This document shows, one piece after another, positions 1 to 61,879 of a stretch of DNA of 61,879 nucleotides (the first letter of the stretch is position 1; every line of letters begins with the position of its first letter). Made by a program: the position numbers and the translations under genes. The notes beneath the pieces were generated by a model. It made no database searches, had not been told where the DNA came from, and was given only the letters and a program-made list of their open reading frames with translations. The DNA is from an uncultured Bifidobacterium sp. (GTDB taxonomy: Bacteria > Planctomycetota > Phycisphaerae > Phycisphaerales > SM1A02), in NCBI GenBank assembly GCA_964552505.1, contig CAZKHO010000001.1, positions 1 to 61,879 of the forward strand, given 5' to 3'.

Positions 1-53
1 AGAGCGGAGCATTCATAACGCTCAGGTTGGCGGTTCGAGTCCGCCCTTCGGCA
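1..53 (+). tRNA. 3' portion of a tRNA with CAU anticodon (elongator Met or Ile2-type); the 5' part is off-window
   Basis: Anticodon stem 7-11/19-23 with loop TTCATAA (CAT at 14-16). 5-nt variable region at 24-28. T-arm GGCGG/TTCGAGT/CCGCC at 29-45. Acceptor 3' strand 46-52 plus discriminator A53. No GGG:CCC anticodon stem, so not an initiator. CCA is not encoded. Confidence 0.75.
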
Positions 54-59
54 CTTCCC

Positions 60-89
60 AAGGCCCGCGCCGCGTCCGGCGCGGGCCTT
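60..89 (+). terminator. Hairpin directly after the tRNA, a likely intrinsic terminator
   Basis: Perfect 12-bp stem AAGGCCCGCGCC (60-71) / GGCGCGGGCCTT (78-89) with a 6-nt loop. Followed by the T-containing tail TTGGCGTTTCC. Confidence 0.55.
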
Positions 90-293
90 GGCGTTTCCGC
101 TGCCCCGGACCGTCCGCGGCCCGGAGCGGCGACCTCCACAAGGCCCGCCAGCACCCGCTCGCGGCCGCCACAGGAAGCCGCCCGAATCCGACCATGGCCG
201 CACCGCGGGTCATGGTCCCCGCGGACCTTGCACCTGAGCGGGCGAAGACCGGTCGAAGTCGAACGGCGACGACCCGCCGTCAGGAGCCAAGTC

Positions 294-1004
294 ATGCACC
301 ATCCCAGCGTCATCGTCCCGTTCTCCGTCTCGGCCGCGCTCGCCCTCTCGATGGCCGCGCACGGCGGCGTGGTCTTCACCGGCACCCAGCTGCGCGTCCA
401 GGCGTCCGTGCCGGCCGCGTCGCCCACCGTCAACGAAAGCGTGGCCAGTGGTGTGGAGGAGAGCCTCTTCGCCGACGTGTCCATCCAGACATGGCTGCAC
501 GAGGGCCAGTTTCCCAACGACCACTGGTACCTGCCGGGCGCCTACACCTCCGGCGGCGCACACGCACAGAACATCCTGGGGCAGGCCGGCCTTGTGGTGA
601 TGGGAGACTTCATCGAGTACATGCAGGGCGCCAACCGGCTCACGGTGACCTGCGACTTCGTGGTGGAGGATGAGACCCGCGGATACGCCGCGTCGATCGA
701 CATCTTCCGGCCCACGAGCAGCGGCTACTCCAGCGGATTCCTCCGGCTGACGCGCGACGGCACCCAGACCGTGCTGGAGCAGACCATCCAGGCGGTGGAC
801 TCGCCCGTGCGGTACGAGTGGTCCACGCTGGGCGAACTGCCGCCCGGTGCGTACACGCTGGAGTTCGACGTGTCCCGCTGGTTTTCCGACAGCCCGTTGT
901 CCTGGAACGAGACCACCGTCCGCATGGAGTTCTCCATGCCCACCCCCGGAGCCGCTGCGCTGCTGCTGGCCGCCGCCGGCGTGGCCCGGCGCCGCCGTCG
1001 GTGA
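294..1004 (+). CDS. Secreted protein with a PEP-CTERM-type C-terminal sorting signal
   Basis: ATG at 294 in frame with ORF 27..1004. N-terminal signal-like segment (VPFSVSAALALSMAAHG). C-terminus is MPTPGAAALLLAAAGVARRRRR, i.e. a PEP-like motif, a hydrophobic helix and an Arg cluster. The upstream part of the ORF would overlap the tRNA and hairpin, so it is not used. Confidence 0.7.
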   Translation: MHHPSVIVPFSVSAALALSMAAHGGVVFTGTQLRVQASVPAASPTVNESVASGVEESLFADVSIQTWLHEGQFPNDHWYLPGAYTSGGAHAQNILGQAGLVVMGDFIEYMQGANRLTVTCDFVVEDETRGYAASIDIFRPTSSGYSSGFLRLTRDGTQTVLEQTIQAVDSPVRYEWSTLGELPPGAYTLEFDVSRWFSDSPLSWNETTVRMEFSMPTPGAAALLLAAAGVARRRRR

Positions 1005-1011
1005 GTCGAGC

Positions 1012-1049
1012 GCCGCGGTGCGACGCGCCCCGTGACGTCGCACCGCGGC
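1012..1049 (+). terminator. Strong hairpin after the PEP-CTERM gene
   Basis: Perfect 14-bp stem GCCGCGGTGCGACG (1012-1025) / CGTCGCACCGCGGC (1036-1049) with a 10-nt loop, 8 nt after the stop codon. No clear U-tract. Confidence 0.45.
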
Positions 1050-1072
1050 CTTCCGCTAGGCTGTCGGTTCAT

Positions 1073-1327
1073 ATGGGGTTCTTCTTCCGGAAATCGATCG
1101 GACGCGGACCGCTCCGGATCAACCTGAGCAAGTCGGGCGTGGGCTGGTCGCTGGGCATTCCGGGTCTGCGGTTGGGACGATCGGCCACCGGCCGCACCAC
1201 CACGCGCGCCGGCATCCCTGGCACGGGCATGGGGTGGCAGTCCAGCGGCAAGTCGGGCTGCCTGGTCCCCCTGGCCATCGTGCTCGCCGGCGTCTGGGGC
1301 GTCCTGACGACGACGCTGCTCCGCTGA
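1073..1327 (+). CDS. DUF4236-like small protein with a C-terminal TM helix
   Basis: Starts MGFFFRKSIGRGPLRINLSKSGVGWSLGIPGLRLG, matching the DUF4236 N-terminal signature as I remember it. C-terminal hydrophobic helix CLVPLAIVLAGVWGVL. Confidence 0.65.
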   Translation: MGFFFRKSIGRGPLRINLSKSGVGWSLGIPGLRLGRSATGRTTTRAGIPGTGMGWQSSGKSGCLVPLAIVLAGVWGVLTTTLLR

Positions 1328-1358
1328 CCGCTTTGACGGCGGCAGGCGTGCCGTGCGA

Positions 1359-1388
1359 TTGACATCAGGCACCACGCGAAGGTATTCC
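1359..1388 (+). promoter_or_regulatory. Possible sigma70-type promoter upstream of the 1487 gene
   Basis: TTGACA at 1359-1364, then an 18-nt spacer, then TATTCC at 1383-1388. About 100 nt upstream of the ATG. The -10 is weak. Confidence 0.2.
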
Positions 1389-1486
1389 CGGCGCTCCGGG
1401 TCGCTTCGTGGCGTGGATCCGGGCCATGGCGTCGCGGCGCGGAGCGACGGTGGCGATCCAGCCAACGCGCCTCACGGAGCCCCATC

Positions 1487-3655
1487 ATGCGCATCTCCGC
1501 TCGTCGGCCCTCCCCGCGCCTGCCCGCTTCACTCCTTCTGTGCATGGTCGCCGCCGGCTGCACCACGCACATGGAGGACGCGGTGAACCCCTATCACGAC
1601 GGTCAGTTCGACCTGGCCGCCGCGCAGGTGGAGAAGGTGGCGCCTTCGGTGGCGGCGGACGGACGCCTGAAGGGGCTGGAGGTGGAACACAAGAAGGATC
1701 GTCTGTGGGCGGGTCTGGAGAAGGCCAAGATCCTGCAGGACCAGGGGTCGTTCGCCGCCAGCCTGGATCTCTACACATGGGTGGACGCGGAGGCCGCGGA
1801 CCTTCGAAAGATCGAGTCGTGGTACGCGCAGAACCCCGCCAATCCCGCGTCGTGGGACGCCGGCCAGTTCCTGCAGGACATCGGCCAGACCGTGGTGGGC
1901 GCGGACCAGACCGACTATCTGCTGCAGCCGTACGAGATGATCCTGGCCAACAGCTACATGACGCTGGACGCCCTGATGACCCGACGCCCCGCCGAGTCCT
2001 GCGCGCTCAGCACCATCCAGCTGCAGGAGTGGGAACAGCGCGACCTGGAACTGGCGGGCGAGGAGGTGGCGCAGCCGGATCTGGCCAAGCTGGACACCCA
2101 GCTGGCCGGCAAGGCCGACTCCGGCGTCCCGCAAGGTTTCTCGTTCCAGAAGGCCTTCCAGGAGACGCCCACGGGATCCACCCGCGACGGATTCGGTCCC
2201 TCCAAGGCCGCGCTGTCCGAGGCCATCGCGCGCGCCAAGGCCACGCACTGCAACGATCCGCGCGTGGCCTTCGGCTATCTGATGTCGTGGGCCGCCTACG
2301 TCAACACGGGCAGCACACCCAAGGCCTCCGCCGTGCGCGAGTTCTTCCAGTCCACCTGCGGCGCCTCGCGCCTGGCCGGCCAGATGAAGGTGCACGAGTC
2401 GGCCAAGTCCCAGGACTTCGTGCTGGTGGTGCTGGGCTCGGGCAAGGCGCCCGACCGCGACTACTTCAGCGTCCGCATCCCCATCCCCATCCCCAACGTG
2501 GGCATCGGCTACTACCGCGGCGTCTATCCGTTCCTGCGCTTCCGCACCGACGGCCGTCCGCGGCAGTTTGCGGTGACCGCGGCGGGCAACCGGGTGCAGG
2601 CGGAGCAGATCGATTCCATCGACGCCATCGCCGCGCGCAACTTTCAGCGCCGGGAGCTGGAACTCTGGCTCATCCCCACGCTTCGTGGCGTGATCCGGAC
2701 CGCAGCCTCCATGGCCGGCCAGAAGGTGCTGAAGGACAACGATCAGGGACTCGCCGCCCTGGGCGTGGCGGTGGCGGGTCTGGTGGTGGCCGAGGCCGAA
2801 CAGGCCGACCTGCGCATCTGGCGCACGCTTCCCGCGGAGCATCATGCCGTGCTGGTGCCGCGACCCGCGGACGGCAAGCTGCGCATCGACTTCGACGACG
2901 GCACCACCGCCGGATCGATCGACACGCAGGTGGAGCCGGGCACGTCGCTGGTGTACGCACGCGTGATCACGCCCACCCGACACACCGCCGCGTTCTGCGC
3001 GCCGTTGCGGTCGGGCCGGCCGTCGGGCCAGGCCTCGTCCGATCGCGGCTCCGCCTCACCGCAACCACAGGACACCGCAGACACCGCCGACGCTTGGGCG
3101 GCGTCCACGCCGTCGAAGCCCAGCGCACCCACCGCGGCACCGGCGCGCGCCGCGACGGAGTCCCCCGCGTTCGCCCCGCCAGCGGCCCCAGTCCGGACCA
3201 ACGCCGTCAGCGCAAAACCAAACTCGCCTCGACCCCCTGCGCCCACGCCACCTCCTGCCGTTGCAGTGGCCGCGCCAGCCACCGCGCGCCCGACCGGCTT
3301 GACCGCCCCCACGCCCGAATCCCCGCGCACGCTCACCGTGGTGGATCTCTCCTCCGGTCAGGGGCCGCGCGCCGCCGACGGAGACCTGGTGAGCTACCAC
3401 TACACCTGCTCGCTGACGGACGGCCGGGTGGTGTTCGACGGTCGCCGCGGCGCCGCACGAACCAGGCCCGCGGGCTCGGACGCCATCCCCACCGGTCTGG
3501 GCCTTGGACTGCGCGGCGCGCGCGAAGGCATGCACCGGCGCATCACGGTCCCGCCGGACCTGGGCTACGGGGACGCGGGACAGCCGGAGGGCGGGATCCC
3601 GCCCGGCGCCACGCTGGTCTTCGACCTGTGGATCGACCGCGTCCGCAGCCCCTGA
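1487..3655 (+). CDS. Lipoprotein with a long Pro/Ala linker and a C-terminal FKBP-type PPIase-like domain
   Basis: Lipobox LLLCMVAAGC. C-terminal DLVSYHYTCSLTDGRVVFDG...ITVPPDLGYGD...IPPGATLVFDLWIDRV matches the FKBP pattern, with a degenerate middle. The N-terminal 450 aa may be the COG3014-type lipoprotein often found next to lpoB/ycfL (tentative). Confidence 0.7.
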   Translation: MRISARRPSPRLPASLLLCMVAAGCTTHMEDAVNPYHDGQFDLAAAQVEKVAPSVAADGRLKGLEVEHKKDRLWAGLEKAKILQDQGSFAASLDLYTWVDAEAADLRKIESWYAQNPANPASWDAGQFLQDIGQTVVGADQTDYLLQPYEMILANSYMTLDALMTRRPAESCALSTIQLQEWEQRDLELAGEEVAQPDLAKLDTQLAGKADSGVPQGFSFQKAFQETPTGSTRDGFGPSKAALSEAIARAKATHCNDPRVAFGYLMSWAAYVNTGSTPKASAVREFFQSTCGASRLAGQMKVHESAKSQDFVLVVLGSGKAPDRDYFSVRIPIPIPNVGIGYYRGVYPFLRFRTDGRPRQFAVTAAGNRVQAEQIDSIDAIAARNFQRRELELWLIPTLRGVIRTAASMAGQKVLKDNDQGLAALGVAVAGLVVAEAEQADLRIWRTLPAEHHAVLVPRPADGKLRIDFDDGTTAGSIDTQVEPGTSLVYARVITPTRHTAAFCAPLRSGRPSGQASSDRGSASPQPQDTADTADAWAASTPSKPSAPTAAPARAATESPAFAPPAAPVRTNAVSAKPNSPRPPAPTPPPAVAVAAPATARPTGLTAPTPESPRTLTVVDLSSGQGPRAADGDLVSYHYTCSLTDGRVVFDGRRGAARTRPAGSDAIPTGLGLGLRGAREGMHRRITVPPDLGYGDAGQPEGGIPPGATLVFDLWIDRVRSP

Positions 3656-3703
3656 GGCCCGACACACGCGCACTTCCGGCGGGCCGGACGCTTTCGTGCG
3701 GAC

Positions 3704-4351
3704 TCACTTGGTGATCGGGAACGCCGGGCTGCAGATGATGGTGCCGGTGACGGCGTCCATCAGTCGCGCGCGCAGTTCGTACTGCGTCTCCGTTGGCACG
3801 CTCCGGCCGTCCACCGGAACCTCCTGGCGGCAGACGTCGATCTTCATCAGCACGTCCGCCTTGGAGAGCCCCTCGGCGAAGACCCGGCCGGTCTTCTGGT
3901 TGTAGCGCTTGTCGAAGTCCTGCCTGCGTGCGCGCTCGCCGGCCTTCCAGTAGTTGGGGGCGTCGGGTTCGACGGACTGCGCAAAGGTGCCGATGTCGTT
4001 CTTGGCGAAGTCCGTCTCCAGCTTGACGAAGAAGTCGTCGTGGCGCGCCACGTCCCACGTGAGCTTGCCGGTGCGGTTCTGGAACTCGTCCAGAAGGATC
4101 ACCAGATCCTGCGTATTGGGGTTCTCCCGTCGCACGCGATCCACGAATCGCTTCCATTGCGGCGAGGCGGCGATCTGGCTTGACAGATCCTGCGCGGCGC
4201 GGCGCATGTCCGACTGGTCCACGTCGACCTCGCGCTGCGCCCTGGAGGCGCTGGAGGCGGCGCAGCCGGGAACGGCGGTCGACACCACCGCCACGGCCAG
4301 CACGGCCAGAGGCGCGGCGACGCTGCAGAGTGGGTTCCGGAATCGCGTCAT
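3704..4351 (-). CDS. LpoB-like (COG3417) lipoprotein
   Basis: Lipobox AVPGC. ILLDEFQNRTGKL and ELRARLMDAVTGTIICS resemble E. coli LpoB segments LLVDSVNNRTNGS and QMQLMLVQTGEIIWSG. Lies 13 nt downstream of the YcfL-like gene, the same order as E. coli ycfL-lpoB. Confidence 0.6.
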   Translation of the reverse strand: MTRFRNPLCSVAAPLAVLAVAVVSTAVPGCAASSASRAQREVDVDQSDMRRAAQDLSSQIAASPQWKRFVDRVRRENPNTQDLVILLDEFQNRTGKLTWDVARHDDFFVKLETDFAKNDIGTFAQSVEPDAPNYWKAGERARRQDFDKRYNQKTGRVFAEGLSKADVLMKIDVCRQEVPVDGRSVPTETQYELRARLMDAVTGTIICSPAFPITK

Positions 4352-4364
4352 GGAAGCGGTCCTT

Positions 4365-4769
4365 TCAGCCCTTGGCTGGGCGGAGGGTCATCCGAAAGTC
4401 GGTGGCGTCCCGGGAGCCGGCCTGCTGGATCTCGCGCGACTGGCCAGGCTGCAGTTCCAGCCTCTCCCACTCGCGTCGCCCACCCACGCTGACGCCATCC
4501 TGATCGAACCAGTCGAAGGCGGCCTCCACGGTTCGCGTGCCGGTGCCGTCGTTGCGGACGGTCACCTGCGCCAGCTTGCCCGTGCCACGCGCGTCGATGC
4601 GCGCAGAAACCACCTTCACGTCCGCGGCCAGCAGCGGATCGCGCTCCACGCGACGCAGGTCCACGTTGGAGGGCGGCTGCGTGGTGGCGTAGGTGTTCAC
4701 GGCGTTGCACGCGGCCAGCAGGGCGGGAAGCACCAGGGCGAAGACCGGTCGTCGGAGGCCTTCAAGCAT
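4365..4769 (-). CDS. YcfL-like (DUF1425) lipoprotein
   Basis: Start chosen at MLEGLRRPVFALVLPALLAACN (lipobox LAAC). The beta-rich body (VKVVSARIDARGTGKLAQVTVRNDGTGTRTVEAAFDWFDQDG) is typical of YcfL. Adjacent to the LpoB-like gene. Confidence 0.55.
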   Translation of the reverse strand: MLEGLRRPVFALVLPALLAACNAVNTYATTQPPSNVDLRRVERDPLLAADVKVVSARIDARGTGKLAQVTVRNDGTGTRTVEAAFDWFDQDGVSVGGRREWERLELQPGQSREIQQAGSRDATDFRMTLRPAKG

Positions 4770-4776
4770 GGCGAGA

Positions 4777-4785
4777 TGGTAGCAT
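4777..4785 (+). promoter_or_regulatory. Extended -10-like element TGGTAGCAT in the divergent intergenic region
   Basis: An AT-richer island in GC-rich DNA with a TGnTAnnnT pattern. The same TAGCAT hexamer recurs at 41436-41441 and, on the minus strand, at 43654-43659. Confidence 0.2.
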
Positions 4786-4920
4786 CGTCTGCCGCGCGAC
4801 CCGCCGGAACGCGCCCGCAAACAACGTCACGATTCGATGCAAATCACGTCCGGAGGAGCGTCCAGAGGATGAGGTCCCGGCACCCGCCCTGCGCGGACTC
4901 CGCGACCCGAGAGACGAACC

Positions 4921-7173
4921 ATGCCATCCATCGACCGATTCCTGCGCGCCCTTCCGGTGGTGCTGGCCCTGCTTCCGGCCACGTCGCCCACGCTGGCCAT
5001 GGGTCAGGCGGAGTCGTGGATGCGCTCGGAGGGATACGAGCCGGGCTGGAACGACGCCACGCAGCGCGCGGTGTTCGTGGGCATCGCTCCCGTGTCGGTG
5101 GCGCCGGATCAGCCGGACTACCTGACGCAGCGGGCGCAGGCGGCCGAGGAGGCCATCGCGGACGCTCGACGACAGGCGGCGGAGTGGCTGGGTGCCCGCA
5201 TCGCCGCGTCCATCGACCGCCAGACGGATCTGAAGCGGTTCACCGGAAGCGAAATGGCCGGAGCTCTGGACGCGGGCCGGCGGTCAGGCTTCATCGCTGA
5301 CGAGCGCCTGGACCAGGTCACCCGCGTGTCCGCCGAAGCCGCCCTGGCGGGATGCGTGGCCCTGCAGACCTTCGAGGACGTGGATGATCGCGGCGCCGGC
5401 ATCGAGGCGGTGGTGGCGGTCTCGCCCAAGTTCGCAAGCTGGATCATGTCCGGCGGCTCCATCGGCGGCGAGCGTGGCCCGCGCGGGACTCCCCTGCCGG
5501 AATGGTTCGAGTCCCTCTCACCCGCGGAACTGAGCCGTTCCTATGGCACGCGCTTCGTGGCGGACGAGCAGGGTCGGATCCACCTGGTGGCGTTCGGGCA
5601 CGAGCCCGTGCCGCAGCCAGCGGACCCGGGTCTGGCGGACGGCGCGCGTGACGCCGCCTCCAGCCAGGCGATCCTGCACGCGTCGCTGGCTCTGGCGGCT
5701 CGGCTGGAGTCGGACGCGCTCTGCGCCGCCATGGCCAACGCACGCCGCGGCAGCGCACTGCCTCCGTCGCAGTCCAGCGTGAAGTCCTTCCGCTCCTCGG
5801 TGCAGGACCGCGCCGCACTCACGGCCCGCGGGCTGCACGCCCTTGGCACGCGCACCATCACCGACCCCACCTCCCGGCAGCCCCTCTGCGTGGCCGCATG
5901 CGACGTGCTGCTGGGAAGCGCCCCAGGCCAGACGCCGGCGCCCGCCGCACGCGTGGGCGGCTGTCCGCCGGTGCCCGACCGCATGCGCGCCGCCACCCGT
6001 CAGGTCCAGGCCGAGGGCCGCGGCGCCACCGAAGAAGCGGCCATCGCCGCCGCGCTGAAGGCCGCCATCGATCGCGAGGGCGTGCAGGTGGAGGCCAGCG
6101 GCCTGCTTCGCAAGCAGTACGACGCGGCTCGCGAGCGCGTGAACGGCGAAGTCAAGCAGAAGGCCTCCGCATACACGCGCCAGGACACCACCGTGCGGAC
6201 CTTCTCCACAGGCTTCGTCCACTCGTTCGAGGTGGTGGCCCGCCAGCCGGTGGACGGCGTGCAGCAGGTGACCATCTGCGCCAACCTGGTGCGATTCGAT
6301 CCCAAGGACCCGCGGTTCGGCCTGCCGCCCACCGTGGCGGTGGTCTCGCTGACGGGTCGCCCCGGCACCGTGGAAGTGGCGCATCGGATGGAGGCCCCCG
6401 GCGCCTGCCTGCGTCTGGCGGAGTCGGCGCTGGAGTCCACTCTCCGCGCGTCGGGCCGATACATGCTCATCGACGACCGCCTGCGGCCCGTGCTGCAGAA
6501 GGTGCGACGCGACATGGCGGACCGCGCCGCGCGTGGGCAGGTGGACGAGCAGGAGCTGATCAAGCTGGGACGCGAACTCACCGCGGACTTCCTGCTGGTG
6601 GTGGAGCTGGATCGCGCGGAGTTCTCCGGCGCCGCGGGCCCGCGCCCCAATGTGACGCCCGACGACACCGCGTCCGCCGCCCTGTCGGGACGACTGGTGA
6701 ACGTGGCGGACGGCTCCGTGGCATGGAGCGGCACCGCCAACGAGATGCTCTCGCAGCGCGACCTCTGGATGGCCTGGAACCGCAACCCGGAGCATCCCGA
6801 GGAGACACGGCTGTCCCCGATCGAGGTGGCCATGAGCCGAGCCTCGGTGCGACTGGCGGAGTCGCTGCGACTGGAGGGACTGGGCGGAACCCCGGCCTCC
6901 GCGCCTGTCCGTCTGCTGGGCGTTTCGCGCGGACCCTCCAGGGAGATCCGACTGGACGGCACGCACCCGTCCGTGAAGCCCGGCGCCCGGTTTGCGGTGG
7001 AGAACCTGGTGCGGGTGGACCTGCCCGACGGCCGCAGCGAGATCGAACGAGACCGCGTGGCGGTGCTGGAAGTCACCACGGTGCAGGGTGGCGTGGCCAC
7101 CGCAAAGGTGGTGGAAGGCGACGCGGATCTGATCGAAGCGTCCATCTGCGAGGTGGTGCCACTGGCCAAGTGA
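4921..7173 (+). CDS. Secreted protein with an LPP20/FlgT-like N-terminal region and a CsgG/LpoB-like central domain (tentative)
   Basis: Signal peptide LRALPVVLALLPATSPTLAMG. The segment PPTVAVVSLTG...LRASGRYMLIDDRLRPVLQKVRRDM...LGRELTADFLLVVELDRAEF resembles the CsgG/LpoB/FlgO fold pattern. The N-terminal region is paralogous to the 7199 gene. Confidence 0.6.
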   Translation: MPSIDRFLRALPVVLALLPATSPTLAMGQAESWMRSEGYEPGWNDATQRAVFVGIAPVSVAPDQPDYLTQRAQAAEEAIADARRQAAEWLGARIAASIDRQTDLKRFTGSEMAGALDAGRRSGFIADERLDQVTRVSAEAALAGCVALQTFEDVDDRGAGIEAVVAVSPKFASWIMSGGSIGGERGPRGTPLPEWFESLSPAELSRSYGTRFVADEQGRIHLVAFGHEPVPQPADPGLADGARDAASSQAILHASLALAARLESDALCAAMANARRGSALPPSQSSVKSFRSSVQDRAALTARGLHALGTRTITDPTSRQPLCVAACDVLLGSAPGQTPAPAARVGGCPPVPDRMRAATRQVQAEGRGATEEAAIAAALKAAIDREGVQVEASGLLRKQYDAARERVNGEVKQKASAYTRQDTTVRTFSTGFVHSFEVVARQPVDGVQQVTICANLVRFDPKDPRFGLPPTVAVVSLTGRPGTVEVAHRMEAPGACLRLAESALESTLRASGRYMLIDDRLRPVLQKVRRDMADRAARGQVDEQELIKLGRELTADFLLVVELDRAEFSGAAGPRPNVTPDDTASAALSGRLVNVADGSVAWSGTANEMLSQRDLWMAWNRNPEHPEETRLSPIEVAMSRASVRLAESLRLEGLGGTPASAPVRLLGVSRGPSREIRLDGTHPSVKPGARFAVENLVRVDLPDGRSEIERDRVAVLEVTTVQGGVATAKVVEGDADLIEASICEVVPLAK

Positions 7174-7198
7174 CGGCCGACCACGTCGCCCGCAACCC

Positions 7199-8674
7199 AT
7201 GAACATCCCCACTGACCATCCAAACAAGACCCCCATGCGCCACAACAACTCGCCGTTCCTGTTCGTCCGCCGCACGTTGACCGGCATCGCCGGCGCCGCG
7301 TGCCTTGTCCTGCTCAACGCGGCGGTTGCGCAGGCGCCGGCAACGCCGCCCGCATGGGACGGCCCCACGGTGGACACGGTGTGGCTGGAGGAGCCGACGC
7401 GCGGAACCGGCGCCATGGCGGCGCCCGGCCGTTCGGCGGTCGATCAGGCGCAGGACCTGCTGGTGTCGCGCCAGCTGGAGCCGGGCTTCAACCGCAACAC
7501 CGGACTCTTTGTGGCCATCGGCAGCTCCGCCATCGGCGCCAACTGCGGTGACGAGGGCTTCGCCGATTCGCGCGAGCAGGCCTTCCTGATGGCCATGCTG
7601 GACGCCAAGCGCCAGCTGGCGCAGTTCATCGCCGCGCAGGTGGCCACGGAGGCGGAGCAGTCGCTGCGGCAGTCGAGCGCGTCGGAATCCACCACGCCCC
7701 AGACCGCGCGAAACCCGGGCGCCGTGCCGGCCGAACTGGTCCAGCGCGCGCTGAGGATGACCGAGCCCGCTCCCGGCATCGACATCGATCCCGCCACCAA
7801 CCAAAAGGATCCGCCCCCTGCCCCCGTCCAGCGCCAGCGCAAGCTGCTCATGGAACAGTCCTTCAAGGACCGGCTGGCGGTGGTGGCTCTGGCGGAGGTG
7901 GCCGGCCTGCAGGCCTACCGAACGTTCGAGTCCACCGGACCCAAGGGCGGCGAGGTGGCCGTGATCGCCGCCTACAGCCGAAGCTCCGGCGATCTGGCGC
8001 GATCGCTGCTGGGCAAGGGCCCCGCGCCCAAGGGCGTCCGTGGCGTCTCGATCCCACAGTGGGCCCGAAGCCTGTCCACGGACCAGCTGCTCTACACCCA
8101 CGGCGCGCAGCTCCGCGTGGACGAGAACGGCGACGTGGTGCTGGTGTCGTTCGGCATGAGCACGCCCGCCTTCGACAGCCCCATGCTCAACAAGCAGGCC
8201 CGCGACGACGCGCGCAACGAGGCCTTCCGCGCCGCGCGCCTGTTCCTGGGCAGCCTGATCGAGGACCTGGAGTCCAGCACCCGCGGGGAGGACGCCAAGG
8301 TCCACTCCGACGAGGTCACCAAGGTGTCCAACACCAGTGAACGGGCGCTGCGCATCCGAGCGCGCGCCGACGCACTGGATCTGAAGGGCGGCTCCAGCGT
8401 GCATGGCTGGCATGCCCAGCACCCGTGCATGAAGCAGGGCGCGGAGACCTTTGGGTGCGTGATGAAGTTCTCCCTGCGCGACGCGCAGGCAGCCAACGAA
8501 CTGGCGGACCTCTTCCGTGCCGCCAAGGGCTGGGAGGGCGGCAACGGCGTCACCACGCGTACGCCGCGTCAGCCGCAGGGCGTTTCCGGCGGCACCCCCG
8601 CCACGGGCGCCGCCGGAGAGCTGGATCCAGGCGCCGCCACCCGTGGCGGCGCGGGCGTGCGTGGCGTGGACTGA
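7199..8674 (+). CDS. Secreted protein, an N-terminal paralogue of the preceding gene
   Basis: Signal-like LTGIAGAACLVLLNAAVAQAPA. GLFVAIGSSAIG...REQAFLMAMLDAKRQLAQFIAAQVATEAEQ aligns by eye with AVFVGIAPVSV...RAQAAEEAIADARRQAAEWLGARIAASIDRQ of the 4921 gene. The start could instead be the ATG at 7235. Confidence 0.6.
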   Translation: MNIPTDHPNKTPMRHNNSPFLFVRRTLTGIAGAACLVLLNAAVAQAPATPPAWDGPTVDTVWLEEPTRGTGAMAAPGRSAVDQAQDLLVSRQLEPGFNRNTGLFVAIGSSAIGANCGDEGFADSREQAFLMAMLDAKRQLAQFIAAQVATEAEQSLRQSSASESTTPQTARNPGAVPAELVQRALRMTEPAPGIDIDPATNQKDPPPAPVQRQRKLLMEQSFKDRLAVVALAEVAGLQAYRTFESTGPKGGEVAVIAAYSRSSGDLARSLLGKGPAPKGVRGVSIPQWARSLSTDQLLYTHGAQLRVDENGDVVLVSFGMSTPAFDSPMLNKQARDDARNEAFRAARLFLGSLIEDLESSTRGEDAKVHSDEVTKVSNTSERALRIRARADALDLKGGSSVHGWHAQHPCMKQGAETFGCVMKFSLRDAQAANELADLFRAAKGWEGGNGVTTRTPRQPQGVSGGTPATGAAGELDPGAATRGGAGVRGVD

Positions 8675-8701
8675 TCCGCGGCCACACCGCACAGCGATAC
8701 C

Positions 8702-10939
8702 ATGACCGGCATGCAAGACCTGCTGATCGGGGCGCTCCTGTGTCTTGGCATGGCGGCGCTCCCGGCGCCGGCGGATGACAACACTTCTCCGGCCGTCACG
8801 CTCGCCCAGCGCGTGGTGGTGGTGATGCCGCCCGAAGCCGTGCCACTCTCCCCGCCTGCCGGAAGTGACGCGCCTGCGGTGGCGGTTCCGCCGAACGTGG
8901 TCCGCAAGATCGAGGCCCTGCTCCGCAGCGAGATCAACCATCCGAATGTGCGGCTGGTGGACCGCGGAGACTTGAGCGTCTACGACTGGGAGCGGAAGAT
9001 CCAGGAGGCCTGGAACAGGCAGACCAGCACGCCCGGCGCGCCCATGAAGCTGCTGGAGCCCAACTGCATGCTGCGGAGCCGGATCTACCGGGAACCCAAC
9101 GGGCAGTCCTTCATGGAACTCACGCTGACCGCCAGCAGCGGTGCGGAGGCCTCCGTGATCCTCGCGTGCGACGTGACCAGACGGACCATGTCGGACACGG
9201 ACGAAGATCTGCGCCAAGGGGTGCAGGAGCTTCTGACTCGGATGCAGCTGCGGGTGGAGGCCCCGCAGGCCCCCGCCATCCGCGCGCCGACGCCCGTGGA
9301 TGTGATGAACACCCAGCCGTTCGTTCCACGCCCCGGCACGCCACAGGCACTCCGGATGCAGCTTCAGGATGGCCGCCATGTGCTGCGCCCCGGCGAGAAC
9401 TTCGCGCTGGAACTGGATTGCGGCATGAGCGGCTTCCTGACCGTCCTGCAGATGGACGCCAACGGCCAGGTTCGGACGCTTGAACCCGCCGGCCCCAAGG
9501 CCGAGCCCGTTCGCGTTCGCACGGGCCAGAAGATCTCCGTGCCGCAGGACGTGCGGGCGCGCTTTCGCGCCCGGGATCCGGGGTTGCTGCGCTTGAAGGC
9601 GCTGATCACGCGTGAGCCACTGGACCTGGGGAGTCCTCAGGCCATCGCGCAGGCCATGAAGCAGCTGACGCAATCCTCGGAGTCATGGGCCACGGCGGAA
9701 CTGTCCTGCGTGGTCTCGGCATCCGACCAGGCGTCCGCCCCGGTGATCCAGCCCACAGCCGACTCACGCGCGCCCTCGGCGCCACCGGCACCGGTGGAAG
9801 GGGCTTCCCCCGCCACGCCCGCTCCCACCTCCGAGCCGTCGCTGGATCCTTCCCACGCACGCCCGTCGGAGCCACCGCAGGATTCCGGATCCGGCGTCAA
9901 GGACGTGCAGTCCCGGCTGCAGGACGCGCTGAACGACGTGCGCCGCTCCGTGGAACCGCGGTTGCCGCTGGCGTGCAGGACGCTGGGATGGGTGCGCAAC
10001 CGCCCGCAGGACTGGCCTGCCTCCTGGAATCCGCCCTCCATCGGTTGGGCGCCACTTCCCAAGGGCGTGAAAGTGCCGGACATCGCCGTGATCGACGCCG
10101 ACTTCGATCCGGACGACGCGCTGCTCACGCGTGCCTTCTCCTCCATGAAACCGGCGGTGCGCGAACAGCTGCGTGCCGAGATCCGGAAGGTGGAGGATCC
10201 CGACTATCGGCATGGGAACCGCGTGTGCTCGCTGATCGCGGGTGAGGCGCCGTGGCTTCCAGCGTTGCTGCCCGGGACCACCGTCAGGACCTACCGCGCG
10301 GCCGCCAACACGGGAGCCCGGAGTCCCGACGCGGCATGGCGCATTCAGGCTGGAAGCGAGGAGGAGGTTCTGGCCGGCCTGCGTCAGGCCATGGCCGACG
10401 GGTGCCGGGTGGTCAATCTGAGCCTTTCGTTCCCCAAGCCCAGCGCCACGTTCACCGATGATCCCGTGTGGAACCGGCTTGACAACGCCGGCGTGCTGCT
10501 GGTGTGCGCGGCGGGCAACAACCGCGAGAACCTGGACACCGCGGACGGTGCGGCCCCCCAGTCGCTGGCATCGAGGCACTCCAACATCCTGGTGGTGGGT
10601 GCGTCCGATCTTGACGGATCCATCTGGAAGAACCCTCGCACGGGCCTCGGCAGCGCCATGGGGGCCCGCGGCGTGCACCTGCTTGCGCCGGGATGCGGGC
10701 TGCCCGTCTCCGATGGCGCGGGCATGCCGGCGCTGGCCGAAGAAGGCACCTCGTACGCCGCACCACTGGCGGCAGCCACCGCGGCGGCATGGATGGCGCT
10801 GCACCCCTCCTGGACCCCCCAGCAGGTGATCGAACGCATGGTGGCAACCAGTCAGCCCGTGGCAGACACGGGCGTCCGCTGCCGCGGCGGACTGCTGCGC
10901 TGGCCAACCCAGGCTGAACTGGCCGCTGCCGGGCACTGA
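8702..10939 (+). CDS. Secreted S8 (subtilisin-like) serine peptidase with CsgG/LpoB-like and DUF4384-like N-terminal domains
   Basis: Signal peptide LLIGALLCLGMAALPAPA. Catalytic triad motifs VIDADFD, HGNRVCSLIAG and GTSYAAPLAAATAAW, plus oxyanion AAGNN. DUF4384-like segment LRPGENFALELDCGMSGFLTVLQMDANGQVRTLEP. Confidence 0.8.
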   Translation: MTGMQDLLIGALLCLGMAALPAPADDNTSPAVTLAQRVVVVMPPEAVPLSPPAGSDAPAVAVPPNVVRKIEALLRSEINHPNVRLVDRGDLSVYDWERKIQEAWNRQTSTPGAPMKLLEPNCMLRSRIYREPNGQSFMELTLTASSGAEASVILACDVTRRTMSDTDEDLRQGVQELLTRMQLRVEAPQAPAIRAPTPVDVMNTQPFVPRPGTPQALRMQLQDGRHVLRPGENFALELDCGMSGFLTVLQMDANGQVRTLEPAGPKAEPVRVRTGQKISVPQDVRARFRARDPGLLRLKALITREPLDLGSPQAIAQAMKQLTQSSESWATAELSCVVSASDQASAPVIQPTADSRAPSAPPAPVEGASPATPAPTSEPSLDPSHARPSEPPQDSGSGVKDVQSRLQDALNDVRRSVEPRLPLACRTLGWVRNRPQDWPASWNPPSIGWAPLPKGVKVPDIAVIDADFDPDDALLTRAFSSMKPAVREQLRAEIRKVEDPDYRHGNRVCSLIAGEAPWLPALLPGTTVRTYRAAANTGARSPDAAWRIQAGSEEEVLAGLRQAMADGCRVVNLSLSFPKPSATFTDDPVWNRLDNAGVLLVCAAGNNRENLDTADGAAPQSLASRHSNILVVGASDLDGSIWKNPRTGLGSAMGARGVHLLAPGCGLPVSDGAGMPALAEEGTSYAAPLAAATAAAWMALHPSWTPQQVIERMVATSQPVADTGVRCRGGLLRWPTQAELAAAGH

Positions 10940-11061
10940 GACGCGTCCGCAGGCGCCGGAGCGACCCGCAAAATCCTCATTTCGCTGCAAGTCACCGGAC
11001 GGCCTCCGTCAAGGAGTCAGGCGAACCTCGTGGTCCGCCCTTCCCCGTCAGGAGGCTGCAC

Positions 11062-11529
11062 ATGCGAACCAAACTCACCTGGGCCGTGATCCTGACGGTG
11101 ATGTTCGTCTGCATCGCCACCGGATGCCACACCGCGGGCCGGTGGGATCAGTGCCAGTCGCCCGAGCCTGGGCGCCCGTCGGCCGTCTCTCCGCCGGTGC
11201 GGGCCGGCGTGGATCGCGCCCCCCTGGGACCGTCGCCCGTCACGGAGGTGGCGCGCGGGTCCGCCCAGGACACCGACGCCCCGCCCCGTCGCCAGCGCGC
11301 TGGATGGATTCGCGGCATGAGCGCCCTGCAGGGATCCATGGACCAGTTCCACGACTCGATGGACGTGGCCATGCAGCAGGCGGTGTCGCGACTGGAGTCC
11401 CGCGTGCAGATCCTCACCGGCTCGCCCTCGCCCATGGCCGCGCGCACGGGCCAGCCCGATGCTGCGGACGAGCCCCTGGATCCGGAACTGCAGGCTCGCA
11501 TCGAACGGCTGGCGCAGGCGCGGCGATGA
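11062..11529 (+). CDS. Small lipoprotein, function unknown
   Basis: AGGAGG 6 nt upstream of the ATG. Lipobox CIATGC. The stop overlaps the next start (ATGA at 11526-11529). Confidence 0.6.
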   Translation: MRTKLTWAVILTVMFVCIATGCHTAGRWDQCQSPEPGRPSAVSPPVRAGVDRAPLGPSPVTEVARGSAQDTDAPPRRQRAGWIRGMSALQGSMDQFHDSMDVAMQQAVSRLESRVQILTGSPSPMAARTGQPDAADEPLDPELQARIERLAQARR

Positions 11530-11837
11530 ATCCCATGGAACACCGCGCTCCGCATCTTCGACTTCGGCCGCGTCGCGCCACCGCACGCGGCTCCATCGAC
11601 CTTCTGCTGGTGATGGCATGCGCCGGCGTGGGCCTGGGCATGCAGGCCCCGTGGGCGCCACCGTCGCCCAAGCCGGTATCGGATCCCGGCGTGGACGCGG
11701 ACGCCGCCCCTTCCAGCAACCTCGGACCATCGCTCGCCTTCCGGGACGAGCGGATCGGCGCCGGCGTCCACGCGACCGCCGGCGCCGACAGGATCACCCC
11801 CGTGAACGACACCACCCCAAGGAGTGCAACGCCATGA
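11526..11837 (+). CDS. Small hypothetical protein with one hydrophobic segment
   Basis: ATGA overlaps at both ends (11526 and 11834). Hydrophobic IDLLLVMACAGVGLGM. No recognisable family. Confidence 0.4.
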   Translation: MNPMEHRAPHLRLRPRRATARGSIDLLLVMACAGVGLGMQAPWAPPSPKPVSDPGVDADAAPSSNLGPSLAFRDERIGAGVHATAGADRITPVNDTTPRSATP

Positions 11838-12280
11838 GAACCATCTTCGCCGTGTTCGTCGGATCCATCCTCGCCGTCTACGCCATGCGCGCCCTGGACC
11901 GGTACTTCGACGGCCATGGTTCCGCCGCGCAGGCCGCCGCGCGACTGCTGCAGCGCGCGGAGCTGGACCTGCAGTGCGTGGCGGAGAAGTTCGAGCAGGA
12001 GATGATCGCGCTTCGCGCCGCACCGTCTCCCGTGGCGGCGCCGCAGAACCCGGAAGCCCCGGTGTCCTCCCTGGCGCAGGAGCGCCACCAGCGCATCGCC
12101 CCCCCTGCAGAATGCGCCGCGGAGGTGGCCAGTGCCGCCCAGTTCGACGCACCCGTGCAGGTGCAGCCGGCCGTGTCCACCGCCATCGCCCCCTCCAGGA
12201 GCAGCCCGATGGCGGATCCCGCCGCCGTCCGCGCCGCCCAGGCCGCGCAACGGCTGAACCGAAGGATGGGCGGGCGCTGA
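11834..12280 (+). CDS. Small membrane-anchored hypothetical protein
   Basis: N-terminal TM IFAVFVGSILAVYAM followed by a predicted coiled region. ATGA-coupled to the preceding ORF. Confidence 0.5.
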   Translation: MRTIFAVFVGSILAVYAMRALDRYFDGHGSAAQAAARLLQRAELDLQCVAEKFEQEMIALRAAPSPVAAPQNPEAPVSSLAQERHQRIAPPAECAAEVASAAQFDAPVQVQPAVSTAIAPSRSSPMADPAAVRAAQAAQRLNRRMGGR

Positions 12281-12320
12281 GAGCGATCGCCGAACCGCAG
12301 GCCCCACGGAGATCCATGCC

Positions 12321-13166
12321 ATGTCAACTATGATGCTGGCCATGCCGGGAACCGAAATCGAACGCTGGTGTGAAGCTGCGCGTGCTCGCTGGCCCCAGTT
12401 GACATGGCCGATCGAGCGGTTCGCGGCGTACGTCGGCCGGGATCGACCCAGCCACCCTCAGGACCTGTATCTGGCGGGCGCTGCCGCCGAACGACTGCAT
12501 CGGGCATGGGAGATCGTGCATCTGGAGACGTTCGAGCGGGTGGTCCGGCGCCTCGGCCATTGTCGTTTCGGCGCCGAGTCGGACGGCTTCCGGGCGGAGG
12601 ACCTGTACGGCGAGGTGCTGACCGCCCAGATGGCGGAAGACCCCTCCGCAACACCGCTGCCCGACGGGGTACGGCCCGCGCGCATCCGAAAGTTTCGAGG
12701 CAACAGCAGTCTTTCCACCTACTTCGCCACGTGCGCCACGAACCTGGCGCGGGACCTCATGCGAAGACGTAAGGTCATCGACGTCCGATCGGAAAGTGCC
12801 TGGAAGGAGGGCGATCCGTTCGAGCGTGATGATGGCGGTCGAAGCGCCCCGGCCCCCAGTGGAGAGGAGCAGGACGCGATGTCTCGCGTGCTCGTCCAAG
12901 CTTGGGAGGCGCTGCCGCCGCGACATCGGGCGCTGTTCCGCTTGTGTGCGCTGGGCATGGAGATCGGCCGAGCGGGTCGCGTCTGCGGCCTGACTCCATC
13001 CACCGCGACGCGCACGCGACAGGACGCCATCGACCGCATCCTTCTTCACTTGCAGTCGGCTGGCGTCGACGCCTCGCAACTCACCCCCGAAATCACCCGA
13101 GTCCTGATTCAAGCCCTGCAGGCCCAGTCCGACGATCCAACTTCCACCCCAGGAGGCCACCGATGA
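12321..13166 (+). CDS. ECF-type sigma-70 family RNA polymerase sigma factor
   Basis: Region 2-like DLYGEVLTAQM...STYFATCATNLARDLMRRR. Region 4-like LPPRHRALFRLCALGMEIGRAGRVCGLTPSTATRTRQDAIDRI. Several alternative ATG starts lie within the first 8 codons. Confidence 0.7.
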   Translation: MSTMMLAMPGTEIERWCEAARARWPQLTWPIERFAAYVGRDRPSHPQDLYLAGAAAERLHRAWEIVHLETFERVVRRLGHCRFGAESDGFRAEDLYGEVLTAQMAEDPSATPLPDGVRPARIRKFRGNSSLSTYFATCATNLARDLMRRRKVIDVRSESAWKEGDPFERDDGGRSAPAPSGEEQDAMSRVLVQAWEALPPRHRALFRLCALGMEIGRAGRVCGLTPSTATRTRQDAIDRILLHLQSAGVDASQLTPEITRVLIQALQAQSDDPTSTPGGHR

Positions 13167-13699
13167 GCCCCGCCCCCCTCGACGTCCGCGCCGTCCAGCG
13201 CACGCTGCAGTCCTCACAGGCTCGCGTGGTCCATCTCGACGAGGAGACCATCGCCACACTGCTCGACCACGGGCTGGCAGGACTGCCGCCCGAAATGCAA
13301 GGCCGGGCGCTGGAAGCGATCGCTTCCAATCCGCAGCTTGCGCAGGTGCTGGCGTCCCTCGATGACCCTGCAAGTGATGCCGCAGACAGCCACAACGCGT
13401 CCATGTGGGAAGCTTTTCGATCCGTGACCGGGATCTGGCGACTGACAAATGCTGCCTGTACGGCCCTTGCGGTGGGCGGGTCGTGGTGGGCCTGGAATGC
13501 CTCGCAGTCCGGGCGGCCGCAGCCCGCCCTGCTGGACGGCTCCAGTCCCTCCCTGCCGGATGCGGCGCCTGGCCTCAATGGCCTGGCCTTGGCCCTGCTG
13601 GTGCTGACGTGGCTGCTGGTGGGCGTCACCTTTGTTCCGGCGTTCATCACGCCGCTCCGCGACCGCCACTCCATGCACCGCGGCCACGTGGGCGAGTGA
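13163..13699 (+). CDS. Putative anti-sigma factor (single-pass/two-TM membrane protein)
   Basis: ATGA overlap with the sigma gene stop. Cytoplasmic N-terminus followed by TM segments (WRLTNAACTALAVGGSWWAW and LALALLVLTWLLVGVTFVPAFI). The call rests on position and architecture only. Confidence 0.5.
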   Translation: MSPAPLDVRAVQRTLQSSQARVVHLDEETIATLLDHGLAGLPPEMQGRALEAIASNPQLAQVLASLDDPASDAADSHNASMWEAFRSVTGIWRLTNAACTALAVGGSWWAWNASQSGRPQPALLDGSSPSLPDAAPGLNGLALALLVLTWLLVGVTFVPAFITPLRDRHSMHRGHVGE

Positions 13700-14715
13700 C
13701 GCGCGTGCGGCAGTTGGTCGTGGCGCTGCTGCTGTGCGGAACGCTGGGTGCGTGGGCACCCGGTGGCGATGTGCCGTCCGTGCGGCTGATGCCCGACAAG
13801 CGTCCGCTCCAGCTGCTCCAGCTGGATCCGCAGAGCGTCGAGAACGCGGCCGCCGTGCTGACACGCCTGCACCAGCGCTACAACGCGCCCACCGTGATGG
13901 TGCGCCCCGAGCGTCCCAAGTGGCCCGACGAGGCCGAAGTGGCTCGGATGCTGGTGGCGGAGCTGCGCCAGTACGGATTCGAGGCGATGGCGGAGGCATC
14001 GGCCATGGATCAGGCGCGCCAAGCCGCGGACGAGGCCAGGAAGGCGCAGGTGCCCGATGATGCAGCCAAGGCAGCCCTGAACCTCCGGCCGGACTTCGAG
14101 ATCACGGTCCACTCGGAGCAGTCCGTGAGCCAGCAGCAGATCTACGCCAACAAGGAAGAGATCGTCCGAAAGAGCCTGCGCTGCAGCATCCAGTGGCGCG
14201 GCCGCGAGCTGAAACCCTGCGAGCGAAGTCTTGAGAGCCGCAGGCTGATGCTCAACGACGCCGACCGGAGCCCGGACCAGGGCTTCGCACCTCTGGCGAG
14301 CGAGATCGGCCCGGAGGTGGCGGCCGCCCTCGCCTTGGAGTGGATCCGCGCGGACGCACCCACGCAGCCACGGCTCGTCGAGGTTCGCGGAGGCCTGCCA
14401 TCGGATCAGGTGAAGCTGATGGGCGGCAAGGTCATCACGGACAGTCCCGGCGTGTCCACCACCATCCTGCTCGATGGCGAATTGCCGGCGTCGCTTCGAG
14501 CGGAGGGCCCGCCGCTGCTGGAACGCCCCGGCTACGTGCTGATCGGCCGAAGCGCCGGTTCCGGGTGGCTCCCGGTGGCCGCGCCGGTCGCCGCGCTGGT
14601 CATTGCGGCGATCTGCCTGCCCTGGATCCTGTTCACCGCCATCAAGAGGGCCAGGTCCCGGGGGCATCGGTTCGAGTCATCCTCTCCGCCGCGGCCACCA
14701 GCAGGATCTCGTTGA
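13696..14715 (+). CDS. Exported protein with a C-terminal TM anchor, third gene of the ECF module
   Basis: GTG start overlapping the previous stop (GTGA). Signal/lipobox-like VVALLLCGTLG. C-terminal TM PVAAPVAALVIAAICLPWILFTAI followed by KRARSRG. Confidence 0.5.
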   Translation: MTRVRQLVVALLLCGTLGAWAPGGDVPSVRLMPDKRPLQLLQLDPQSVENAAAVLTRLHQRYNAPTVMVRPERPKWPDEAEVARMLVAELRQYGFEAMAEASAMDQARQAADEARKAQVPDDAAKAALNLRPDFEITVHSEQSVSQQQIYANKEEIVRKSLRCSIQWRGRELKPCERSLESRRLMLNDADRSPDQGFAPLASEIGPEVAAALALEWIRADAPTQPRLVEVRGGLPSDQVKLMGGKVITDSPGVSTTILLDGELPASLRAEGPPLLERPGYVLIGRSAGSGWLPVAAPVAALVIAAICLPWILFTAIKRARSRGHRFESSSPPRPPAGSR

Positions 14716-14736
14716 GCGCACCGCTCAGACGTCCCC

Positions 14737-15375
14737 TTACGGCCCTTCGGCAACTCCCCACACCCGTCCGATCTCCTCTCCGCCCGGCCAGGCCAACCCC
14801 AGCCTGGACCGCTGCATCGCCGCTTCGATCACCTGGTCGCTCACCACCGACCGCGGCAAAGGCAGCCATGCCGGATCAGGCCGGGAGCCCACCCTCGAGA
14901 GGTCCAGTCGATCCGCCACAAAGCAGGTGGCCACCGATGCGTCGCCGTGGTGCCGAGTGCCGGTGTGCAGCCGACACGCTTCGTGAAGGCTTTCGAACTC
15001 CCGCTCCGACAGGCCACAGATGACGGCACGGGTGGCCGCGCACGCGTCCTCCACCGTCGGATCGCCCTTGCGCACCTGCGCAAGCCAGGCGGCCGCGCGA
15101 GGACCGTGCTCTGGATCGTGGCCGTCATCCTGACGGTGCGCGTCATGGAAGATGGCGAACAGGCGGGTCACCCGCATGCTGGCGCCCATGGCCGGAGCCA
15201 GCAACTGGGCGTTGTGTCGCACCCGCCACCAATGCGACAGGCCGTGAAGGCCTGACGCTGACATTCCGTGGCGCTTGAGGCAGGCTCGGGCCGCCACCAC
15301 CAGTGCGGTTTCGGGAAGTTGATCCTGATTCTCCAGCATCTGCGCCGCCTCAGCTCCCCGTCCTTGGCCAGCCAC
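14737..15375 (-). CDS. HD-domain (metal-dependent phosphohydrolase superfamily) protein
   Basis: H...HD...D pattern: LHGLSHWWRV, LFAIFHDAHRQDDGHDPEHG. Lies 12 nt downstream of the PD-(D/E)xK gene on the same strand. An alternative start is at 15339. Confidence 0.6.
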   Translation of the reverse strand: MAGQGRGAEAAQMLENQDQLPETALVVAARACLKRHGMSASGLHGLSHWWRVRHNAQLLAPAMGASMRVTRLFAIFHDAHRQDDGHDPEHGPRAAAWLAQVRKGDPTVEDACAATRAVICGLSEREFESLHEACRLHTGTRHHGDASVATCFVADRLDLSRVGSRPDPAWLPLPRSVVSDQVIEAAMQRSRLGLAWPGGEEIGRVWGVAEGP

Positions 15376-15387
15376 GAAGGGGCGATC

Positions 15388-15906
15388 TCAACCCACCACC
15401 TCCGCCGCCCGCTTCAGCGCCTCCCCGCCCGCCGCGCGGTCTCTGGCACCAGTCCACGAAGCCCCCGCCGCCACCACCACCTGCGAAAGCCGCGCGGCCA
15501 GCACGGGCCCCAGCACCGCATCCGTGGGCGTCTCCGCCGGCATGTCCCGCCGGAACGCAAGGCGCGGCGGCGGCTGCACCGGCATGTCGATCACCCACAG
15601 CAGCCACGGCTTCACGTCCGTTCGCAGCCCCACCAGCTTGAAGAGCGGGTACTGGTCGCGGACCTGCCGATAGTTGCCCTGCAGATCCACCGTGCCGTCC
15701 GAAGAGGTCTTCACCTCGAAACCGGTGCCGGTGGCGATGATGTCGGGCTGTCCCGCGCCTCGGTTGATGTAGCAGCCGCGGTACGGGTCCATGGTGCCCA
15801 GAGCCGTGGCCACGGCATCCTGGAACCAGCTGCCGAAGACCTGCGCCTGATGGCGGCGAAGCAGTTCCTCAAGCAGGACCACGGCGGCGTTGGAGAGCTT
15901 GAACAT
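15388..15906 (-). CDS. PD-(D/E)xK restriction-endonuclease-fold protein
   Basis: The motif GAGQPDIIATGTGFEVKTS fits PD...ExK. Lies 18 nt downstream of the ATPase gene. Confidence 0.6.
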   Translation of the reverse strand: MFKLSNAAVVLLEELLRRHQAQVFGSWFQDAVATALGTMDPYRGCYINRGAGQPDIIATGTGFEVKTSSDGTVDLQGNYRQVRDQYPLFKLVGLRTDVKPWLLWVIDMPVQPPPRLAFRRDMPAETPTDAVLGPVLAARLSQVVVAAGASWTGARDRAAGGEALKRAAEVVG

Positions 15907-15924
15907 GGGTTGCCCTGGTGTTGA

Positions 15925-17955
15925 TCAGAAGGTGCGGACCACCGGCACACAGTCGCGCCCTGGCTGCAGCGGCGGCAGCTCCACGTGCTTGACGGCGCGG
16001 CCCGCGCGGCCGGCGGCGGTGATGAGCTGCGCGGCGAACTCGCGATCGAAGGTGGCCACGATGATCTGGCTGGAGACCTGGTCCTTGCGCAGCCCCCCCA
16101 GATACTCGGCCACCTGCGAGCGACTCGCCTCGTCGAGGCCGTTCGTGGGCTCGTCGAAGACGATCCATCCGGGCTTGTGTTCCGGCGTGCCGGCCACCTT
16201 GCCCACCACCGCCATGGCGGCCGCGATGTTCACCAGCACGCGCTGCCCCTCCGAGAGGCTCTTGCCACGATCCTGACCCTGCACCTCCACCGCGTGGCCG
16301 CAAAACTTCAGGCCTTGCAGGGACGGATGGAGCGAATGCAGCCGTTCAACCAGCGTCTGGAATCGACCCTGCACGCCGGCGTCCTGCACCACCGTGCCGG
16401 AGGCCGACCCGGCCTGCGCCTGCCGCTCCTGCACCATCTGGGCAAGCACCCGCAGCCAGCGTTCCCGCTGCTCGGAACGGCGCCGGTCCGCGTCCACCTG
16501 ATCCAGACTGGCTTCCCAAGCGACGCGATCCAGCGCACCAGCCGCGGCCAGCGCCGCGCCCAGCGACTGCAGACGGCGGAAGTCCTCCTGCGCCTCGCCC
16601 AGTCCGTCGTTGAGTCGGCGTGCTTCGGACTCCAGGTCCTGCCCGGCCTTCGCGGCATCCGCGGCCAGCTGACGCGCGGCGTCCAGCGCCGCCGACCCGG
16701 GGGTGGTGGCCCATTCGCGGGTCCAGCGATCGCATCCCTCCCGCAGATGATCCGCCGCCTGCCGCACGGATTCCGCGCTGTCCGAGCTCGGATGCAACGA
16801 CGGCACCACCTTGGCCAGCGCCACGCGGACGGCCTCGTGCTCACGCCGCGCCGACTCCGAGGCCGCCTGCAGTTCGCGGGCCAGCGAATCCAGCTCGTCA
16901 CACGCGGCATCCGCCGCGTCGCGCTGCGCCATCCACTGCTTCGCCTGCGCGTCCTCGGTGCGCGCCACCTGGTCGGCCAGCGACTGCGCGAGCGCCGCGT
17001 GGTTGATCGGGCCGCCGCACACAGGACACTCGGGCGCGGGGGTCCCGGACGCCACCTGCTGCACCAGGTACCTGTGCGCGTCGGTGCGCGTGGTCTGCAG
17101 AAGGTTCAGGGCTGCAAGCAGCTGTCGACACCTGGAGGAGGCATCGCGCAGCTGCTTCACCGCGGCCGCGGCCGCGTCCGAGGCGGCCACCTGCGGGCCA
17201 GCGGCGGTGACGCCGGGCATCCGCCAGACCCGCTCGAGCGCCGCCCGGAGCTTGGCGTCCAATCCCGCTGCGCGCCACGCCGCGCTGACGGCCGCCGACG
17301 AAGGCACGGGCAGCCCAGCCAGTGCCGTCAGGTGCGGCCGAAGCGTCTCCAGACCAGCCAGTGTCCGGGATTCCGGCTGAAGCGAGAGCTCCGCCTGCCG
17401 ACGCGCACCCGCGTCCCCATCCAGGTCGGGCCGGTTCCAGACAAGACCCTTCCTGGACGCCAGCGCACGCCCCAAGCGGTCGTACTCGCCTGCGGTGCGC
17501 GGCCGATCGCCGCAGCGACGGTCCGCCTCCAGGAAGTCCTGCCGAAGCTGCCCCAGCCCGGCCGGCTCCGCGGGCCCCTGGCCGTTGCCGCCACGCTCCA
17601 GCTGACGGGCCAGCTGCTCCAGCAGTTGCGCTTCCTCGGAAGGCCGCGTGGCGTTGGCCGCCATGGCCAGGGCCTGGCTCAGGTCGCGGAACTCCTTGAG
17701 CAGCTCGATGGAGGTGATGAACGCCACGGTCTGCCGCACGCCGCGCGTGCTGAACTCCTGCGCGGCGCCCGTGTCCTGGTCGATGCATCGAACCTGCGCG
17801 TCCGCCTTCGTCTCCTGGAGAGGCTTCAGCAGCGTGGACTTGCCGGCACCATTGGGACCCGAGACCACGATCAGGTCGAAGCGGGAGAGATCCTCCACCG
17901 CGACCGCTCCCAGCGGACCACGCGCGTGCTGGATGGCCTCAACGCGCAGGGCCAT
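15925..17955 (-). CDS. Rad50/SbcC-like ABC ATPase with a coiled-coil insert and a central CxxC zinc hook
   Basis: Walker A SGPNGAGKST. Signature LSEGQRV. Walker B WIVFDEPTNGLD. Long Ala/Arg/Gln/Leu-rich helical insert. ECPVCGGPI sits at the midpoint (about nt 17008-17031), resembling the Rad50 hook CPVCG. Confidence 0.85.
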   Translation of the reverse strand: MALRVEAIQHARGPLGAVAVEDLSRFDLIVVSGPNGAGKSTLLKPLQETKADAQVRCIDQDTGAAQEFSTRGVRQTVAFITSIELLKEFRDLSQALAMAANATRPSEEAQLLEQLARQLERGGNGQGPAEPAGLGQLRQDFLEADRRCGDRPRTAGEYDRLGRALASRKGLVWNRPDLDGDAGARRQAELSLQPESRTLAGLETLRPHLTALAGLPVPSSAAVSAAWRAAGLDAKLRAALERVWRMPGVTAAGPQVAASDAAAAAVKQLRDASSRCRQLLAALNLLQTTRTDAHRYLVQQVASGTPAPECPVCGGPINHAALAQSLADQVARTEDAQAKQWMAQRDAADAACDELDSLARELQAASESARREHEAVRVALAKVVPSLHPSSDSAESVRQAADHLREGCDRWTREWATTPGSAALDAARQLAADAAKAGQDLESEARRLNDGLGEAQEDFRRLQSLGAALAAAGALDRVAWEASLDQVDADRRRSEQRERWLRVLAQMVQERQAQAGSASGTVVQDAGVQGRFQTLVERLHSLHPSLQGLKFCGHAVEVQGQDRGKSLSEGQRVLVNIAAAMAVVGKVAGTPEHKPGWIVFDEPTNGLDEASRSQVAEYLGGLRKDQVSSQIIVATFDREFAAQLITAAGRAGRAVKHVELPPLQPGRDCVPVVRTF

Positions 17956-18133
17956 GGCCGGAGCCCTCCGTGTGCGACGCGGCGTCCAGATCCTGCTCGG
18001 CCAGTCTGGCCAGCTCGTTGAAGGCGTCGTTGCCGTTGGCGTTGCGAGCCACCTTGGCCGACGCGCCGTACAGCGTGCCGGGACATGCGGCCAGCGCGCG
18101 CTCCACGGCTTCCCGGATCTGCGATTCGTTCAT
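17939..18133 (-). CDS. Small (64 aa) helical protein, first gene of the ATPase operon
   Basis: Overlaps the ATPase start by 17 nt. Plausible composition (MNESQIREAVERALAACPGTLYG...). No recognisable family. Confidence 0.45.
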   Translation of the reverse strand: MNESQIREAVERALAACPGTLYGASAKVARNANGNDAFNELARLAEQDLDAASHTEGSGHGPAR

Positions 18134-18239
18134 GGCGTGACCTGAACCTGAGCGATGGATGAAGCGACGGCCGGGACGGACGGCCGCACAAGACAGGAGG
18201 CGCCGAGTCTAGCGTGGGACGAGGTATCGTTGGGCGCCC

Positions 18240-18920
18240 ATGGGGTCTCCCCTCTCCGCCCTGCTCAACCTGCTGAAGTGGCCCATCGCCGCGGCGGTGG
18301 CGTTGCTGACACCCGCCGGCGCAGCGGCGCTCTGGCCGCTGCTGGTGGAGTCGTGGAATCGCAGCCTGTGGTGGACGCCCTTCGGCGTGGGGTTCATCGC
18401 GGCGCTGGGGTCGTGGACCTTTGTGGCGCGCCTGCGACCGGTGCGGTTCTGGTGCACCATGGAGCACGAGCTCACGCACGCGCTGTTCGCGTGGATGACG
18501 CTGGTGCCGGTGCTGGAGCTGCGCTCCACCGACGGCACCATGCACAGCGAGGACAACAGCGCCGGACACGTGCGACTGGGCGGCAGCAACTGGCTCATCT
18601 CCATCAGTCCGTACTTCTTCCCCACGCTGCCCGCCGCGCTGCTGCTGGCCACCTGGGCGCTGGCCACGCAGCCCTCGCCGCTGGCGCGCGCGCTGCTTGG
18701 CGCCGCCACCGCCTTCAGCCTGACCTCCACCTGGCAGGAGACCCATCGGCATCAGGTGGACCTTCGCCGCGTGGGGTTCCTCTTCAGCTGGCTGTTCCTG
18801 CCCGGCGCCAACCTGCTGGCGTACGGCCTGCTGCTGGCCAACGAGCTGGCCGGACCCGCCGGCGCCATCCGATACGCGGTGGGCGCCTTCACCGTGACCT
18901 GCCGCTGGATGGGCTTCTGA
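18240..18920 (+). CDS. Polytopic membrane protein with an HExxH motif (M50B-like putative metalloprotease)
   Basis: MEHELTHALFAW lies within or next to a TM helix. There are 5-6 hydrophobic helices. TAGCGT and TATCGT -10-like hexamers lie 25 and 11 nt upstream. Confidence 0.6.
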   Translation: MGSPLSALLNLLKWPIAAAVALLTPAGAAALWPLLVESWNRSLWWTPFGVGFIAALGSWTFVARLRPVRFWCTMEHELTHALFAWMTLVPVLELRSTDGTMHSEDNSAGHVRLGGSNWLISISPYFFPTLPAALLLATWALATQPSPLARALLGAATAFSLTSTWQETHRHQVDLRRVGFLFSWLFLPGANLLAYGLLLANELAGPAGAIRYAVGAFTVTCRWMGF

Positions 18921-18951
18921 ACGGACGGACTCGGCACCCGGAGAACCGAAC

Positions 18952-19434
18952 ATGCATCCGCTGCTCACCTTCCTGATTGGACTGGCGCTGGGCCTGGTGG
19001 CGCTGGCCATCGCCATGCTTCGCGCGCGGCTGCGGCACCAGCGCGAACTGGCCGCGGCCCGCCAGGACAGCGTCCGCCGCAGCCGCAGCACCCTGGGCGG
19101 CAAGATGGCCGAGCAGTTTGCGCCCATGCTGCCGGGCTTCGACGACGAGCCGGGCGACTGCAAGTTCCTGGGCGACCCGATCGACTACGTGGTGTTCCGC
19201 GGCCTCACGGAGGCGCGACATGGCGACGGTGCGCTGGACAATCTGGAGGTGGTGCTGCTGGACGTGAAGTCCGGCGCCAGCCAGATGAGCAAGTGGCAGC
19301 GCGCCATCGCGCAGGCCGTGCATGCCGGGCGGGTACGCTTCGAGGTGATCCGCGTGGACGAGCGCGGGACCTTGGTGCGCAAGCCGTACACCCCTCGCGG
19401 CGGCGACGCGCCCCCGACAGGAGACCGAGCATGA
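18952..19434 (+). CDS. TM-anchored Holliday-junction-resolvase-like endonuclease (COG4741-type)
   Basis: N-terminal TM LLTFLIGLALGLVALAIAML. Then KFLGDPIDYVVFRG...VVLLDVKSGASQMSKWQRAIAQAVHAGRVRFEVIRV, matching the Hjc-like PF10107/COG4741 pattern as remembered. Confidence 0.6.
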   Translation: MHPLLTFLIGLALGLVALAIAMLRARLRHQRELAAARQDSVRRSRSTLGGKMAEQFAPMLPGFDDEPGDCKFLGDPIDYVVFRGLTEARHGDGALDNLEVVLLDVKSGASQMSKWQRAIAQAVHAGRVRFEVIRVDERGTLVRKPYTPRGGDAPPTGDRA

Positions 19435-19880
19435 GCCACCCCAACGCGCCACGCACCGACGGACGCATGCGAGTGTCGCTGGATCCCGAGACCAGCGGCC
19501 CTGCCCCCACGCTGGAGAGCGTGCAGATGCGCCGCGTGGCCGGCGACCAGCTGGAGGTGCTGGTGCACTACGCGGTGGCGATGCCGTCCACCACCGAGGT
19601 CCGACTGGACTTTGGTCAGCTGCAGGTGCACGCCAAGGGCCAGCGTCGCGTGGCCCTCCACATCGAGGACTCCGGTCTCTGGCGCTCCAAGTGGAGCCAC
19701 GATCAAATCCAGCACGCGTGGCTGGACCAGGGGCGCACGCTGCGGGTGGAACTCCGACTGCCCTCGCGCCACGAGCAGGTGCCGCAGGACGCGCCCTTCG
19801 AGGCGCGCGCGTTTCCCGAGGAGCCGTGGACGATCATGACACGGCAGCAGTGGCTGGACGCGCTGGATCGGTACGGGTGA
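19431..19880 (+). CDS. Hypothetical protein, ATGA-coupled to the Hjc-like gene
   Basis: ATGA overlap at 19431-19434. Normal composition. No family recognised. Confidence 0.5.
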   Translation: MSHPNAPRTDGRMRVSLDPETSGPAPTLESVQMRRVAGDQLEVLVHYAVAMPSTTEVRLDFGQLQVHAKGQRRVALHIEDSGLWRSKWSHDQIQHAWLDQGRTLRVELRLPSRHEQVPQDAPFEARAFPEEPWTIMTRQQWLDALDRYG

Positions 19881-19915
19881 GGTTCAGGCCGGCGGGCGGG
19901 TGCTCTTGCAGCGCC

Positions 19916-20653
19916 TCACGCCCGATCGCCGCTCTCGCCACCACCCAGATCCAGTTCCGGCTCCTGAGCCTTCTCACGGGCCAGGTCCTGCGCAAAGCGC
20001 ACGATCAGCTGCCGCTCCACATCCGAAACATCCGGGGGCATGCCCTCAGGCATCGGAAGGCTGAGCTCCACCGGCTCCTCCTCCAGGTGGAGCGTGACGG
20101 TCTCGTTCGCCGGGCCGCTGGGCGCACCAATGGGGTCCGCTCGGACGGCGGGCTCGCGCGTGCTGGCTGCGGCAGCATGGGGCGCGGGAGGCGGCGGGGC
20201 CTGAGCCGAATGCTGCGCCCCCTCCTTCACAGCGGACGTGAGCGCGGGCTCCAGGGCCGGATGCGCGAGCGATGGAACCGCGGCATCCGCCGGCTGCACG
20301 GCCAACCCACGCGCCAGCACCGCCACGGCCACGCGCTCCTCGCTGGTCACGGGACAACCGGCCAGCGCCGCTCGAAGCTGCCGCACCCACTGCGCCGCCG
20401 CGGGGTGGGCCAGAAGCCAGCTCGCCACATCCTCAAGGTCGCCCGCCACGTCACGAAGGCCCGCACTTCCACGCTGCTGCGCCAGAGCGCGCCCCTGCTC
20501 CGCAAGGCTTCCTGCGCAATCCGCCGGAATGCGTCCGCAGCGGGACAGGCCCGCACGGACGGCCTCCGGCGACTGACCGGCCACGGTGGCCAGCCACGCC
20601 ACGGCACGCAGGCCGTTCACATGCGAGAGGTCGAAGGGTCCGGATGCGCTCAT
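19916..20653 (-). CDS. Hypothetical protein
   Basis: Best-composed ORF of the overlapping set; the plus-strand alternatives are Arg/Pro-rich shadows. Acidic C-terminus. No family recognised. Confidence 0.45.
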   Translation of the reverse strand: MSASGPFDLSHVNGLRAVAWLATVAGQSPEAVRAGLSRCGRIPADCAGSLAEQGRALAQQRGSAGLRDVAGDLEDVASWLLAHPAAAQWVRQLRAALAGCPVTSEERVAVAVLARGLAVQPADAAVPSLAHPALEPALTSAVKEGAQHSAQAPPPPAPHAAAASTREPAVRADPIGAPSGPANETVTLHLEEEPVELSLPMPEGMPPDVSDVERQLIVRFAQDLAREKAQEPELDLGGGESGDRA

Positions 20654-20731
20654 GGATTCATTCTCCTGGCTCGGACGGCGGGGTTGCGCGCCGAGGACCG
20701 AAGCCGCAGGGTCATGCTACTGGCTGCCTGA

Positions 20732-21124
20732 TCAGCCCCACGTGCCCGCCAGCAGGACGGTCACCAGCTCGTCACGGACCGAGTCCAGCAGGCCGCCCAT
20801 GCGGTGCCCAAGCACTTCCAGCACATGGTTTCCAGCCTCGTCGTCCCAGTCCAGTCGGCAGAGCTCCCCGCGGCCGTCCATGAAGCGCGCGGCCACCAGC
20901 TTCACGTCGTGCGCCGCCGGAATGGCCTGCGGCGCCGCGGTGCCGGCGGCGGCAGCCAGCAGTCCGCCCCACCACGATCGCCCCAGCGACGCCGCCTTCA
21001 TCGCAGGCGCGGGTGCGGGCAAGTCCAGCATCACCCGTCGATAGTCCACCAGCGGCGTCACGGACCGTCCCAGCGGGTGGAGCCGAAAGTCCAGTTCGGC
21101 CCGGGTGGGCCTTCGCCATCGCAT
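20732..21124 (-). CDS. Hypothetical protein (130 aa); only the 3' part of track ORF 20732..21982 is used
   Basis: Start chosen at MRWRRPT (ATG at 21124). The upstream part of the ORF is antisense to the well-supported TerB/J-domain gene. The start is uncertain. Confidence 0.35.
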   Translation of the reverse strand: MRWRRPTRAELDFRLHPLGRSVTPLVDYRRVMLDLPAPAPAMKAASLGRSWWGGLLAAAAGTAAPQAIPAAHDVKLVAARFMDGRGELCRLDWDDEAGNHVLEVLGHRMGGLLDSVRDELVTVLLAGTWG

Positions 21125-21180
21125 GCGATGCAGCGCCAGTTCGACGTCCGGATCCAGCGGCACGGGAGGCACGGCGCGCC

Positions 21181-21190
21181 AGTATAGATG
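21181..21190 (-). promoter_or_regulatory. AT-rich 10-mer CATCTATACT (read on the minus strand), a candidate -10 region
   Basis: The identical 10-mer occurs on the plus strand at 54014-54023 upstream of the second STAND gene. It contains TATACT. It lies in the 63-bp divergent intergenic region. Confidence 0.3.
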
Positions 21191-21937
21191 GATGCGCGCA
21201 CGCGCCGGGATACACTGCGGATCGTGTCGGCAGCCCAGACCACGTCCGGTGCTTCCAAGCCCTCCGCGCAGGGCTTCGCGTTCCTTCGAAACCTTGGATG
21301 GCTGGCCATCTGCGACGGCCCGCTGCGGCGCGCCGAAGCTGCGGCCCTGGCGCGGATCGCGGAAGCCAGCGAAGGTCTGCGTGGCTGCCTGGCGCCCACG
21401 CTGGCGCTGCTGGAGGAGATGGACTACGCCACCGTGGCCGACGCCTGCCGAGGCGTGGGCGAGCTGGCCTTCAACGATCGCCGGCGCCTGCTCCGATGCG
21501 CGGTGCAGGTGGCCCTGGCGGACGGTGGCCTCACGGTGGCCGAGGGACATGCGCTCCGCCTGATGGCCGATCTCTGCTGCGGCGGCGTGGGCGGCGAGCA
21601 GGAGCTGGCCAACGCCTATCGCGAGGTGACCAACCGTGCGCTGCCCGCGTTGGCCGACCCTTCGTCGGTGGAGTGGTGGCGCAACCAGGAGCTCACGGGC
21701 AAGGGCGGCGCCGACGACGAGGATCCGCACGCCGCCTCCGCGCGCCGCCGGCTGGAGAACCTGAACCTGCTGGGACTGGAGCCCAATGCCTCGCCGCCGG
21801 AGGTGGAGGCCCGTTTCCGGGATCTGATGAAGATGCTGCATCCGGATCGCTTCCACCACGATCCGCGTCTGGGATCGGTGGCCGCGGCGCTCTTCCAGCG
21901 CATCCAGACGGCACGCCGGGAGCTGATGGAGCCATGA
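21188..21937 (+). CDS. TerB-like domain plus C-terminal J-domain protein (DjlA-like architecture)
   Basis: TerB-like repeats LAICDGPLRRAEAAALARIAEA and ALADGGLTVAEGHALRLMADL. J domain NLLGLEPNASPPEVEARFRDLMKMLHPDRF carries the HPD motif. The start may instead be the GTG at 21224, because TATAGA overlaps the ATG. Confidence 0.75.
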   Translation: MDARTRRDTLRIVSAAQTTSGASKPSAQGFAFLRNLGWLAICDGPLRRAEAAALARIAEASEGLRGCLAPTLALLEEMDYATVADACRGVGELAFNDRRRLLRCAVQVALADGGLTVAEGHALRLMADLCCGGVGGEQELANAYREVTNRALPALADPSSVEWWRNQELTGKGGADDEDPHAASARRRLENLNLLGLEPNASPPEVEARFRDLMKMLHPDRFHHDPRLGSVAAALFQRIQTARRELMEP

Positions 21938-22236
21938 TCGACCTCTACGCGGTGATCGGACTGCCCGGCCCCGTGCCCGCACATCGGGTGGAGGAGGCGC
22001 TCTCCAATCCCGCGCTGCGATCGGAGACCCGGGATCTGGTGGCCTTCGTGCTGAAGGACCCCCACCGCCGTGCCACCTACGACGCCGCCTGGCGCATGCA
22101 CATGCTGAGCGCGGCGGTGCGTCGAGAGTGCGGCCTCACCGAGACGGTGCTGTGGAAGCGGACGCCGCCCCTGCAGGCGCCCGCGGCGTGGGATCCGGCG
22201 TCCAAGGTGGAGTTGATGGTTCTGAGGGGTGGGTGA
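21934..22236 (+). CDS. Small J-like protein lacking the HPD motif
   Basis: ATGA overlap with the upstream gene. IDLYAVIGLPGPVPAHRVEEA...KDPHRRATYDAAW resembles J-domain helices I-II and the end of helix III, but no HPD is present. Confidence 0.5.
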   Translation: MIDLYAVIGLPGPVPAHRVEEALSNPALRSETRDLVAFVLKDPHRRATYDAAWRMHMLSAAVRRECGLTETVLWKRTPPLQAPAAWDPASKVELMVLRGG

Positions 22237-24000
22237 ATGACGGGAGGTGGACCACGCCAACGAACGCCATTCGTCGCGTGGAAACGCTCTCTCCGCGACA
22301 TCCTGAAGGATCAGCAGAACTGGAATCTGCATGCGCGAGAGAGGGAGATCCATCAGGTCTCGCAGCGAGCGATTCTTCCGAAGCGCATCAAACGGATGGC
22401 GCTGGACATCATCCTGGGGGTGCCGATCGGCCTGCTCGTCGTTCGCAGGACCGGCTCCGATGCGGCGAACCCGCGCCACCATCTGGTGGACGGACTGCTC
22501 CGATGCCTGCTGCTCCGGCACCTGTTCCAGACGCCTGACGGAGCGCCGGAGCACGCGGAATGGCCGTGCGTGGATCTCCGGAAGCTGTTCGGGAGCGGAC
22601 GCCGCCCACTCGATCGGGGACAGGCTCTTCGTCGCCTTCGCGACGAGGAACGGCTGGGGTCCGCCATCCTTCCAAAGGCTGCGGAACGCCCACGTGTCGG
22701 GCGTCTGGCGCTCTGGCGCCTGATGGGGAGCGAGCCGTCGCCGGAGGATCGTCTCCCGGTGGACCCCGCGCATGCACTCGGCTGGGAACTGCTGCGGGAG
22801 CGCGTTGCCGAATTCCCGGTGTACGTGGCGTGCCTCAACGGAACCCCGAGCCTGGCCGAACGCGACGCACGAGCGGATCGATGCCAGCAGTCACTCAACG
22901 TTCCAAGCCACCGGCGCTCACTGGGCGTGCAACGGAGGGGCTACCGCCTGCTCTGGGATCACTTCGAGGCGTCCCTGACATCCGCTGGCGCGGATCCGCG
23001 TGAAGTGAGCGCGTGGCTGGAAGTCTCGGGGAACAACGCAGAGGCGACGGCCTTTCTGCTCCGGCTGATCGCCGACCGCGCCGCCCCGGATGCCGAACCA
23101 TCGCAGCCGCGCATCATCGCCAAGGGGCTCTCCCCTGAGGACTGCGCAGCACATCTGCCAGCACTGGCTGCGGGCATTCGCGACACGCATGCGTTCTGGC
23201 AACGGCGGTGCCTGACCATCACCAAGCCATACTGGTACCTGGTGTCCGGATTGGCCCATCGCCTGGACGCGTTCAGCGCCTCGGAACTTGAAGGGCCGTT
23301 CACCGCCAGATTCTGGCGGATGCTCATGGCCGACATCCCCCAGGATCCCCGCGTCATCCGCTCGATGCTCGACGGATCGAGGCAATGGCCCGAGCCGCTC
23401 GTCGCCAACCCCCTGTCGTTCGTCCGACGCATGCTTGATTGGGCGCCGGAGCACTCGGAACAATCGCTGCGAGCCCTCCTGGACTTCCTGCTGTCCCCGG
23501 ATTCCGTGGCCGGGGGCACACCGCTCCCGCAGCACGCGCGCCCGGACGGCACGATGCAGCCCGCTCACGCATTCCTGCGCGAGGCGATGCGGAACGGGGA
23601 ATCCTGCGATCTGGACCACATCATTCCCGAGTCCGCCTTGCGGGAGTGCAAGGCCAGATCCGTGGTCCAGTCGCCGCTGAACAAGTGGGCGCTGCCTTCA
23701 GGCATGAACCGAAGCAAGAACGACCGCCCGCTGCCCGATTTCGCGCGCTCCTCCTACCTGACCATGCTTGAGCGCGGCCGCATCGATGACTGCCTGTCAC
23801 AATGGACCAACTCGCACGGATTCCACTGGCTTCCTCTCGAGGAGGGCGCTACGACATCGCAGCTGCAGACGCTTCTGGCGGACCGGAGCGGTTTCTTCTG
23901 GAAGAGGCTGGAGCGCCTGCAACCCAGCGACGCATCCGTGTCTCCCGGCCAGGTCCGCGGACTTCTGCTGGAAGGCCTCCGCGAACGCTGGGGCGGCTAA
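22237..24000 (+). CDS. Large protein with a C-terminal Cas9/McrA-type HNH endonuclease motif
   Basis: CDLDHIIPESALRE...SPLNKWALPSGMNRSKNDRPLP parallels D-x-DHI-x-P-x-S...NK-x-L...NR-x-K-x-D-x-P of Cas9-type HNH domains. The ATG directly follows the previous stop. The N-terminal 450 aa are unassigned. Confidence 0.7.
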   Translation: MTGGGPRQRTPFVAWKRSLRDILKDQQNWNLHAREREIHQVSQRAILPKRIKRMALDIILGVPIGLLVVRRTGSDAANPRHHLVDGLLRCLLLRHLFQTPDGAPEHAEWPCVDLRKLFGSGRRPLDRGQALRRLRDEERLGSAILPKAAERPRVGRLALWRLMGSEPSPEDRLPVDPAHALGWELLRERVAEFPVYVACLNGTPSLAERDARADRCQQSLNVPSHRRSLGVQRRGYRLLWDHFEASLTSAGADPREVSAWLEVSGNNAEATAFLLRLIADRAAPDAEPSQPRIIAKGLSPEDCAAHLPALAAGIRDTHAFWQRRCLTITKPYWYLVSGLAHRLDAFSASELEGPFTARFWRMLMADIPQDPRVIRSMLDGSRQWPEPLVANPLSFVRRMLDWAPEHSEQSLRALLDFLLSPDSVAGGTPLPQHARPDGTMQPAHAFLREAMRNGESCDLDHIIPESALRECKARSVVQSPLNKWALPSGMNRSKNDRPLPDFARSSYLTMLERGRIDDCLSQWTNSHGFHWLPLEEGATTSQLQTLLADRSGFFWKRLERLQPSDASVSPGQVRGLLLEGLRERWGG

Positions 24001-25169
24001 ACCCGCATCGCCGCAAAGCTCTCCCCCCGCCGCCCGATCTCGCGCTGCCGCTCCGCCGCGTCGCTTCCACCCGTGATCAGCCACAGGATGCGGCGCCGGC
24101 AGTCCAGCGTGCGCGCCCCCTGCCCGTCGGTCATGAAGATCACGCCGTCGATGCGCTGCGCACGTTCGTTCACCCACGCGATGGCGGGGTCGAAGTCCGT
24201 GCCACCGCCGCCCGAGGTCTCGGTGGGCGCCTGCCCCCGATAGTTCCAGACGCGCCCCACCTCCTGGTCGCTTTCCACCACGGTGATGGTGGCACCAGCC
24301 CGCCAGATGGCCCGCACCTCGCCGAAGAAGGCGGCCAGCTGCCGCGGCTCGATGGAACCGCTGGTGTCCAGCACCACCGCCAGATGGCTGAGGGGCTGCA
24401 CCCGGATCCCCGGCACCTTGCCGAACCGCTTGGAGGGCCGCTTGAGCGTGGTGCGGATGCGCGTGCGGCGGCTGCCGGTGCCGAACAGTCGGACCATGCG
24501 CCGCCAGTCTCGGGTGCCCGTGCCATGGGCCACGGTCTCCTCCACCACGCGCCGCAGATCGCCGGGGAGCCGGGCCAGCGCCTCGGCACCCGCGGCCTGC
24601 GCCCCCTGACGGACCACCTCGGCCGTCACCGCGGCCGCCGCGACGGGATCTCCCTCCGCCCAGATCTCCGCACCCTGCCCGCGCGTGTCCGATGACTGCT
24701 GCAGGGCCGTGGCCGCCGCGCCCGAGGCCAGACGCGCGTAATACCACTCCATGGTCTGGCCCCACAGGCGGTCGCCGAGTGCCAGCAGGCCAGGCGTGTC
24801 GATGCGGAGGGCGCTCGCAGGCAGCAGTTCCTCCTCCACCAGGCAGTTCACCGCCAGGTCCGCCGCCACGTTCATGCGCTCCGCATGTTCCAGCTGTCTG
24901 GCACGCTGCAGGTGCCCCAGCACCACATGCAGGATCTCGTGCTTGAGCACTCCAACGCGGTGCGCGTCGCTTTCCAGCGTGCGCAGCCAGAACACCGGGT
25001 TCACCAGAAGATGCAGCGCGCCGTTGCGGACGGTGACCGCCGCGGTCTCCACCTCCTCGGTCACCACGCGGATGGCGCAGAGCAGGACGTGCCCGTAGAA
25101 CGGGTTCACCAGCAGCAGCCGACTTGCCGCACGCTCCAGCGACGCCAGCACCGCCTGCCGGTCATGCAT
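23997..25169 (-). CDS. VWA-domain protein with an N-terminal HExxH putative metallopeptidase domain (DUF2201-like)
   Basis: HEILHVVLGH motif. MIDAS VVLDTSGSI. GGGGTDF and FMTDGQG motifs. Overlaps the MoxR gene stop by 8 nt. Confidence 0.8.
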   Translation of the reverse strand: MHDRQAVLASLERAASRLLLVNPFYGHVLLCAIRVVTEEVETAAVTVRNGALHLLVNPVFWLRTLESDAHRVGVLKHEILHVVLGHLQRARQLEHAERMNVAADLAVNCLVEEELLPASALRIDTPGLLALGDRLWGQTMEWYYARLASGAAATALQQSSDTRGQGAEIWAEGDPVAAAAVTAEVVRQGAQAAGAEALARLPGDLRRVVEETVAHGTGTRDWRRMVRLFGTGSRRTRIRTTLKRPSKRFGKVPGIRVQPLSHLAVVLDTSGSIEPRQLAAFFGEVRAIWRAGATITVVESDQEVGRVWNYRGQAPTETSGGGGTDFDPAIAWVNERAQRIDGVIFMTDGQGARTLDCRRRILWLITGGSDAAERQREIGRRGESFAAMRV

Positions 25170-26277
25170 GCCCCAGCCTCATGAGCGGCGCGTGCTCCAG
25201 CAGGAACGCCGTGACCTGCATGGTGGCGGCCTTGCGGAGGAACGCCTGGCGCGCGTCCGCCGGCAGGCGCTCCCACATGAGAAGCTCGATCAGGTTGCGC
25301 CGTTGCCGTTCCCCGACGGTGCCCATCCGGGACAGATGCGCGGCCAGCCGATCCAGCATCATCATCATGCGGTCCACGCGCGGGGCCGCGCCCGGTGGAT
25401 GCACCAGGGCCTCCAGCCGCTGCAGCAGCCGCTCCTCCGCCAGCCTCTCCAGCAGGTCCTCGGCGGACGGGAGCCGGGCCATCCCTCCCTGCACGAAAGC
25501 CAGGAAGCTTCCGGCCGCGGCCGGCTCGATGCACCCTGTGGCGATCATGGCCACCAGATCGTGGTGCGCCGCCAGATCCTCCAAACCACGCAGATGCTCG
25601 AAGAGGTTGGTGAGACTGCGCGGCGTGGTGCGCCCCGTGCCCACCAGCTCCGGATAGGCCAGCACGAACTCGATGCCCCGCGAATCCACCCCCGCCGACG
25701 CCGCCCAGGTGGCCCACGCCTTGGCGTCGAAGGTCATGGTGGCGTGCATCATGCGCGTCAGCAGCGCGTCGTCCATGGGCGTGACGGAGAACTCGCCGCC
25801 GTCGGGATTGGCCGTCAGGAAGATCTGCCAGCGCTCCGGCAGCCCCCAGTTGAACATGCGGCGGTCCTGCAGCAGCTGCATGATGCCGCGCAGGATCCGG
25901 TCGTCGGCGCGGTTCACGTCGTCCAGCAGCAGGATGCCTTCGCCCCCCCGCTGGTGCATCTGCTGCGCCCACTCCGGCATGACGTACATGGTGTAGTCGT
26001 CGGTGGGATCGTCCGGCGTGTTGGGGTCGATGACCTTGGGCATGCCCGTGAGGTCTCCCATCTCCTCGAACTGCGCAGGATTGACCTGCAGGAAGTTCAC
26101 CCGGCGCGCCGCGGCGAAGTCGCGGATGCTCTGAGTCTTGCCGATGCCTGGCAGGCCCCAGACGCAGAGCGGCACGGGCTGCAGGCCGCGGCGCATGCGG
26201 TCCACGTTGGCGTCGTAGACATGCGAGATCAGGCGGTGGTAGCGCTCGCCGGAGACTTCAGGGCCGTGCACGATCAT
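25162..26277 (-). CDS. MoxR-like AAA+ ATPase (AAA_5 type)
   Basis: Walker A VWGLPGIGKTQS. Walker B ILLLDDVNRADD. Sensor-like FLTANP. Confidence 0.85.
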   Translation of the reverse strand: MIVHGPEVSGERYHRLISHVYDANVDRMRRGLQPVPLCVWGLPGIGKTQSIRDFAAARRVNFLQVNPAQFEEMGDLTGMPKVIDPNTPDDPTDDYTMYVMPEWAQQMHQRGGEGILLLDDVNRADDRILRGIMQLLQDRRMFNWGLPERWQIFLTANPDGGEFSVTPMDDALLTRMMHATMTFDAKAWATWAASAGVDSRGIEFVLAYPELVGTGRTTPRSLTNLFEHLRGLEDLAAHHDLVAMIATGCIEPAAAGSFLAFVQGGMARLPSAEDLLERLAEERLLQRLEALVHPPGAAPRVDRMMMMLDRLAAHLSRMGTVGERQRRNLIELLMWERLPADARQAFLRKAATMQVTAFLLEHAPLMRLGHA

Positions 26278-26293
26278 GGGGGGCGTTCCTCGC

Positions 26294-29272
26294 TCAGGTG
26301 CGTCTTGCCAGATGGGCCAGCGGCCCGTCCGTGTCCACGGAGATCTCGATCCGGTCGGAGAGCCGCTCCAGCAGGCGCACGCTGTCGGCGGAGAGCGAGC
26401 GCACGTCGTGCAGCCGGATGTCGGTGAGCATCCTGCACGCCTCGATCTCCGGCGGGATCTGGTGGATGGCGGATCCGGACAGCGAGAGCGTGGAGAGCTG
26501 CGTGAGCCGCCCGATGGAGGCAGGCAGACGCTCCACGCCGGTGCGGTCCAGGCAGAGCGTCTGGAGCCCGGGCATGTCGCCGATCCAGTCCGGCAGCGAC
26601 GCGAGCGCGGTGCCGGAGAGGTCCAGCAGGCTGAGCGAAGGCAGGCTGCGAAGGCTGGCGGGCAGCTGGGTGATCCGGGTGTCCTCCACCTTGAGGCTGC
26701 TCAGCGCCGTGCACTGCCCCAGCGACTCGGGCAGCCGCTCCAGCGGACAACCGTCCAGACGGAGCACCTGCAGCTGGGTCAGCTGGCCGATCGAGTCCGG
26801 GAGATGCCCCACCAATGTGGTGCTCACATCGATCAGCTCGCAGGCGCTCCACGCGCCGATCCAATCCGACAGCGATTCCAGCGCCGAGCCCGCGGCCTCG
26901 AACTCACGGAGCCGCGTCCACCCTGCCGCCCAATCCGGCAGGTGACGGATGGGCGCGCGATCCAGCTTGAGCTCACGAAGCGGCACATGCCGCAGCCACT
27001 CCGGCACGGCGGTCAGCGACGTGCCCGACAGCGAGAACGCGTACTCCGCAGGCTTGGCCGGCGCTTCGTCGGCGTCTTCACCCTGGTCATCGTCGTCCTC
27101 GACATCCGGATCCTCCTCGTCCTCTTGCTCTTCGGAAGGATCCTCCGACGCGGATCCCCCGGGGATCGCCGCGTCGTCCAGATCCAGTTCGAAGGAATCC
27201 GTGTCCGCCTGGACCTCCAGTTGCGGCTCCTCCACGCCCATGGCGTCCAGGTCCAGCACCAGCTCCTCGGCGTCGGTGCCGTCGGGGTCCAGCACCAGTT
27301 CCTGGTCCTGATCGATCGTCAGCTCATGGCCGGCGCCAGCGTGGGTGCCAGAGCCATGCCTGCTGGGAGGCGCCGTGGGTCCGGTGCAGCCTTGCGCAAA
27401 GGTGCAGTTCTCCAGATCCACGCGGATGGGCACGTCCGTGTCCGCATCCACCCACGCCTGCGCCATCTCCACCCGCACACCTCGAAGCCCTTCGGCGCCC
27501 AGTGCGCGAAGATGCGACAGGTTCCACAGCCAGGCGGGGAGTTCCTGCACGCCCGACTCGCCCACCTCAAGCTCGCTCAGCGCGCCGGCCTGACGCAGCC
27601 ACGACGGCAGCCGGCCCAGCGCGCTCGGCACCTGCAGCTCCTTCAGGTGACCCACGCCTCCCTGCGGCGTGGGGAGGCTCTCCAGCATGGTGCCCTTGAG
27701 CGAGGTGTTCTCCGCGTACGGCAGCTCCGGGCAGTGTGCCAGCGGATTGCCGCTCAGCTTGAGGATGCTCCCTTCCGCCGTGGCGAACGCGGCCGCGGGC
27801 ACCTGCCCAGGGTCGATGCGGGTGATGCGGTTGTCCGCCAGCTCCAGGGTGTCCAGGCCGGACAGGTCGCGCAGGGCGCTGCCCACACCGCACAGCATGT
27901 TGCCGTCCAGTCGCAGGCGCCTGAGCTGGGGCAGGTTCCACCGCGCCGCCCCCAGCGACACCACGCCGCACTCCTCGATGAAGAGTTCCGTCAGGGCCGG
28001 GAAGACGCTGCCGTCCACCAGCCAGGCCGGCACCTGCGAGATGGGCACCTTCTCCAGGCGCAGACATTCGATCCACGGGCAGACGATGCCCGAGAGGTCG
28101 GGCAGCGCCATCGCGCCACTGATGCCCAGCGTGCCGTGCACCCTGGGCGCCAGGGAGCGCATGAAGTCGCGGTCGATGCGGGGACAGCGCTCGAAGCGGA
28201 CCGAGCCGATCGGCTCCACGTCCTCCACGTCGTCCCACTCCGTCACCTGCTGGCCGGCGCCCACCACCGAACCGCAGCGCTCGAACATGATCTCCAGCCG
28301 CTCCGGCTCCTCGCCCTGGGACTCGAGCCAGTCCACGGCGTCCGCACGCGCGTTCAGCAGCCTCTGGAACTCGCCCGGGCAGTCCACCAGCCGAAGCTCC
28401 TGCCACAGCTGCGGGGGAATCCACGAGTGGATGCAGTCGGCCATCCATTCCTCCAGCGGCCGTCCGTCTCCGGCGATCACCACCGACAGCGAACCGTTCT
28501 CCACCGTGTCCGGGTCGGCCAGGCAGCCCTCGTCCGTCAGTTCCAACTGGGTCTTCGTCATGCGCCGAAGCATCTCCAGCGGCACGATGCGCTGTCCCTC
28601 TCCAACCTTGTTGCCGGCCTCGATCACGTGCCAGGATGGAAGACACGCCAGCGCCTGACGGTGCCAGCCACCCTGCGACTCGTCCATGTGCAGGAGCGCC
28701 CACGCCATGGCGGGCACGGGCCCCAGCGTCGCCGCCACTTCCAGCGCCGCGCGCGGACCGCCGGCCTGCTCGGCGATCTGCAGGATCGTGCCGGCGTCCG
28801 GATGCTCGTCACGCTCGAACGCGGCCCGAAGTCCCCGACCGATCCGACCCCAGATGCCCCCGACATCCGCGATGGTTCCTGCCACCTCGACCCGGATCTT
28901 CCGGAACATCTCGTCCTCGTCGTCGCGCAGAGCCAGACAGGAGGCGGCGAGCAACTGCACCAAGTGGATGTCGGATCGTGCACCGAGCGCACGGATCTTG
29001 GCCAGTGCCAGCCGCGTCAGACCCTCGTCGCCAGAATCCAGCAGCTCCGCAATCTCCCGATCGGCCGCGGAGGCCTGCCAGTCCTCCAGCAGCCCCGGCA
29101 CGCGCCCGGCCTGCACCCACCGCCCCGGAGCCACGGCCAGCCGATCCTCCCCCAACAACTCTCCGCGCCGCGCCATGGCCCGGACTTCGCCAGCGGTGAA
29201 AGGCCCGCGCACGTCCTCCAGCAGTCGCCAGAGCCAGTACTTGTTCGCGGTGCCCTGCTGTTCCGGACTCAT
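26294..29272 (-). CDS. GYF_2 (DUF4339) domain plus leucine-rich-repeat protein with an acidic linker
   Basis: N-terminal KYWLWRLLEDVRGPFTAGEVRAMARRGELLGEDRLAVAPGRWVQAGRVPGLLEDW fits GYF_2. Two LRR blocks, e.g. LQVLRLDGCPLERLPESLGQCTALSSLKVEDTRITQLPASL. Acidic run EDPSEEQEDEEDPDVEDDDDQGEDADE. Confidence 0.8.
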   Translation of the reverse strand: MSPEQQGTANKYWLWRLLEDVRGPFTAGEVRAMARRGELLGEDRLAVAPGRWVQAGRVPGLLEDWQASAADREIAELLDSGDEGLTRLALAKIRALGARSDIHLVQLLAASCLALRDDEDEMFRKIRVEVAGTIADVGGIWGRIGRGLRAAFERDEHPDAGTILQIAEQAGGPRAALEVAATLGPVPAMAWALLHMDESQGGWHRQALACLPSWHVIEAGNKVGEGQRIVPLEMLRRMTKTQLELTDEGCLADPDTVENGSLSVVIAGDGRPLEEWMADCIHSWIPPQLWQELRLVDCPGEFQRLLNARADAVDWLESQGEEPERLEIMFERCGSVVGAGQQVTEWDDVEDVEPIGSVRFERCPRIDRDFMRSLAPRVHGTLGISGAMALPDLSGIVCPWIECLRLEKVPISQVPAWLVDGSVFPALTELFIEECGVVSLGAARWNLPQLRRLRLDGNMLCGVGSALRDLSGLDTLELADNRITRIDPGQVPAAAFATAEGSILKLSGNPLAHCPELPYAENTSLKGTMLESLPTPQGGVGHLKELQVPSALGRLPSWLRQAGALSELEVGESGVQELPAWLWNLSHLRALGAEGLRGVRVEMAQAWVDADTDVPIRVDLENCTFAQGCTGPTAPPSRHGSGTHAGAGHELTIDQDQELVLDPDGTDAEELVLDLDAMGVEEPQLEVQADTDSFELDLDDAAIPGGSASEDPSEEQEDEEDPDVEDDDDQGEDADEAPAKPAEYAFSLSGTSLTAVPEWLRHVPLRELKLDRAPIRHLPDWAAGWTRLREFEAAGSALESLSDWIGAWSACELIDVSTTLVGHLPDSIGQLTQLQVLRLDGCPLERLPESLGQCTALSSLKVEDTRITQLPASLRSLPSLSLLDLSGTALASLPDWIGDMPGLQTLCLDRTGVERLPASIGRLTQLSTLSLSGSAIHQIPPEIEACRMLTDIRLHDVRSLSADSVRLLERLSDRIEISVDTDGPLAHLARRT

Positions 29273-30582
29273 GCGTGTTCCTCCTGAACTCGACGGCCAA
29301 GGAGGCCGCCAAGCGCCTGGGCAAGGCTACGGTCCTGCGCGCCCAGCACCACGCGCCCCAGACGCGGCAGCCGCGCCAGCGTGTCCAGGCCTTCATCCAC
29401 ACCCGCACCCGTCAGGCGAATCAGGCGGAGGCGTGCGCATCCGGCCAGCGTGCTCGGCAGCACAAGATGCCTGCATCCCCGCAACGAGAGCGTCTCCAGC
29501 GCACCGCAGCCGCCGATGCCGTGCGGCAGCTGGCGCACGGCCGTCCCGTCCAGCTGCAGCTGCCGCAGCCTGGGCCAGGTCACCGGCCCCGCCGGAAGCT
29601 GCTGCACCCGGGTGCCCGAAAGGTCGAGCGTCTCCAGCGTGACCACGCGCGCCAGCGACTCCGGCAGCTTCCGCAGGGGATTCCCGGCAAGGTCCAGATG
29701 CCGCAGGCGGGCGCAGCGATCGAGCGGCCCCGACAGCTCCTCCACCTGGTTCCAGCCCAGATGCAGCGACTCCAGGTGGCGGATCGCCTCCGCGTGGACC
29801 GTGGCCACGCGCGCACCCGTCAGGCGCAGCACGCGAAGCGCGGCGCGGCCCTCCAGTCCGGCGGGCAGCTCGTCCAGCGGATTGCCGTCCAGATGCAGCG
29901 TGTCCAGCGCCTCCGGAAGCCCCTGCTCCAGCGCAAGGACCTCGATCCGGTTTCGAGAGAGATCCGCGTGGCGAAGGCCGGTGCACTTGCGCAGGCCGAA
30001 GGCGTCCAGGCGAAGGCGGTTGCACGCGGCCCGAAGGGTGACCAGCTGCGGACAGAGCTTTCCCAGGCCGTCCAGATCCGTCAGACGGTTGCGACAGAGG
30101 TTGAGCGCGCGCAGCGAAGCGCCGCAGCCACGCAGGAGCGCCACCGGGAGTTCCAGCAGGCCGTTGCCGGAGAGGTCCAGCGACGCCAGCGCGGGAAGGT
30201 CGTGCGCCAGTTCAACCTTTCGAGAGAGGCTGCAACCCCGCAGAAAGAGCGACTGCAGCGAGGGCGGCAGCGGCAGCGGTCCCCTCCCAAGCGGAAGGCC
30301 CTCCAGCGCCAGCGACTGCAAGGGCAGCTGCGCAAGCCACCCGGGGATCTCCTCCAGACACCCACGCACGCGCAGCGAACGGAGTGCGCCACAGCCCTGA
30401 AGCCACTCCGGAAGATCCGGCCGTTCGCCCAGATCCAGCTCCAGCGACTGGAGCGCATCCGCGCCAGCCGGCGCGGCTCCGGACGCGGCGGCGCCCTGCG
30501 GCAAGGACCACCCATGCCGGACCCCGTCGCCGGGGCGCGCCAAGACCACCATCCAGTCCTGTCCGGAAGGGATGGTGGTCAT
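29269..30582 (-). CDS. Leucine-rich-repeat protein
   Basis: About 14 tandem LRRs, e.g. LRHLDLAGNPLRKLPESLARVVTLETLDLSGTRVQQLP. ATGA overlap with the downstream GYF-LRR gene. Confidence 0.8.
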   Translation of the reverse strand: MTTIPSGQDWMVVLARPGDGVRHGWSLPQGAAASGAAPAGADALQSLELDLGERPDLPEWLQGCGALRSLRVRGCLEEIPGWLAQLPLQSLALEGLPLGRGPLPLPPSLQSLFLRGCSLSRKVELAHDLPALASLDLSGNGLLELPVALLRGCGASLRALNLCRNRLTDLDGLGKLCPQLVTLRAACNRLRLDAFGLRKCTGLRHADLSRNRIEVLALEQGLPEALDTLHLDGNPLDELPAGLEGRAALRVLRLTGARVATVHAEAIRHLESLHLGWNQVEELSGPLDRCARLRHLDLAGNPLRKLPESLARVVTLETLDLSGTRVQQLPAGPVTWPRLRQLQLDGTAVRQLPHGIGGCGALETLSLRGCRHLVLPSTLAGCARLRLIRLTGAGVDEGLDTLARLPRLGRVVLGAQDRSLAQALGGLLGRRVQEEHA

Positions 30583-30622
30583 GGCGCTGCCGGAATCACA
30601 TGGGCATGCGGACCGTGCGCGT

Positions 30623-33600
30623 TCAGACGGTCTCGTGCTTCTGGCTCCACCAGAGCCAGTTGCAGAAGCCGTCCACCGTCACGCCCCACTCGCCGTGGAT
30701 CAGCGCGCGAAGCTCGCCGCTGGTCAGCCAGTTGAGCATGACCTGCATGGACCGGTCGTCCACGCTGTCGCGGCCCTGCACGTTGCGGATGAGCCCCGTG
30801 GACGCCTTCGAGAGGCCCGCAGGCTGCAGACCCGCAGGCACCGCCCAGCTCAGCCGGTGACCGTCACCTTCGCGCTCGAAGCGCACCGAGCCGCGGATGG
30901 ACTTGGGCAGCGCGCCGTCGGCCAGCCCAGGCCCCACCACGAGCATGCGGAACAGCATCTGCGCCGCCACCCGATGAGCCTCGGCCTGCGGAACGTCCAG
31001 GGCCGCCGCGAACATCATGGCGCAGCGCCACAGGCGCTTCTGGTTGGCCAGAGCGATGGGATAGTCCTGATACTCCTCGTCGCGCTGCGCCAGCATGTGC
31101 GCCACGTAGGCCTTGGCCTCGGGGTGCGCCGCCAGGTGCAGCGGATCCAGCACGCGACGAAGCAGCGCGCTCACGGGTCCGCCACCCGCAGGCGCTGGGC
31201 CGGCAGGACCGGCGTCCGGCTGCGAATCCACCAGCAGGCGGGTCAGCAGGTTGCGGCCACCCTTCACGGACTGGAGCGCACGATCCAGCGGACGGTCCGC
31301 CTCGCAGCGGTCGATGAGCAGGCGGAACATGTCCTCCTTGGCCACGCTGTCGCGGGCCTCGGCGCCAGGCACGTACGCGCCCGCCGAGTGGTAGCGGTCC
31401 GCCGCGTCCACCACGCGATCCAGCGCGGGAGGATTGCGGAGGTCGCGCACCCGCTCCACCACCGGACCACGGGCTTCGCGGTTGCCCAGCAGCGCCTCGA
31501 AGAAGCGCACCTGACCGCTGCCGATGAGGGCGTCGATGAGCTCGTCGTTGACGCTCTCGGCCAGCTGCTGACCGGGCAGGCGATGACAGAACTCCGCGAA
31601 GATCATGACGGCGGCCTGCTCGCCCGCCGTGTCGGAGCCCACGTTGGTGTCCATGGCCAGACGCAGCGCGGACATCTTTCGGGCGAACGGCACCGAATCG
31701 CCGTCGCGGGCGCTGGTCTCGATGCGCTCCGGCGAGAGCTCCACGGCCTGACGCACGGACGCCGGCACGCGGCCCAGGCGCTCCAGCGCGTGGCTGAGCA
31801 CGCCGGGATCGCCGCTGGCGATGGCCTCCAGCACGATGGAGGTGCGGTCACCCGACTGCACGTCCACCTTGGCGCCGCTCTGGATCAGCAGGTCGGCCAC
31901 CTGCTTGTGGCCCATGCGGTAGGCGAGGTGGATGGGTCGGATGCCGTGTCGCGAGGCCTTGTCCAGATGATCCGGAGCGCGTCGCAGCAGCTCCTCCACC
32001 ATCTTCTTGGCTTCCTCGTCGAAATCCGCGGCCACGCGCACCGCGGCCATGAGCGGCGTGACGCCGTCGTGGGTGGCGCGGAAGTGGTCCGGCGTGAGGC
32101 GGCATCGGCGGCCAGCCAGCTCCATGGCCGAGCCGTGACCCGTGCTGGCCAGCACGAACACCAGATTGCGACCCAGCGTGTCCGGCATCATGTCGAACGA
32201 GCGCTGACCGAACCATTCGACGGAAACCGGATCGTCGGTCAGCGCCTTCAGGAACAGGCTGCGGCGGCGGGAGATCTCCTCCGGAGCCAGTCGGGTCCGG
32301 GCCGAGCCGGCCACGAACGGACGAAGGAAGCGCTCCAGTTCCAGATGCAGCGCGGGACGGCCGAAGTCCGGCAGGCGCCCGGCCTGGGCCTGCGACCGCA
32401 TCCGCTCACGCAGCGACTGCGCCACCTCGGCGTCCGGGCGGCCGGTGATCTCGATGGCGGGCTGGTTGTTGCCAGGATCGCGGCTGACCCAGAAGGTGAA
32501 CGCCTCGCGGCACTTGAAGGCCTTCTCCCAGAGCTTGCGGTCGTAGCCGCCCACTTCGGGCATGGCCTGGTCCAGCTGCTCCAGCGCACCACGGTCGAAT
32601 TCCTTGATGAAGGTGCCGTAGAGCAGCTCCTCGAACTCGCCGGCGTTGTCGGTGGCCAGCACCGTCTCCAGCCGGTTGTCGCCGCGACGGCCACGCCCCT
32701 TGGGGCGGCGGCGCGTCAGCAGGTCGTACTCGCTCTTGATCAGCGGATCGGCAAGGTCCTCGGCCAGCACACTGGCGCCGGACTGCAGGCGCTCGGGCGC
32801 CACTTCCGCACCCTGGTCCAGCAGCAGCTTGAGCGGCGACGGCGCAAGCACGGCGGCGCCGAAGCCCGCGTGGACGCGGGTCTCGGCCAGCAGCAGCACG
32901 TCCAGAGCGATGTACGCCAGTGTGGAGAGCATGGAGGCGCGCTCCTCGCCGGTGGCGCTGCGCTGCAGCACCTGGAGCGCCTCGCGGACGCCGGACTGCT
33001 CTCCGGGACGGTGACAGAGGATCTGCACGGTCGCGTCCAGCATGGCGCGCTCGGAGGCGCCGCGGCCGGTGTTTGCGATGGAACGCGACACGGCCTGCAG
33101 GAACTGCTCCGCGTACTGGTTGGGCTGGGCCGCGGTGGCCTGCGACAGCAGGCGCCGCAGCGCAACGCGCAGGCGGCGACGGAAGGTGTCCGGCAGCGCG
33201 CGGGCGCCCCGGGTGAGACGGAGCGACCAGCCCGACATGGGCTCGCGCTTCATCACCATGCGGCGGAGGCGGTTGGCCAGGGTGGCCGAGCGGCCTTCAC
33301 CCTCGGGCTCCTCGTGACCCACGGCCATGCGCACGATCGACACCATGTCGTCGCCGCGCTCGAGCAGGCTGCTGCCCCACTTGAGGTCGTTGCGACGCTC
33401 CCAGGACTCGATGCGCTTGCCGCCGGCGTAGGCCAGATCGAGCACGCTCTCGAACTTCCACAGGAAGTCGATCTCGCGACGAGCCACGCTGATGGCCGCG
33501 CCCACGCCCTGGATCTGGTCCAGGATCTTGCGGCTCCAGTCCTCGCACTTCTCGAAGTTGAGGCCCGGGAGCCGATTCCGGCTCTCCAGCATCTCGCTCA

Positions 33601-34180
33601 GCAGCCAGTAGCCGTAGGCGATCTCCTCGCCCGACGGGGCGTCCGCCGCGGTGGCCGGGTGCACCAGCTCGCGCACGGAGCGGTCGAACTCGCCCAGCAC
33701 CACGCAGCGCAGCAGCGCCGACGAGGCGCCGTGATGGCGCGTGATGGTGAGGAACTCCTCGCCGCAACGACGCAGGCGCTCGCGAAGGCCGTTGGCCGGC
33801 TCGCTGAACACCAGCAGCGGGTGCACGCGCGCGCCCTCGGCGTCGGCGTCCACCATCAGGTGACGCAGCTGCAGGTCGCGGAACGGATCCGATCCCTTCT
33901 CCGCCAGACGGAAGAGATGGTCGTAGAGCGCCATCGCATGGTCGGTGTTGCCGAAGCGATCCGCACGATTGAACGGCGCACCCTGCGCGTGCACCATGTC
34001 GCAGCCGTACTCGTCGAAGGTCACCAGGAACAGGCTCCGCCACGTGTCCGACCGCTCCGGCGTGGCAAGGCTGGTGGTCTCAAGCCACTGGGTCGCTGCG
34101 CTGAACGCCTTCGTCAACTCGCCGCGGCGCACGTGCTTGAGGTACAGGTCGAGGAACCGTGTTTCTTCTGGCGTGGGCAT
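30623..34180 (-). CDS. 1185-aa protein with central ankyrin repeats; the rest is unassigned
   Basis: Ank-like HDGVTPLMAAVRVA...RHGIRPIHLAYRMGHKQVADLLIQSGAKVDVQ. Normal composition throughout. The opposite-strand ORF 30572..34297 is an Arg/His/Gln/Gly-rich shadow. Confidence 0.75.
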   Translation of the reverse strand: MPTPEETRFLDLYLKHVRRGELTKAFSAATQWLETTSLATPERSDTWRSLFLVTFDEYGCDMVHAQGAPFNRADRFGNTDHAMALYDHLFRLAEKGSDPFRDLQLRHLMVDADAEGARVHPLLVFSEPANGLRERLRRCGEEFLTITRHHGASSALLRCVVLGEFDRSVRELVHPATAADAPSGEEIAYGYWLLSEMLESRNRLPGLNFEKCEDWSRKILDQIQGVGAAISVARREIDFLWKFESVLDLAYAGGKRIESWERRNDLKWGSSLLERGDDMVSIVRMAVGHEEPEGEGRSATLANRLRRMVMKREPMSGWSLRLTRGARALPDTFRRRLRVALRRLLSQATAAQPNQYAEQFLQAVSRSIANTGRGASERAMLDATVQILCHRPGEQSGVREALQVLQRSATGEERASMLSTLAYIALDVLLLAETRVHAGFGAAVLAPSPLKLLLDQGAEVAPERLQSGASVLAEDLADPLIKSEYDLLTRRRPKGRGRRGDNRLETVLATDNAGEFEELLYGTFIKEFDRGALEQLDQAMPEVGGYDRKLWEKAFKCREAFTFWVSRDPGNNQPAIEITGRPDAEVAQSLRERMRSQAQAGRLPDFGRPALHLELERFLRPFVAGSARTRLAPEEISRRRSLFLKALTDDPVSVEWFGQRSFDMMPDTLGRNLVFVLASTGHGSAMELAGRRCRLTPDHFRATHDGVTPLMAAVRVAADFDEEAKKMVEELLRRAPDHLDKASRHGIRPIHLAYRMGHKQVADLLIQSGAKVDVQSGDRTSIVLEAIASGDPGVLSHALERLGRVPASVRQAVELSPERIETSARDGDSVPFARKMSALRLAMDTNVGSDTAGEQAAVMIFAEFCHRLPGQQLAESVNDELIDALIGSGQVRFFEALLGNREARGPVVERVRDLRNPPALDRVVDAADRYHSAGAYVPGAEARDSVAKEDMFRLLIDRCEADRPLDRALQSVKGGRNLLTRLLVDSQPDAGPAGPAPAGGGPVSALLRRVLDPLHLAAHPEAKAYVAHMLAQRDEEYQDYPIALANQKRLWRCAMMFAAALDVPQAEAHRVAAQMLFRMLVVGPGLADGALPKSIRGSVRFEREGDGHRLSWAVPAGLQPAGLSKASTGLIRNVQGRDSVDDRSMQVMLNWLTSGELRALIHGEWGVTVDGFCNWLWWSQKHETV

Positions 34181-34357
34181 GTGGATCTTTCTTCTCTTCT
34201 GCCGATGGGTCTTGCGATGCGCGAATCGATCGAACGACGAGCCTTGGGCCCCTGGGCGCCACGAGCGGATCGGGCGTCCCGAGGGCGCGGATACTAGCGG
34301 GCCTTCGCGCGTGCCGCCGCACGAAGGACGACGGCCACGGGGGCCGGAAGCGTCATG

Positions 34358-37354
34358 TCAGGCCGCACCTTCGCTGCCCCCCAGCGCGGAGGCCGTCCAG
34401 CGGATGTCGCGAAGTTCCTGAAGGGCCCGCTCCACACGCGCCGCATCCTCGAATTGACCGTTTTCACGCAAGGCCGTGTATCGGGTCGAAAGGCTGTTCA
34501 GAAGCGTGTTGGCGGACCGCCAGATGCTGCCCACGGTCTCTGCCTGAAGGGGCGGCATGCCCGCAAGGAGACCACCGTGCACCCCCAGCCATCGCTGCAC
34601 CGCCTCACGGAGCTCGGGCGTGACACCGGCGCCAACGGGAGTCACGGGCGGCTCATAGGGCTTCGAGGTTGAGTTGCTGGCAGCGGCCGCCGCCGGCATC
34701 TCCATGGGCATGCGGATGCTGAACACGCGCTCCAGCTCGGCCCGAGAATCGGCCAAGGCCGGCACACCCTTGACCAGGACCTTGCAGATGGCGGCCTGAA
34801 GCACTGGGTCCGCAGCCAGGCCGTCGAAACCATGCTTGCCGAAGGAGGTCAGCACGGCGCCGTCCACGCCGGCAAACCGCATGATCTCGCTCTCGAAGAG
34901 CGCACCCGAGAGCGCCGCTCCCGGCTGACGGAGCGACTCGTCCATCTCCTTCTCCAGTTCGCGCATGAACCCGTGCAGGTGCGTCCTGGCGCCCTCGGAG
35001 CCGCGTGACCCGGGCACACCACCCATGGAGCCCAGCGATGCCGCGGCCGGAGCCGGCGAGCGGGACGCCAGCCACTCCAGGCAGCACGCGACGAACTCGC
35101 GGATGAACGGAGCGCGCATCTGGATGGCGGCCAGCGCGATCTCCGGGTTGGCGCGAGCCAGGAACGGGCCGGTCAACTCCACCATCTCGTGGCCCAGCTC
35201 GCCGCCCTGCTCGTCCATCACCTTGACCTGCAGCCGCTGCGCCGCATCCACATGGGTGGCGCCGTCGAAGTCGATCTTGTCGCCCAGCTGCGTCCAGGTC
35301 TGCGTGGAGCTCCACGATCCCGGCGCGCTCTCGGCGGGCACCGCCTTGCACGTCACGCGGCGCTCGAAGGGCTGGCCCTTGGAGCCCAGGAGCCCGCGGA
35401 CCATGACCGGCGACCCACCATTCCACAGGCGCACCAGCAGCGCCTTTCCGGCCGCGATGCCCTCGCCCGCCAGGCGGAGTTCCACCCCGTCCGCATGTCC
35501 ACCCGCGCTGGCGCGCGTCACGCGATACTGAAGCGCAGGCTTGGCACGGGGACCGCGGGCGACATTGCGAAGCCACTCCACCTGCGTGGGATCCAGCCGA
35601 CCGGGGTCGGGCAGTCCGTACGGCGACATGGGACGCTGGTCGTGCAGCCGAACCACGTCCATGGCGGCGCGGACCACTTCCGGCGTGAAGCCACGGGAAT
35701 CATGATCGCCGCGAAGCATCCGGTAGGCCTGCTGGAAGTCGCCGCGTTCCGCGGCCTGGACGGCCGGATGGGCGGCCGGGGAGGCCGACCCGGCAGGATT
35801 GTCCGCGTTGATGCCCTTGTTCAACAGCGCATGGAGACGGGTCTTGGTCTCCCACGGCAGGGCGTGCGCAGCACCAAACTCGGTCTTCTGGATGATCTCC
35901 TCACCAAACTCGCGCAGTTTGGCACCGTCAGCCACCGGCGTCGGCCGCGCCAGATACCGGATCACCAGCAGCGCTGCGTCGGCGTAGTTGCGCTCGCGCA
36001 TGAAGGAACGGATCCAGAGCACGCGAACCTCTCGGAGCCACTCGCGCGCCGAGACGGGCAGCTTGTCCTCGGATCGCGAGAACTGCTGCAACTCCGGGGA
36101 CATGGCAAAGCCGTCGGCCCGAGGCGCGGATTCACCGGTCACACGGGCGCACACCTCGCGCGCCATCTCCTCGCGACTGCAGTTGTAGTGGAAGGTGGCC
36201 CAGGCCAGCATGAAGCGCACGGAGGCCGCCGCGTGATGTTGATCCGCGGCGAACTGCCAGTCATTCTCCAGCAGGCTGCGGCCCGCCTCATAGATCTCTC
36301 GGATGCGCGCATCCGCCTCCTGCTCGCTGGCCGGCACCTTGGACGGCGTTCCGGCGACCGGGGCCGCTGCCGGAACGAACACGCCGGCATTGGGAGTGAA
36401 GCGCGCGTGGTAGCGGACCAGCGCGTGGAGATACGTCGCCGCCACAGCGGGGCGGTACTTGGAGCCCACCGGACTCTTGTCCCAGGCTTCCGCCAGGAGC
36501 GTGATGGCGTCACCCAGCCACTCGTCGCGCTCCAGTTTCAGATCCACCGACGCCAGGATGGCGAGCGGGTCCAGCGTCTCGCCAAAAACCTTCTTGGCCT
36601 GGTCGAAGCACCGATCCGCCTCCGTCCGCGCGCTGAACTTCTGCGGCGAGCCCTCGCCGGCGTGCCTGAAGATGGCCCGCCACGCAAGTCCGCGTGCGTA
36701 CCAGCCCCATCCCGCGGCGTCACCACTGGTGGTCTTGTCAGCAAGCTTCTCGCCGATCAGCCCGGCGATGAGCGCCTTGGGCTCCGGAATGCCGCGGAGC
36801 GCGGTCTCCGCCTCGCCCGTCAGACGCGCGACGGCCGCCCGGCGGATCGTGGCGTAGTGGCCACCGTTCTCAGCCTGCGAGAATCCGAGTTCGGACGGGT
36901 CGGCGGAGAACTCCACTCCGACCAGTTCCATGAAGTTGGCACCGGCCTTGGACCAGATCTGGTGCTCCAAGCTTGTCATCGAACCACCCGCCGGAGGGCG
37001 GCCTCCAAAGCCCGCTGGAGAGCCGAAGCCCGTCGATCCGTAGGACGAAGTCGAAGAGGGCTTCGAGCCCCGGCCCGCCCGCCGCGCCACGATCAACGCC
37101 ACCACCACGCCCACCACCAGCGCCGCCACCAACGCCACGGGCAACGCCCACGCCGGCAGCGCGTCCACCGGAGCGGCCGCTGACGGTGCACCCTTGGCGC
37201 CCGCCGCCGGAGCCGCGGTCGACTGCGCCGCCCACGCAGCACCGACACTCACCAGGTAGGACAGCGCCGCGATCGATGGCGCCATGGCGCGTCCGGGCAA
37301 CATCCCCCGAAGGTGCATGCGGCCGGAAACTCGCCCGAAAGTCTTCTTGTTCAT
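34358..37354 (-). CDS. About 1000-aa single-pass membrane protein with a large predicted cytoplasmic domain, unassigned
   Basis: Start at MNKKTF (ATG at 37354). Signal-like segment, then about 25 Ala/Pro-rich residues, then TM ALPVALVAALVVGVVVALIV followed by ARRAGRGSK. About 870 aa of helical-looking sequence with no motif I recognise. Confidence 0.7.
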   Translation of the reverse strand: MNKKTFGRVSGRMHLRGMLPGRAMAPSIAALSYLVSVGAAWAAQSTAAPAAGAKGAPSAAAPVDALPAWALPVALVAALVVGVVVALIVARRAGRGSKPSSTSSYGSTGFGSPAGFGGRPPAGGSMTSLEHQIWSKAGANFMELVGVEFSADPSELGFSQAENGGHYATIRRAAVARLTGEAETALRGIPEPKALIAGLIGEKLADKTTSGDAAGWGWYARGLAWRAIFRHAGEGSPQKFSARTEADRCFDQAKKVFGETLDPLAILASVDLKLERDEWLGDAITLLAEAWDKSPVGSKYRPAVAATYLHALVRYHARFTPNAGVFVPAAAPVAGTPSKVPASEQEADARIREIYEAGRSLLENDWQFAADQHHAAASVRFMLAWATFHYNCSREEMAREVCARVTGESAPRADGFAMSPELQQFSRSEDKLPVSAREWLREVRVLWIRSFMRERNYADAALLVIRYLARPTPVADGAKLREFGEEIIQKTEFGAAHALPWETKTRLHALLNKGINADNPAGSASPAAHPAVQAAERGDFQQAYRMLRGDHDSRGFTPEVVRAAMDVVRLHDQRPMSPYGLPDPGRLDPTQVEWLRNVARGPRAKPALQYRVTRASAGGHADGVELRLAGEGIAAGKALLVRLWNGGSPVMVRGLLGSKGQPFERRVTCKAVPAESAPGSWSSTQTWTQLGDKIDFDGATHVDAAQRLQVKVMDEQGGELGHEMVELTGPFLARANPEIALAAIQMRAPFIREFVACCLEWLASRSPAPAAASLGSMGGVPGSRGSEGARTHLHGFMRELEKEMDESLRQPGAALSGALFESEIMRFAGVDGAVLTSFGKHGFDGLAADPVLQAAICKVLVKGVPALADSRAELERVFSIRMPMEMPAAAAASNSTSKPYEPPVTPVGAGVTPELREAVQRWLGVHGGLLAGMPPLQAETVGSIWRSANTLLNSLSTRYTALRENGQFEDAARVERALQELRDIRWTASALGGSEGAA

Positions 37355-37470
37355 CGTTGGTGGAGCCTTGGTGGATTCCTTCGTCGACCGTGCCAGGCGG
37401 CAGGTCGTGGGGATGGTACTGGTGCCTGCGGACCCCCGCAATCGATTCGCCCGGCACCTACGATGCTCGG

Positions 37471-39411
37471 ATGGGGATCAAGCGCGCCAGGACCCGCACT
37501 CAGACCAGCGTCGGCGGCGCCGCCACGGTCCAGGTCCGGCTGGCGTCTCCGAACGAGCGCCCCCTTCCCGATCGACTTCGCGCCGCGCTGCCTGGTCTGC
37601 AGGGCCCGCTGCTGGAGGCACCCAACCTGCCCGATCTGCCGGGAGTCGGGCTGGCTGCGGCACTTGCGTCGCCGGCCGCCGGTGCCCACTTCCTGCTGGC
37701 CGAGAGCGCCGCGGGAGATCCGATGGCGCGTGCTCGAAAGCTGATCAGGCACCTCCGCACCGCCGGCATCGGCGCGCTCCCCTGCCGCGTCTGGCTGCTG
37801 GCTTCGGACGCTTCGCCCCTGGCCTCCGAGATGGCCAGCGCCGCTCGCGCGGGCGTGCTGCGGCCGCCGGATCTGGAGCCGGCGCGGCTTCGCGGTCTGC
37901 TGCTTGGATCGGTGCAGCTGGAGCTGGGAGAGGTTCCCGCGGCACAGCGAAGGGACTGCGTGTGGCAGGTGTCCCGACTGTTCGGCGAGCGCGTGATGCC
38001 GCCGTCCTTGGACGCGGGCGCGGAGCAGGACACGCTTCCGGAAGAGCGACGGCTGGCGCGTGAGATCGCCGGACTGCGAGCGTCGCTGGCCACCGCGGAG
38101 ATGGATCCGCACCAGCTGGACGCGCGCGCCCGTGTGTGGACGCAGGGCGCGCGGATGGTGCGTGGCGTGACCGGCTCCGGGAAGACCTCCGTGCTGGCGG
38201 CAGCCACCGCGCTGGCCGTGGATGCAATGGCCTGCAAGGCGCGCACCGCGCCCGCCGCCGCGCCGCGCGTGCTGGTGACCTGCCCCGAACGCTCGCTGCT
38301 GCCCGCGCTGCAGGAGCGCATCACCGGATGCTTCACGGCGCGCACCGGGGCGCGGCGCCTGCCGCGGTGGGTGGAGTTCCGCGCGCTTCCCGAAGTGGTG
38401 AGTCGCGTGGCCGCACAGCTGGGTGCCAAACCCCCCGTGGATGCCACGCTGCCCCAGCGCGAACGGCTGGCGCTGGACGCGCTGCGGACCGCCGGAGCCG
38501 TGCCCGCCGCGGCCGCATGCGACCTGGTGGTGCTGGACGAGGCCCACGACGCGTCGGACCAGGCCCTGGAGCTGCTGGCGGCGCTGGCCGAAGGCCGAAA
38601 CCCCGGTGATCCCCGAGTGCACGCCTACTTCGACGACGCGCAGGCCATGGCTCCGGCGGGTGCCGAGACCGCACGCGGCCTGCGACGGCGATGGAAGTCG
38701 CTGGGCCTTCGCGCCACCGGACTTCGATCGGTGCTGCTGGACCAGGCCTACCGCACGCCGTTGGAGACGCTGGAACCGGCGTTCAACCTTCGGCTTGGAA
38801 CGCTGCGTGCGGAACGCGTGGCCGACGCGGCGGACTGCGTGGAGCTGGACCGGCTGGTCTCGCGCGGCAAGGTGGTCCTGGATCACGACGGCTGGGCACG
38901 CGTCCAGTTTGCCGTCCGGGACGGCGGGCGCTGGCCCCTGGTCCACCGGCGCAACGGGCGGCGTGCGGCGCTGCAACACGCGATCGACTCCGCGGCCAAG
39001 CTGGTCCGCACCTTCGGCCTGCTTCCGGAGGACGTGGCGGTGCTGGCGCCGGACCTTGGCACCCTCGAGGAACTGGAGGTGCTTGCGCGACCCCACACCG
39101 CCACCCCGGTCCGGGGCTCCACGGATCTCTCTCGCACGCTGATTCCCGTGGAGGGCAGCCGGCCCGTGGTGGCATGCACCGCCAACGCCGCGCGCGGCCT
39201 GGAATGGCCCGTGAGCATTCTCGTAGGATGGGAAGGGATGGCAGTGACATCGGAAACCCGGGCCGGGCTCTATGTGGCCATGACGCGCACGCAGCATCTG
39301 TGCATGCTGGTCACCACGCGGTCGTGCACGCTGGCGGACGAGCTGGAAGCGTGCATCGAGCGGAGCCGCCGCGCTCGGGGGAACGGCCGCACTCAAGGAG
39401 CCCCCGCATGA
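37471..39411 (+). CDS. UvrD/Rep-like superfamily 1 helicase with an unassigned 190-aa N-terminal domain
   Basis: Walker A VRGVTGSGKTSV. Walker B LVVLDEAHDA. C-terminal ARGLEWPVSILV and LYVAMTRTQH motifs. Start at MGIKRAR (ATG at 37471). Confidence 0.8.
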   Translation: MGIKRARTRTQTSVGGAATVQVRLASPNERPLPDRLRAALPGLQGPLLEAPNLPDLPGVGLAAALASPAAGAHFLLAESAAGDPMARARKLIRHLRTAGIGALPCRVWLLASDASPLASEMASAARAGVLRPPDLEPARLRGLLLGSVQLELGEVPAAQRRDCVWQVSRLFGERVMPPSLDAGAEQDTLPEERRLAREIAGLRASLATAEMDPHQLDARARVWTQGARMVRGVTGSGKTSVLAAATALAVDAMACKARTAPAAAPRVLVTCPERSLLPALQERITGCFTARTGARRLPRWVEFRALPEVVSRVAAQLGAKPPVDATLPQRERLALDALRTAGAVPAAAACDLVVLDEAHDASDQALELLAALAEGRNPGDPRVHAYFDDAQAMAPAGAETARGLRRRWKSLGLRATGLRSVLLDQAYRTPLETLEPAFNLRLGTLRAERVADAADCVELDRLVSRGKVVLDHDGWARVQFAVRDGGRWPLVHRRNGRRAALQHAIDSAAKLVRTFGLLPEDVAVLAPDLGTLEELEVLARPHTATPVRGSTDLSRTLIPVEGSRPVVACTANAARGLEWPVSILVGWEGMAVTSETRAGLYVAMTRTQHLCMLVTTRSCTLADELEACIERSRRARGNGRTQGAPA

Positions 39412-40685
39412 GATACACCCTGCAGCGCCAGAACGGCGTCTCGCGACGCGACCTGTCCGCCACCGAACTGCTGGCCCTCTGCAAGCTGGGCGAGATCGGC
39501 TCCGAGGACCTGATCCAGCGCGAAGGCGACACCGCGTGGCACCACGCCTCCACCATCCCGGAACTGGCCGAACTCATGCGGTCGCAGGAGCGGCCGCGAC
39601 GGGAGTGGACGGAGATCTTCGAGGAGATCAATCCGCTGGTGCCCATGATCGAGAACGGCCGGGGGTGCGGCAGCGGACTGCTCATCTCGGCGGACGGGTT
39701 GGTCCTGACCAACAGGCATGTGATCGAGTGGGGCGACCGCGCGGAGAAGGGGGCCACCGCCATGGTGCGCTTCCCGAAGGGTGGCGCGCACCGCGCCATC
39801 CTGGTGGCGGCGGCACCGGACTGGGATCTGGCGCTCTTGCGCTGTCCCTTGGCGGGGCAGCGGTTCTTTGATCTGGAGAGCCGGGCCGGCAGAGACATCC
39901 GGCAAGGCAGCGCCGTGGCGAGCATCGGCCATGCACGGGGGCTGCGCAGTTCGATGATGCAGGGCATCGTCAGCAACCCGTTGGTGTCCTGGCTGGAGTG
40001 CGTGAAGCTGGACTTGGCCGGCGATCCCCGCACGGGCAAGGAATTCGTCCAGGTGGACATGCGGATGCCGCAAGGAATGAGCGGAGGCCCCTGCATCGAC
40101 AACACGGGAGCGCTGGTGGGCGTCAGCACCTGGGGCGACGCCAAGGCCTATGACGACTCGGTCAACTTCGCCATCCCGGCCGCCGCGGTGTGCGCCTGGG
40201 TCGGTTCCATCCGGCACGGCATCGCAGCGGGAACCATTCACATGCCCACCGATGCGGAGATCCACGCCGCCCAGATCCGCCCAGATCCAAGGGTGGCGGT
40301 CGAGTTGGCCATGCTGGAATCAGGCTTTCAGGCGCGGCGGTTGCTGCAGAAGGACACCCGTTCGCAGGATCATGCCTGGCGTCTGGGCGTGCAACTGAAG
40401 GACCGTGACAAGCCTCTGGAATTCGCCATCTGGCTCTCGGGCCCCGAGGCGGATGGCGAGAGCGCCACGCTGTCGATCCGCTCAGCCGCCATCAACCGTG
40501 ACGGTCTCAAGTTGGCCGATCTGCTCCGATTCCAGTCGAAGAGCGGTCAGGCCCGCGCCTGCCTGGACGACGACGCGCAACTGCTGGTGGAGGCCACTCG
40601 ACCGGTGCAGGATCTGGACGCCAGCGAGGTCCTATCCATGCTGGGCGATGCGATCGGCCTGACGGTGGCCCTGATGGACCGCTGA
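39408..40685 (+). CDS. GYF_2 domain, trypsin-like (S1) serine protease and YbjN-like C-terminal domain in one protein
   Basis: ATGA overlap with the helicase stop. N-terminal MRYTLQRQNGVSRRDLSATELLALCKLGEIGSEDLIQREGDTAWHHASTIPELAELM fits GYF_2. Catalytic triad LTNRHV, DLALLRC, GMSGGPC. C-terminal LLRFQSKSGQARACLDDDAQLLVEATRPV is YbjN-like. Confidence 0.8.
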   Translation: MRYTLQRQNGVSRRDLSATELLALCKLGEIGSEDLIQREGDTAWHHASTIPELAELMRSQERPRREWTEIFEEINPLVPMIENGRGCGSGLLISADGLVLTNRHVIEWGDRAEKGATAMVRFPKGGAHRAILVAAAPDWDLALLRCPLAGQRFFDLESRAGRDIRQGSAVASIGHARGLRSSMMQGIVSNPLVSWLECVKLDLAGDPRTGKEFVQVDMRMPQGMSGGPCIDNTGALVGVSTWGDAKAYDDSVNFAIPAAAVCAWVGSIRHGIAAGTIHMPTDAEIHAAQIRPDPRVAVELAMLESGFQARRLLQKDTRSQDHAWRLGVQLKDRDKPLEFAIWLSGPEADGESATLSIRSAAINRDGLKLADLLRFQSKSGQARACLDDDAQLLVEATRPVQDLDASEVLSMLGDAIGLTVALMDR

Positions 40686-41399
40686 TCAGCGCCCGCCGCC
40701 ACGCTCGTCGCGACGCGCGCGCCGGATCAGCCGAAGCAGCTCCTCCACGCCGCCCGCCTCACGGATGGCCTGCTCGATCATCTCCCGCTGCGAGGCGTCG
40801 CTGACGCCGGGCACGTCGATGTCCACCGAGTCGGTGGCTTCCAGGCCTCCGCCGGACGAGTCGCCGGAATCGTCGCCGTCGTCGTCACCGCCGTCGCTTC
40901 CCTCGTCTTCATCGTCGCCGGAGCGGAAGAAGTCCACGTCCACCACGCCGCGCTCGGTGGCGCAGGTGAGCGGCTCGTGGAAGGTGTCCAGGGCACGACC
41001 CATGGCTGACACCACGGCGGCGATCTGCCCGGCCGTGATCGTGCCGTCATCCACCGGAAGCTCGCACACCAGGTCCATCCGAACCTCGTCACCATGGTCG
41101 TACAGCTCGAACTGGCAGAAGTCCGTCAGATCGCACACGCGGAGCATGGTCTCGCAGGTGGCGGCAAGGTGGGCGCGGGACTCCAGCTGGTACACGTCCT
41201 CGATGGTGGCCAGCATCGTCTTTCCATCGTGCTCGGTGGTGAAGATCAGATCGAAGCCCTGTTCGCCCTCCGGGTTTCGGTACTCCTCCGAACGGAAGCT
41301 GACATGGCAGAGGCGATGCCCGTCGTCGGCCTTGAGGATGTCGCAGGTCCAGCCGCATTCCCGGATTCGTTCTGCGATCTGGCGGATGGAGATGGGCAT
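40686..41399 (-). CDS. YbjN-like (T3SS-chaperone-like fold) protein with a strongly acidic C-terminal tail
   Basis: Start at MPISIRQIAERI (ATG at 41399, with GGAG 7 nt upstream). The pattern HRLCHVSF...FDLIFTTEHDGKTMLATIEDVY...RVCDLTDFCQFELYD...VRMDLVCELPVDDGTITAGQI fits YbjN. Tail GDDEDEGSDGGDDDGDDSGD. Confidence 0.65.
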   Translation of the reverse strand: MPISIRQIAERIRECGWTCDILKADDGHRLCHVSFRSEEYRNPEGEQGFDLIFTTEHDGKTMLATIEDVYQLESRAHLAATCETMLRVCDLTDFCQFELYDHGDEVRMDLVCELPVDDGTITAGQIAAVVSAMGRALDTFHEPLTCATERGVVDVDFFRSGDDEDEGSDGGDDDGDDSGDSSGGGLEATDSVDIDVPGVSDASQREMIEQAIREAGGVEELLRLIRRARRDERGGGR

Positions 41400-41431
41400 G
41401 CGCGTGCTCCGGGAGGTTGCGTTGAAGCTCC

Positions 41432-41441
41432 ATGCTAGCAT
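41432..41441. promoter_or_regulatory. Perfect 10-bp palindrome ATGCTAGCAT in the 52-bp divergent intergenic region
   Basis: Reads as an extended -10 (TGcTAGCAT) on both strands. It sits 11 nt before the plus-strand ATG at 41452 and 33 nt before the minus-strand ATG at 41399. It could also be an operator. Confidence 0.35.
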
Positions 41442-41451
41442 CCCCCGCGCC

Positions 41452-41985
41452 ATGCCATTCACCGCGAAGCAACTCCGGAGGTCGCTCAAGGAGCTCGGCG
41501 TCGAAGCCTCGAAGGATCCCCTGCCGGACACCCTCCGCGAAGCGGGCTTCGAGAAACTCAGCGCGTTCTGCAAGACCCGGCGTTACACCAACCCGGACGA
41601 CCGCGGGAATCATGTCCGGGTCACCTTTGTGGTGCCCCCCAAGGCCACCAAGCTGACCGTGGGGGTGTACCGGGCCTACGTCATGAACACCGCGCGCAAT
41701 CGCGCCCGGGCTTTCATGGCGGCGCTGGGCGTCTGCGCCAGGACCTTTCTGGTGCAGGCGGAGTGGAACGCGCCCTCCGAATCGCTGGGCTTCGCCATCG
41801 AGATGCCGGTGATGGACGGCACCCTGACCACCGCGCAGATCCATCGCATGGTGACCACGCTTCTGGGCGTGCTGGACGACTACGACCCGGTCATGCGCCG
41901 CGCGGCCGAGGAGGGCGTGGTGGACTTCTCCTCCCTGCAGCAGCCAGGCGCACAGGACGAGGAAGAGGACGAAGACGACGCCTGA
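41452..41985 (+). CDS. YbjN-like protein with an acidic C-terminal tail
   Basis: VRVTFVVPPKATKLTVGVYRAYV...TFLVQAEWNAPSESLGFAIEMPVMDGTLTTAQIHRMV fits the YbjN pattern. Tail GAQDEEEDEDDA. Divergent from the other YbjN-like gene. Confidence 0.6.
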   Translation: MPFTAKQLRRSLKELGVEASKDPLPDTLREAGFEKLSAFCKTRRYTNPDDRGNHVRVTFVVPPKATKLTVGVYRAYVMNTARNRARAFMAALGVCARTFLVQAEWNAPSESLGFAIEMPVMDGTLTTAQIHRMVTTLLGVLDDYDPVMRRAAEEGVVDFSSLQQPGAQDEEEDEDDA

Positions 41986-41991
41986 TCGCGG

Positions 41992-43617
41992 TCAGCGATC
42001 GGGTACCCGGCGGTATCGATACCACGCCAGCCACCAGAAGAGCCCCCCGGTGGCCAGCACCGCCGCCAGCAGCGCGCCCACGTAGAAGCCAGGATCCAGT
42101 CCGTCACCGCTGCCGTCTGCATGCGAGGCGGTGAAGTTGCGGACGTTCACGCTGAGCACGCTGGACACCACCTGCAGCGGCAGACCCGCCACCGTGAAGA
42201 AGGTCAGGAGCGTCAACAGCTGGTTCCGCTTCTCGTCCCCGCGCTCGCGCTCCTCGCGCTCGCGCGTGTGGTGCTCCTCCACCACCCACTTGGCCACCGC
42301 CTCCGCGCCGTCGATGGCGATGCGGTGCATGTCGTCGATGCGGGTGACGGCGCGCAGGAAGCGCTCGAATCGGGCGTGGTTGCGCCGGCGGGCGATCTCC
42401 GTGAAGAAGCCGCGCGCACGCACCGCCATCACGGTCTCCAGAAGCGCGCGCACTTCCGTCAGCTGCTGTCGGCGCTCCTGACGCGTCGGCTGGCGGCCGT
42501 CCAGCGGCCGACGCTGCAGCGAACTGGTGGCCTTGATGGTCTGAAGGCGGATGATCTCGATGCAGTGCCACTGGTACTGCGTGAACAGGTCGATGGTCTG
42601 GTAGATGCGGCGGACATGGTTGGGCATGGTGGAGCGGAAGAACTCCGCCGCACGGCCGCGGTCCGCGTCGAAGCCGATGAACATCGCCACGTCCTTGGTG
42701 GCCACGAACCACGCACGGTCGTTGTACTGCAGGCGCTCGCCGCGGGTGGCGTCCGAGTTCTCCGGCACCGGGTCCAGCGCTCTGGACTGGGGCGCCATCT
42801 CCACGAAGCGGTTGAGCAGCCGATGCCGCGCGTCGTCCTCCAGCGGCGCATCCCGCAGCGAGACGCATCCAAAGGCGTGCAGCGGCGCGCCGCGCTCGGC
42901 CGGAACGGCCCAGTCTGCCGGTTCACCCTGATGCCGGATGGCCACCCCCACCTGCCCCAGCAGGCCCCGGATGATCTCCGCCAGCGCCGCCGTCCGCGGC
43001 CCGTCGCCCTGCCGCGCCTCCGGACGCTCCAGGTGCACCCGCGACGGCTGGTCGAAGAACCGGAAGTGGTGCAGCATGTCGTGCCACGCCGGAAGCTCGT
43101 CGGTGGTGGGCTGCGTGACGAAGGTCAGGTAGCCCAGTCCCGTGTCGAACAGCATGAGCTGCACATCGATGAAGCGGAAGGGCACGGAATCCGCGCGGCT
43201 GCCCTGTCCCCAGCACAGTCGCCAGCCGGTGTCGCCACCAAGACCCCGCCAGCTCTTCATGGCGCCGTTGGCCATGCGCCATCCCGCGGCGTGCGGGGGC
43301 GGGTGATCCAGATCGCGGTCCTCCTCCAGCAGCGCGCGCACGTCGGCGGAGAGATCGCCCAGTTCCAGAAGCTTCTCACCCTGGATGGGCTCCCACCCCT
43401 TGTCCATCTCGCCCACGCGCGCCTCGCCCACGTCACGGACCGCGCTGGTGAAGTTCACGCCACGCGACGACTCCTGCGTCTGGCACTCGAACCGGAACGC
43501 GTATCGGAAGCTCAGGAACGAGGTGGTTCCCAGTCCCTGCCCCGTGGGCGACAGGAGCACCGTGGTGGCCGGCGTGACGGACGGGGACCGGATCTCGTCG
43601 TGGGTGTCGTTCGGCAT
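41992..43617 (-). CDS. CorA-like membrane protein: large cytoplasmic domain plus a C-terminal two-TM hairpin, no GMN motif
   Basis: C-terminus NQLLTLLTFFTVAGLPLQVVSSVLSVNV...FYVGALLAAVLATGGLFWWLAWYRYRR mirrors the CorA TM1-(GMN)-TM2-basic-tail layout, with SVN in place of GMN. A long helix rich in R/E precedes it. Confidence 0.65.
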   Translation of the reverse strand: MPNDTHDEIRSPSVTPATTVLLSPTGQGLGTTSFLSFRYAFRFECQTQESSRGVNFTSAVRDVGEARVGEMDKGWEPIQGEKLLELGDLSADVRALLEEDRDLDHPPPHAAGWRMANGAMKSWRGLGGDTGWRLCWGQGSRADSVPFRFIDVQLMLFDTGLGYLTFVTQPTTDELPAWHDMLHHFRFFDQPSRVHLERPEARQGDGPRTAALAEIIRGLLGQVGVAIRHQGEPADWAVPAERGAPLHAFGCVSLRDAPLEDDARHRLLNRFVEMAPQSRALDPVPENSDATRGERLQYNDRAWFVATKDVAMFIGFDADRGRAAEFFRSTMPNHVRRIYQTIDLFTQYQWHCIEIIRLQTIKATSSLQRRPLDGRQPTRQERRQQLTEVRALLETVMAVRARGFFTEIARRRNHARFERFLRAVTRIDDMHRIAIDGAEAVAKWVVEEHHTREREERERGDEKRNQLLTLLTFFTVAGLPLQVVSSVLSVNVRNFTASHADGSGDGLDPGFYVGALLAAVLATGGLFWWLAWYRYRRVPDR

Positions 43618-43653
43618 GCGGTGGAGCCCGGAGCGGAGAAACCTTGAGGGAGC

Positions 43654-43659
43654 ATGCTA
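43654..43659 (-). promoter_or_regulatory. TAGCAT -10-like hexamer (minus strand) inside the 8-bp palindrome region AGCATGCT
   Basis: Lies about 36 nt upstream of the CorA-like ATG at 43617. The same hexamer occurs at 41436-41441 and 4780-4785. Confidence 0.25.
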
Positions 43660-43731
43660 ACGGGGCCGCAACGCCGGGTGCGCGGGGCGCCACGGAGTCC
43701 GCGCAGGGTTCCGAAGGCCGATCACCACCGT

Positions 43732-43737
43732 TAGACT
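43732..43737 (+). promoter_or_regulatory. TAGACT -10-like hexamer 15 nt upstream of the SAM-STAND start
   Basis: A TAnnnT hexamer in an otherwise GC-rich 135-bp intergenic region. It would give a very short leader. Confidence 0.2.
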
Positions 43738-43752
43738 CCCGGTCTTCCGGCG

Positions 43753-46700
43753 ATGTCAGACCTGCGGACCATCCTGACCCAATCTGGTCTTGGCGAATAC
43801 GCCGAGCGCATGGTGTCGGACCGCATCGATCTTGCGCAGTTGGCGGAGATGAGCGAGCAGGACCTGCGGGAGTACGCGGCTGCATGGCCCTGGGGTGACC
43901 AGAAGCGGCTGCGAGACCTGTGCACCCGCCTGCAGGCCCAGGCACGGAGTGGCGCAACAGCGCAGACGCCGCCGCAGGAGCCCGCGGCCAGCGCGCCACC
44001 CGCCGCCCCTGCCGCGCACCAAGTCGACGTGCCGCCGCTGCCGGCGGACGCCACCATCGACCCCGAACTGCTGCATGGGCTGCCGCTGGTGATCGCGCGG
44101 CCGCTGGAGGCGCTGCTGGGGGCGAAGGATCCCCACCGGATGGTGCACGCGTCGGACCACCTAGTGGACGTCACGCTTCGGTTCCTCTGCCTGATCTGTC
44201 AGGTCGACTACCTCGGGCATCCCAACTGGCAGGACCAGCAGGTGAACGACCAGATCGATGCGCATCTGGAGCGCCCCTCGCTGGGCGACTGGTCCGACCT
44301 CATCACCATGCTGCTGAAGTCGGCGAAGGCGCAGAGCGTGGAGCCGTTCCTCCAGGAACTGCCCGAGGCTTGGCGCGAAATCAAGAATCAGCCGAGCGTG
44401 CCGGTGGACGGCGAGATTTTCGACCGCCTCGGCCATCCGCAGCCGAGCAGCAACCGCATCTCGATCGTGGACGCGCTCACGAGCGCCCGGAACGGCTTTG
44501 CGCATCGAAGAAAGGTGCCCGGCGATCCTGTCGAGGCTGGCTCCCATCGAGACAACGCGTGTCGCCTGATCCGCGGACTCGCCTGGCTGGCTTCCTACGA
44601 CCTGTTCCTCGCGGAGTCCGGCTCAAGCACGCTGCTCCGCGGGCTTCGAGGCGTCGTCAGCGTGGACGGCCCCCGAACCGCGGCTGGTGGTTCATCCCTG
44701 GTGCTCCGCCGGGCTTCCGCCCGGACACGATCCGGGACGGAGTCGCGTGAACTTCCCCTTCCGCCGCTCATCGTTTCCGAGCGTGCGCTGCGCTCCGATG
44801 GACGCGCCGGGGAACCCGCGCTCTACAACGGCCTCAACCCTCGCAAGGGGACCATCTGGTTCACCCCTGCCAGCCCCGACGAACGCGCCATCGAGAGCAC
44901 CCGGCTGAACGAGGCCTATTCGGCACTCCGTGAACGCAAGCGGTACGTGTCGTTGGGTCGCGACGCTTTGACGCAGGAGATCCTTCGCGATCGCGTCGCG
45001 CAGGCGACGAGGCGCAGCTTGGATCAACTGCGCACCTCAGGGAAGTACCGCGAGGAGTTCCACTGCATCCGAGAGTCCTGCGAGCCGATGCTGGAGGGCT
45101 GGGCCGCATCTCCCAAGGCGCTGCTGGGCATCGAGGCGAGGGCCGGAGCTGGCAAGACTGGCGTGATGGCCTCGCTGGCAGGCTCGTGGTCGAGGGACGG
45201 GTCCTGTCCTCCGGTGCTCTTCACGCTGGCACGTGAGTTCCAGTCCTCCAGCCTGGATCAGGTCGTGCGCCGACTGCTGGTGCTGGATGAGGACGTCTTT
45301 CTGGACGACATCTGGCAGCCACTGGGCGGCCTGCTGGTGCTCGTGGACGGTCTGAACGAGTGCCCAAGCGACCATCGTGACGCCATCCTGCAGGGGATCA
45401 TTGCCGCCGCCGATCGGCGCCAACGGGAGGGTCGCGGTCCGCGATTCGCGGTCTCCTGGCGCGAGGACGACCGGGCCTGGATCGAACGAACGCTGCGTCG
45501 TCGCGAGCTCTGGTGGACACCCTTGGAACTGCGACACGAAGCGAGGAGCGCCGACCTCACCCCCACCGCCGGCGATCCGGAGGGATCCACGCGTTCGGAC
45601 GCCCGGCAGTCGCTGGCCCCCCGCCCGCAGCAGGCCGAATCGGGGATCGGGACCCCCGGCAAGTCCGCCGCGCGGGCGACGGACCCATGCTTCCGACTGC
45701 GCCCGTTGACCGATGACGAACTGACGACACTCTGGGATCGATACAAAACACAGGGCGAAAGCCCCACGTCGCGTCATCGGTGCGCACCCCGATTCGACTT
45801 CGAGACGCTTCGCCAGAAGAGCCCTGCCCTGGCGGAGGAACTGCGCAATCCGCTCACGCTGCGCATCGCGATGGAGCTGTACCACGACCAGCCTCTGCCG
45901 CCGGAGGTATCGCCGGAACACCTCTTCTCGGGGTATCTGGAGCGGCTGCGCGCGGAGCGGCTTCCCGCCGGCGCACTCCTGGATCTGATGGCGGAGCTCA
46001 TGGTGCAGGGACGGTCCACCACCGTCTCCCAATGGGCGATCGAGGACCGCCATCGCGAACTGGTGCACGCATCGCCCGTGTCCGCGCTCGACCTGCTGCG
46101 CGACACGGGCGTGCTCTCCTGCCGTCACGAGCGCAACCAGCCGCTGCTGTTCTTCACCAACGAACGGGTGGGCGAGCAGGTGATCGGCGAGTGGCTGGTG
46201 TCGGCCCAGGACGCCGTGGATGCGACATGGCTTGCCGGACGATGCACCGAGATGGAGCCGCTGCCGCTCGCGCGCGGGGCGATCCGCGCGGCGCTGTCGA
46301 TCCTGATCGAGCGGCACGGCTTCGAATACCTGACGCGCTTCATCGACGCGAATCCTCCGGGGGTGGCCAGCATCGCGGGACGGCTCCTCGAGGACAGGCT
46401 GCGCCGATCCGACGAGGGGGAAGCGCGCGCGCTGGGCGAGGCTCTGATCGCGGAGCAGACCGATTCCGACTTCGACGTGGCGCGCGAGGCCGTCCTGGGC
46501 GGCAACACAACGGAGCTTGACGACGAGCAGGCCGTGCCCTTCCTCGAGGCCCTCCGCAACGCGATGCTGTCCGCATCCTCACGAAGCGCAGCCGCCCGGG
46601 ATCTGTGTCTTCACTACGACAATCGGCTCGGAGAGGAGGCCTCGCTGGATTGGCTGCACCTGCTGGAACAGGCGTGGAGAAAGACCACGCACCACGAGCG

Positions 46701-49359
46701 CCGCGCTCTGGTGCTTGGCCGGATCGCCAAGCTGCAGTCCCGGAACGGTCGGCATGCCGAGGCGGTCGAGGCTGCGAAGTCGGGCGTGGCCGTGGCACGA
46801 GCATCCAAGGATCGGAACCGGATCGCCCTCTGCCTCCGGATCCTCGGGGACGTCTTGGTCGCTTCCGGGGAGCGTGAAGCGGCGATCTTGGTGCTTCGGG
46901 AGTCTCTCGACACCGCCTCTCGGCCGAAACCTGCCGCCGACTGGGGGCCTTACCAGACGGAGCTGGTCTGCAGTTCCCTTGCAAAGGCCCTTCACCACCT
47001 CGGTCGTCAGGCCGAGTGCCTTGCAAGCCTGTCGCTCAGCCTCGAAGCCTGGCGCTCCTCGGACGAGGAAGCTGGCAGCATGGCGCTGGCGGCCGCTCGG
47101 CTGGCCGATGTTCACGGGGACGTCGACGATGTGGAAGGAGCGGTGCGACTGGCCCACTTCTCGGTGGAGCATGCGGCGCAGGCCGGGGACCGTCGCCTGC
47201 ACGCACTCGCCTTGGAATGGCTTGGCGACACCATGCGCCGGGCTGATCGACACGCCGCGGCAATCCCCGTCTATGAGCAGGCGCTCAAGCGCGGGCTCGA
47301 GCCGGTCCGAGCTCCGGAATGGTTTCCCTCGTCCGTTCTCCGGGAGTTGGCGCGATGCCACCGAGCCTTGCGATGCCATGATCAGGCGCTTCGATGCGAA
47401 CGCAGTTGCCTGGAAGCGCTGCTGGCGGACGACGATCTGACCGGGGCCTCCACCACGGCCAGCCGGATCTCGGACCTGCTGCACGATCTTGGGGATTCCG
47501 ATGGCGCCGCGGCCTCGGCGCATCGCAGCGTGGAATTGGCGGTGCAGTCCGGAGAACGGCGCCAGATCGCGCTCTCCCAGGAGTGGCTGGGTTGCTCGCT
47601 GCGCAAGCTGAGCCGCCCCGAGGAGGCGATGGAAGCGCTCGCGATGGCCTTGGAGACCGGCCTCACCCCCGAGCGCCTTCCCAGATGGAGCCCCTCCTCG
47701 ATTCACGTCTCCATCTCCAGCTGCCTTCAGGATCTTGGGCGGCTGGGCGAGGCCGTAGACGCCGAGGAGCTGTGCCTGGCTGCGGAAATCGAGGACGAGA
47801 CACTGGACGACGCGGCCCGTACCGCAGCTCGACTCGCGGAAATCGAGCAGAAACGCGGCCATGCAGAGAGCGCAGTGGCGTGGTCCATGCGTGCGATCGA
47901 GTTCGCTTCGGACGCCGGCGAACATGGACTCCTCGGCCGTTGCCACAAGTGGTTCGCCGACATCCTCTGGGATCTCGGCCGTCGGGACGAAGCGCTGGAT
48001 GCCTCGCGACGCGCCGCCAAAGTGGCGTCGCATTCTGGGGATGCTGAGGCGGCCAGAGACTGCCATGAAGCGCTTGGCCTCCGGTATTCGTCCATGCAAC
48101 GGCACCGCGAAGCAGTGGAATGCTTCCGCCGAGCGCTCGCCGAAGACCCTCCAGGATCCACCGGCACACGGGCCTGGCTTGGCGATTCCCTGAACCAGCT
48201 CGGCCAGAGCGCGGAGGCGCTTCGAGCTGTGGCTGGCGCGCTTCAGGACAAGAGCATCGACCCGGACGACTATGAACTGGTGAGCCTCGTGGGCATCGAG
48301 GCTCTGCGACAACTCGATGCCACAGCCCAACTGGGGCGCTGGGCTGAGTGCCTTCGCGTCGGAACCGCATTCACAGCCGACGAATCGCTTCCACTCCGAA
48401 CGCGACTGGTGCCCCTGCGACTGATGGAGGATTGCCGACTCGAAGCCGGGGTCAGCCAGGCAAGCGAATTCATGAAGGACTGCCTCTCGCTCATTGAGGC
48501 GGGCGAGCGATCCAATCCGAACGACGAGACGACACGTTGGGAGCGGCTTGAACTCGCGAACCAACTTGCCAAGTCCTCGATGACGGCCGAGGCTCGAAAG
48601 GTCCTTGCACCCATCTCATCATTTGTGGGAAGCCTGACAGAGGCCGTTCGAGGGCCTTCGCCGTATCAGTCACAACCATGGGAGGCCCTGGGCAGAGTCG
48701 CGCTGCGTGAAGGCCAGTGGCGGTCGGCGGTACGCCATCTCAGGCTGGCATGCGAACCCTGGTCCGGGGACGACGAGTTCCACGACGATCTCCACGCCCT
48801 CACCCTCGCCCTCTGGAAATCCGGCGACCGCAAAGGCGCCCGCGCCGCCATCCAACGCCTGCTCGACGGCATCACTCAGGAACGCTCCGCGCCGCAGGCG
48901 GTCATGGAGTGCGTGCGCATGGCCTGCACCCTTCCCGCCGACGCCGCCGATCTGGCGCACGAGGCGGCCGTGCTGGCCGTTCGTCATGTGCAGAAGGTGA
49001 TCCAGCCTTCCGCAACGCCCTTCGAGGGCGACGCGTGGCTCACCGCGGTGCTGGCCCGTTGCGGCCCCCTGCTGGTCCGAGGCGCCTCGCCCGAATCGGC
49101 ACGCAAGGTCCAGGACACGCTCCTCAAGGGGCTCAAGGCGCTGGAGCGCGCACGCCGCGAGGGACCCAGCGAGTTCCTGCAGCGTTGCTCGCTCCGCGTG
49201 GCCTGCGACCAGGGCTGGCAGTGGATCGCGCAGCTGCTGGACGCCCAGGGCAAGGCGACCGAGGCCGCGCAGGCACGGCGTCTGGCGAAGGCCTGGCACA
49301 TCGATGTGGGAGCGCTGCTCGATGCCTGCCTGCCCGCCCGTGACGCGCGGGCCACCTGA
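43753..49359 (+). CDS. Giant STAND protein: SAM domain, HEPN-like domain (RNxxxH), NACHT-type NTPase and TPR array
   Basis: SAM-like LTQSGLGEYAERMVSDRIDLAQLAEMSEQDLREYAAAWPWGDQKRLRDL. RNGFAH at nt 44488-44505. Walker A ARAGAGKTGV (about 45139-45162). Walker B LLVLVDGLNECP. About 1100 aa of TPR-like repeats. Paralogue of the 54049 gene. Confidence 0.85.
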   Translation: MSDLRTILTQSGLGEYAERMVSDRIDLAQLAEMSEQDLREYAAAWPWGDQKRLRDLCTRLQAQARSGATAQTPPQEPAASAPPAAPAAHQVDVPPLPADATIDPELLHGLPLVIARPLEALLGAKDPHRMVHASDHLVDVTLRFLCLICQVDYLGHPNWQDQQVNDQIDAHLERPSLGDWSDLITMLLKSAKAQSVEPFLQELPEAWREIKNQPSVPVDGEIFDRLGHPQPSSNRISIVDALTSARNGFAHRRKVPGDPVEAGSHRDNACRLIRGLAWLASYDLFLAESGSSTLLRGLRGVVSVDGPRTAAGGSSLVLRRASARTRSGTESRELPLPPLIVSERALRSDGRAGEPALYNGLNPRKGTIWFTPASPDERAIESTRLNEAYSALRERKRYVSLGRDALTQEILRDRVAQATRRSLDQLRTSGKYREEFHCIRESCEPMLEGWAASPKALLGIEARAGAGKTGVMASLAGSWSRDGSCPPVLFTLAREFQSSSLDQVVRRLLVLDEDVFLDDIWQPLGGLLVLVDGLNECPSDHRDAILQGIIAAADRRQREGRGPRFAVSWREDDRAWIERTLRRRELWWTPLELRHEARSADLTPTAGDPEGSTRSDARQSLAPRPQQAESGIGTPGKSAARATDPCFRLRPLTDDELTTLWDRYKTQGESPTSRHRCAPRFDFETLRQKSPALAEELRNPLTLRIAMELYHDQPLPPEVSPEHLFSGYLERLRAERLPAGALLDLMAELMVQGRSTTVSQWAIEDRHRELVHASPVSALDLLRDTGVLSCRHERNQPLLFFTNERVGEQVIGEWLVSAQDAVDATWLAGRCTEMEPLPLARGAIRAALSILIERHGFEYLTRFIDANPPGVASIAGRLLEDRLRRSDEGEARALGEALIAEQTDSDFDVAREAVLGGNTTELDDEQAVPFLEALRNAMLSASSRSAAARDLCLHYDNRLGEEASLDWLHLLEQAWRKTTHHERRALVLGRIAKLQSRNGRHAEAVEAAKSGVAVARASKDRNRIALCLRILGDVLVASGEREAAILVLRESLDTASRPKPAADWGPYQTELVCSSLAKALHHLGRQAECLASLSLSLEAWRSSDEEAGSMALAAARLADVHGDVDDVEGAVRLAHFSVEHAAQAGDRRLHALALEWLGDTMRRADRHAAAIPVYEQALKRGLEPVRAPEWFPSSVLRELARCHRALRCHDQALRCERSCLEALLADDDLTGASTTASRISDLLHDLGDSDGAAASAHRSVELAVQSGERRQIALSQEWLGCSLRKLSRPEEAMEALAMALETGLTPERLPRWSPSSIHVSISSCLQDLGRLGEAVDAEELCLAAEIEDETLDDAARTAARLAEIEQKRGHAESAVAWSMRAIEFASDAGEHGLLGRCHKWFADILWDLGRRDEALDASRRAAKVASHSGDAEAARDCHEALGLRYSSMQRHREAVECFRRALAEDPPGSTGTRAWLGDSLNQLGQSAEALRAVAGALQDKSIDPDDYELVSLVGIEALRQLDATAQLGRWAECLRVGTAFTADESLPLRTRLVPLRLMEDCRLEAGVSQASEFMKDCLSLIEAGERSNPNDETTRWERLELANQLAKSSMTAEARKVLAPISSFVGSLTEAVRGPSPYQSQPWEALGRVALREGQWRSAVRHLRLACEPWSGDDEFHDDLHALTLALWKSGDRKGARAAIQRLLDGITQERSAPQAVMECVRMACTLPADAADLAHEAAVLAVRHVQKVIQPSATPFEGDAWLTAVLARCGPLLVRGASPESARKVQDTLLKGLKALERARREGPSEFLQRCSLRVACDQGWQWIAQLLDAQGKATEAAQARRLAKAWHIDVGALLDACLPARDARAT

Positions 49360-49362
49360 CCC

Positions 49363-49875
49363 CTACCCCACCCGCATGGTCATCCCGGCCTCCGGCGACT
49401 CGAAGCTGGCCTCCACCTGGTAGGCGCTTCCGTCGCCACGCACGTAGGTGCAGCGCCGGCGACTCCACTGGATGCAGTGCAGGCACCCGGTCCGCCGCGC
49501 TTCCGCGGTGACCCACGCCAGCACCGCGTCAGGGGCCTGCGCGCCCTGCGGCAACGCCACGCCCGCCATGAAACCGGGCAGCAGACGCACCGACACCCGC
49601 AGTTCCACGGGCTGCTCAGCCCAGCGCTCCCACGCCTGCCGCTGCCGCTCCTCCGTCAGGCGCTGCAGTTGCGCCAGCACGGCCTGGGGCACCCCCAACG
49701 CCATAGCCACGCGCCGCAGCGTCTCCGGCGTGGCCGGGCCGCCCAGTTCCAGTTCGCGGATGCGGGCCCCGCCGCGGGACGCGTCGGCCCAGCCGGCGCG
49801 CAGGGCCAGTTGTCCGGGCGTGAGCCCCGCGGCCAGCCGTTCGGATTCCAGATGATCACCCAGAGGTGTACGCAT
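49363..49875 (-). CDS. XRE-family helix-turn-helix protein with an unassigned C-terminal domain
   Basis: Start at MRTPLGD (ATG at 49875). HTH LTPGQLALRAGWADASRGGARIRELELGGPATPETLRRVAMALGV. Convergent with the STAND gene, with the stops 3 nt apart. Confidence 0.55.
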   Translation of the reverse strand: MRTPLGDHLESERLAAGLTPGQLALRAGWADASRGGARIRELELGGPATPETLRRVAMALGVPQAVLAQLQRLTEERQRQAWERWAEQPVELRVSVRLLPGFMAGVALPQGAQAPDAVLAWVTAEARRTGCLHCIQWSRRRCTYVRGDGSAYQVEASFESPEAGMTMRVG

Positions 49876-50249
49876 GACAAGCCTTCCTTCCGCGGGCCGC
49901 GACCCGCCATACGCATGCCCAGAGTGCCCTGGTGGAAGGCCGCGAGCCACGGACGCCGTGCTCGCGGAGCGGACCGTCCGGCTGCCCAGGCGCGCTGCGC
50001 CCGTGACCGCCGCCGATCCGCCGGCTTTGCGCTCGTTCGCCGCGGGGTCCGTGGACCTTGGGCGACGGCGCCGCATGCCCCTTCCGGGGGTTCCTCCGCA
50101 CCGTGGCCGCGCGGAGCAGCTCGGTTGCGACCCGGCCAGGAGGTGCCGGGATTCGTCATGCTGGGAGCACGATAGCGCGGCTCCCGGGACACAAACGGGA
50201 CACGCCGCGGGTCTTGCCAAAGATTGAGCCGACGGGCGCGGAAATCCCG

Positions 50250-52037
50250 ATGAACCGCGGCGCCCCGGGAGGAGGTGGCGCCCTCATGTTTCCATCGATT
50301 CTGATCTCCGCGGTGGTCCTTGCCGGCAAGGCGCACGCCCCCTTTCCAGTCTGGTGGCTGAACGACGACGCCGTGTGGATTCCCTCGCAGGCCGACTGCG
50401 TGCGCCTGTGGGATTCGCAGCACCCAGGGCGCGGCGCCACCTCGCAGCTGCAGCCGGTCACCTTCCGCGACACCGACAACAAGGAGCGCTCGGTCCGAAC
50501 CTGCCGAGAGTGGTCCGAAGCTCAGGCCTCCGGCGCCACCTTGATCCCGCACGACATGGGATCCGCCGAACACGACCTGGCGGCGGCCTGCGCCCGCCTC
50601 AGCGCCGTGGCCTGCATGCGGCCCTCGGTGCACTCAGCCTTCGCCGGTCAGTCCCACACCGCCCTTGCACTGGCATGCTCCGAGATCGTCAAGGACCACA
50701 CGCCCGGCAAGGCGCAAGCCAAGCCGTCGGGTGTCACCACCCAATCGATCCCGGACGGCGTGGTGGTGCGCGACGGGGAGGGCGGCGAGCTGGTGAAGGT
50801 GCTGGCCAAGGGCGACGTGGATGGAGACGGCTGGGAGGACCTGCTGGTGGGACGGTGGAGCGCGTCCGACGAATGCGGTCGCGAGCACTTCTCCTACGAC
50901 GTGGTCACCCGGGTGGGCACCGGCGGAAAGCTGGTTCCCATCACGGACCGACTGCGACTGCAGGTCAGCGCGAAGCCCACCCCATCGACGGGCAAGCCCC
51001 AGGCCGCCGCGTCCAAGACCACCCACCCGGTCTGGTGGCTCAACGAAGCCACGCTCACCATCCAGTCACCCGCCGACTGCGAGCGCCTCTGGAGCACATG
51101 GCGACCCAAGCCGGATGCAGGAAGTGATCCGTACGACGTGGAGATGACGCTGAAGGACGACCGCAAGGTGACCGCGCGCACCTGCAAGGAGTGGGCCGCC
51201 GCCGTGGACGCGGGCGGCTATGCGTACACCACCTTGGACATGACCATGGAATCGTGGTTTGTGGACGCTTCGGCGCGTCTGGCCATGGTGCCCGTGCTCC
51301 TTCCCTCACGCCACAGCGCCTTCGCAAGCCAGCCCTTCCGTGCGTACGCGCCCGCGCTCAGCGAGTACCGCATGTATGCGGCCGCCAGCAGACTGCGGCG
51401 GTCCACCACCCCCGACCGGATCACCAGCAGCGTGAAGGGCGACGAGTTCAGCTGCGTCCTGGTGGACTCGGAGTGGGAAGAGACGCTTCGCGTGGTGGCA
51501 CGCGGGGACTACAACGGCGACGGCTGGGAGGATCTGTTGGTCAGCAGTGCCGAGCACGCCCTCAGTGGCAGCGGCCGCCGCTACCGCTGGGCGGTCTACA
51601 CACAGGTGGGCAAGGGCCGCCTGATCCCCATCACGGCCCAGGCCTCCGACCGGCCGCTCACGCCGGAGCAGATGACTCAACGCCGCGCGGCCATCGCCCG
51701 TTCCTTCGGCCTTCCTGAGGACCGAGAGATCACGCTGCGCGGCACGCTCAAGGACGCCACGGAGACGCTGCCCGTGACCTGTCGACTTCGATTCAAGAAG
51801 GGCTTCGCCACCGGCTCGTACCAGTACGACCGGGTGGGCAAGCCGATCGAGCTCTCCGGGTCGCTGGGGTTCGAGGGCGCGCTGCTGCTGCGCGAGTTTG
51901 GCGGCGCCGGCAGCGTCCCCACGGGCGACTTCAGGCTGGACTACGCCGTGGAAGGCGGCCGACTGCGCGTCAAGGGGTTCTGGCACGACCAGAACGAGGG
52001 CTTCGATGTACAGCTGGAAGGCGAACTTCCCCGCTGA
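50250..52037 (+). CDS. Exported protein with an internal tandem duplication of about 227-231 aa (each copy with an FG-GAP/VCBS-like GDxDGDGWEDLLV motif) and a distinct C-terminal domain
   Basis: Signal-like MFPSILISAVVLAGKAHA. Repeat anchors PVWWLN (W codons at 50352 and 51033) and DGDGWEDLLV (W at 50832 and 51525). The start could instead be the ATG at 50286. Confidence 0.65.
   Translation: MNRGAPGGGGALMFPSILISAVVLAGKAHAPFPVWWLNDDAVWIPSQADCVRLWDSQHPGRGATSQLQPVTFRDTDNKERSVRTCREWSEAQASGATLIPHDMGSAEHDLAAACARLSAVACMRPSVHSAFAGQSHTALALACSEIVKDHTPGKAQAKPSGVTTQSIPDGVVVRDGEGGELVKVLAKGDVDGDGWEDLLVGRWSASDECGREHFSYDVVTRVGTGGKLVPITDRLRLQVSAKPTPSTGKPQAAASKTTHPVWWLNEATLTIQSPADCERLWSTWRPKPDAGSDPYDVEMTLKDDRKVTARTCKEWAAAVDAGGYAYTTLDMTMESWFVDASARLAMVPVLLPSRHSAFASQPFRAYAPALSEYRMYAAASRLRRSTTPDRITSSVKGDEFSCVLVDSEWEETLRVVARGDYNGDGWEDLLVSSAEHALSGSGRRYRWAVYTQVGKGRLIPITAQASDRPLTPEQMTQRRAAIARSFGLPEDREITLRGTLKDATETLPVTCRLRFKKGFATGSYQYDRVGKPIELSGSLGFEGALLLREFGGAGSVPTGDFRLDYAVEGGRLRVKGFWHDQNEGFDVQLEGELPR
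50340..51650 (+). repeat. Intragenic tandem duplication (two diverged copies of about 680-690 nt)
   Basis: Copy 1 is about 50340-51020 and copy 2 about 51021-51650. Anchor motifs are offset by 681 and 693 nt. The copies are diverged at the DNA level and similar at the protein level. Confidence 0.6.
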
Positions 52038-53957
52038 TCAGCGTCGAAGGCGGCGCCATCGCCACCGCCCCACCGCCCCGCGCAGCGTGAACAGGCACGC
52101 CGCCACCGCCACCGGCATCAGCACCGCCATGCCGGCCAGCATGGCTTCGTAGCCCTGGGTGGAGAGGCGCGTGCTCACCAGCACGCCCACCAGCAGCAGC
52201 GAGAACAGCACGAAGGCGCGGACATACACGGCGTCGATCAGGGTGCGCGCGCCCGGCGCGGGCTTGGGCTCCGCGAAGTACAGCGCCACCGCGGAGAGGA
52301 ACAGGCTGGCCAGGATCCCCGCCACCATGTCGGCGTGGCCGCTGCCGGCCAGCAGCGCCGCCATGGCGATCACCAGCAGCAGCGCCAACGGGAGCCCCAC
52401 GCGCAGGGCCACGTCGCGACGGGCCCGCCGCAGCCGCACGCCAAACTCCATGCCCTGCACCACCGCCGGTCTGCCGTCCATGGAAGGGCGCGCGGACCAG
52501 GTCACGCCGCGGTGCCCGCCCACCACGCGCCAGCCGGTGCAGGCGCAGTCGATGTCGGCACCGCGCGCCAGCGGCCGCATCACGGATCCCGCGTGCGCGC
52601 CGTCGGCGGCCAGACGGATGGTGAGCAGCTGCGTGTCGAAGGGATACGCCACCAGATCCGGATCCAGCCGGAAGGTGCCGCGAAGCGTGTAGACGCCCGC
52701 ACCCAGGCCGCGAGCCACGCGCCACTCCGGCAACCCCACGGCGTTGAGCACCCGCACGCAGTCGGGCCCGTGGGCGTCGGACCACGGGCGGTCGCTGGCC
52801 AGGTGCACCAGCGCCTCGGCCTCGAAGGTGCCCTTGGCCTCGTCGACGGCGCCCACCTCCACCAGGTCCACGTCCGCGGCCAGCGAGGGCGACCGTTCGA
52901 ACGAACCGTCCGTGCGGGGAACCACCTGCATGGGCGCCGTCTGGCGCCGGCGCGCCACGGGATCCACCGACCCCACCACCGTCTCCAGGCAGGCGTTGCG
53001 CCGATCCGCGTCGAACCACATGGGCCTGTGCCAGCCACGGAAGACCCGCTGCCGTCCGTCGCGGGCGGCGATGGCCGCGCAGAGCGCGTCGGCCAGGCCG
53101 GCGGCGTCCGGAGCGCGCAGCCGATCCAGCGTCTCGATCACCAGCCGCACGGCGTCGATGCGCCAGGCCAGCATGCCCGCGGTGTCCAGGTCCGCCTGCT
53201 CGGGGGACTCCAGGACCTGCGCCACGGCCGCAGCCAGCCCGCCACCGATCCGGTCGGGCAGCATGCCCACGATCTCCCGGACGCTGGCGGCCGCGGCGTC
53301 GGAGGGATCTGGATTGCCGTTCAGGAAGACCACGGAGCGACGACCGTCCAGTTGACGGGCGATGGCGCGATTGAGGGCGCCGCCGCACTCCAGCAGTGCC
53401 ACGCCGTCGGGCTGCGTGGACGACAGGATCTCCTCCACGCAGCGCGCCACGCCGGAGGCGTTGGCGGGCGGCGTCACCGGCGTCACGCGGCATGTGGCCA
53501 CGCGAAGCAGGCACGCAGGCGGGTCAGACGAGACCACTGCCGCGTGCGCGTGACCCTCGCCCATCAGGAGCGCCGCCGCCGCCTGGGCCTTGTGCAATCT
53601 CGAACCGACCCCCAACCGGAACGATCGCGCATGCCCTGCCGTGGCCGGTTCCAGGTTCTGGTGCAGCACCACCACGGGCGCGGCGCCCACAGCCGCCACC
53701 ACCGCGCGACCCGCCGCCTCCGACGGGGGCGCCAGGATCACGGTCAGCGTGGTCGGATCCAGGCGCACGGCCGACATGGGTGCGTCGCCGGAAGGGTCCA
53801 GCACCTGCTCGAATCGCAGGCGGTGCCCACGGGGCGTGCCCTCCCGCCTGGACTCCGCGATGGCCAGGTCCGCCAGTTCGCGCTCCAGCCGGATCACCTC
53901 GGCCATGGACCGAGGCGCCTCGAAGGGCTGCAGGATGGACAGGATGCGCACACGCAT
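52038..53957 (-). CDS. Cys-loop (pentameric ligand-gated ion channel) family homologue with a large N-terminal extension and no signal peptide
   Basis: AYPFDTQLLTIRL matches the Cys-loop FPFDxQxC signature, with the Cys replaced. It is followed by beta-rich sequence and four TM helices (M1 LPLALLLVIAMAALLAG ... M4 MAVLMPVAVAACLFTL). Start chosen at MRVRILS (ATG at 53957) to avoid overlap with the divergent 54049 gene. The N-terminal 300 aa may be periplasmic-binding-protein-like (tentative). Confidence 0.7.
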   Translation of the reverse strand: MRVRILSILQPFEAPRSMAEVIRLERELADLAIAESRREGTPRGHRLRFEQVLDPSGDAPMSAVRLDPTTLTVILAPPSEAAGRAVVAAVGAAPVVVLHQNLEPATAGHARSFRLGVGSRLHKAQAAAALLMGEGHAHAAVVSSDPPACLLRVATCRVTPVTPPANASGVARCVEEILSSTQPDGVALLECGGALNRAIARQLDGRRSVVFLNGNPDPSDAAAASVREIVGMLPDRIGGGLAAAVAQVLESPEQADLDTAGMLAWRIDAVRLVIETLDRLRAPDAAGLADALCAAIAARDGRQRVFRGWHRPMWFDADRRNACLETVVGSVDPVARRRQTAPMQVVPRTDGSFERSPSLAADVDLVEVGAVDEAKGTFEAEALVHLASDRPWSDAHGPDCVRVLNAVGLPEWRVARGLGAGVYTLRGTFRLDPDLVAYPFDTQLLTIRLAADGAHAGSVMRPLARGADIDCACTGWRVVGGHRGVTWSARPSMDGRPAVVQGMEFGVRLRRARRDVALRVGLPLALLLVIAMAALLAGSGHADMVAGILASLFLSAVALYFAEPKPAPGARTLIDAVYVRAFVLFSLLLVGVLVSTRLSTQGYEAMLAGMAVLMPVAVAACLFTLRGAVGRWRWRRLRR

Positions 53958-54013
53958 GACGGCGGCGGAGGCTACCCGCGGCGGCGCGTGGCACGCGTGA
54001 CGGCCTGCCGCGG

Positions 54014-54023
54014 CATCTATACT
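54014..54023 (+). promoter_or_regulatory. AT-rich 10-mer CATCTATACT, a candidate -10 region 26 nt upstream of the second STAND gene
   Basis: Contains TATACT. The identical 10-mer occurs on the minus strand at 21181-21190. It lies in the 91-bp divergent intergenic region. Confidence 0.3.
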
Positions 54024-54048
54024 CGCCGGGCCCTCGGGCAAGCGGCCC

Positions 54049-57000
54049 ATGAGCGACGGCTCCTTCCAACCCGAACACACCTCCCGGGAGCTGATCACCA
54101 GCCTTCCCATGGTGATCGCACGCCCACTGCAGCGCCTCATGGCGGCCGGGTCCAGCACGGACCTCAACGACGCGGCGAAGATGACGCTGAACTACACCCT
54201 GCGGTTCCTGGGGCAGGTCTGCATCTCGGACTACCTGGCGGCCGACGACTGGTACGACCCCATCGTGACCGGCCTGGTGCAGGACCGGGTCAAGCGCAAC
54301 TCCATGGGCCACTGGGTGGAGATCACGCGCGCCATCATCTCCTCGGCCGCCGCTCGCCGGCGCACCATGTTCCTGCAGGAGCTGCCGGACACGTGGCAGC
54401 GCACCGAGTTTGCGCAACCGCTTCGCCTGAGCGGCGTGTCGTGCGACGAGGACGGCCCCGTGGCGCCGCAGCGACGCTTCGGCAGGCTGGAGTACCTGCT
54501 GAAGCACCGCAACGACCTGGAGCACGGCCGCATCATGTCCACCGACGAGGCGAAGGCGGAGGAGTTCCGGCTTCGCACGGTGGAGGCGCTGGCGGAGTAC
54601 GCATGGCTGGGCCGCTACGAAGTGCTGCTGCAGGACCCCAGCGGCTGGTGGCGCTGCCGCGGACTGCACCCCATGCTGATCTCCACCAGCGACCCGGGCA
54701 AGCGGCCCGAGCTGCACTTACGCCTGCCGGATCCCGGCAGCGCCGCCGGAGCCAGGTCGCTCCGGCTGCTGCCGCTGGTGGTGCCGCGAAGTCTGGTCAG
54801 CGCCGACGCGGCGGGAGGCGAGACCGACATCGCCGTCTATGGACAGATGGTGGGCGAGCGGCAGGCGCAGTACACCGGCCCGTCGCTCGACACCCGCACG
54901 CGCCGCGTGGGCGAGTTTGGAAGCGCGCTGGCCACCACCATCGAGGAGCTGCACGCGCTGCTCCGGCGCAAGGAGTTCCCGCTGCTGGGGCGCGAGGGCC
55001 TCACGGCCGAGCAGATCCGCGAGCGCATCCGCGCGGCTACCGATCTCACCTTCCGCACGCTGCACGACTCGCGCAAGTACACACCGGAGCTGCATGTGCC
55101 GAGGGAGTCGTGCGAGGACCGACTGGCGGACTGGCTGCGATCGCCCCTTCCCCTGCTGGGCGTGCACGGCGAGCCGGGCTCGGGCAAGACGGGCATCCTG
55201 GCGTCGCTGGTGCGCCGTTGGAACGGCACCGAAGGCGGGCCCGCCGTGCTGTTCCTGCTGGCGGCCAAGTTCGCCGACGCCGGATCGCTGGACGCGCTGG
55301 TGGAGCAGGCGCTCCGACTGCACGACGTCTCGCTGGAGCGGCTGGCCTCGCACGAGCAGCTCAACGGTCTGGTGGTGGTGCTGGACGGCCTCAACGAGCA
55401 TCCCGCTCGCGAACGCCTTCTCTCCGACATCCTGCAGCAGGCGCACCGCAGCCGCGAGCGTGGCGTGGGCGCACGCTTCCTGATCAGCTGGCGCACCGAC
55501 GACCGCGCCTGGATCGAGCCCGCCCTGGCGGAGCGCGCGCTGTGGTGGGATCCGGGCGCGCAGCGGGTGGCGTCGGTGCGCACCACGGGCAGCCGGGACG
55601 ACTGGGGCACGCAGCTGGCCGCCCTGCGCGAGCGCCTGCGGCCCGCCGGGTCCGACACGCGCGAGACGCCCCGCACCTCCGTCGCCACGGACGGCCAGGC
55701 GCAGGCCGCGCCCAACCGCAGCGGGAGCGGCCCCACCGGTCCCGCACCGGAACTGGACCGTGGCACCGCCGGGGAAACGCCCGCGGGCTCCCACGCGAAC
55801 GACCGCGCGGCGGCGCACCCTGCGCTTCGAGTGCCCGCGCTGGACGACGCGGAGGCCGCGCGCATCTGGGAGCGCTACAGGGAGCGCGAACCGCACCGAC
55901 TGAACCCGGGCTTCTCGCTGGAGGACCTGGGACGCAGCAGCCGCTGGGCGCATCGCGCGCTGGCCAGCCCGCTGGGCATCCGCATCGCGCTGGAGACCTT
56001 CCACGAACGCGAGGTGCCCAGCAGCGACGAGGCGGAGAGCCTGTTCTTCTCCTTCCTCTCGCATCTGGAGCGCGGTTCCACGGGACCGGCCGTGCGCCGC
56101 CTGCTCGACACGGTGAGCCGACTGGTGCTGGCGTCACGACGCAATCGAGTGGAGCTTCGCGAGATCGAGGCGGCCGGCGGCTCGGATCTGCTGTTCGCCA
56201 CGCCGGAGTCGGCCATGGATCGCCTGGTTCGCCGAGGCGTGCTCTCCATGCTCCGCTCCCCGGACGGTCGCGACGCCTGCGCCTTCACCGTGGAGCGCGT
56301 GGCGGAGCATGCGCTGGGCCGCGTGCTGTCGGAGGCGGACGAGGCGTCCGATCCGTCGTGGCTGGCGAACCGTGCCGTGCAGCTGCAGGACCTCACGCTC
56401 TCCAAGGGTGCCGTGGAGGCGGCCCTGCATCTGCTGTCGGATCGGCACGGCATCGACTACGTGTTCCGCTTCGTGGACGCGGTGCCCAGTGAACACGCGG
56501 GCATCGCCGGACGCGCGCTGGGAGCGCATCTGCTGCGCAGCGGACCCGACGGCGCCGCCGACGTGGCCGAAGGTCTGCTCTCGCAGCGCACCGACTCCGA
56601 CTTCGAGGTGGCGCGCGCGGCGGCGGACTACCTGTGGTGGTCCGAGGGTGCCGACGCGGCCGTGGAACTGGCGTTCCTGGACGCCGTCGCGGAGCCCGCA
56701 CTGGAGGCGTTCCTCTCCGGCAACGAGACGGCGGGCGAGGTGCTGCGGCAGTACGCGCAGTGCCTGATCCAGCACCATCACGCCTCCAGCGAGGACGACG
56801 CCCCCGCAGGCGAGGCCAGCGGATCCATCGAATGGCTGGAGGACGTGCTGCGCCGCGCCGAGGGCGTGGCCCCGCTGGGCCCGGTGCTGGCCCTCATGCA
56901 CGAGCTGGGCCGACACCTGCTGCGCGACGACCGTGACGCGGACGCGGCCGCGTGCTTCGGACGCGTGGTGGAGCGGCTGGCCGGCGCCGACCGGTCCGAT

Positions 57001-60000
57001 CCCGCGCTGCAGCGGCAGTTCCTGCTGGCGCTGCACCAGCAGGCGCGCGCGCTGGAGCGATGCGAACGCTTCGCCGAGGCGCTGGCGGCGTACCGACGGG
57101 GGCCGCTGGAGGCGTCCAGACATCCGCACCAGCCTGGCTGGACCTCCGACGACGACGACGCGGGCGAGGCACGCTGCCTGGAGGGCCTGGGACGCTGGGA
57201 GGAGGCGCTGCCACTGCGCGAACGGCTGCTGCACGCCGCCGAGGCCTCGGGCGATCGCCGCGACATCGCCATCGCGCTGGAGTTCGTGGCGCGCGCGCAG
57301 CGCAACTCGGGACTGGTGGAGGAGGCCATCGAGTGCTTCGAGCGCTCGCTGCGCACCGGCCTGGAACCCACGCGCTGCGAGAACTGGTACCCGGCGGTGC
57401 TGGCCAACGCCCTGGCCCGGGCGGAAGGCGCGCGTGGCAACCATGACGCCGCCGTCGGGTGGCGCCGCCGCTGCCTGGCGTTCGTGCAGGCGGACCTGGA
57501 ATCGGGGCTGGCCGAGCGACGCAACGTGGCCATCGAGCTGGAACTGCTTGGCGACGCGCTCCGCGAGGCGGGGCGTCTGGACGAGGCCGTGGCGCAGTAC
57601 CACGCGTCGCTGGACATGGGCATGAACCCCGAGTGGTGCGACCGCTGGAGCCCGGTGCTGGCCACCATCGAGCTGGCGCGCTGCCACGTGTCCGCCGGCC
57701 GCCACGACCGGGCCGAAGCCGAGATGGAGCAGCTGGTGCAGCGGACGCGCGAGCACGGCGAGGCGCTGCATCTGGCGCGCGCGCTGCTGGCGCAGGCGTC
57801 CATCCTGCAGCAGCTGGATCGTCACGAGGACGCCATCGTGTGCCTTGAGGCCGCGGTCACGGAGGGCGACGAGCGCGCGGTGTCGGCGGGATGGAGCCCC
57901 ACCGAGGCGCTTGAGAGCCTGGTGGAGAGCCGCGAGGCGCTGGGCGATCTGGAGGGCGCGCGCGCGGACGTGCGTCGGATCCTGGAACTGGTGGAAGCCG
58001 GCGGCGACCGGCGCGCCAAGGCGATCGCCCTGGAGCGCGAAGCCCGACTGCTGCGGGCGCTGGGGCGCCACGCCGAGGCGCTGGACGCGGCTGGCCGCTC
58101 GCTGGACGCGGGACTGCTTCCCGAACCGTGCCGAGACTGGTCGCCCTACCCCGCCGCCGAGATGATGGTGGAGTCGCTGGAGGCCATGGACCGGCGCCCC
58201 GAGGCGCTGGAGGCGGCACGCGAGATGGTGCGGCGCGTGGAGCCTTGCTCGCGTCGATCACGAGCCATCGTGCTGGAACTGCTCGGCGACACGCTGGAGC
58301 GCGCCGACCGGCCCGAGGAGGCCATCCGCGCCTTCCTGCAGAGCACCGAGGTGGGCATGACGCCCGCGCCCGTGGCGCGCTGGAGCCTGGCCACCGCGCC
58401 TCGCAAGGCCGCGCGTCTGCTGCTGCGGCTGGACCGCGTGGACGAGGCGATGACGCTGCTGAAGGAGAGCCAGCTTCGAAGCCTTCGCCATTCGGATCGT
58501 GCCGCCTCCGCGAACGACCTGGAGCTGGACGCCGACATGCTCCGCGAGGAGGAGCGTCTGCGTGAGGCCGCAGAGATCTACGGGCGCTCCATCCAGGTGG
58601 GCATGCAGCCGCGACAGGCGCCCGGCTGGAGCCCGCGCGGCTCGCTCTGGGGACTGGCGGACGCGCTGGCTCGACTGGGCGACCACAAGGGTTCGCTGGA
58701 CGCCGCCGAGCGCTACCTGGCGGCCGCCCGCATGGACCAGGACCGTCGTGCGGAAGTGATCGGACTGGAGATCCGCGCCTACGCGCATCTGGGTCTGGGA
58801 CAGCTGGACGCCGCGGAGCGCGACGCGCGCGCCTCGATCGCGGCGGCCACGCAGGGCAAGTGGGTGGGCGAGTGGTCGCCCATCCCGTCGGGACAGACCG
58901 TGGCCAAGGCGCTCGCCGGCCTGGGCCGCGCCGCGGAGGTGCCCGCGTTCTGGCATTCCATCGCGCAGCTCTGCGATCACGAAAGCGTCCGGCGTGCCCG
59001 CGCGATCGCCCTGGAGCTGCAGGGCGACGCCCTCAAGGACGCCGGCCATCCGGAGGAGGCGATCAAGGCCTTCCGTGCCGCGCTGGAGTCGGGGATGCAC
59101 CCCCACCGCTGCTCCAACTGGAATCCGCTGGTGCTGCTGCACAAGAAGTTCCGGTGCCGGCAGGCTCTGGCGCAGTGGCCGCAGGCGCTGGAGGGCGCGG
59201 ACGCGTACCTGGCCATGGCTCGGCGCGTGGAGAACTCGTTTGGCCTGGCCGTGGGCCACGAACTCCGCTGCCTGGCGCTGCTGGAGCTGGGTCGACACTT
59301 CGAGGCGCTGGAAGCGGCCCGCAAGGCGCTGGACGCCGGCATGGGTCCGCCCTGGGTGCGGGGCTGGCGCGTCACCGCGGTCACGCCGCTGGTGGCCGCC
59401 GCGCTGCGCGGTCAGGACCGTGCGTCGGACGTGGCGCCCACGCTGCACCAGATCGCGGAGCGTGCAGGCAGCCTGGGCCACGCGCAGGCCAAGGCCACCG
59501 TCCTGGTGCAGGCGGGTGAGGCCTTCGCGAAGGACGGTGACGAGTCGTCCGCGGTGGAGGTGCTGCAGGAAGCGGTGACGCTGGCGGAGACGCACGAAGA
59601 TCAGGCGCTGCTGGTCCGCGCGGTGGCCGCCCTGCGCCAGCCGCTCATGCGCCTGGGCAGACACGCCGAGGCGCTGGGGCATGTCACGCGCATGCTGGAA
59701 CGCGCGCGGGTCGCGGGCCAGACGCCAACGGTGGCTGAGGCCCTGTGCCTTCGCGCGGAACTGCTGAACGAGCTGGGTCAGCACCAGGAGGCGCTGCGCG
59801 ACGCCGGCGAAGCCATCGACCGTGGCTGCGAAGGCCCCTGGTCGGAGGACTGGTCGCCTCTTGCCGCTGCGGACGCCACCGAGCGCGCGATGGTGGCGCT
59901 GCAGCGCACGCGTGAGGTCCCCACCTTCTGGTCGTCGATCGCCGCGCGCGCTACCCACGGCGGCCGCCGCCTGGAGCAGGCCGAGGCCCTGCTCCGATCG

Positions 60001-61245
60001 GGCATGGCCTCCGCCGACGCCGACGACCATGCGGCCGCCATCCCCTCGCTGGAGCGCGCACTGGGCGTCGCCGGCGGGCCGGAGCCGCTGCAGGACTGGG
60101 ACCACGCGCATGCGCTGGCCACGCTGGCGAGCTGCCACGCTGCACTGGGCCACCACGCGGAGGCACTTGAACTGGAGCGACGCTGCGAGCAGGCCGTCCT
60201 GGCCGACGGCAACCTGAGCAACGCCGTCCGCTGCTGCATCCGTCAGGTGACCTGCCTGACGTCGGTGGGCGACCTGGCCGGCGCCGAAGTGGCTTCCGCG
60301 CGGTGCGTGTCGCACGCCCAGCGTTCCGGTGAACGCCGGCTGCTGGCGCTGGCGCACCTCCGCCGTGGCGAGTTCCTCCGGGATCGCGAACGGCACGCCG
60401 ACGCGATCGACCACTTCGGACAGGCCATCGACGCTGCGCGTCAGCCCGAACCCATTCCCGACTGGCCCCTGGCCACCGCCATCATGGGACTCAGCACCAG
60501 TCTGGCCGCCACGGGCGACCTGCCGCAGGCGCTGGATCTGCTCCAGCCCGTGATCGACGCCGCGCTGGACGCGCAGGATCATGCGGAAGCCGCGCAACTG
60601 CTTGAGCATCGAGGACAACTGCTGGGGGAGGCCGACCGCCTGGAGGAGGCCGCCATTGCGCTTGCGTCCATGGCGCGTCATCACAGCCTGGCCAAGGACG
60701 CCGATGGACGCGCGAAGGGACTGCTGTTGCACGCCTCGTGCCTGGAACGCCTTGGGCGAAGCGAAGAAGCCGGACGCGTGCTGGCCGCGATGCTGGATCC
60801 GGGACCGGACGGCATCGAGACCGAGGACGCCGTGGCGGCCGCCTGCTCCTGCTGCCCGGCGCTGGCCGAGGCCCAGCCGGAACTGGCGGGTCGGCTGGCG
60901 CGTCCCGCGCTTCGTCAGGTGTTCGCGCTGGCGCGCTCGCGCGGCGACGCCGTGATGGCCGCGCTGGACCTGGCCATCCTGCTGCCTTCGCTGGGCCCCA
61001 CCCTGGTGACGGAGCCCGTCATCCTGGCCACCGACGCGCTGCTCCGGCACCTGCTGCAGGCACTGCAGACGCTGGAGCGCGCCAACCTGAAGGGCCGTCA
61101 CCCCGAGATGCTCCGTGACGGCTCCGTGCGTGCGATGGTGGCGCAGGCATGGGACTTCGCCTCCACCCTGCTGGACGCCACAGGCGATCCACGCAGCGCC
61201 GCGGGCGCCCGGGAAAGCGCCGAACTCTGGAGGAAGGCCCCATGA
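54049..61245 (+). CDS. Giant (2398 aa) STAND protein: HEPN-like domain (RNxxxH), NACHT-type NTPase and a very long TPR array
   Basis: RNDLEH at nt 54508-54525. The N-terminal region aligns by eye with the 43753 protein (LPMVIARPLQRL / LPLVIARPLEAL; TLRFLGQVCISDYL / TLRFLCLICQVDYL). Walker A GEPGSGKTGI (about 55168-55194). Walker B LVVVLDGLNEHP. About 1700 aa of TPR-like repeats. Confidence 0.85.
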   Translation: MSDGSFQPEHTSRELITSLPMVIARPLQRLMAAGSSTDLNDAAKMTLNYTLRFLGQVCISDYLAADDWYDPIVTGLVQDRVKRNSMGHWVEITRAIISSAAARRRTMFLQELPDTWQRTEFAQPLRLSGVSCDEDGPVAPQRRFGRLEYLLKHRNDLEHGRIMSTDEAKAEEFRLRTVEALAEYAWLGRYEVLLQDPSGWWRCRGLHPMLISTSDPGKRPELHLRLPDPGSAAGARSLRLLPLVVPRSLVSADAAGGETDIAVYGQMVGERQAQYTGPSLDTRTRRVGEFGSALATTIEELHALLRRKEFPLLGREGLTAEQIRERIRAATDLTFRTLHDSRKYTPELHVPRESCEDRLADWLRSPLPLLGVHGEPGSGKTGILASLVRRWNGTEGGPAVLFLLAAKFADAGSLDALVEQALRLHDVSLERLASHEQLNGLVVVLDGLNEHPARERLLSDILQQAHRSRERGVGARFLISWRTDDRAWIEPALAERALWWDPGAQRVASVRTTGSRDDWGTQLAALRERLRPAGSDTRETPRTSVATDGQAQAAPNRSGSGPTGPAPELDRGTAGETPAGSHANDRAAAHPALRVPALDDAEAARIWERYREREPHRLNPGFSLEDLGRSSRWAHRALASPLGIRIALETFHEREVPSSDEAESLFFSFLSHLERGSTGPAVRRLLDTVSRLVLASRRNRVELREIEAAGGSDLLFATPESAMDRLVRRGVLSMLRSPDGRDACAFTVERVAEHALGRVLSEADEASDPSWLANRAVQLQDLTLSKGAVEAALHLLSDRHGIDYVFRFVDAVPSEHAGIAGRALGAHLLRSGPDGAADVAEGLLSQRTDSDFEVARAAADYLWWSEGADAAVELAFLDAVAEPALEAFLSGNETAGEVLRQYAQCLIQHHHASSEDDAPAGEASGSIEWLEDVLRRAEGVAPLGPVLALMHELGRHLLRDDRDADAAACFGRVVERLAGADRSDPALQRQFLLALHQQARALERCERFAEALAAYRRGPLEASRHPHQPGWTSDDDDAGEARCLEGLGRWEEALPLRERLLHAAEASGDRRDIAIALEFVARAQRNSGLVEEAIECFERSLRTGLEPTRCENWYPAVLANALARAEGARGNHDAAVGWRRRCLAFVQADLESGLAERRNVAIELELLGDALREAGRLDEAVAQYHASLDMGMNPEWCDRWSPVLATIELARCHVSAGRHDRAEAEMEQLVQRTREHGEALHLARALLAQASILQQLDRHEDAIVCLEAAVTEGDERAVSAGWSPTEALESLVESREALGDLEGARADVRRILELVEAGGDRRAKAIALEREARLLRALGRHAEALDAAGRSLDAGLLPEPCRDWSPYPAAEMMVESLEAMDRRPEALEAAREMVRRVEPCSRRSRAIVLELLGDTLERADRPEEAIRAFLQSTEVGMTPAPVARWSLATAPRKAARLLLRLDRVDEAMTLLKESQLRSLRHSDRAASANDLELDADMLREEERLREAAEIYGRSIQVGMQPRQAPGWSPRGSLWGLADALARLGDHKGSLDAAERYLAAARMDQDRRAEVIGLEIRAYAHLGLGQLDAAERDARASIAAATQGKWVGEWSPIPSGQTVAKALAGLGRAAEVPAFWHSIAQLCDHESVRRARAIALELQGDALKDAGHPEEAIKAFRAALESGMHPHRCSNWNPLVLLHKKFRCRQALAQWPQALEGADAYLAMARRVENSFGLAVGHELRCLALLELGRHFEALEAARKALDAGMGPPWVRGWRVTAVTPLVAAALRGQDRASDVAPTLHQIAERAGSLGHAQAKATVLVQAGEAFAKDGDESSAVEVLQEAVTLAETHEDQALLVRAVAALRQPLMRLGRHAEALGHVTRMLERARVAGQTPTVAEALCLRAELLNELGQHQEALRDAGEAIDRGCEGPWSEDWSPLAAADATERAMVALQRTREVPTFWSSIAARATHGGRRLEQAEALLRSGMASADADDHAAAIPSLERALGVAGGPEPLQDWDHAHALATLASCHAALGHHAEALELERRCEQAVLADGNLSNAVRCCIRQVTCLTSVGDLAGAEVASARCVSHAQRSGERRLLALAHLRRGEFLRDRERHADAIDHFGQAIDAARQPEPIPDWPLATAIMGLSTSLAATGDLPQALDLLQPVIDAALDAQDHAEAAQLLEHRGQLLGEADRLEEAAIALASMARHHSLAKDADGRAKGLLLHASCLERLGRSEEAGRVLAAMLDPGPDGIETEDAVAAACSCCPALAEAQPELAGRLARPALRQVFALARSRGDAVMAALDLAILLPSLGPTLVTEPVILATDALLRHLLQALQTLERANLKGRHPEMLRDGSVRAMVAQAWDFASTLLDATGDPRSAAGARESAELWRKAP
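57139..60099 (+). repeat. Strictly periodic 82-aa (246-nt) super-repeat within the TPR array
   Basis: The conserved motif G-(L/M)-x-P-x(4)-W-(S/Y)-P has its Trp codon at 57139, 57385, 57646, 57892, 58138, 58381, 58627, 58873, 59119, 59365, 59851 and 60097. Spacings are 246, 261, 246, 246, 243, 246, 246, 246, 246, 486 (2x243) and 246 nt. The copies are diverged at the DNA level. Confidence 0.75.
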
Positions 61246-61583
61246 AGCGATCGTCCGTCACCGCCGCGGCCGCGGCCGCCCTGCTTGCCATGACCGCACT
61301 GGCGCTGATGGCCGCCCGTCCCGACGGACCGCACGGTCGCTGCGTGGGCATGTTCCTGGATCCCTCGCCGGGCGGCGGCAGCTCGCGCCTGCCGAAGGAG
61401 GTGCCGGCGGACGCCAACAACCTGACCGTGCGCGGCACCGTGCCGTGCGCGGGCAACGTGATGGCCTGGAGCGCGCGCGGCCCCTATCGCGTCTTCGAGG
61501 ACGGCACCGTGGAGTTCCTGGCGTCGCCCATCCCACCGTGCCCCGGCGGCGACTTCTACGTGTGGATCGCGTTTCCCAACTGA
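61242..61583 (+). CDS. Small secreted Cys-containing protein, ATGA-coupled to the STAND gene
   Basis: ATGA overlap at 61242-61245. Signal peptide MKRSSVTAAAAAALLAMTALALMAA. Four Cys in the mature part. No family recognised. Confidence 0.55.
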   Translation: MKRSSVTAAAAAALLAMTALALMAARPDGPHGRCVGMFLDPSPGGGSSRLPKEVPADANNLTVRGTVPCAGNVMAWSARGPYRVFEDGTVEFLASPIPPCPGGDFYVWIAFPN

Positions 61584-61727
61584 GGACCGGCGCCTCACGC
61601 AGGCCGTGCACACGGCGGTTGCGACTATGCTCCGCGCCGTGCGTCTCCCCCGCCCCGCCGCCGAACAGGTCTCTGGCTCCCGGGCGCATGGTGACATGAC
61701 GCGGCCGCCCACATCCCAGGTGCATCC

Positions 61728-61879
61728 ATGACGCTCTTCCTGGTCAGCCTGGCGCTGACCTACATCATCACCGTCTACTTCCTGACCAACCCGCTGCGAC
61801 ACGGGCGCCCGTTCATGTGGCGCCGGTTCACCAACTGGTTCCCGCTGGGCATGACGTACTCGTTCCTCTACATGGGGCG
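61728..61879 (+). CDS. 5' end of a membrane protein gene (possibly an MFS-type transporter), truncated by the window edge
   Basis: ATG at 61728, open to the end of the window. MTLFLVSLALTYIITVYFL...NWFPLGMTYSFLYMG is hydrophobic and reminiscent of MFS N-termini. Not in the ORF track because it is incomplete. Confidence 0.35.
   Translation, partial: MTLFLVSLALTYIITVYFLTNPLRHGRPFMWRRFTNWFPLGMTYSFLYMG

What the first reader, a model, noticed from the sequence alone, without database searches (positions are those of the whole stretch)
52038..53957. Cys-loop-channel homologue with no signal peptide and charge distribution suggesting inverted topology, divergent from a STAND gene
Seen in sequence: AYPFDTQLLTIRL matches the hallmark FPFDxQxC loop of pentameric ligand-gated ion channels, with the Cys lost as in other prokaryotic members. 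It is followed by four TM helices. No plausible start codon in the ORF gives a hydrophobic N-terminal signal. The pre-M1 segment is strongly basic (GVRLRRARRDVALR). The C-terminal tail after M4 is RGAVGRWRWRRLRR. Established knowledge: canonical pLGICs have an extracytoplasmic ligand-binding domain and an extracytoplasmic C-terminus. Prokaryotic members are sometimes fused to periplasmic-binding-protein-like sensor domains. The positive-inside rule places Arg/Lys clusters in the cytoplasm. Inference: both ends, and therefore the roughly 450-aa N-terminal region including the ligand-binding beta-sandwich, may be cytoplasmic. That would make it a channel gated from inside the cell, which in this genomic context could be an effector pore rather than a chemoreceptor.
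Basis: partly seen in the sequence, partly recalled or inferred. Interest (0 to 1): 0.65.

Follow-up and report, generated by a model that had tools for sequence, protein, structure and literature searches.

The report
Inside-out pentameric ligand-gated channel homologue
This gene encodes a bacterial relative of neurotransmitter-gated ion channels that has no export signal and a reversed charge pattern, so its sensor domains probably face the cell interior; that orientation has not been described for this family, and the gene sits among immune-type genes.

Summary
Window 52038-53957 (-) encodes a 639-aa protein under purifying selection. It has an N-terminal type-I periplasmic-binding-protein (PBP-I) fold, a pLGIC beta-sandwich with the Y-P-F-D Pro-loop, and four TM helices. 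Pfam finds nothing. Homology rests on Foldseek (over 1,200 PDB hits, the top 50 all pLGICs, E about 1e-13), colinear weak GLIC hits and profile searches.

No family member has an N-terminal hydrophobic segment. K+R residues cluster on the sensor side of the membrane: +14 there against +1 on the other side.

A profile search of 1.84 billion proteins gave a built-in control. Signal-peptide PBP-I/pLGIC fusions have no such bias (mean -0.2). Fifty signal-less relatives have a mean of +8.2. Predicted inverted topology is therefore a clade-wide trait, and I found no description of it in the literature searched.

The family is known only from metagenomes. Its genes recur next to a MoxR-ATPase/DUF2201-VWA pair (5 of 9 loci) and one giant NACHT-TPR STAND family (3 of 9). 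In the window, a paralogous STAND is paired in the same way with a CorA-like channel.

The best reading is a channel gated from the cytoplasm, probably an output of a conflict system. Topology and function remain untested.

The parts
52038..53957 (-). Whole CDS, 639 aa plus stop: PBP-I + pLGIC-like protein (P0001)
   Evidence: ORF list. N-terminus conserved in homologues. 17 synonymous against 2 nonsynonymous SNPs in natural populations. No indels in independent contigs.
53058..53957 (-). Residues 1-300: type-I periplasmic-binding-protein (LivJ / ANF-receptor / iGluR-ATD-like) fold with no signal peptide. Invariant polar motifs HQNLxP, RxGxGxRxxK, LECGGxxNR, LNGNPD and ExVGxLPxRxGG follow the beta-strands, so they are the presumed ligand cleft.
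   Evidence: AF2 model of residues 1-345, pLDDT 88. Foldseek PDB top hits are LivJ-type solute-binding proteins, ANP receptor and iGluR ATDs, E 1e-11 to 1e-9, TM 0.6-0.7. Invariant columns. No N-terminal hydrophobic stretch.
52911..53057 (-). [quoted passage not shown] It is also matched in signal-peptide PBP-I/pLGIC fusions.
   Evidence: Secondary structure. Profile matches of distant relatives start at profile positions about 265-340.
52413..52910 (-). Residues 350-515: pLGIC ligand-binding-domain beta-sandwich
   Evidence: Foldseek alignments of about 320 columns to GABA-A beta3, GLIC and sTeLIC cover this part plus the TM domain. GLIC alignment from residue 434.
52611..52649 (-). Residues 437-449, AYPFDTQLLTIRL: the Pro-loop ('Cys-loop' without cysteines). 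Y438, P439, D441 and Q443 are invariant in the family.
   Evidence: Translation. Invariant columns. Aligned to GLIC YPFDSQTL.
52401..52442 (-). Residues 506-519, GVRLRRARRDVALR: basic pre-M1 segment. R511 aligns with the conserved pre-M1 Arg of GLIC; the other Arg residues are extra.
52344..52400 (-). M1 (residues 520-538), with the conserved M1 proline P523
   Evidence: Hydropathy, AF2 helix 515-537, alignment to GLIC M1.
52272..52334 (-). M2 (residues 542-562), the presumed pore-lining helix. It is preceded by a conserved acidic residue (D543; D/E in all members) and has a nearly invariant hydrophobic face (L549, F553, L554, V557, L559).
52242..52271 (-). M2-M3 loop (residues 563-572), EPKPAPGART. 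It is nearly invariant and carries 2 K/R, where classical relatives average 0.6.
52173..52241 (-). M3 (residues 573-595)
52083..52160 (-). M4 (residues 600-625), after a 4-residue M3-M4 loop (TRLS)
52041..52082 (-). C-terminal tail RGAVGRWRWRRLRR: 7 Arg in 14 residues. The motif VG[RP]xRWR is conserved in the family.
53958..54048 (.). 91-bp divergent intergenic region between the pLGIC-like gene and STAND2
   Evidence: No sigma-70-like promoter found by the simple scan.
54049..61245 (+). STAND2: 2398-aa NACHT-like P-loop NTPase (Walker A GEPGSGKTG) with an uncharacterised N-domain and long TPR arrays. Homologues lie near pLGIC-like genes in two other lineages.
   Evidence: Pfam. 32% identity over about 800 aa to the STANDs of L001 and L018, E 7e-99 and 1e-87.
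43753..49359 (+). STAND1: 1868-aa paralogue of STAND2 (33% identity over the first 650 aa), transcribed divergently from a CorA-like channel gene
41992..43617 (-). CorA-like 2-TM channel protein (541 aa): large N-terminal soluble domain and a basic C-terminus. This is the parallel 'channel gene divergent from a STAND' module.
   Evidence: PADLOC CorA-like PDLC01175, E 2.7e-13. Pfam CorA, E 1.2e-4. Translation. The pairing with a giant STAND is conserved in two other contigs.
23997..26277 (-). MoxR-type AAA+ ATPase (25162-26277) and DUF2201_N/DUF2201 VWA protein (23997-25169). In other lineages, orthologues or homologues of this pair sit directly next to the pLGIC-like gene.
   Evidence: Pfam. 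52% and 40% identity to the pair immediately upstream of P0009 in L007. Adjacency in L011, L018, L019 and L014.

Best explanation
The gene encodes a three-part protein: a PBP-I-type sensor domain, a pLGIC beta-sandwich and a four-helix pLGIC pore domain. This is the architecture of the known bacterial PBP-I/pLGIC fusions.

Unlike those fusions, it has lost the signal peptide and gained Arg/Lys clusters before M1, in the M2-M3 loop and after M4. M1 should therefore insert as an N-in signal-anchor. That leaves both sensor domains and the C-terminus in the cytoplasm, and the M1-M2 and M3-M4 turns outside. This is the reverse of every characterised pLGIC.

The gating-interface residues are conserved: Pro-loop Y-P-x-D, pre-M1 Arg, M1 Pro and the M2-M3 E-P-K-P. 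I therefore infer that it still works as a pentameric gated channel. On this reading a cytoplasmic signal opens it, either a small molecule bound in the conserved polar cleft of the PBP-I domain or a partner protein. The conserved acidic ring at the M2 mouth suggests cation flow.

The gene recurs beside a MoxR-AAA+/VWA(DUF2201) pair and one family of giant NACHT-TPR STAND NTPases. In this window it also mirrors a CorA-like-channel/STAND pair. The most likely role is a membrane-depolarising output (an abortive-infection or dormancy effector) of such a conflict system.

What is shown: the fold, the absence of a signal, the charge bias and its clade-wide correlation, the conserved neighbourhood, and purifying selection. 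What is inferred: the actual topology, pentamer formation, conduction, the ligand and the defence role.

My estimates: homology 0.97, N-in topology 0.8, conflict-system effector 0.45.
For: Fold:
- AF2 model pLDDT 83, pTM 0.77.
- Foldseek PDB gives 1,226 hits at E<=1e-3. The top 50 are all pLGICs (GABA-A beta3 2.5e-13; GLIC and sTeLIC TM 0.64-0.67), with about 320 aligned columns.
- N-domain is a PBP-I fold.
- Sequence: the best PDB hits are almost all GLIC/sTeLIC, colinear from the Pro-loop to M4.
- The family profile reaches classical pLGICs at E 1e-8 to 1e-13 in a library of 1.84e9 proteins. Those classical proteins give sub-threshold Neur_chan hits.

No signal:
- 10 of 10 family members lack one.
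- The upstream extension is not hydrophobic.

Charge:
- The window protein has +5 pre-M1, +2 in M2-M3 and +7 in the tail, against 0 in M1-M2 and +1 in M3-M4.
- Delta K+R averages +8.2 in 50 signal-less relatives (47 of 50 at 5 or more).
- It averages -0.2 in 30 signal-bearing relatives (0 of 30 at 5 or more).
- The two classes are near-perfect nearest-neighbour groups, 80 of 82.

Selection and reality.

Context:
- MoxR+DUF2201 is adjacent in L011, L018, L007/8, L014 and L019.
- The same STAND family is present in the window, L001-6 and L018.
- A trypsin-like peptidase and FGE-sulfatase lie in L001-6 and L009.
- The CorA-like/STAND parallel is conserved in 2 other contigs.
- Distant signal-less relatives in 30-42% GC contigs lie next to DUF2779, KAP NTPase, an R-M system and an integrase.
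Against: - No experimental topology, and no dedicated topology predictor could be run. The positive-inside rule is statistical, and one pre-M1 Arg is normal in classical pLGICs.
- Pfam, NCBIfam and PADLOC give no hit for the protein.
- Direct sequence E-values to solved pLGICs are only 0.02-0.04.
- M2 is very hydrophobic with few polar pore-facing residues, so conduction is not assured.
- Some family loci show no recognisable conflict genes: L012/13 and L016.
- The recurrent neighbourhood could partly reflect synteny among related uncultured freshwater bacteria.
- Neither the pLGIC-like protein nor the STAND was found in 185,579 GTDB representative genomes, so the taxon is unknown.
- No RNA data were available.
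- The signal-less class is a grade rather than a clean clade in a rough NJ tree.
Confidence: 0.6

Rival explanations
1. The topology is inverted and the channel is gated from the cytoplasm, but its role is physiological. It would be a metabolite- or ion-sensing channel for homeostasis or signalling, and the STAND/MoxR-VWA neighbourhood would be island hitch-hiking.
For: PBP-I domains classically bind amino acids and other metabolites. Two family loci have no recognisable conflict genes. There is no PADLOC match. No demonstrated link to phage exists.
Against: Adjacency to MoxR+DUF2201 survives gene-order changes: the pair lies upstream in L007 and L019 and downstream in L011 and L018. The same STAND family recurs at 32% identity. 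The CorA-like/STAND module in the same window is parallel. Deeply divergent relatives also sit by KAP NTPase, DUF2779 and R-M genes.
Confidence: 0.25
2. The topology is canonical. The PBP-I and ligand-binding domains reach the periplasm by an unrecognised route, such as an uncleaved internal signal, export with a partner or a mis-called start, and the protein is an ordinary chemoreceptor-type pLGIC.
For: All characterised pLGICs and all PBP-I/pLGIC fusions described so far are extracytoplasmic (PMC549065). The PBP-I fold is mostly periplasmic in bacteria.
Against: There is no hydrophobic segment in the first 518 residues that is conserved in the family. The Ala/Val-rich 81-99 stretch is a Rossmann-like helix-strand and is not hydrophobic in P0005 or P0008. 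The start is conserved in 9 homologues and the upstream ORF extension is polar. Five Arg lie directly before M1 and 7 lie after M4. Signal-bearing sister proteins lack this bias. Translocating a folded 518-aa N-tail without a signal has no precedent in bacteria (established knowledge).
Confidence: 0.07
3. It is not a conducting channel. The pLGIC module would serve only as a pentameric membrane anchor or scaffold that holds PBP-I sensors at the inner face of the membrane for the STAND or MoxR-VWA machinery.
For: M2 is strongly hydrophobic. The monomer model has low confidence at the Pro-loop and M2-M3 loop.
Against: The coupling residues are invariant or nearly so: Pro-loop YPxD, R511, P523, EPKP and an acidic residue before M2. 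That is hard to explain without gating. Hydrophobic M2 gates are normal in closed pLGICs (established knowledge).
Confidence: 0.08

Closest known systems
Bacterial PBP-I/pLGIC fusions (Tasneem, Iyer, Jakobsson & Aravind 2005, PMC549065); here the 'class A' relatives such as P0030, P0033 and P0041
   Same: Same domain order: PBP-I, then linker, then beta-sandwich LBD, then 4 TM. The shared linker and pLGIC part is detectable at E 1e-17 to 1e-27. The PBP-I fold is shared.
   Different: Class A proteins have an N-terminal signal or anchor, a recognisable Peripla_BP_6 domain, a non-basic C-terminus and no K+R bias. The window protein has none of these, and its bias is reversed.
GLIC, ELIC, sTeLIC and DeCLIC (structurally characterised prokaryotic pLGICs)
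   Same: Same fold: TM-score 0.64-0.67 to GLIC and sTeLIC. Shared Pro-loop, pre-M1 Arg, M1 Pro, short M3-M4 loop and an acidic residue before M2. DeCLIC also carries an extra N-terminal domain (PMC9897478).
   Different: Those channels are exported and sense periplasmic protons, amines or Ca2+. This one has no signal peptide, a PBP-I N-domain and a predicted cytoplasmic sensor side.
CorA-family defence effectors (type III CRISPR-associated CorA; PADLOC 'CorA-like')
   Same: The predicted overall design is the same: a pentameric channel whose large sensor domain is cytoplasmic and whose C-terminus is basic. A CorA-like gene occupies the equivalent position next to the paralogous STAND in this window.
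   Different: The fold is unrelated (2-TM CorA against 4-TM pLGIC). No CRISPR or NrN partner is present here.
vWA-MoxR / STAND conflict systems of multicellular bacteria (Kaur, Burroughs, Iyer & Aravind 2020, PMC7159879)
   Same: The neighbourhood combines a MoxR AAA+ ATPase, a VWA protein, giant STAND-TPR NTPases, trypsin-like peptidase, FGE-sulfatase, and LRR and Ank proteins.
   Different: That paper does not mention ligand-gated, Cys-loop or CorA channels among effectors. The VWA protein here is of the DUF2201 type with a metallopeptidase-like N-domain. Membership in their defined subsystems was not established.
Second-messenger-gated membrane effectors (for example CARF-TM pores and Csx28 of CRISPR systems)
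   Same: The proposed logic is the same: a cytoplasmic signal opens a membrane pore, and the resulting depolarisation arrests growth (abstracts listed).
   Different: The folds differ. No cyclase or signal-generating enzyme was identified beside this gene.

Membership tests
[quoted passage not shown] | Beta-sandwich ligand-binding domain followed directly by four TM helices | tested here: met
   AF2 secondary structure. Foldseek full-length alignments to GABA-A, GLIC, sTeLIC and GlyR, E 1e-13 to 1e-12.
[quoted passage not shown] | Pro-loop motif [FY]-P-x-D between strands beta6 and beta7 | tested here: met
   Y438-P439-F440-D441 is invariant across the family and aligns to GLIC YPFD.
[quoted passage not shown] | Coupling residues: pre-M1 Arg, M1 Pro and M2-M3 loop Pro | tested here: met
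   R511 aligns with GLIC R192 and P523 with the GLIC M1 Pro. E563-P564-K565-P566 is nearly invariant.
[quoted passage not shown] | Match to Pfam Neur_chan_LBD / Neur_chan_memb above the gathering score | tested here: not met
   No hit at E<=1. Classical prokaryotic relatives reached by the family profile are also only sub-threshold, so the models are insensitive here.
[quoted passage not shown] | Signal peptide, extracytoplasmic ligand-binding domain and extracytoplasmic C-terminus | tested here: not met
   By prediction only. There is no N-terminal hydrophobic segment. K+R is +14 on the LBD side against +1 on the other.
[quoted passage not shown] | Homopentameric assembly with an M2-lined pore and ligand-gated conduction | not testable with these tools
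   Only monomer prediction was available. This needs a multimer model, cryo-EM or electrophysiology.
PBP-I/pLGIC fusion receptors (Tasneem et al. 2005) | PBP-I domain N-terminal to the pLGIC module | tested here: met
   Foldseek of residues 1-345: LivJ-like SBPs, ANP receptor and iGluR ATD, E about 1e-11.
PBP-I/pLGIC fusion receptors (Tasneem et al. 2005) | N-terminal signal peptide that places PBP-I in the periplasm | tested here: not met
   The paper states that all the bacterial forms it found had a signal peptide.
vWA-MoxR / STAND conflict systems (Kaur et al. 2020) | MoxR AAA+ and vWA genes in one neighbourhood with a STAND-type NTPase and variable effectors | tested here: inconclusive
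   MoxR+DUF2201 is adjacent to the gene in 5 of 9 family loci, and the same STAND family is present in 3 of 9. No VMAP or iSTAND diagnosis was made, and there are no PADLOC hits for the STANDs.
Known anti-phage defence systems (PADLOC-DB v2) | HMM match of the protein to a catalogued defence component | tested here: not met
   No match for the pLGIC-like protein or either STAND. Only the CorA-like and UvrD-like neighbours matched.

The most novel reading that the evidence does not exclude
A metagenome-only clade of at least 50 clusters at 50% identity, from 30% to 73% GC organisms, has flipped the neurotransmitter-receptor fold inside-out. Its ligand-binding domains would read a cytoplasmic signal, and the channel would act as a suicide or dormancy effector for STAND and MoxR-vWA immune-type systems. 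It would be a functional analogue of CorA and CARF-TM effectors built from the pLGIC fold.
Probability: 0.35. Interest if true: 0.88.

Novelty: new variant of a known kind. Interest (0 to 1): 0.72.

Why it matters
pLGICs are textbook receptors for extracellular ligands. Their prokaryotic members are treated as periplasmic chemoreceptors and serve as structural models for human drug targets.

A natural clade with the sensor side in the cytoplasm would show three things:
- The fold can be inserted in either orientation.
- There would be a new class of channels gated from inside the cell, with unknown ligands.
- If the genomic association holds, the receptor family behind synaptic transmission would be linked to bacterial immune-type STAND and MoxR-vWA systems.

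It would also offer an experimentally convenient pLGIC whose ligand site is reachable from the cytoplasmic side.

Tried and rejected
- Direct Pfam, NCBIfam and PADLOC scans of the protein gave nothing.
- Two scans of GTDB representative genomes found no relative, one with the pLGIC-like family and one with the STAND N-terminal alignment. The taxon could not be named.
- No RNA-seq run holds the gene.
- The simple promoter and terminator scan of 51800-54300 found nothing.
- A profile of the STAND N-terminal region against PDB sequences gave only chance-level AAA+ hits, so the STAND N-domain stays unassigned.
- I considered that the hydrophobic stretch at residues 81-99 is an internal signal. I rejected this because it is a helix plus strand of the Rossmann-like lobe and is not hydrophobic in P0005 or P0008.
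- I considered that the longer TTG-initiated ORF (to 54167) supplies a signal. I rejected this because the extra residues are polar, overlap the STAND start, and homologues start at the ATG.
- I considered an assembly chimera or a pseudogene. I rejected both.
- P0011 is a frameshifted or decayed copy and was left out of the profiles.
- Literature searches found no description of signal-less or inverted pLGICs, or of pLGICs in defence. The library is incomplete, so this is absence of evidence only.
Full report
**1. The observation**

The minus-strand ORF ending at 52038 is open up to a TTG at 54167 (709 aa). The finder's start, ATG at 53957 (639 aa), is the biologically supported one:
- Nine full-length homologues from independent metagenomes (45-59% identity) begin at the equivalent Met, with a conserved M-x-[VI]-x-[VI]-x-S-[LV]-[LV]-E-x-F-D-A-P N-terminus.
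- The 70 upstream in-frame residues are polar and would overlap the divergently transcribed STAND gene that starts at 54049.

All quoted peptide strings are present at the stated places.

The locus is not an artefact:
- Near-identical sequence occurs in at least 20 river, lake, estuary and soil metagenome runs from several studies.
- An independent 8.5-kb contig spans 51500-54600 with one substitution and no indels.
- 17 of 19 population SNPs inside the gene are synonymous and the other two are conservative.

**2. What the protein is**

Pfam finds neither Neur_chan_LBD nor Neur_chan_memb at E<=1. NCBIfam and PADLOC also find nothing. Homology to pLGICs is nevertheless secure.

(a) phmmer and a family profile against all PDB sequences return GLIC and sTeLIC almost exclusively.
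- The alignment is colinear from the Pro-loop (query 434) through M4.
- The E-values are weak, 0.02-0.3.

(b) An AlphaFold2 model built on the 10-sequence family alignment is confident (pLDDT 83, pTM 0.77).
- It shows an alpha/beta domain, a beta-sandwich and four long helices.
- Foldseek against the PDB gives 1,226 hits at E<=1e-3, and the top 50 are all pLGICs.
- The best are GABA-A beta3 at 2.5e-13, and GLIC and sTeLIC with TM-scores of 0.64-0.67 normalised to the target, over about 320 aligned columns.

(c) The family profile, searched against 1.84 billion representative proteins, reaches classical short prokaryotic pLGICs with signal peptides at E 1e-8 to 1e-13. Several of these give sub-threshold Pfam Neur_chan_LBD or Neur_chan_memb hits.

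The hallmark coupling residues are invariant or nearly so:
- Y438-P439-x-D441 of the Pro-loop.
- R511, aligned with the pre-M1 Arg of GLIC.
- P523 in M1.
- E563-P564-K565-P566 in the M2-M3 loop.
- An acidic residue just before M2.

The first 300 residues, modelled separately (pLDDT 88), have a type-I periplasmic-binding-protein fold. The best matches are LivJ-type solute-binding proteins, the ANP-receptor ectodomain and iGluR amino-terminal domains, at E 1e-11 to 1e-9 and TM 0.6-0.7.

The domain order is therefore that of the PBP-I/pLGIC fusions described by Tasneem et al. 2005. That paper states that all the bacterial members it found had an N-terminal signal peptide (PMC549065).

**3. Topology**

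None of the ten family members has a hydrophobic segment in the N-terminal region. The only KD>1.6 stretch before M1 in the window protein is residues 81-99. It is an Ala/Val-rich helix-strand of the Rossmann-like lobe and is not hydrophobic in P0005 or P0008.

Lys+Arg counts for the window protein:

| Segment | K+R |
|---|---|
| 19 residues before M1 | 5 |
| M1-M2 turn | 0 |
| M2-M3 loop | 2 |
| M3-M4 turn | 1 |
| 14-residue C-tail | 7 |

The same pattern holds in all homologues.

The wider search gave an internal control. Among full-length relatives there are two classes.
- Class A has an N-terminal signal or anchor and a recognisable Peripla_BP_6 domain. These proteins are 700-830 aa.
- Class B has no N-terminal hydrophobic stretch. 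These proteins are 640-800 aa and range from GC-rich to very AT-rich organisms.

I set the end of M4 by hydropathy and computed the K+R difference, meaning the flanks on the ligand-binding-domain side minus those on the opposite side:

| Group | n | Mean delta K+R | Range | Members at 5 or more |
|---|---|---|---|---|
| Class A | 30 | -0.2 | -4 to +4 | 0 of 30 |
| Class B | 50 | +8.2 | -2 to +13 | 47 of 50 |
| Window protein | 1 | +13 | not applicable | yes |

In a distance tree of the pLGIC part, 80 of 82 sequences have a nearest neighbour of their own class. Class B looks like a grade around the class A clade rather than a clean clade.

Established knowledge supports N-in insertion of M1. 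The positive-inside rule applies, and bacteria cannot translocate a long folded N-terminal domain without a signal. This puts the PBP-I domain, the beta-sandwich, the M2-M3 loop and the C-tail in the cytoplasm. It is a prediction; I had no dedicated topology predictor and no experiment.

**4. Genomic context**

The gene is 91 bp from, and divergent to, STAND2 (54049-61245). STAND2 is a 2398-aa NACHT-like P-loop NTPase with TPR arrays.

STAND1 (43753-49359) is its paralogue, 33% identical over 650 aa. STAND1 is likewise divergent from a channel gene.
- This is a CorA-like 2-TM protein at 41992-43617.
- It matches the PADLOC CorA-like defence model at E 2.7e-13.
- It has the usual N-in architecture.
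- The CorA-like/STAND pairing, with UvrD-like, Ank and LRR neighbours, is conserved in two other contigs whose CorA-like proteins are 51% identical.

I examined nine distinct loci for the pLGIC-like family.

MoxR-type AAA+ ATPase plus DUF2201_N/DUF2201 VWA pair directly adjacent (five loci):
- Downstream of the gene in L011 and L018.
- Upstream in L007/8 and L019.
- In L014 only the DUF2201 gene is visible, at the contig edge.

The pair in L007 is orthologous to window genes 25162-26277 and 23997-25169, at 52% and 40% identity.

A STAND of the same family as STAND2, 32% identical over about 800 aa (E 7e-99 and 1e-87), lies within 5.5 kb in three loci:
- The window.
- L001-6.
- L018.

L001-6 and L009 add a convergent trypsin-like peptidase, and L009 adds an FGE-sulfatase. 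MoxR, vWA, STAND, trypsin and FGS domains are the vocabulary of the conflict systems of Kaur et al. 2020. That paper mentions no ligand-gated or CorA channels.

Two loci (L012/13, L016) show nothing recognisable.

I could inspect three loci of deeply divergent class B proteins, from 30-42% GC contigs. These proteins are 26-34% identical to one another.
- Each has a DUF2779 protein beside the gene.
- Two have a KAP NTPase.
- One has an R-M system and an integrase.

**5. Mechanism**

The best-supported reading is a pentameric channel whose sensor side faces the cytoplasm.

The PBP-I lobe interface carries invariant polar motifs at the C-terminal ends of strands, which is the usual ligand cleft of this fold:
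- HQNLxP
- RxGxGxRxxK
- LECGGxxNR
- LNGNPD
- ExVGxLPxRxGG

This suggests a specific small ligand. The many Arg and Lys residues hint that it is anionic (inference).

Binding, or engagement by a partner such as the STAND or the MoxR-VWA pair, would be passed through the conserved Pro-loop / pre-M1 / M2-M3 interface to open M2. The conserved acidic ring before M2 suggests cation selectivity (established for pLGICs; inferred here).

The conserved neighbourhood and the CorA-like parallel suggest the output is membrane depolarisation as an abortive-infection or dormancy effector. The rivals are a physiological channel gated from the cytoplasm, canonical topology by unknown export, and a non-conducting scaffold. 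They are listed with their tests in the rival explanations.

**6. Comparison and novelty**

The protein meets the structural and motif criteria of the pLGIC superfamily. It fails the Pfam threshold, which is a sensitivity issue. By prediction it also fails the family's universal orientation.

It works like CorA-type and CARF-TM defence effectors but is unrelated to them in fold.

Literature searches found no description of signal-less or inverted pLGICs, or of pLGICs in defence contexts.

All sampled clusters are metagenome-only 'hypothetical proteins', and no relative exists in 185,579 GTDB representative genomes.

I rate it a new variant of a known kind. The case is strong for the inverted topology and moderate for the immune-effector role.

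Noticed in passing
window 41992-43617 (-) and 43753-49359 (+): A CorA-like 2-TM protein lies 135 bp from, and divergent to, STAND1. It matches PADLOC CorA-like at E 2.7e-13 and has SVN in place of the GMN motif. The same pairing, with UvrD-like, a roughly 940-aa unknown protein, Ank and LRR neighbours, occurs in two other contigs whose CorA-like proteins are 51% identical. It looks like a conserved multi-gene system of its own.
   Followed up: partly
window 23997-34180 (-): A block of Ank-repeat (1185 aa), LRR (437 aa), LRR (992 aa), MoxR-type AAA+ (371 aa) and DUF2201_N/DUF2201 VWA (390 aa) genes. In locus L007 the orthologous MoxR-VWA pair is followed directly by a pLGIC-like gene.
   Followed up: partly
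window 36973-39411 (+) and 34358-37441 (-): A UvrD/AAA-type helicase ORF matches the PADLOC 'NERD+UvrD' candidate C3a187 (E 5e-10). As called mechanically, it overlaps the 1027-aa unknown ORF on the other strand by about 470 nt, so its true start is probably later.
   Followed up: no
window 54049 (start of STAND2) compared with STAND1, L001:10313 and L018:15314: STAND2 lacks the roughly 105-125-aa N-terminal extension present in STAND1 and in the STAND homologues of L001 and L018. In STAND1 this extension gives a weak SAM_1 hit. The alignments begin at residue 13-14 of STAND2 but at residues 105-124 of the others.
   Followed up: no
window 50058-52037 (+): A 659-aa FG-GAP-repeat protein with an internal duplication: the motif PVWWLN(D/E)..W..(S/Q)(P/Q)ADCxRLW occurs twice. 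Its stop codon directly abuts the stop codon of the convergent pLGIC-like gene, with no spacer.
   Followed up: no
window 1487-19880: The left third of the window also carries non-housekeeping genes:
- A 722-aa protein ending in an FKBP domain.
- A subtilase fused to DUF4384 (8702-10939).
- An ABC/SMC-like ATPase with AAA_21 and SbcC Walker B hits (15925-17955), followed by a small downstream ORF.
The whole window looks like one large conflict-type island.
   Followed up: no
window 22001-24000: GC content drops to 0.668. A 587-aa ORF (22237-24000, +) with an HNH-like C-terminal motif (DHIIPES...NKWALPSGMNRSKNDRP) has no Pfam hit. It may be a separately acquired nuclease gene.
   Followed up: no
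proteins P0134, P0140, P0141, P0142, P0145 (representative library): A different pLGIC architecture of 800-850 aa: signal peptide, then pLGIC, then a long C-terminal extension after M4. Only P0134 was scanned against Pfam, and its extension is an SBP_bac_5 solute-binding domain. A periplasmic domain after M4 fits the canonical C-out orientation and contrasts with the basic cytoplasmic tails of the signal-less class.
   Followed up: partly
L015:10314-12254, L017:2679-4205, L022:5061-7010: A DUF2779 protein (508-649 aa) lies next to the signal-less pLGIC-like gene in three divergent low-GC lineages. KAP NTPase genes are nearby in two of them, and an R-M system plus an integrase in one. This may be a conserved two- or three-gene module.
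   Followed up: partly
P0011 (485 aa, NCBI/ENA): This family member matches the N-terminal 305 residues and then continues in an Arg/Ser/Pro-rich sequence without TM helices. It looks like a frameshifted or decayed copy.
   Followed up: no
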